NCBI GenBank assembly: GCA_050178385.1
Contig: JBFXGD010000023.1
Coordinates: forward strand, 1 to 19,818
DNA length: 19,818 bases
Direction of reading: 5' to 3'
Source of the DNA: Calditrichaceae bacterium
Lineage (GTDB): Bacteria > Calditrichota > Calditrichia > Calditrichales > JBFXGD01
Under the pieces are notes generated by a model. It was given only the letters and a program-made list of their open reading frames with translations. It searched no databases and was not told where the DNA came from. Shown here piece by piece: positions 1-19,818 of the stretch. Numbering within the stretch: position 1 is the first letter of the stretch; the number at the start of each line of letters is the position of its first letter. The translations under genes were made by a program, and so were the position numbers.

Positions 1-50
1 ATCCAGGTTATCCGGTTAATGTCACAATTACCGCGGGATTAAAATTTTAA
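1..50 (+). CDS. 3' end of an outer-membrane beta-barrel protein, probably a TonB-dependent receptor (partial, not in ORF track)
   Basis: The frame starting at base 3 reads PGYPVNVTITAGLKF then TAA (48-50). A PG.P motif, an amphipathic strand and a terminal Phe are typical of the last strand of TonB-dependent receptors. Only 15 codons are visible. Confidence 0.6.
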   Translation, partial: PGYPVNVTITAGLKF

Positions 51-116
51 TCAGGAGTGATGTTTTTAGAATTGTGGTATAGATCTTTCAGACATTCGGA
101 GTGAAAGGCAGCCAGT

Positions 117-1097
117 ATGAAAAAATATGTTTATTATTGTTTCGCGGTGTTTTTGATCTTTCAGAACGCGCCGCTGAAAGCGGAAAATACATTGTGGATA
201 TCAAATATGCCGCCGAAGGATACGGACAGAAAAATTCAACCTTTCGGAATGCATAAAATATCTTCCGTGCCGGTCCCTGGTATGAGGGGGACCTTTCATA
301 TCATACAATGGATACGCGGCGGAACATTGCCTGTAGAATCTGTATATTTGAGCGAAGCTCCATCGGCAAATGCGGAAATACATCTTCTCTCACCGGAAAA
401 TAAGCTGATTGATTGTAAGCAGGAGAATGGAACTATCATCTATGACGGTAATCCGGAGGGATTCTACAATCTTTATCTGACAGATAAGTATGTATCCGGA
501 GATACGCTCTACATAATAAACGCAAAAGCGGAGCGGTTGAGCCATAAGTGCCAGAACGGGCATAAGCATGTTCTAGCGAATCTACAGCCAAAAGACCTGA
601 AAAGTCATATCACGTACGAAATAATAAGAGACCGGCTCCCCCGGGAGGATTACCATACCTTTATTCAGTCCGGTGACAAGGTAACTTTCGGTTTGATTCT
701 CAAAGGGAATCCGGTTTCAGGTTCGAGGGTAAAACTCATTACCCAAACCGGTTGGGCTAAATTATCTAAGACTGATATAAACGGAGAAGTGACATTTCAA
801 ATACCGGAAGACTATTTTTCAGCGGTAACTGAATTTGAGAAACAAAAGATATTTAATTTTTTGATCGTGGCCGAACATGGCATTGCAGAAAATGGCGTTT
901 TTGACGGCAGTTCCTATAAACAGGTCCGATATACCGCCACATTCTCGGAAAGTTATATTCCGTCAAAAATGATGTATTCGTCCGCGGTATGGGCAATGAT
1001 AGTATTCGTATTCGCGCTTTCCCTGACAGCCGGCGCCGTTTTTTACTATCGTGAGCGGAAAAAAGTACCGTACCGGGAGGTCACATTCAATGAATAG
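117..1097 (+). CDS. Exported, C-terminally membrane-anchored protein, DUF4198-like; possible metal binding
   Basis: Sec-type signal peptide (MKKYVYYCFAVFLIFQNAPLKA). DUF4198-like segment (GDKVTFGLILKGNPVSGSRVKL...TDINGEVTF). His/Cys cluster SHKCQNGHKH. C-terminal TM helix followed by basic tail YYRERKK. AAAGG at 104-108 as RBS. Confidence 0.6.
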   Translation: MKKYVYYCFAVFLIFQNAPLKAENTLWISNMPPKDTDRKIQPFGMHKISSVPVPGMRGTFHIIQWIRGGTLPVESVYLSEAPSANAEIHLLSPENKLIDCKQENGTIIYDGNPEGFYNLYLTDKYVSGDTLYIINAKAERLSHKCQNGHKHVLANLQPKDLKSHITYEIIRDRLPREDYHTFIQSGDKVTFGLILKGNPVSGSRVKLITQTGWAKLSKTDINGEVTFQIPEDYFSAVTEFEKQKIFNFLIVAEHGIAENGVFDGSSYKQVRYTATFSESYIPSKMMYSSAVWAMIVFVFALSLTAGAVFYYRERKKVPYREVTFNE

Positions 1098-2094
1098 AAT
1101 TAGTGATTATATTAATACTTCAAATATCAGCCGGTTCAGATTTTACTTTCAGATAGCGGCATTTCTGCTGCTGATATACGGCGGCTACTATTTTATCCAT
1201 ATAAGCGACCAGATACCGACTTTTGCCTGTCCATATAATCAGGGAAGCGCCGGTACCTGCTTCCTGATAAGCCTGCAGCACAGGCTGCATACAACCTGGA
1301 GCAGCCTGTTCAGTTGGCGTGGAATAGCATTGCTGAATGGAATTATTGTATTCTTTATCCTTTTTATTTTTTTTAACAAAGCCTGGTGCGGTTATATCTG
1401 TCCTCTGGGTACCATCCAGGACTGGATCACCAAATTACGAAAGAAAACAGGTGTCCGCTTCTCGAAGTACGATGATTTGACTTTTAAACATTTGAAGAAG
1501 ATTAAGTACATTCTGCTGATTCTTCTTATACTGATACCGTTGGGAATGAGTAATTCCCTGTTCGGGCTTCCGAAATTTTCACACGATCTGTCCGCTCCGT
1601 TTTGCCAGGTTTGCCCGGGAAGAACGGTATTACCTTTATTTTCAGGAGATACATCACAATTTGCAGTGGATTTCAGCTCAGGGACAACCATCATTATGTC
1701 CTCACTGGGACTCATCGTGACCGGCCTGTTTTTTACGGGTTCGTTTGTAAAAAAGCGGTTTTTTTGTTTTTTCTGCCCGATGAGCGCGCTGCAGTATATT
1801 TTTTCAAAAGCGTCTCTGCTGCGGCTGACCAAGGATGGATCGAAATGCACCCGCTGCGGAAACTGCCACCGTGTGTGTGATGTGGGAATCAAAGAAATTG
1901 CTGATGATATTGATAGTAAAAATATTGTGCGCGATGACTGTATGATGTGTTTTAAATGTGTTGAAGCCTGTCCGGAGAATGATTGTCTTAAAGTGTCGAT
2001 TCTAACCCTACCGGTATTTACATCGACAGAAAAAGGATTTTTTAAAAGATATAATGTGACCGAAAAATCGGAGGTGACCGGATGGGAGAAATGA
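1090..2094 (+). CDS. Membrane-bound 4Fe-4S ferredoxin-type protein, NapH/MauN/FixG(RdxA) family
   Basis: About 4 TM segments. CxxxCP motifs (WCGYICPLG, FCQVCPG), RFFCFFCPM, and two ferredoxin motifs CTRCGNCHRVC and CMMCFKCVEACP. Start moved from 1051 to ATG 1090, which has GGGAGG at 1075-1080 and overlaps the upstream stop. Confidence 0.88.
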   Translation: MNRISDYINTSNISRFRFYFQIAAFLLLIYGGYYFIHISDQIPTFACPYNQGSAGTCFLISLQHRLHTTWSSLFSWRGIALLNGIIVFFILFIFFNKAWCGYICPLGTIQDWITKLRKKTGVRFSKYDDLTFKHLKKIKYILLILLILIPLGMSNSLFGLPKFSHDLSAPFCQVCPGRTVLPLFSGDTSQFAVDFSSGTTIIMSSLGLIVTGLFFTGSFVKKRFFCFFCPMSALQYIFSKASLLRLTKDGSKCTRCGNCHRVCDVGIKEIADDIDSKNIVRDDCMMCFKCVEACPENDCLKVSILTLPVFTSTEKGFFKRYNVTEKSEVTGWEK

Positions 2095-3401
2095 GCGACA
2101 CATTGAGCAGAAAAGACCGCATGAAAAAAACGGCCGTGATTCATCTTCGTATGGAATCAAATAAAAGTTTAAGGGAGATCGTGGACGATTTTCCCGGAAA
2201 GCTGGACGGTATGAGGTATTTTTATGATAAACTAAAACTATATTCCGACAGCTCAGGATTTAACACCGAAGGTAAAAAGGTCATCGCGACGATGTGTATT
2301 CATGTGCCCGTTGAACTGATCTACGCTGCGGGAGCGATTCCGGTTAGGATATGTTCGGGGGCGTACGCGACAGATACCATTGGCGCGGAATTCCTTCCCG
2401 CCAAAACATGTCCATTGATTAAATCAACATTGGGTTTACTTTACGCGAATACATTCGCCCGAAATATCAGGCCGGATCTGATTATAAATCCAACAACCTG
2501 TGACCAAAAAAAGAAACTCCCGGAAGTTGCGGAGGATATTGACACGGAGTTCTATACTCTCGAAGTGCCGCCTACAAAGGACAGTGAAGAAGCCCGATTC
2601 TATTGGCAGGGGGCAGTCAAAAAACTGGTTCTGAAGCTTGAAGCGGTGACCGGCCAAAGGATCACCCGAAGCAAATTGCGCAAGTCCATAAAAATGGTGG
2701 CGGAGGCGCAAAATCAGTTTAGAAGATTCAATGAAAATCGAAAAAATCTGCCGGTTATCGGAGGAAAGGACGCCATACTCATCTCAAATACCTTTTTCTT
2801 TGATGATATCATAACCTGGACAGCCGCCTTATCCCTTCTTAATGATGAGATGGATGAACGTATCAATGCCGGAGATACCATTGCCGCTGAAAGAGCTCCG
2901 CGTATTCTTCTGACAGGATCACCCTCAATATTTCCAAACATGAAACTTCCCGTTTTAATTGAAAAACTGGGAGGTGTTGTTGTTACGGAGGAGTTTTGTT
3001 CAACTACGCGTTTGCTTTATGACACCGTCGCGGTGGATGAATGGTATTTATATGATATGATTCCGGCGATCGCGGACAGGTATCTCAAGCCGGGAACTTG
3101 CCCGAATTTTACTCCGAATTCAGACAGATTCAGAAAATTATTGGATAATGTCAGGCAATTTAAGGTGGATGGTGTAATTTATCAGGCATTCGCCGGGTGT
3201 CAGCTATATGAACTGGAATCACGTAAAACAGGGAGGCTGCTTTCGGATGAAGGAATACCCATGCTGTACATTGAGACTGATTACAGCCCTGAAGACGCGG
3301 GACAGTTGTCAACTAGAATCGAGGCTTTTCTGGAATCGATAAAACTTAAAAAACAAAAAAACCGTCCGGAGGCTGAAAATGTCTTATTACGCGGGAATTG
3401 A
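2082..3401 (+). CDS. 2-hydroxyacyl-CoA dehydratase (HGD-D) fold Fe-S protein, double-cubane-cluster protein (DCCP/YjiM)-like anaerobic reductase
   Basis: Motifs MCIHVPVELIYAAGAIP, LPAKTCPLIKS, TTCDQKKK, RILLTGSP, EEFCSTTR, DRYLKPGTCPNFTPN, GCQLY and IETDYSPEDAGQLSTRIEAFLE. Seven Cys (C72, C91, C110, C140, C306, C340, C373). GGAGGTG RBS before 2082; alternative ATG at 2091. Confidence 0.85.
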   Translation: MGEMSDTLSRKDRMKKTAVIHLRMESNKSLREIVDDFPGKLDGMRYFYDKLKLYSDSSGFNTEGKKVIATMCIHVPVELIYAAGAIPVRICSGAYATDTIGAEFLPAKTCPLIKSTLGLLYANTFARNIRPDLIINPTTCDQKKKLPEVAEDIDTEFYTLEVPPTKDSEEARFYWQGAVKKLVLKLEAVTGQRITRSKLRKSIKMVAEAQNQFRRFNENRKNLPVIGGKDAILISNTFFFDDIITWTAALSLLNDEMDERINAGDTIAAERAPRILLTGSPSIFPNMKLPVLIEKLGGVVVTEEFCSTTRLLYDTVAVDEWYLYDMIPAIADRYLKPGTCPNFTPNSDRFRKLLDNVRQFKVDGVIYQAFAGCQLYELESRKTGRLLSDEGIPMLYIETDYSPEDAGQLSTRIEAFLESIKLKKQKNRPEAENVLLRGN

Positions 3402-4197
3402 TATCGGATCAAGCGCAATAAAGATTGCCCTGCTAAATGATTCATCAGAATTAATGGCAACCGGTATATCGCCCACAGGAAGCAGTTTTAATAAAAACGC
3501 GGCGGAAGCTCTGCAGACGCTTCTGGATAAAAACAGCCTGAGCAGGGATGAATTACTTTATACCGTCGCAACAGGCTATGGGAGAAAGTTGTTCAAGGAA
3601 AGTGATGAATCAATCAATGAAATAACCGCCAACGCGATGGGCGCGGCTTTGACCTGCCGCGAATCGGGTATTGTAAGGACGATTATCAATGTCGGCGGAC
3701 AGGATGCAAAAGTGATTGAAATAGATCATGATGGTCATGTGAGCAATTTTGTAATGAACGATAAATGCGCGGCCGGAACGGGTCGGTTTCTCGAGATGGC
3801 CGCCAGAAATCTGGAAGTCGATCTTCCCGAATTTGCCGAATTACATTTTCAAAGCGCCGATCAGCCCTTACCGATCAACAGCACCTGCGCGGTTTTCGCG
3901 GAATCAGAAATCATTTCTCTTCTCGCCGAGGGACATAGCAAAAGTGAAATCGCGGCAGGTATCCATTATTCTATTGCAAGGAGGATTGCTCGGTTGGCAG
4001 GTCGAGTGAAAATCGAAGAAGTAATTCTTTTTGATGGCGGCGCCGCTTTGAACAGGGGGATGCTGGCGGCGTTGGAGGATGAACTGATGCGGCCTGTCAT
4101 GACATGCAAACTTCCTCAAATTACGACTGCCATAGGAGCGGCTGCCGCCGCGTTAAAATCATTTCATTCACAGGAGGTTACAAATGCCATATATTAA
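3379..4197 (+). CDS. ASKHA-family ATP-dependent electron-transfer activase (HgdC/HadI/BadF-BadG-BcrA-BcrD family; DCCP-reductase-like)
   Basis: GIDIGSSAIK, ATGYGR, EITA, GGQDAKVI, MNDKCAAGTGRFLE and STCAVFAESEIISL. The two conserved Cys are those that bind the bridging [4Fe-4S] cluster in this family. Overlaps the preceding gene by 23 nt. Confidence 0.93.
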   Translation: MSYYAGIDIGSSAIKIALLNDSSELMATGISPTGSSFNKNAAEALQTLLDKNSLSRDELLYTVATGYGRKLFKESDESINEITANAMGAALTCRESGIVRTIINVGGQDAKVIEIDHDGHVSNFVMNDKCAAGTGRFLEMAARNLEVDLPEFAELHFQSADQPLPINSTCAVFAESEIISLLAEGHSKSEIAAGIHYSIARRIARLAGRVKIEEVILFDGGAALNRGMLAALEDELMRPVMTCKLPQITTAIGAAAAALKSFHSQEVTNAIY

Positions 4198-5035
4198 ATG
4201 GTGCGTCGTTGTTGTAGTGCTCATCATAGCCGGCAGCGCAATGTCAGGAGAATATGACAATTTTTTTAAACCCGATTATGGCGAAAAAATCGCTAAATGT
4301 AAAAATTGCGGGGAAGATATTTACGAAAACATGATGACGAAAGTTGACCTGATTCGAAAGGAAAAGGACCCGGAATATGCCTGCTCGCTGCCTTGCGCGA
4401 TCAAACTTATCGATAATTCTGAACGCTATGCCGACATGTATGTGATGGAATATTATTCAGGCAGGATGATTTCAGCGGCAAACGCGATTTTTGTTCTTGG
4501 AGGAAATCATTATCCTGAAAAGACTAATTTTCCTGTGTTTGCGTTCGATCGACAGGATAGAGCCGTTTATTTTATCAGTCAGCACGGAGGATCAATTTTC
4601 GGAACAGAATCGATCCTAAAACTAGCGAGAGAAAACAACAAAAATGATTATTCCAGATTGTTCTATCCGGATCCGGGAGAAAAAATCGGCGTTTGCATCC
4701 ACTGTGAACAGCCTGTATATGAAAAACAACTTACTCGCCTGGAAATAATCACTGATGAAGGAATCGTTAACGCATGTGATCTTAAATGCGCGAAGAGTAG
4801 AATTGACGGAAGCAATTATAGCAATATCCGGGTCATAAACTTCACAACCGGTTTTTCTTTTGGATTCGAAAAAGCATGGTTCATAATAAACAGCAATGTA
4901 CTTCCCAATTCGGGAGAACTGCCTGTGCTGGCATTTAAGGAAAATATGATCGCTGAAGAATTTATTAAAATTCATCGGGGGAAAATACTGACATCCGCAG
5001 AGATGATTGATATCTTAAAGAAAGTTAACGACTAA
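4184..5035 (+). CDS. Secreted protein with two tandem NosL-like (CxxC...CxxxC) domains
   Basis: Signal peptide, then two repeats of about 130 aa. Each has CxxC, ACxxxCA and NosL-like C-terminal motifs (VMEYYSGRMISAANAIFVLG...FAF...FISQHGG; VINFTTG...EKAWFII...LAF...FIKIHRG). ACAGGAGG RBS. Confidence 0.8.
   Translation: MPYIKWCVVVVVLIIAGSAMSGEYDNFFKPDYGEKIAKCKNCGEDIYENMMTKVDLIRKEKDPEYACSLPCAIKLIDNSERYADMYVMEYYSGRMISAANAIFVLGGNHYPEKTNFPVFAFDRQDRAVYFISQHGGSIFGTESILKLARENNKNDYSRLFYPDPGEKIGVCIHCEQPVYEKQLTRLEIITDEGIVNACDLKCAKSRIDGSNYSNIRVINFTTGFSFGFEKAWFIINSNVLPNSGELPVLAFKENMIAEEFIKIHRGKILTSAEMIDILKKVND
4250..5029 (+). repeat. Internal protein-level duplication (about aa 23-150 and aa 155-282, period about 132 aa)
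   Basis: EYDNFFKPDYGEKIAKCKNCGEDIYE aligns with DYSRLFYPDPGEKIGVCIHCEQPVYE; ACSLPCA with ACDLKCA; PVFAF with PVLAF. Confidence 0.85.
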
Positions 5036-5047
5036 TGAGAGCAGGTT

Positions 5048-5416
5048 ATGACCGGTCTTGATCGGGATTTTATTATTCTCAAAATATATGCTTTTGTCAC
5101 GGTTATGCTGATTGTGATTTTTACCGTTTTTGTGTTTTACAGTCGCGCGGTAGTCTCAAATGATCAGAGATTGTCTCAGGAAGCCGAGATTGTCAGGTTG
5201 CTGCATATCACCGATATGTGTGTAGCGACAGAATCAAGACATACCCGTCACATCGCTCTTCCGGAGCCGGCAGCGGCTTTTCAGGATATACCCGGCTTTC
5301 TGGATCACTTTCCCACATCGACATTTTTTTGGCCGCCTCCGCAGGTGAAAATTAAGCAATCATCAGAAACGGGTGTTATCGGAAATAAAAATCCAATGAT
5401 CGGAAATAAGAAATGA
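5048..5416 (+). CDS. Small membrane-anchored hypothetical protein with His/Cys/Asp-rich soluble domain
   Basis: N-terminal TM helix, then LHITDMCVATESRHTRH...AFQDIPGFLDHFPTSTFF. Stop overlaps the next start (ATGA, 5413-5416). Confidence 0.7.
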   Translation: MTGLDRDFIILKIYAFVTVMLIVIFTVFVFYSRAVVSNDQRLSQEAEIVRLLHITDMCVATESRHTRHIALPEPAAAFQDIPGFLDHFPTSTFFWPPPQVKIKQSSETGVIGNKNPMIGNKK

Positions 5417-6576
5417 GACGCCATTTATTTATTCTAGCCTTCTTTTTGACTTCGGCGCGCCGCCACTGGAAATGGCATCTTGGAGTCATCACCATATTTT
5501 CAGTGGTTGTATTTGCTTTCGCTTCCATTGTCTTTTTTATACAGTCGCTGTCATATGAAACGCGACAAGTGCTCAGTTCGGCGCCCGATATTACGATGCA
5601 GAAGATAAAAGCGGGCAGAATGGTTGAAATACCGGACAGTCTGGTACAGAGCATCAGCGAAATTCGCGGTATAAAATCAGTTGTCCCAAGGGTTTGGGGG
5701 TATTATTTTGATTCTCCCACGGGCGGGGTGTTCACTCTGATGGGCTCAGACTCTCTTCCGGGTAATCTTACCTTAGTGGATGGAAGAGGTATTCAGCCCG
5801 GTGACCGGGGAATAGCTGTTTGCGGAACCGGTTTTTTGGAGACGCACTACCTGAGACTTCAGGATAATCTGAGCCTTTTCGATAGCGATGAAAATCTTCT
5901 TAATTTTACGATAACCGGCCGGTTTAGATCGCCGTCGGATCTGCTGACCAGGGATCTGATCATTCTGCCAATTGAAGACGCGCGAAAAATTGTGGGATTG
6001 AAAGAGACAGAATACAGCGATCTTTCCATCTATGTTTTTAATGATGATGAAATAGAAAATATCAGCCGCAAAATTGACCGCCGTTTTCCTTCCGTAAGAG
6101 TCGTTACAAAAGCGGAAATTAAGTCAACCTACGAGGCTCTGTTTGGTTATCGCGGCGGCTTGTTTATGTTCGGGCTGCTGATTTCCCTGTTTGCCTATAT
6201 GATTCTGGCCTGGCAGAGAGCATCCGGTATTTCTGCAGAAGCGAAAAAAGAGCTGGGAATACTTAAGGCCGTCGGATGGGAAATATCTGATGTGCTCTTG
6301 CTCAAATTCTGGGAAGGCATATCCATATCGCTGACTGCGACTCTCATTGGTTTAATCGGAGCCTATATACATGATTTTATTTTTCAGGCGTCTTTGCTCA
6401 AGCCGTTTTTAGTCGGCTGGTCCGTTATTTACCCTGAATTTAATCTTCTGCCTGTGGTGCAGATCGGCAGTGTCCTTCTGATTCTTGTTCTTGCTGTTGT
6501 GCCATATATTGCCGCGACCATGATTCCATCCTGGAAAGCAGCGGTTATAGACCCTTCGGAGGTGATGCATGCCTGA
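5413..6576 (+). CDS. ABC transporter permease, FtsX/MacB/LolC-LolE family
   Basis: One N-terminal TM, a periplasmic domain of about 200 aa, three C-terminal TMs. Motifs KKELGILKAVGW and IPSWKAAVIDPSEVM. Confidence 0.9.
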   Translation: MRRHLFILAFFLTSARRHWKWHLGVITIFSVVVFAFASIVFFIQSLSYETRQVLSSAPDITMQKIKAGRMVEIPDSLVQSISEIRGIKSVVPRVWGYYFDSPTGGVFTLMGSDSLPGNLTLVDGRGIQPGDRGIAVCGTGFLETHYLRLQDNLSLFDSDENLLNFTITGRFRSPSDLLTRDLIILPIEDARKIVGLKETEYSDLSIYVFNDDEIENISRKIDRRFPSVRVVTKAEIKSTYEALFGYRGGLFMFGLLISLFAYMILAWQRASGISAEAKKELGILKAVGWEISDVLLLKFWEGISISLTATLIGLIGAYIHDFIFQASLLKPFLVGWSVIYPEFNLLPVVQIGSVLLILVLAVVPYIAATMIPSWKAAVIDPSEVMHA

Positions 6577-7261
6577 TATGATTGTAACCCAAAAACTGTC
6601 AAAAACTTTCAACAAGGATAAAGTAAATGAAGTAGATGCCGTTCGCGGCGTTGACATGAATATAAAAAAAGGTGAAGTCATAGTATTGAAAGGGCCGTCC
6701 GGATCAGGAAAAACAACGTTAATGGCCGTATTGGGGTGCATGGCAAAACCAACATCGGGAGAGGTGATTATTCTCGGAAACCGGGTCTCAAAGTGGACGG
6801 AGAAATTTCTTACCTTATTCAGGAGACAGCATATTGGATTTATCTTTCAAAATTTTAATCTGATCAGCGGATTGACGGCCGCGCAGAACATTATTATCCC
6901 GATGATTCCGTCAGGACCGGATATCAGTGGACTCAACCGGAGAACGATGGAGATCGCGGAGAGTTTGAATATTTCCCACCGGCTGAATTTTAAAATTGAC
7001 ACGCTTTCAGGTGGCGAGGCGCAGCGTGTGGCCATCGCCAGGGCGCTGATTACCGATCCCGAAATAATAATGGCAGACGAACCGACCGCCCATCTTGATA
7101 CAAAGTTATCCGGCCAGATTATGGATATTTTCCGGGATCTTAAAAAACAGGGTAAAACTCAGATTATCGCCACACATGACCCGCTCGTATATGAATCGGA
7201 TCTGATAGACCGCATCATCTGTATGAGGGACGGGTACCTGGTTGAAGAGGAGAATGAATAG
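6569..7261 (+). CDS. ABC transporter ATP-binding protein, LolD/MacB-like
   Basis: Walker A GPSGSGKT, GFIFQNFNL, signature LSGGEAQRVAIARAL, Walker B IIMADEPT, H-loop ATHD. GGAGGTG RBS. Confidence 0.95.
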   Translation: MPDMIVTQKLSKTFNKDKVNEVDAVRGVDMNIKKGEVIVLKGPSGSGKTTLMAVLGCMAKPTSGEVIILGNRVSKWTEKFLTLFRRQHIGFIFQNFNLISGLTAAQNIIIPMIPSGPDISGLNRRTMEIAESLNISHRLNFKIDTLSGGEAQRVAIARALITDPEIIMADEPTAHLDTKLSGQIMDIFRDLKKQGKTQIIATHDPLVYESDLIDRIICMRDGYLVEEENE

Positions 7262-8272
7262 ATGCTGACCGATCTGTGGGTCATCGTAATGCTGATCGGA
7301 GATGTCTTTGTTCTTTTTTTCTCGGTTTATGCGGTTGGCGTCGGAATTCAGATTGCCCGAAAGTGGGATATTCAGTCATCGACAGATGAACAGCTCCTGC
7401 TCGAAAGGAAGACACACCTGGTATCAACCGTAATGAATTATGTTTTCGGGTTTCAGATGATCTCGCTTCTGCTTTTTGTAGTGACCGTCAATGATCATTT
7501 CCCGGCGCTGATAAAAGGCGCAATGTGCGGAACAGGTTCATTGAATACAAATAGTTTCGGCTGGCTGACGCTTTACCTTAAAATAGGCGGATTTTTTATT
7601 TACGGTTCATGGCTTATTATAAATAACCTTGATCAGAAAATTCCCGAATTTCCACTTACCCGCCAAAAGTTTTTTCTTCTGCTGATTCTGATCCCATTTA
7701 TATTTATTCAGATTTATTCTGAACTTCAGTATTATCTGAATATCAATCCAAACATCATTACCACCTGCTGCAGTATCTCATTCAGTGATAATCCGCTGTC
7801 ACAAAACTCTTTTGATAACAGCGGCGATGAATCGGTTAAAGTATATCTTTTTTACGGACTGCTGATTTTCTATGTCATTGCCGGTGTGTTTGGCTTGCGG
7901 AAACAGCAAACAAAACTTGTTTGTCGAACCGGTTATGTGACGGGAATTCTTTCTCCGCTCCTGTTTATAGGGGCGTTGGACGCGCTTATTGTCCATTTTT
8001 CAAAATATATCTACGCCATGCCTTCGCATCACTGTCCCTTTGATATGCTTTGGGCAAATTATCTGCATGTGGGTTACCTGCTTTATGGACTACTTTTCGC
8101 CGGCAGCCTGACCGGCATGTCCGTCGGTTTGATGGTATTCTTTTCGAATAATAAGAATGTTTCTGATATCGCCGGAATCATGAAAAACCGCTTTATTAAA
8201 ACCAGTTTGTTCTGCTTCATATCCTACACATTTCTGATTATTTTGATTAAGTATGGATGGACAATCATTTAA
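7262..8272 (+). CDS. Polytopic (about 8 TM) hypothetical membrane protein with GAMC, CC and HHCPF motifs
   Basis: Eight hydrophobic segments with loops containing IKGAMCGTG, ITTCCSISF and YAMPSHHCPF. Start directly abuts the upstream TAG; GAGGAG RBS. Confidence 0.75.
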   Translation: MLTDLWVIVMLIGDVFVLFFSVYAVGVGIQIARKWDIQSSTDEQLLLERKTHLVSTVMNYVFGFQMISLLLFVVTVNDHFPALIKGAMCGTGSLNTNSFGWLTLYLKIGGFFIYGSWLIINNLDQKIPEFPLTRQKFFLLLILIPFIFIQIYSELQYYLNINPNIITTCCSISFSDNPLSQNSFDNSGDESVKVYLFYGLLIFYVIAGVFGLRKQQTKLVCRTGYVTGILSPLLFIGALDALIVHFSKYIYAMPSHHCPFDMLWANYLHVGYLLYGLLFAGSLTGMSVGLMVFFSNNKNVSDIAGIMKNRFIKTSLFCFISYTFLIILIKYGWTII

Positions 8273-8348
8273 TTAAAGCTTAATTTCCGGTAAATTTATA
8301 TCCCCGGTTTTATGTCTTTTTGGTTCGTTTTTAATAATGCTGTTAAAT

Positions 8349-8376
8349 TTGCCATTAAAGAATCTTTTTTTATTTT
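8349..8376 (+). promoter_or_regulatory. Candidate sigma70-type promoter for the HAD hydrolase gene block
   Basis: TTGCCA (8349-8354), 16-nt spacer, TATTTT (8371-8376), in an AT-rich 176-nt intergenic gap. Confidence 0.4.
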
Positions 8377-8448
8377 AGATTCAGACGTTTGATTTCCTTA
8401 AGTTCTTTTCTAAATCAGAACTGGAACTAACCGGAAAGGAGTTTCATT

Positions 8449-9144
8449 GTGATCCGCGCGGTATTGCTTGATCTGGATGATACGCTGCTCGATACAAATA
8501 TGGACCAATTTATTCCGGTCTATTTTGACGCGTTAAGCCGGAAGATGAAAGATTACCTTCCACCCAAAGATATGATTAATCTGGTCCTGGAGGGTACAAA
8601 AGAAATGATTCAAAACAGGGATTCTTCTAAAACCAACAAAGAAGTCTTTGACGGCTATTTCTATCCCCGTCTGGAATACCCGGCTTCGGTCGTACAGCCG
8701 GTAATCGATTCCTTTTATGAAGACCAATTCCCAATCCTGAAAAAATATACAAGTCCGATTCCCATTGCGCGCGAATTTGTAAGTGAGCTCTTGAAATGGG
8801 GATGTCAGGTGGTTATCGCGACAAACCCTCTTTTTCCCGCCCGGGCCATTGAACACAGGATAGACTGGGCGGGTTTGTCTGACTTTTCTTTCTCCCTCAT
8901 TACCACCTATGAAAATTCTCATTTTTGTAAGCCTGATCCCAATTATTTTAAGGAAATTCTGACCAAACTAAATGTTGAACCGGAAGAAACGATTATGATA
9001 GGTAACGATTTGGAGAACGATATAAAGCCGGCAAAAGAAGCCGGTCTTCATGCCTATTGGATAAATAATAATCAGGGAGAACTGCAGGGATCACTGGAAA
9101 AATGTTTTGAATGGGTCAGATTCGGCGGATTTACGAAATTATAG
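8449..9144 (+). CDS. HAD-superfamily hydrolase (subfamily IA)
   Basis: Motif I LLDLDDTLLD, motif II ATNP, KPDP, motif IV MIGNDLENDI. GTG start with AAAGGAG RBS. Confidence 0.92.
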   Translation: MIRAVLLDLDDTLLDTNMDQFIPVYFDALSRKMKDYLPPKDMINLVLEGTKEMIQNRDSSKTNKEVFDGYFYPRLEYPASVVQPVIDSFYEDQFPILKKYTSPIPIAREFVSELLKWGCQVVIATNPLFPARAIEHRIDWAGLSDFSFSLITTYENSHFCKPDPNYFKEILTKLNVEPEETIMIGNDLENDIKPAKEAGLHAYWINNNQGELQGSLEKCFEWVRFGGFTKL

Positions 9145-9231
9145 CGATGTTCAATATGACCGGAAAAAACTAAAAGAAGATGTTTTTTGATTTTTAAATA
9201 AAATAATTGTCCAGTAACTGAGGAATTAAGA

Positions 9232-10629
9232 ATGAAAATTCAATTTTTTGGCGGCGCGCAAACCGTCACCGGGTCACAATATTTATTGTCGGTCAACGGT
9301 AAAAAAATACTTCTGGAATGCGGTATGTTTCAGGGACGCCGCAGTGAAACCTATGATCGGAACAAGAATTTTTCATTTAATCCTTCTGAAGTTGATGTAA
9401 TGCTCTTGTCTCATGCTCATATTGATCATAGCGGCAACATTCCCAACCTGATAAGAAACGGATTTAAGGGACAAATATATGCCACTTCCGCCACAGCGGA
9501 TTTGTGTCAGATTATGCTGCGTGATTCAGCCTATCTCCAGGAGAAGGATGTGGAGTGGGTGAATAAGAAGCGAAAACGTAAAAATCAACCCCCCATTGAA
9601 CCGATCTATACGATTGATGACGCCGAGCTCGCGCTGAAACATTTTGTAGGTGTTCATTACGATCATGCGATTGAAGTGGCTCCCGGTGTGAGAGCGACTT
9701 TCAGGGATGCCGGACATATTTTGGGTTCGGCGGGGATTCTTCTGGAAATTTCCGAAAACGGAAGATCACTCAGATTTGGGTTCAGCGGAGATATCGGCCG
9801 TAAAGATATGCCGGTGCTGCATGATCCGAATTATCTGCTCGATCTTGATGTGCTCATGATGGAAAGTACTTATGGTAATCGGCTTCATACACCTTCGGAT
9901 GATGTTGAGGAAGAATTGGCGCAAACCATCCGGGGAGTTGTCAGTGATGGCGGAAAAATCATCATTCCCGCCTTCGCCGTCGGCAGAACCCAGGTCCTCG
10001 TATATATGCTTCATAAGCTTTTTGATCAGGCGAGGATTCCCGATATCCCGATTTTTGTAGACAGCCCCATGGCCTGCAACGCGACCGAAGTATTCAGATT
10101 ACATCCTGAGTGTCTCGACAGGGAAACCCATCGACTGTTTCTGGCAGAAGATGATAATCCGTTTGGATTCGGCAGGTTGAAATACATCCGGGAGGCGGCA
10201 AAATCCAAAGAACTGAACGATCTGAAGACGCCGCATATCATAATATCCGCATCGGGGATGGCTGAAGGAGGCCGGATATTGCATCATTTAAGAAACAATA
10301 TTGAGAATCCCAAAAACCTGGTGTTGTTTGTAGGTTACGCGGCGGCGTATACCCTGGCCAGGAAAATGATGGATGGTGATGAGGAAGTGAGTATTTTCGG
10401 AGAAAAACACAAAGTCTTATGCAAGGTCAAAAAAATGGATGATTTCAGCGGACACGCGGATCGTAACGAATTACTGGAATATGTGAAATTTCACAAACCC
10501 GAAAAATTAAAACAAATTTTCCTTGTTCATGGCGAAGAGGATCAGGCGATTCCTCTGAAAACAGCGATTTCAGAATTAGGCTATGCCTCGGTTTATTTCC
10601 CTAAAAGGGAAGAATCGATCCAAATATAA
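9232..10629 (+). CDS. Metallo-beta-lactamase fold, beta-CASP family nuclease (YSH1/TTHA0252-like RNA-processing hydrolase)
   Basis: SHAHIDHSG, DAGHILGS, FSGDIG, MESTYG, PAFAVGRTQ, ISASGMAEGGRILHHL, FSGHAD and LVHGE. Confidence 0.93.
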   Translation: MKIQFFGGAQTVTGSQYLLSVNGKKILLECGMFQGRRSETYDRNKNFSFNPSEVDVMLLSHAHIDHSGNIPNLIRNGFKGQIYATSATADLCQIMLRDSAYLQEKDVEWVNKKRKRKNQPPIEPIYTIDDAELALKHFVGVHYDHAIEVAPGVRATFRDAGHILGSAGILLEISENGRSLRFGFSGDIGRKDMPVLHDPNYLLDLDVLMMESTYGNRLHTPSDDVEEELAQTIRGVVSDGGKIIIPAFAVGRTQVLVYMLHKLFDQARIPDIPIFVDSPMACNATEVFRLHPECLDRETHRLFLAEDDNPFGFGRLKYIREAAKSKELNDLKTPHIIISASGMAEGGRILHHLRNNIENPKNLVLFVGYAAAYTLARKMMDGDEEVSIFGEKHKVLCKVKKMDDFSGHADRNELLEYVKFHKPEKLKQIFLVHGEEDQAIPLKTAISELGYASVYFPKREESIQI

Positions 10630-10709
10630 GCCGGTACAGCTAAAAAACTTTGAAGATTGATTCTGTAAATTTATATTTGGGCTGGATGTGATAAAAGAAA
10701 TTGGGAAAT

Positions 10710-11099
10710 ATGAAGATAAAAAAGTTTTTAAGCAGCTCCGGCCTTGAGATTCTTGTCGGTCAGGATGATTTCAGCAATGATCAGTTAACGTTTAGAACAG
10801 GTCATGCCAATGATTTATGGTTTCATGTCAATGGCGCGCCGGGGAGCCATGTCATTCTTCGCTGCGGTGAAGATTCCGTAGTACCTGACAAGCAGAGTAT
10901 CAAAGAAGCAGCCGAACTTGCCGCCTGGTTTTCAAAAATGAGAGAAGGCGGAAGTGTGCCGGTGCATTATTGTTTTGTTAAACAGGTGAATAAACCCAGA
11001 GGAGCAAAACCTGGATCCGTAACAATCCGCCAGGCGAAGAAAATTAATGTTCGTCCGTTTCTGCATAAGGAAACCGACGGAACTGAAGAGGGGAGATGA
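10710..11099 (+). CDS. Standalone NFACT RNA-binding domain protein (NFACT-R/DUF814, as in the C-terminus of RqcH/FbpA)
   Basis: ILVGQ...NDQLT...DLWFHVNGAPGSHVIL...AAELAAWFSK...VNKPRGAKPGSV. ATG 10710 preferred over TTG 10701. Confidence 0.88.
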   Translation: MKIKKFLSSSGLEILVGQDDFSNDQLTFRTGHANDLWFHVNGAPGSHVILRCGEDSVVPDKQSIKEAAELAAWFSKMREGGSVPVHYCFVKQVNKPRGAKPGSVTIRQAKKINVRPFLHKETDGTEEGR

Positions 11100-11105
11100 A
11101 TTATA

Positions 11106-12962
11106 ATGAGCACCAGCAAGACAGCTTTTGCCGGAGCATTGCGGAATACCATTAAGAATAGATTAACTTTGCTCTCGCCTGAAATTATCAGTGAAATAAA
11201 TGCTAATCTTGATCCGTCGCAGGATCGCGCACCAAATCTCTGGGAGACGGCGAATATTTTGGGTAATTACTACAACAGAGTCTCTGTAGGAAATGATGTC
11301 CGTAAAACATGCAGGGAGATCATTGATCATATCCGGACTTTTCAGGGGCAAAGGGCGGTAGAATCGAAAACTCCCGCGCCTGTCGTATTCGGTACGTCGG
11401 GATGGCGTGGTCTCATCGGCGAAGATTTTACCATCGAAAATGTGCATAAAGTTGTTCGCGGTATCATTGAAATGATGAAAAGCGATGAATTTTTGAAGAC
11501 AAACGGATACACGGATTTTGATGATGTCAGGAAAGCGGGGATTCTTCTTTTGAGGGATAACCGGTTTATGGGGGATCAGTTTCTCGTTGCCGCAATGCAT
11601 GAACTCGCTTCAGAAAAAATAAAGATCTATTTTGCCGGTGAATGTCCGACAGGGGTGGGTTCGGCAATACTAAAAGAATTAAAGGCGGCGGGATCGATTA
11701 ACTTCACGCCGTCGCATAATCCTATGGAATACGCGGGTGTTAAATTCAATCCCGGTGACGGCGGGCCGGCTGATAAGAATCTGACATCGATTATCGAAGA
11801 GAAATCGAACGCGTATATGAAAGACGGTTCTGATTTTATCCCGGCGGTGAGCGATTTTGACGAACTCCGTACGGATATCAATGGTAAGGAACTATTCAGA
11901 AAATTCGTGGAAGAAAAAGGTCTGGCGTTTGATCTGAAACAAATCAGAGCCTGGCTGAAAAAATCAAAAAATGATCTTTTTATTCTCATCGATAATATGC
12001 ACGGCTCTTCAAGAGGTTATGTACAGTCGCTTCTCGGTGAGGATATTATAGGGGAGCTTGAAAAGGCGGGGGCAATTGAATTTATGCATACCGATGAAGA
12101 TTATTCGTTTCATGGAGTGAAACCGGAGCCTAGCGCGGCCAATCAGAAACCACTGATAGATAAACTGCAATTATCGGGAAGAAAAATGACTCTGGCCGTG
12201 GCAATGGATCCGGATGCTGACAGGATTCGTTTTGGCGACGCGGAAATGGATAGTGATATGAACCGTTTTGCCGCGATTGCTTTTGAGAATATAATCAATA
12301 AAGGTATCAAAGGCGGAATAGTCACCAGTGTGCCTTCGTCAGGTTTTGCACCCGAGGTTGCCCGCGCGAATCAATTTCCGTTTTATGAAACCCCGGTCGG
12401 GTTTAAAAATTTCCGTGAGGCGCTCACCGGTGGTGATGTGGCGATGGCATTTGAAGAGTCGGACGGTATTACTTTTAAGGGGCATACGTTAGAAAAATGC
12501 GCTTTGGCAGGGTTTTTGGCGGCACTGGATGTGATGGCTTCAACCGGAGAAAATCTCTCGGAACGGTATAGCGATCTGTGTAAAAAATACGGATATTTCT
12601 ACCCTGAAAGAGGTGGAGAGGATGTCAAAGGTGTGAGTGTGGAAGCCTGGCAAAAATATAAAGCCGATGTTGTCAATGTTCTGATGAACGGACTATATAA
12701 AACCGGTGATGAAATTACCATCGGAAATGAAAACAAAAAAATCGTGGAAATAAATACGATCGACGGATTAAAAATTATTTTTGAAGATAAAAGCTGGATT
12801 TTGTTGAGGCCCTCGGGGACGGAACCGAAATTCCGTTATTATTATGAATTGGTAAGCAGTGAACCGAGTGATGATTATGCGGAGCGCCTTAAATTCTATG
12901 GAAAAACGGCAGCTGATATTCTTGAAAGAGCAAGAAAAATAGTAGAGAGAAACGCGCCTTAA
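11106..12962 (+). CDS. Alpha-D-phosphohexomutase (phosphoglucomutase/phosphomannomutase)
   Basis: FGTSGWRG, catalytic-Ser loop TPSHNP, metal loop DPDADR, TPVGFK, FEESDG and phosphate loop RPSGTEPK. About 90 aa precede the first motif. Confidence 0.92.
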   Translation: MSTSKTAFAGALRNTIKNRLTLLSPEIISEINANLDPSQDRAPNLWETANILGNYYNRVSVGNDVRKTCREIIDHIRTFQGQRAVESKTPAPVVFGTSGWRGLIGEDFTIENVHKVVRGIIEMMKSDEFLKTNGYTDFDDVRKAGILLLRDNRFMGDQFLVAAMHELASEKIKIYFAGECPTGVGSAILKELKAAGSINFTPSHNPMEYAGVKFNPGDGGPADKNLTSIIEEKSNAYMKDGSDFIPAVSDFDELRTDINGKELFRKFVEEKGLAFDLKQIRAWLKKSKNDLFILIDNMHGSSRGYVQSLLGEDIIGELEKAGAIEFMHTDEDYSFHGVKPEPSAANQKPLIDKLQLSGRKMTLAVAMDPDADRIRFGDAEMDSDMNRFAAIAFENIINKGIKGGIVTSVPSSGFAPEVARANQFPFYETPVGFKNFREALTGGDVAMAFEESDGITFKGHTLEKCALAGFLAALDVMASTGENLSERYSDLCKKYGYFYPERGGEDVKGVSVEAWQKYKADVVNVLMNGLYKTGDEITIGNENKKIVEINTIDGLKIIFEDKSWILLRPSGTEPKFRYYYELVSSEPSDDYAERLKFYGKTAADILERARKIVERNAP

Positions 12963-12974
12963 AAAGGAATTTGG

Positions 12975-13601
12975 ATGATGAAAAAAAATGGTAATACGGA
13001 AATAAAAGCGGTTATTTTTGACCTTGGACGCGTACTTGTTAAAGTTGATTTCGCGAGGGGTTTGTTCAAATATGCCCATACTTCGCCCAACGCCGATGAT
13101 CTTGCGCTATTGGATAAATTGTTCAAAAATGAACTGTTTATCCAGTTTAATACCGGAAAGATTGATACAATACAGATGTATCAGTCTGTCAAAGATCAAT
13201 TTGATATCCAGCTTGAATACGATGTCTTTAAAGAAAAATGGTGTGATATTTTCTCGCCGATGGATGGCATGGAATCAGTTGTGCGCGAAGCGGGTGAGAG
13301 ATATCATTTAGGATTGCTCTCAGATATCGATCCGCTGCATTGGGAATATCTCAAAAATACCTATGGATTGCTTGATGTATTTGATAAACCTACCCTAAGT
13401 TTTGAGACCGGAATCCTGAAACCGGCAGCTGAAGCGTATAAAGTCGCCGCCCACAATGTGGGTTTTGATCCTGAAAATTGTTTTTTTATCGATGACAGGC
13501 CGCAGAATATTGAAGGCGCGGTTAAAGCCGGTATGCGGGGAGTTATTTTTACCGGGGTTGAAAAACTAAGATCCGATTTGCATAAATCAGGCATACTCTG
13601 A
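12975..13601 (+). CDS. HAD-family phosphatase, YihX (glucose-1-phosphatase)-like
   Basis: IFDLGRVLV, LLSD...LHW, LSFETGILKP and FFIDDRPQNIEGA. AAAGGA RBS. Directly follows the mutase gene. Confidence 0.85.
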   Translation: MMKKNGNTEIKAVIFDLGRVLVKVDFARGLFKYAHTSPNADDLALLDKLFKNELFIQFNTGKIDTIQMYQSVKDQFDIQLEYDVFKEKWCDIFSPMDGMESVVREAGERYHLGLLSDIDPLHWEYLKNTYGLLDVFDKPTLSFETGILKPAAEAYKVAAHNVGFDPENCFFIDDRPQNIEGAVKAGMRGVIFTGVEKLRSDLHKSGIL

Positions 13602-13704
13602 TATCGTTCTAAAATGATTCATTCGATATAGAAGTGATGATGTAACTTATTGGATATTTTGTCATCTTTTATAAAGAGAGATGTACAAATTATGGTGGAA
13701 AGAT

Positions 13705-14010
13705 ATGGATCTAAAAGAATTTTTAGAAAAAATCGATATTGAAAAAGTAAAAATTATTACTGCTGAACAGCTTGAATTTATAAAAGCAGCGGCCGAATTA
13801 ATCACCGAACGCGATACCCTTATCTCAGGTATAATCCGTGTTTTGAAAATTGAAAACACCTACCTTTTGCAGGAAACGACGAATAAATCTGAAATCACCT
13901 TAAGAAGATTTACCAGCCTCGAGTCAGCAAATGAGCTTTTGGATGAACGGATGGAGATTTATGAAAAAATGTGGGACGGCTGCGGCTGCAAAATCAGGTA
14001 TTACTCATAA
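13705..14010 (+). CDS. Small hypothetical protein ending in WDGCGCKIRYYS
   Basis: Open frame from 13681. ATG 13705 has GGTGGA upstream, so the start is uncertain. Protein-like composition; no family recognised. Confidence 0.7.
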   Translation: MDLKEFLEKIDIEKVKIITAEQLEFIKAAAELITERDTLISGIIRVLKIENTYLLQETTNKSEITLRRFTSLESANELLDERMEIYEKMWDGCGCKIRYYS

Positions 14011-14023
14011 TTGTTAATTATTC

Positions 14024-14073
14024 TTGCATGAATCATTCATTTTGCTGATATTCATTCATGGGATCAGCATTTT
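14024..14073 (+). promoter_or_regulatory. Candidate promoter with overlapping palindrome and a weak hairpin upstream of the CBS gene
   Basis: TTGCAT (14024-14029), 17-nt spacer, GATATT (14047-14052). Perfect palindrome ATGAAT-C-ATTCAT (14028-14040). Stem TGCTGAT/ATCAGCA (14043-14049 and 14063-14069) followed by TTTT. Confidence 0.4.
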
Positions 14074-14103
14074 GTGTCTAAATAACATAGAGGAGGAAAC
14101 CTA

Positions 14104-14547
14104 ATGAGCAGCAACTTGCCAACGGTGCAGGATTTCATGGACAAGACATTTGTTACCCTGCAGCGTGATATGGATGTCTACAAAGCGATCGACGTTCTTC
14201 TTACAAAAGGAATAACCAGCGCGGTTGTAGCCGATGATGAAATGAAGATTGTCGGAATTCTCTCGGAAAAGGACTGCCTCACACTTTTGACAAGAGGGGA
14301 ATACCACAGTCTCCCCAGCGGCAGAGTCTCTGATTTTATGACAGAGCATGTTGTCACGATCCCGCCTAATACAGATATTTTCAGTGTCGCGGATATGTTC
14401 CTGAAACATTTTTTCAGACGCCTGGTTGTGGCGGATCAGGATGGAAAGATGGTCGGACAGATTACCCGGCGTGATTTGCTGAAAATTATTAAGGCGTTTA
14501 AAGGTCAGCAGAAGGAAAAAAACAAGAAGATCGCTCCAATTTTATAG
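14104..14547 (+). CDS. CBS domain pair protein
   Basis: TVQDFM...IVGILSEKDCL and RVSDFMT...RRLVVAD...MVGQITRRDLL. Strong GAGGAGG RBS. Confidence 0.93.
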   Translation: MSSNLPTVQDFMDKTFVTLQRDMDVYKAIDVLLTKGITSAVVADDEMKIVGILSEKDCLTLLTRGEYHSLPSGRVSDFMTEHVVTIPPNTDIFSVADMFLKHFFRRLVVADQDGKMVGQITRRDLLKIIKAFKGQQKEKNKKIAPIL

Positions 14548-14660
14548 AACGATCAATTGTTTTTGCCGAATTGCCTCAACCCGTCATGAAATTCGGGGAT
14601 CAGATATCAACCCGGGTTTATATTTTCCCTTGTGAAGATTTTAGTAAGATTTTCAATGAG

Positions 14661-15896
14661 TTATTCCCGCGAAATGGGCATAGTCATACAGCGGCAGCCG
14701 CCCCCGCCCCTTGTGAGCTCATTACCAGAAATAGCCACCGCATATTTGTCCATTTTATTCAAATCAACTTTTCCGCTGATCACATCGATGGCTTCAACAC
14801 GAGGTATTCCGGCTTGCGCGAGCGCTTCATAGGTGTATATATTCATTCCGTAACCGATAATTTTTCCCGGCGCGATCGTAAAGAAGTTAGCCCCGGACTG
14901 CCATTGTTCGCGCTTTTGATAAAGATCCGTATCTCCTCCGCAATTAATCGGTTCAAGATTAATATTTACAGTTCTTAAGGCATTGAGAAGATATGGATAT
15001 CTGTTAAATTTGGGATGGTTGATATCGGACAAATTTATATGGATGACGTCAACGGCATTTTTTGCCAGAATCACCGGTGGTGAAACCACAGCCTTATCAT
15101 GGTCAATCATCGTAAAAACCATATCAAGGTGTATTGTAGCTCTGATTTTCGGAAGGACGACAACAAACACATGTTTTATGTTTTTACTCTTTTTGAATCG
15201 TTCAACAAGATAATCAATCCCCTGCGTACTGGTTCTTTCACTCATCCCTATAAGGACAGTATCTTCCTGCAGAATAAGAATATCACCCCCTTCAAATGTA
15301 GCGTCCGGCATACTCACTTTTGTGGCATCAATTAAAAATTCCTGACAAAGCAAATCAGAATGAAAACGAAAAATGTAGCTCATTATAATCGCTTCAGCGA
15401 TACGAATCCGGTTTGCCATATTTCCGATTATGGCTTTATCATTGATAACCATTGCTGAATCCCTGGTAAAAAACAGGTTTGGCAGGGGCGGCAGTGAATA
15501 ATTTCTGGGAGTAAGAAAACGTTCCAGTGTATTCCTTTTAATTTTCGTTCCTGTAATTAATTGAGCCGCAAGTGTTTTTGGATCAAGATCAAGAAGGGAA
15601 TTTTCCACTTCAACGGTGTTCAGGTGGGCGCACAAATCCCGTATGAGTTCTCTTTTTACTTTTTCATCCTCTAAAATATCTGTGAGTAAATCCTTGACCT
15701 GAATCGGCTCAGCAACTTTTGCCAAAACACCGCTAAGCTGATTATGCTGTTTGATGGCTGACGGCAGATAAAGAATATCATCATACAACAATTCAACGGC
15801 AGCCTCGGGAGTCATCAGTTCCAGTTCCATGCCGGGTGTATGAATGATTACTTTTTTTAAGGGACTTATTTCAGAAGTTACATGAACACGACTCAC
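14661..15896 (-). CDS. arcA: Arginine deiminase
   Basis: VTSEISPLKKVIIHTPG, LLYDDI, PLPNLFFTRD, EGGD, HLDMVFTMID, REQW and ELTRGGGGCRCMTMPI (catalytic Cys). GTG start with GGAG upstream. Confidence 0.92.
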   Translation of the reverse strand: MSRVHVTSEISPLKKVIIHTPGMELELMTPEAAVELLYDDILYLPSAIKQHNQLSGVLAKVAEPIQVKDLLTDILEDEKVKRELIRDLCAHLNTVEVENSLLDLDPKTLAAQLITGTKIKRNTLERFLTPRNYSLPPLPNLFFTRDSAMVINDKAIIGNMANRIRIAEAIIMSYIFRFHSDLLCQEFLIDATKVSMPDATFEGGDILILQEDTVLIGMSERTSTQGIDYLVERFKKSKNIKHVFVVVLPKIRATIHLDMVFTMIDHDKAVVSPPVILAKNAVDVIHINLSDINHPKFNRYPYLLNALRTVNINLEPINCGGDTDLYQKREQWQSGANFFTIAPGKIIGYGMNIYTYEALAQAGIPRVEAIDVISGKVDLNKMDKYAVAISGNELTRGGGGCRCMTMPISRE

Positions 15897-15941
15897 GGGA
15901 GCTCCGGCTTATTGTTTAACAGGCATTTATATAAGAGGCAG

Positions 15942-15970
15942 AAATTAAGAAAGCTGACCTGAAGAAGCAA
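15942..15970 (-). promoter_or_regulatory. Candidate sigma70-type promoter for arcA
   Basis: On the minus strand: TTGCTT (15970-15965), 17-nt spacer, TAATTT (15947-15942). Confidence 0.35.
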
Positions 15971-15995
15971 GATTATGATAAGGTTGATTTATTTC

Positions 15996-16024
15996 TTGAC
16001 AAAATTTGGATTGGCTTATATATT
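15996..16024 (+). promoter_or_regulatory. Sigma70-type promoter of the TetR efflux operon
   Basis: Consensus TTGACA (15996-16001), 17-nt spacer, TATATT (16019-16024). Confidence 0.75.
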
Positions 16025-16066
16025 AACCAAAAAGTTAAAATTAATAGTTAAACAAACTGGTTAGTA
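16021..16066. promoter_or_regulatory. Probable TetR operator region
   Basis: TTAAC-N6-GTTAA (16023-16038). Outer inverted repeat TATTAACCA (16021-16029) and TGGTTAGTA (16058-16066) with one mismatch. Overlaps the -10 element and predicted start site. Confidence 0.6.
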
Positions 16067-16068
16067 TT

Positions 16069-16713
16069 ATGTCCAGGATTTCAAATACGAAAACCACAGA
16101 AGAAATTATTCTTCAAACAGCTATGGATGTATTCATAGAAAAGGGAAGGCATGGCGCCAGGATGCAGGATATTGCTGACCGCGCGGGTATCAATAAGGCT
16201 ATGCTTCATTATTATTTCAGGAGTAAGGATAAACTTTACGCCCAAATTTTTGAGCTTGTTTTTGTCAAATATTTTGGTGAGCTTCTGGATGTCTTCAAAG
16301 AAGAAAACAGATTTGAAACAACATTAAAATCATTTATCAACAGATATATTGATATACTGGATGAAAATCCCAGGCTGCCGGTATTTGTCGCGAGCGAAAT
16401 GCTGGAAGGCGGAAGTATCGTCGAAGAAATCATTTCATCACTCATCAAATCAGAAAAATTTCAGGTGCCGCACAAAATGATCCATGCCATCGACAAGGCG
16501 GTAAAGAGCGGCGAAATCGTAAAGGTGGATCATGTAAATTTAATGATGAATGTGATTGGAGCCTGTATCTATTTTTTTATAGCCGAACCGGTCTTCAGAG
16601 CCATTTTTTCTATCGATAGTACTTATGACCGGAAGGCTTTTATTGAAGTCAGAAAAAAAGCAATCTTTGAAAATATCTATTATGGAATTAGCGCGCGGGG
16701 AGAAAATAAATGA
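16069..16713 (+). CDS. TetR/AcrR family transcriptional regulator
   Basis: N-terminal HTH: ILQTAMDVFIEKGRHGARMQDIADRAGINKAMLHYYFRSKDKLY. Confidence 0.95.
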   Translation: MSRISNTKTTEEIILQTAMDVFIEKGRHGARMQDIADRAGINKAMLHYYFRSKDKLYAQIFELVFVKYFGELLDVFKEENRFETTLKSFINRYIDILDENPRLPVFVASEMLEGGSIVEEIISSLIKSEKFQVPHKMIHAIDKAVKSGEIVKVDHVNLMMNVIGACIYFFIAEPVFRAIFSIDSTYDRKAFIEVRKKAIFENIYYGISARGENK

Positions 16714-18008
16714 GATTTTCTTTAATAATCTTAATCATTTTATCTATAAATCATTTGACGGAGAGTTCCGGATTTGCGCAATCGGTGTCCGAAGCGATTG
16801 AGCTGGCAATCATTAATAATCCCACACTTAAGGCGGCGGATGAGGAAGTCAAATCCGCGGAGCTTGCGAAGATTTCTGTTTTTCGCAAAACATTGCCGTC
16901 AGTGGATTTTAACGCGGGTTACCGGCATGTTACGGATGTCGCCGAGATCAGTCTGCCCGGTTCAGTCATTATGCCGGCATCAAAAATCGGACTGGCAACA
17001 TATGATTCATATGAGACGGGATTAACGGCATCATATGTGGTTTTCAGCGGATACGCCCAGCAGGCGGCGGTCGAAATAAGTGACCAGCAGTACCGGCTTG
17101 CGGAGAACAACAAGGAAAAGAGTACAAAAGATATCGCGTTTGAGACCGTCACCGTTTATCGGCAGGTTCAGGCGCAAAAGTTGAATATCGCTTTGCTGGA
17201 GGCCGCAGCGGAGAGAACACAGCTTCAGCTGAATCAGATAAAATCACTGGTCAGGAACGGCATGGCGCTTCCTGTGGACACCCTTACTCTGGCACTGGCT
17301 AAACTCAGTTATGATCAGAAAATTATTTCGGCGATGGCATCCATGGGGACTGCCATGCAAAGACTTGAGATTCTGACAGGAGAGCCTGTTATCCCAGATG
17401 AAAAACATCAAAATAATTTGGTTTCGGATTACGCGGAATTGGAAATTTCCCGTATCGAAACCTACAAAGCCCTCGAAATGCAGGAACAGCTTCTGGAATC
17501 TGATATAAAAAGAACCCGATCGGCATATTATCCGTCTGTGGCAGTCGAAGCAGCGGTAAAATATGGTAATCCTGGTGTTGATGTCATTAAGAAAGACTGG
17601 ATGACTTACGGCGTCTGGGGAGCAGGAGTGAGCTGGAATTTATGGAGCTGGGGTGCTGACAGAAAGGCGGTCGAATCCCGCGAAGCCGGAATTGTCCGGC
17701 TTGATCATCAGAAAAAGGCGCTTGCTGATCAGATCCAAACAAGATTTGACATGGCGGTGCGTGAATTAGGCGCGGTGAAAGAGCAGTTAAAAGTATCAGA
17801 AACAGCTCTCGCGCTTGCCAGACAAAAAATGAAAATCATCCAGTCCCAATCGGCTCAGGGAATGGCCAGCGCGACCGATTTCAATGATGCAAATTTAGAA
17901 CTGACACAGGCCGAATTAAGTTGCGCGACTCAAATGATAACCCTCGATATGAAGATAAATGAGATAGACTATTTAAGCGGCCAACCAATAAATGAGTGGA
18001 GATTATAA
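16710..18008 (+). CDS. TolC family outer-membrane efflux protein
   Basis: Signal peptide, AIELAIINNPTL, two OEP repeats (KTLPSVDF and AYYPSVAV), and GAGVSWNLWSWG. ATGA overlap with the TetR gene. Confidence 0.9.
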   Translation: MRFSLIILIILSINHLTESSGFAQSVSEAIELAIINNPTLKAADEEVKSAELAKISVFRKTLPSVDFNAGYRHVTDVAEISLPGSVIMPASKIGLATYDSYETGLTASYVVFSGYAQQAAVEISDQQYRLAENNKEKSTKDIAFETVTVYRQVQAQKLNIALLEAAAERTQLQLNQIKSLVRNGMALPVDTLTLALAKLSYDQKIISAMASMGTAMQRLEILTGEPVIPDEKHQNNLVSDYAELEISRIETYKALEMQEQLLESDIKRTRSAYYPSVAVEAAVKYGNPGVDVIKKDWMTYGVWGAGVSWNLWSWGADRKAVESREAGIVRLDHQKKALADQIQTRFDMAVRELGAVKEQLKVSETALALARQKMKIIQSQSAQGMASATDFNDANLELTQAELSCATQMITLDMKINEIDYLSGQPINEWRL

Positions 18009-18010
18009 TA

Positions 18011-18880
18011 ATGAGAGCATATTATTTAATCATATTGTTATTTATTAGCGCATGTTCAAATAACAACGATGATCAGACAATTTATAACGGCCGTCTTGAG
18101 ACAGATGTAATCCGCTTATCCGCGAAGATTGCCGGAGAGATTGATTCTCTTCGAATTGAAGAGGGTGATCCGGTTACGAAGAATCAGACTCTCGCGCTCA
18201 TTAACAAAGATAAACTCCTGGCTCAGAGAAGACAACAGCAGGCCCAGGTTGTGGAATTGACTGTGAATTTGCAGGCGGTTGACGCGCAGACGCGGCAGGT
18301 GCAGTCGCAACTCGATCTTGCGGCGCAAACTTTGGCAAAGACTGAACTCATGCTGAAAGAGGGAGCGGCAACGGAGCAAAAAAGGGATGAACTTGCCACA
18401 CAGGTCGATGTTTTGACGGCGCAAAAGGATGGATTAAAATCAAACAGGCAGATTATCTCAAGCAAGATCGAACAGCTAAGGGCGGCTCAGGATATTACAG
18501 AATTGAATATTCAGGATGCCAGAATAATCTCACCGATCGACGGCATCATCATTAACAAATATCATTTTGAAGGCGAGCTCATCACACCGGGGATGGCTGT
18601 AGCTGATCTGGCAGATATTTCAAGCATGGAAGCAACCATTTATATCCCGCTTGAGGAGCTGAATAAAGTAAAGCTGGGGCAAATTGTTAAACTGACGATC
18701 GATGGCGTTGATACCGAATTTGAAGGAAAAGTCCGTTGGATTTCCAGCGAATCTGAATTTACTCCAAAAACGATATTGACAAAGGAGACGAGGACCACGC
18801 TGGTTTATTCTGTAAAAATCGCTGTGCCTAATCCCGATGGAATCTTCAAAATCGGTATGCCAGTGGATGTAAAAATATAG
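18011..18880 (+). CDS. HlyD-family membrane fusion protein (periplasmic adaptor, lipoprotein; YbhG-like)
   Basis: Lipobox ISA-C in MRAYYLIILLFISAC (start ATG 18011, GTGGAG RBS). Lipoyl-like halves (IEEGDPV and ISPIDG), a coiled coil, SEFTPK and FKIGMPVDV. Confidence 0.92.
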   Translation: MRAYYLIILLFISACSNNNDDQTIYNGRLETDVIRLSAKIAGEIDSLRIEEGDPVTKNQTLALINKDKLLAQRRQQQAQVVELTVNLQAVDAQTRQVQSQLDLAAQTLAKTELMLKEGAATEQKRDELATQVDVLTAQKDGLKSNRQIISSKIEQLRAAQDITELNIQDARIISPIDGIIINKYHFEGELITPGMAVADLADISSMEATIYIPLEELNKVKLGQIVKLTIDGVDTEFEGKVRWISSESEFTPKTILTKETRTTLVYSVKIAVPNPDGIFKIGMPVDVKI

Positions 18881-18901
18881 TTAATCACCCGGGAATTTAA
18901 A

Positions 18902-19818
18902 ATGTCGGCAAACGAACATCCGATTATCATCAAAAATCTGAAAAAATCATATGGTTCCGTTCAGGCTCTGAAAGATGTTTCACTTGATGTGGCAAAAGGC
19001 GAAATCTTTGGTTTAATCGGTCCCGATGGGGCAGGAAAAACAACGCTTATCCGGATATTGGTATCTCTATTGAATCCGGACTCGGGTGATGTGTTATTTC
19101 ACGGCAAACCTGTTCAGGAAGATCTCCGTAATGTGAGGGCAAATATCGGATACATGCCTCAACGGTTTAGTTTGTATCCTGACCTGACAGTTGAACAGAA
19201 TCTGCGATTCTTTGGTGATCTTTTTAGAATACCTAAATCCGCGCAATTGGAACAGATGTCGCGCCTGTATGATTTTTCAAGATTGGGACCATTCAAAAAA
19301 CGCAGGGCGGGTGATCTCTCCGGCGGGATGAAGCAGAAACTGGCATTGTCCTGTATGCTGATGCATGAACCGGATGTTGTTGTAATGGATGAACCTACTT
19401 TTGGGGTAGATCCCGTTTCACGAAATGAATTCTGGGAGATACTTCAGACACTCGCCAAAGAGGGGACCTGTATTCTTGTCAGCACGGCATATATGGATGA
19501 AGCCGGTTTATGCGACAGGGTGGGTCTGATGTATGACGGAGAACTTCTGGCGACTGACCGTCCCGAATCCCTGATACAATCCTTTAAATCAGATTTATTC
19601 CTAATTCGTACGGACAAGCCTTACTCTGTATTTGAAGCATTACAATCCACATCGTGGAAAGAAAAAGTACAGCTCTTTGGAAACGGGGTACATTTTCTTG
19701 ATAAAGAAAAAATAGGACATGATGAGATTTGCAGTGGCCTAAATAAAATTAAAATCGCATATCACGCGGTGGATTTGATTCAGCCGACTCTTGAAAATCT
19801 GTTTTTAGAATTGATGAC
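18902..19818 (+). CDS. ABC transporter ATP-binding protein (YbhF-like, ABC-2 efflux); partial at 3' end, missing from ORF track
   Basis: From ATG 18902: MSANEHPIIIKNLKKSYG...GLIGPDGAGKTT...GYMPQRFSLYPDLTV...LSGGMKQKLAL...MDEPTFGVDPVSR...STAYMDEA...PTLENLFLELM. No stop before the window ends. Confidence 0.93.
   Translation, partial: MSANEHPIIIKNLKKSYGSVQALKDVSLDVAKGEIFGLIGPDGAGKTTLIRILVSLLNPDSGDVLFHGKPVQEDLRNVRANIGYMPQRFSLYPDLTVEQNLRFFGDLFRIPKSAQLEQMSRLYDFSRLGPFKKRRAGDLSGGMKQKLALSCMLMHEPDVVVMDEPTFGVDPVSRNEFWEILQTLAKEGTCILVSTAYMDEAGLCDRVGLMYDGELLATDRPESLIQSFKSDLFLIRTDKPYSVFEALQSTSWKEKVQLFGNGVHFLDKEKIGHDEICSGLNKIKIAYHAVDLIQPTLENLFLELM

What the first reader, a model, noticed from the sequence alone, without database searches (positions are those of the whole stretch)
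1..8272. Ten-gene envelope-spanning operon joining an ATP-driven double-cubane-like reductase to outer-membrane uptake and metal-trafficking proteins
Seen: after the first gap the genes are almost all translationally coupled (overlaps at 1090-1097, 2082-2094, 3379-3401, 4184-4197, 5413-5416, 6569-6576; abutting at 7261/7262; one 12-nt gap), ending at an AT-rich gap from 8273. All non-ABC full-length genes carry Cys/His clusters. Known: HGD-D-fold proteins with ASKHA activases use ATP to generate very low-potential electrons; NapH-type proteins link the quinone pool to Fe-S partners; NosL is a metallochaperone; LolCDE/MacB-type ABCs act on periplasmic cargo. No CoA transferase, acyl-CoA dehydrogenase, ETF, nap or nosZ gene is in the visible operon, so the usual roles of these parts do not explain it. 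Inference: a dedicated system that imports a metal chelate or cofactor and reductively releases or modifies it, or builds a metallocofactor and delivers it to the periplasm. I know of no characterised system of this composition, although similar gene clusters may exist unannotated in other anaerobes.
Basis: partly seen in the sequence, partly recalled or inferred. Interest (0 to 1): 0.9.

Follow-up and report, generated by a model that had tools for sequence, protein, structure and literature searches.

The report
Copper-linked reductase and transporter genes behind nosZ
The ten genes are the tail of a nitrous-oxide-reductase gene cluster and combine two widely conserved, undescribed modules (an outer-membrane importer wired to an ATP-driven iron-sulfur reductase, and a NosL-associated ABC/membrane-protein set) that most likely gather and hand on copper.

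Summary
The coordinates, overlaps and domain calls hold. The "ten-gene operon" does not stand alone. The window starts at a contig end. In the same genome (contig C40) and in a same-genus genome the block follows, on the same strand, a clade II nos cluster. That gives 26 co-directional genes with no gap above 85 nt.

The block is made of two modules that are conserved separately.

- **Module A:** TonB receptor, DUF4198-fold anchored protein, NapH-like Fe-S membrane protein, double-cubane reductase and activase. The four-gene core recurs in 73-76 of 79 related loci from at least six phyla. It is usually followed by a DsbD_2 membrane protein and TonB genes.
- **Module B:** a small membrane protein, an FtsX permease, an ABC ATPase and an 8-helix Cys/His membrane protein of no known family. 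It is a fixed four-gene unit. A NosL gene lies nearby in 9 of 12 contexts fetched from other phyla, and a TlpA-like gene in 7 of 12.

Each module also occurs inside or at the end of nos clusters in other phyla. Both also occur in genomes without nosZ.

Best reading (0.45): reductive copper harvesting and hand-on for NosZ and other cuproenzymes. The metal and the direction of electron flow are inferred, not shown. My searches of the paper library found no description of either module.

The parts
3..50 (+). Last 15 codons and stop of a TonB-dependent receptor (first gene of module A). The rest lies on contig C40 of the same assembly and in an unassembled gap.
   Evidence: Identical to the C-terminus of the 743-aa receptor of G001. 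C40 carries residues 1-465 of the receptor at 89% identity and runs off its end. The full-length G001 receptor has Plug, barrel and CarboxypepD_reg domains. Its best solved relatives are YncD (1.2e-44) and PqqU (9.4e-44).
117..1097 (+). g1: exported DUF4198-fold protein with a C-terminal membrane anchor (291-309) and a conserved cytoplasmic tail. It carries a conserved H143-x-C145-x3-H149, H180 motif.
   Evidence: Pfam DUF4198 scores only 21.3 bits, below the cut-off of 34. The AlphaFold2 model has pLDDT 88.3. Foldseek top hits are Zcp (9mhl: E 6.5e-10, prob 1.00, TM 0.61-0.65) and a Ni-bound DUF4198 protein (9gcb). Conservation. TM segment.
1090..2094 (+). g2: NapH/MauN-superfamily membrane protein with two [4Fe-4S] motifs. 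Sixteen Cys are invariant. CX3CP and CX2CP motifs lie after TM2 and TM4. A CX9C and a CX2CP motif lie in the loops predicted to face the periplasm.
   Evidence: The complex model with g1 scored ipSAE 0.68, 0.68 and 0.55; the best control scored 0.00.
2082..3401 (+). g3: double-cubane-cluster-protein (DCCP) type reductase.
   Evidence: NF040772 scores 353.8 against a cut-off of 350. The match to DCCP chains 7yyl_C and 6eno_A gives E 1.3e-71 and 4.6e-71, with all seven Cys aligned to Cys. Cys spacing is 18/18/29/165/33/32.
3379..4197 (+). g4: ASKHA-type ATP-dependent activase (DCCP-R/HgdC type).
   Evidence: BcrAD_BadFG scores 181 bits. TIGR00241 scores 236.9 against a cut-off of 125.4.
4184..5035 (+). 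g5: membrane-anchored tandem NosL-like protein with two CxxC-x(23-24)-CxxxC sites.
   Evidence: Pfam NosL scores 41.6 against 24 on residues 37-144. The motifs lie at 39-71 and 171-202. They correspond to the Cys59/Cys62/Cys88 site of S. denitrificans NosL (passages read in PMC8457098), but the Met64 equivalent is missing.
5048..5416 (+). g6: small single-pass membrane protein, first gene of module B, with the conserved motif TEARYTRH...FQD.P...HFP.
   Evidence: No Pfam or NCBIfam match. It lies directly before the FtsX gene in 15 of 16 fetched module-B loci. Alignment.
5413..6576 (+). g7: FtsX/MacB-type permease with a periplasmic domain.
   Evidence: FtsX 29.6 bits and MacB_PCD 27.0 bits. 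It is 34-51% identical in 16 of 16 module-B loci.
6569..7261 (+). g8: ABC ATPase of the MacB/LolD/FtsE type.
   Evidence: ABC_tran 110.4 bits. All NCBIfam equivalogs score below their cut-offs.
7262..8272 (+). g9: eight-helix membrane protein of an unnamed family, with invariant GAMC89, C169-C170 and H256-H257-C258-P259.
   Evidence: 345 homologues were found, and all names given are 'hypothetical' with no Pfam domain. Alignment A1. The AlphaFold2 model has pLDDT 89.1 and shows two four-helix bundles. No informative solved match was found. There is no profile similarity to DsbD_2.
8273..8448 (.). AT-rich spacer that ends the array. Unrelated housekeeping genes follow (HAD, beta-CASP, NFACT-R, phosphoglucomutase).
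   Evidence: The same downstream genes occur in G001.

Best explanation
The window's ten genes are the distal third of a 26-gene, single-strand clade II nos supercluster. They consist of two separately conserved modules plus a NosL gene.

**Module A** is the TonB-dependent receptor, g1, g2, g3 and g4. It brings a metal species across the outer membrane. g1 is a DUF4198-fold protein with a His/Cys site, and it captures the metal in the periplasm. g1 is anchored beside the NapH-like Fe-S membrane protein g2. The cytoplasmic double-cubane reductase g3 and its ATP-driven activase g4 are wired to g2. Together they carry out a low-potential reduction that frees the metal or changes its state. I slightly favour electrons passing outward through g2 to the g1-bound species. 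This is inferred.

**Module B** is g6 to g9. It works with NosL-type and TlpA-type proteins, here the tandem NosL g5 and the NosL/TlpA genes just upstream. An FtsX-type ABC machine and a Cys/His membrane protein move or load Cu(I) for periplasmic copper centres.

In this genus both modules serve copper supply to NosZ.

Shown: gene content, conservation, the nos context, the folds, and the predicted g1-g2 contact. Inferred: copper as the metal, the direction of electron flow, and every biochemical step.
For: **1. Context**
- In G001 the order is MerR, FAD/FeS oxidoreductase, Rieske, cyt b, cyt c, NosZ, two unknowns, NosD, NosF, a NosL-like gene, NosY, an unknown, a TlpA/ResA-like gene, NosL, NosL, the TonB receptor, then g1-g9.
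- All lie on one strand, and the largest gap is 85 nt.
- NosZ is Sec-type: TIGR04246 scores 823 against a cut-off of 625.
- G000 contig C40 carries the same genes at 78-99% identity and ends inside the receptor.

**2. Module A conservation** (79 loci outside the genus)
- g2 lies next to g3 in 76 loci; the other 3 lack room on the contig.
- g4 lies next to g3 in 76; 2 lack room and 1 lacks the gene although it has room.
- g1 is present in 73; 6 lack room.
- A receptor lies directly upstream in 48 of the 64 loci with room.
- DsbD_2 is in 54 of 80 loci, ExbD in 23 and ExbB in 18.

**3. Module A and nos**
- In a Lentimicrobiaceae MAG, module A lies inside a nos cluster: NosZ-like, NosZ, two unknowns, NosD, one unknown, two receptors, g1-g4, NosG, NosH, NosF, one unknown, NosY.
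- Two NosZ-like genes adjoin module A in L027. NosF and NosY adjoin it in L070.
- nosZ is present in 7 of the 9 module-A genomes of Bacteroidota and Calditrichota that were searched.

**4. Module B and copper**
- The unit g6-g9 is intact in all 16 fetched loci, with g6 detected in 15.
- A NosL gene lies within the fetched 18 kb in 9 of 12 contexts from other phyla, and a TlpA-like gene in 7 of 12.
- In gammaproteobacterial locus L099, module B ends a NosZ...NosD-NosG-NosH-NosF-x-NosY-TlpA array.
- In L072 a SCO1/SenC gene precedes it.

**5. The two modules go together**
- They share a locus in L072.
- In L109 a second DCCP-plus-activase pair directly follows g9.
- g9 is present in 21 of 50 module-A genomes.
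- In a family sample of 121 genomes, 4 of the 5 genomes with g3 also have g9, against 19 of 116 without g3. Fisher p is 0.0045, but related genomes are not independent.

**6. g1-g2 contact**
- The g1 fold matches Zcp, which the paper reports also binds Co, Ni and Cu in vitro (passages read in PMC12663993).
- The complex model supports g1-g2 binding but does not show it. The median score over three runs was 0.68 and the best of three controls was 0.00.
- In the tool's calibration, 116 of 157 solved complexes and 2 of 215 mismatched pairs reached the mark.
- The runs agree in at least 48% of their contacts, and the partner's pLDDT is at least 75.
- The interface is the g1 membrane helix (284-312) against g2 residues 188-220, plus periplasmic contacts.
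Against: - **No direct evidence for copper in module A.** Only about 6 of the 79 loci outside the genus have nos, NosL, SCO1 or module B genes within 10 kb.
- **nosZ is often missing.** 27 of 50 module-A genomes showed no nosZ, including the isolates Azovibrio restrictus and Azonexus caeni. Many of these are incomplete MAGs.
- **The receptor does not resemble known copper receptors.** Its best solved relatives are YncD and PqqU, and no chain named as a copper receptor appeared among the 48 matches at E <= 1e-5.
- **Neighbours elsewhere point to other metals.** These are PepSY_TM in 6 loci and CobN in 4.
- **Module B is only weakly enriched in nosZ genomes.** 16 of 23 genomes with g9 have nosZ, against 51 of 98 without g9; p = 0.16.
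- **g5 lacks a key NosL ligand.** The Met that is strictly conserved next to the Cu-binding Cys of NosL is absent.
- **Module A may be a recent insertion.** It was found in only this genus among 41 genomes of the order, so it may sit here by chance.
- **Untested foundations.** The topology of g2 rests on hydropathy and charge only. Co-transcription is untested.
Confidence: 0.45

Rival explanations
1. Module A is a general reductive harvesting system for another metal or metal chelate: iron, cobalt, nickel or zinc. It lies in the nos cluster of this genus only through a recent insertion. Only g5-g9 belong to copper handling.
For: - Module A is autonomous in most lineages, with its own TonB/ExbBD genes and DsbD_2.
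- Its neighbours include PepSY_TM in 6 loci and CobN in 4.
- The best NCBIfam match of the receptor is the siderophore-receptor subfamily, below cut-off.
- DUF4198 proteins have been linked to zinc and iron limitation (passages read in PMC12663993).
- g3 orthologues at E <= 1e-80 were found in 2 of 41 genomes of the order, both in this genus.
Against: - Module A is embedded in or adjoins nos genes again in other lineages: L030, L027 and L070.
- It shares a locus with module B plus SCO1 in L072.
- g3 and g9 co-occur in the family sample.
- No convincing Fur or Zur box lies before the receptor in the 43 loci scanned. The best match was 14 of 19 for Fur and 17 of 23 for Zur, the latter in AT-rich DNA.
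Confidence: 0.3
2. g2-g4 are an electron-supply or reactivation device for NosZ. ATP-energised low-potential electrons would pass through the NapH-like protein to keep the copper centres of NosZ reduced. This would stand in for NosR, which clade II clusters lack.
For: - The genes lie in nos clusters in this genus and in L030.
- g2 belongs to the NapH/NosR-C-terminal superfamily; NF046105 NosR matches at E 1.9e-6.
- From my own recall, not from a call: inactive CuZ needs a strong reductant in vitro, and NosR sustains NosZ activity.
Against: - The core always travels with an uptake-type receptor and a metal-capture protein.
- No nosZ was found in 27 of 50 carrier genomes.
- L030 has its own NosG and NosH beside g2.
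Confidence: 0.1
3. Module A imports and reduces a corrinoid or cobalt, as earlier notes of this scan proposed for related loci said to lie under cobalamin riboswitches.
For: - Earlier AI notes e1-4071651 and e1-2055288 make this proposal (unchecked leads).
- CobN lies in 4 of 80 loci.
- From my own recall: ASKHA-type ATPases reactivate corrinoid proteins.
Against: No cobalamin riboswitch reached Rfam's gathering score in 34 of the 80 related loci that were scanned, nor in the window, L013 or L018. No B12 gene lies in this locus.
Confidence: 0.07
4. g3 and g4 are a classical 2-hydroxyacyl-CoA dehydratase or benzoyl-CoA-reductase-type enzyme of fermentation.
For: The Pfam name of HGD-D.
Against: - There is a single HGD-D subunit, not an alpha/beta pair.
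- It carries the seven-Cys DCCP pattern and matches DCCP at 1e-71, against 1e-24 or weaker for BzdN and HadC-type chains.
- No CoA-transferase, acyl-CoA dehydrogenase or ETF lies in the block. An acyl-CoA-dehydrogenase-domain gene does lie about 0.5 kb beyond the head of the supercluster, on the same strand, after MerR (L018:11008-12705; copy on C40).
Confidence: 0.01

Closest known systems
DCCP / DCCP-R of Carboxydothermus hydrogenoformans (PDB 6ENO, 7YYL)
   Same: g3 matches at E about 1e-71 with all seven Cys aligned. g4 is the same ASKHA activase type. The pair is adjacent and overlapping.
   Different: The natural role of DCCP is listed as unknown (passages read in PMC7317905). Here the pair is fixed next to a NapH-like membrane protein, a periplasmic metal-capture protein and a TonB-dependent receptor.
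NosDFY-NosL copper delivery to NosZ
   Same: It is an ABC machine working with a NosL chaperone in a nos cluster. This genome has NosD, NosF, NosY and several NosL genes upstream.
   Different: g7 and g8 are FtsX/MacB-type, not ABC-2 type. There is no NosD-like beta-helix. There are extra partners, g6 and g9. The set also occurs in genomes without nosZ.
NapH / NosH / NosR C-terminal domain / CcoG (PF12801 membrane Fe-S proteins)
   Same: g2 has four predicted membrane helices, CXnCP motifs and two [4Fe-4S] motifs.
   Different: It scores far below the NapH cut-off (75.6 against 213). It has no NapG-like or FMN-binding partner. It has four extra invariant Cys in the predicted periplasmic loops, and its partner is a DCCP. 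That CcoG is a cupric reductase is recalled, not checked here.
Zcp and other DUF4198 periplasmic metal-binding proteins (PDB 9MHL, 9GCB)
   Same: The fold matches: Foldseek E 6.5e-10, prob 1.00. Both are periplasmic and found with TonB-dependent uptake genes.
   Different: g1 is below the Pfam cut-off. It carries a C-terminal membrane anchor with a conserved cytoplasmic tail and a His-x-Cys-x3-His motif, where Zcp has three His (passages read in PMC12663993).
Campylobacter P19/FetM with FetABCDEF (recalled, not checked here)
   Same: A metal-uptake locus that joins FtsX-type permeases, an ABC ATPase, a further membrane protein and periplasmic thioredoxin-like proteins.
   Different: No P19 or FTR1 here. 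The partners are NosL and g9. No sequence comparison was made.

Membership tests
Double-cubane cluster protein (NF040772) | Score at or above the curated cut-off | tested here: met
   353.8 bits against a cut-off of 350. This is a narrow pass.
Double-cubane cluster protein (NF040772) | Seven-Cys pattern CX19CX18-19CX29CX166-170CX32-34CX32C (passages read in 10.1101/2022.07.06.499078) | tested here: inconclusive
   g3 has exactly seven Cys with spacings 18/18/29/165/33/32. Two gaps are one residue short, so the literal pattern fails. All seven align to Cys of 7yyl_C.
Double-cubane cluster protein (NF040772) | Adjacent ASKHA activase | tested here: met
   g4 overlaps g3. TIGR00241 scores 236.9 against 125.4. 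The pairing holds in 76 of 79 related loci.
Double-cubane cluster protein (NF040772) | [8Fe-9S] cluster and ATP-dependent reduction | not testable with these tools
   Needs purified protein.
NapH / NosH quinol dehydrogenase subunit | Family model score | tested here: not met
   TIGR02163 scores 75.6 against 213.05, and NF007013 scores 75.3 against 234.
NapH / NosH quinol dehydrogenase subunit | NapG/NosG-type periplasmic ferredoxin partner | tested here: not met
   None is in the window or in the G001 cluster. L030 has separate NosG and NosH genes beside g2.
NosL copper chaperone (PF05573) | Pfam gathering score | tested here: met
   41.6 against 24 for residues 37-144 of g5. The second half was not detected by Pfam.
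NosL copper chaperone (PF05573) | Cu/Zn ligands Cys59, Cys62, Met64, Cys88, Asp92 of S. denitrificans NosL (passages read in PMC8457098) | tested here: inconclusive
   CxxC...CxxxC is present twice. The residue two places after the second Cys is E or Q, not Met. This was judged by eye, without a structural alignment.
NosL copper chaperone (PF05573) | Lipoprotein signal | tested here: not met
   g5 has an N-terminal hydrophobic segment at 4-22 with no lipobox Cys after it. This was judged by eye.
DUF4198 (PF10670) | Pfam gathering score | tested here: not met
   21.3 against 34.
DUF4198 (PF10670) | Fold of solved members | tested here: met
   Foldseek gives 9mhl_B at E 6.5e-10, prob 1.00, target TM 0.61, and 9gcb_A at 6.4e-5. 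The model has pLDDT 88.3.
MacB/LolCDE-type (FtsX) ABC system | FtsX and MacB_PCD domains plus a separate ATPase | tested here: met
   FtsX scores 29.6 against 25.5, MacB_PCD 27.0 against 27, and ABC_tran 110.4. LolCE scores 51.2 against 362, so it is not Lol.
Clade II (Sec-type) nos gene cluster | NosZ of the Sec type with nosD, nosF, nosY and nosL on the same strand next to the block | tested here: met
   TIGR04246 scores 823.4 against 625 in G001. NosD, ABC_tran, ABC2_membrane and NosL match by Pfam. A 96% identical NosZ lies on G000 contig C40. The join of C40 to C23 is inferred from G001, not assembled.
DsbD_2 (PF13386), for g9 | Profile similarity | tested here: not met
   hhalign of A1 against A4 gives probability 0.4.

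The most novel reading that the evidence does not exclude
The double-cubane reductase is the motor of a transmembrane, ATP-driven low-potential electron supply, or possibly a sulfide supply. It would let anaerobes strip copper from otherwise inaccessible species, such as tight chelates or copper-sulfide complexes, in the periplasm. The NosL/TlpA-associated FtsX machine and the Cys/His membrane protein would then feed that copper into the copper and copper-sulfur centres of N2O reductase. This would give DCCP its first physiological role and identify a missing copper-supply route for clade II NosZ in sulfidic habitats. The rhodanese and MauE-like genes after the DCCP pair in L109 keep a role in sulfur delivery open.
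Probability: 0.2. Interest if true: 0.85.

Novelty: new variant of a known kind. Interest (0 to 1): 0.62.

Why it matters
Two open questions become testable.

1. **The natural job of double-cubane reductases.** The review I read in passages lists it as unknown (PMC7317905). Here the enzyme has a fixed cellular setting: an outer-membrane importer, a periplasmic metal-capture protein and a membrane Fe-S protein.
2. **How N2O reducers obtain and distribute copper where it is scarce.** A 2025 preprint, read in passages, calls for work on copper acquisition under sulfide (10.1101/2025.06.28.662143). N2O reduction is the only biological sink of this greenhouse gas.

Module B with its unnamed Cys/His membrane protein is a second, widespread partner of NosL that nobody seems to have described. 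Two cultured carriers of both modules, Azovibrio restrictus DSM 23866 and Azonexus caeni KACC 11481, make genetic tests possible.

Tried and rejected
- **Cobalamin riboswitch or other riboswitch.** Rfam at gathering score found none in 34 related loci, the window, L013 or L018. The only hits were tRNAs, an L19 leader and a 5' ureB sRNA.
- **Fur and Zur boxes before the receptor.** Consensus scans of 43 loci gave at best 14 of 19 and 17 of 23 matches, which is not convincing.
- **Fold of g9.** Foldseek against PDB gave nothing at E <= 0.001. The wide structural search gave only generic four-helix bundles; the top hit had Z 15.1 and was a designed protein, within the range expected for helical bundles.
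- **g9 against DsbD_2.** No profile similarity.
- **The 125-aa protein of the nos cluster against the ~125-aa proteins before Bacteroidota receptors.** No similarity.
- **An in-frame TGA reported in a g9 homologue.** It proved to be the normal stop codon.
- **Expression.** No RNA holder was listed for window 1-8400.
- **Earlier notes of this scan.** None were found for this place or for the g9 sequence.
- **Literature.** These searches found no paper describing either module:
  - 'double-cubane' with 'TonB-dependent': 0 papers.
  - '2-hydroxyglutaryl-CoA dehydratase', 'TonB-dependent receptor', 'NapH'.
  - 'double-cubane cluster': 20 papers.
  - 'NosL', 'FtsX', 'thioredoxin'.
  - 'nosZ' with 'FtsX': 1 unrelated paper.
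  - nos cluster, TonB, NosL, clade II.
  - BcrAD, DUF4198, dehydratase, activase.
- **Limits of the literature check.** Subscription journals are not covered. bioRxiv supplements are closed, and Supplementary File 1 of 10.1101/2021.01.07.425746 lists NapH-like clusters and might include relatives of g2.
- **Two checks not run.** I did not use the search of protein representatives. I did not search for g5 homologues, so I do not know how common tandem NosL proteins are.

Full report
**Observation**

The window is G000:C23:1-19818, so its first base is a contig end. Nine complete plus-strand genes follow a 15-codon gene tail.

The tail, PGYPVNVTITAGLKF*, is identical to the end of a 743-aa TonB-dependent receptor in a same-genus genome, G001.

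- g2 is a NapH/MauN-like membrane ferredoxin, below that family's cut-off.
- g3 is an HGD-D protein that just passes the double-cubane model NF040772 (353.8 against 350).
- g4 is an ASKHA activase.
- g5 is NosL-like.
- g7 is an FtsX/MacB_PCD permease.
- g8 is an ABC ATPase.
- g6 and g9 match nothing.
- g1 has only a sub-threshold DUF4198 hit.

**What lies upstream**

In G001 the nine genes are conserved at 79-97% identity. They are preceded on the same strand by these genes:
- the receptor;
- two NosL genes;
- a ResA/TlpA-like thiol-disulfide oxidoreductase;
- a 125-aa unknown;
- a NosY-like ABC-2 permease;
- a 256-aa NosL-like protein;
- a NosF-like ATPase and NosD;
- two unknowns;
- a Sec-type NosZ (TIGR04246, 823 against 625);
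- a cytochrome c, a cytochrome b and a Rieske protein;
- a GltD-like FAD/Fe-S oxidoreductase;
- a MerR-family regulator.

That makes 26 co-directional genes over about 25 kb, with no gap above 85 nt.

The window's own assembly has the same genes on contig C40 at 78-99% identity. C40 ends inside the receptor at residue 465 of 743. The join of C40 to C23 is inferred from G001, not assembled.

**Module A**

A scan of one genome per species with g3 returned 80 loci at 46-64% identity, apart from L019, the same-genus locus (G001), at 90%. They come from Bacteroidota, Calditrichota, Nitrospirota, Desulfobacterota, Beta- and Gammaproteobacteria (including methanotrophs and sulfur-oxidising symbionts), Spirochaetia and others.

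The counts below cover the 79 loci outside the genus:

| Gene | Present | Contig lacks room | Absent with room |
|---|---|---|---|
| g2, directly before g3 | 76 | 3 | 0 |
| g4, after g3 | 76 | 2 | 1 |
| g1, before g2 | 73 | 6 | 0 |
| Receptor, directly before g1 | 48 | 15 | 16 |

My receptor query is weak at long range, so 48 of 64 is a lower bound.

Other features of module A:
- Outside the Bacteroidota and Calditrichota lineages, a DsbD_2 (PF13386) membrane protein follows the activase. It is in 54 of 80 loci by tblastn (Pfam on examples).
- TonB, ExbB and ExbD genes are frequent.
- Occasional neighbours are a second receptor with PepSY_TM (6 loci) or a BNR propeller (6), CobN (4) and MacAB-type pumps (5).
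- Within the window's own order, g3 orthologues at E <= 1e-80 were found only in the two genomes of this genus, out of 41 searched. The module is therefore patchy and probably mobile.

**The proteins of module A**

- **g3.** It matches the solved DCCP chains at about 1e-71, with all seven Cys aligned. Its Cys spacing differs by one residue in two gaps from the published pattern (passages read in 10.1101/2022.07.06.499078).
- **g2.** Sixteen Cys are invariant across 29 orthologues. These comprise two ferredoxin motifs, a CX3CP after TM2 and a CX2CP after TM4. A CX9C and a CX2CP lie in the two loops that hydropathy and charge place in the periplasm. That topology is my inference.
- **g1.** It folds with confidence (pLDDT 88.3). 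Its best solved matches are the zinc-capture protein Zcp and a Ni-bound DUF4198 protein. It differs from them in three ways: a C-terminal membrane helix, a conserved cytoplasmic tail, and a conserved H-x-C-x3-H plus H motif.
- **g1 with g2.** The complex prediction supports binding; it does not show it.
  - The score was 0.68 (three runs: 0.68, 0.68, 0.55), and the best of three controls scored 0.00.
  - In the tool's calibration, 116 of 157 solved complexes and 2 of 215 mismatched pairs reached the mark. Those counts hold only roughly, because my own alignments were used.
  - The runs share at least 48% of contacts, and the partner's pLDDT is at least 75.
  - The interface puts the g1 helix 284-312 on g2 residues 188-220, with periplasmic contacts near g2 residue 51.

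**Module B**

g9 belongs to an unnamed family. It has 345 homologues, all named 'hypothetical' and none with a Pfam domain. The invariant motifs are GAMC, CC and HHCP. The confident eight-helix model matches no informative solved structure.

Distribution and context of module B:
- g9 was found in 9 of 41 genomes of the order and in 21 of 50 module-A genomes.
- In all 16 contexts I fetched, g7-g8-g9 are contiguous. g6 precedes them in 15.
- In the 12 contexts from other phyla, a NosL gene at 40-49% identity to the upstream NosL of G001 lies nearby in 9. A TlpA-like gene lies nearby in 7.
- The four Calditrichales relatives have neither.
- In gammaproteobacterial locus L099, module B ends an array: NosZ, cyt c, an unknown, NosD, NosG, NosH, NosF, an unknown, NosY, TlpA-like, two unknowns, then g6-g9 and another TlpA-like gene.
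- In L072 a SCO1/SenC gene precedes it, and module A lies 3 kb upstream.
- In L109 the order is ABC, TlpA-like, NosL, g6-g9, a second DCCP-type protein, an activase, a MauE-like protein and a rhodanese.

**Links to nos and between the modules**

- Module A sits inside a nos cluster in a Lentimicrobiaceae MAG (L030 with L111).
- It adjoins NosZ-like genes in L027, and NosF and NosY in L070.
- nosZ was found in 23 of 50 module-A genomes. That is 7 of the 9 from Bacteroidota and Calditrichota, but not the two isolates.
- In a family sample of 121 genomes around Azonexus, g3 occurs in 5, g9 in 23, both in 4, and nosZ in 67.
- The g3-g9 association gives Fisher p = 0.0045. The g9-nosZ association (16 of 23 against 51 of 98) gives p = 0.16.
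- Related genomes are not independent, so these p-values overstate the case.

**Interpretation**

Shown:
- The block is the end of a nos supercluster.
- It is built from two modules, each conserved far beyond this genus.
- Both modules recur with copper-chaperone or nos genes in unrelated phyla.
- They tend to occur in the same genomes.

Inferred: that module A harvests copper here.

The uptake-type parts (receptor, DUF4198 fold) argue for a metal or metal complex as cargo. So does the strict coupling to an ATP-driven reductase whose family works at very low potential (passages read in PMC7317905).

The Bacteroidota version has five genes and no inner-membrane permease. Together with the predicted g1-g2 contact at the periplasmic face, this makes me slightly favour electrons flowing outward through g2. 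The alternative is that g2 feeds quinol-derived electrons to the activase, and that g3 reduces an imported compound in the cytoplasm. I cannot exclude it.

For module B I draw an analogy with NosDFY-NosL and with MacB-type machines, which do periplasmic work; their mechanism is recalled, not checked. The analogy suggests ATP-driven transfer of Cu(I) between the Cys/His membrane protein g9 and NosL/TlpA-type partners.

**Against the copper reading for module A**

- Most loci show no copper gene nearby.
- The receptor resembles YncD and PqqU rather than any chain named for copper.
- Some neighbours point to iron or cobalt.
- g5 lacks the conserved Met of NosL.

Earlier AI notes of this scan describe the same module elsewhere and link it to cobalamin riboswitches. 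I found no such riboswitch in 34 related loci or in this genus.

**Novelty**

My literature searches found no description of either module. Reductive metal uptake and NosL-based copper delivery are known kinds of system. The variants here are new in two respects: a double-cubane reductase wired to a TonB system, and an FtsX/Cys-His membrane set partnered with NosL. Three earlier notes of this scan had already flagged module A in other genomes. The nos embedding, module B and the g1-g2 contact are added here.

Noticed in passing
L018:10094-10510 (minus; G001), with a copy on G000 contig C40: The MerR-family regulator at the head of the nos supercluster has a C-terminal tail with nine Cys. It scores below the cut-offs for CueR, ZntR and HspR. 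It may be a metal or redox sensor for the whole array.
   Followed up: partly
L018:4943-10060 (minus; G001): In this genus a GltD-like FAD/Fe-S oxidoreductase, a Rieske protein, a cytochrome b and a cytochrome c precede NosZ, in place of NosG/NosH. This is an unusual electron-input set for a clade II cluster.
   Followed up: no
L025:4705-5082, 12721-13098 and 17201-17578, and 8 further copies in 6 other Bacteroidota loci: A membrane protein of about 125 aa with the motif LCENxDKPxxxCNGKC precedes TonB-dependent receptors in these loci. It has no Pfam match.
   Followed up: partly
L111:509-5190 (minus; G046:C40) and L027:374-4900: Tandem NosZ-like paralogues lie next to module A. In L111 they are 794 aa (with a cytochrome c tail) and 751 aa (with a weak nos_propeller match).
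   Followed up: no
L109:5070-13627 (minus; G087:C37): A second, divergent DCCP-type protein (33% identical to g3) with its activase directly follows g9. After them come a MauE/DoxX-like membrane protein and a rhodanese. This hints at a sulfur or thiol link.
   Followed up: partly
L013:17073-17843 (minus; G001): A 256-aa NosL-like protein is inserted between NosF and NosY. Together with two 161-aa NosL genes and the tandem g5, this gives five NosL-type domains or genes in one array.
   Followed up: no
window 14661-15896 (-) and 16069-19816 (+): An arginine deiminase gene lies on the minus strand. A TetR, outer-membrane efflux protein, HlyD and ABC ATPase set runs off the window end. These are ordinary genes, unrelated to the finding.
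   Followed up: no
L038:17288-17577 (+): A 5' ureB sRNA match (130.6 bits) lies about 6 kb downstream of module A in Azovibrio restrictus. A urease locus is nearby; relevance unknown.
   Followed up: no
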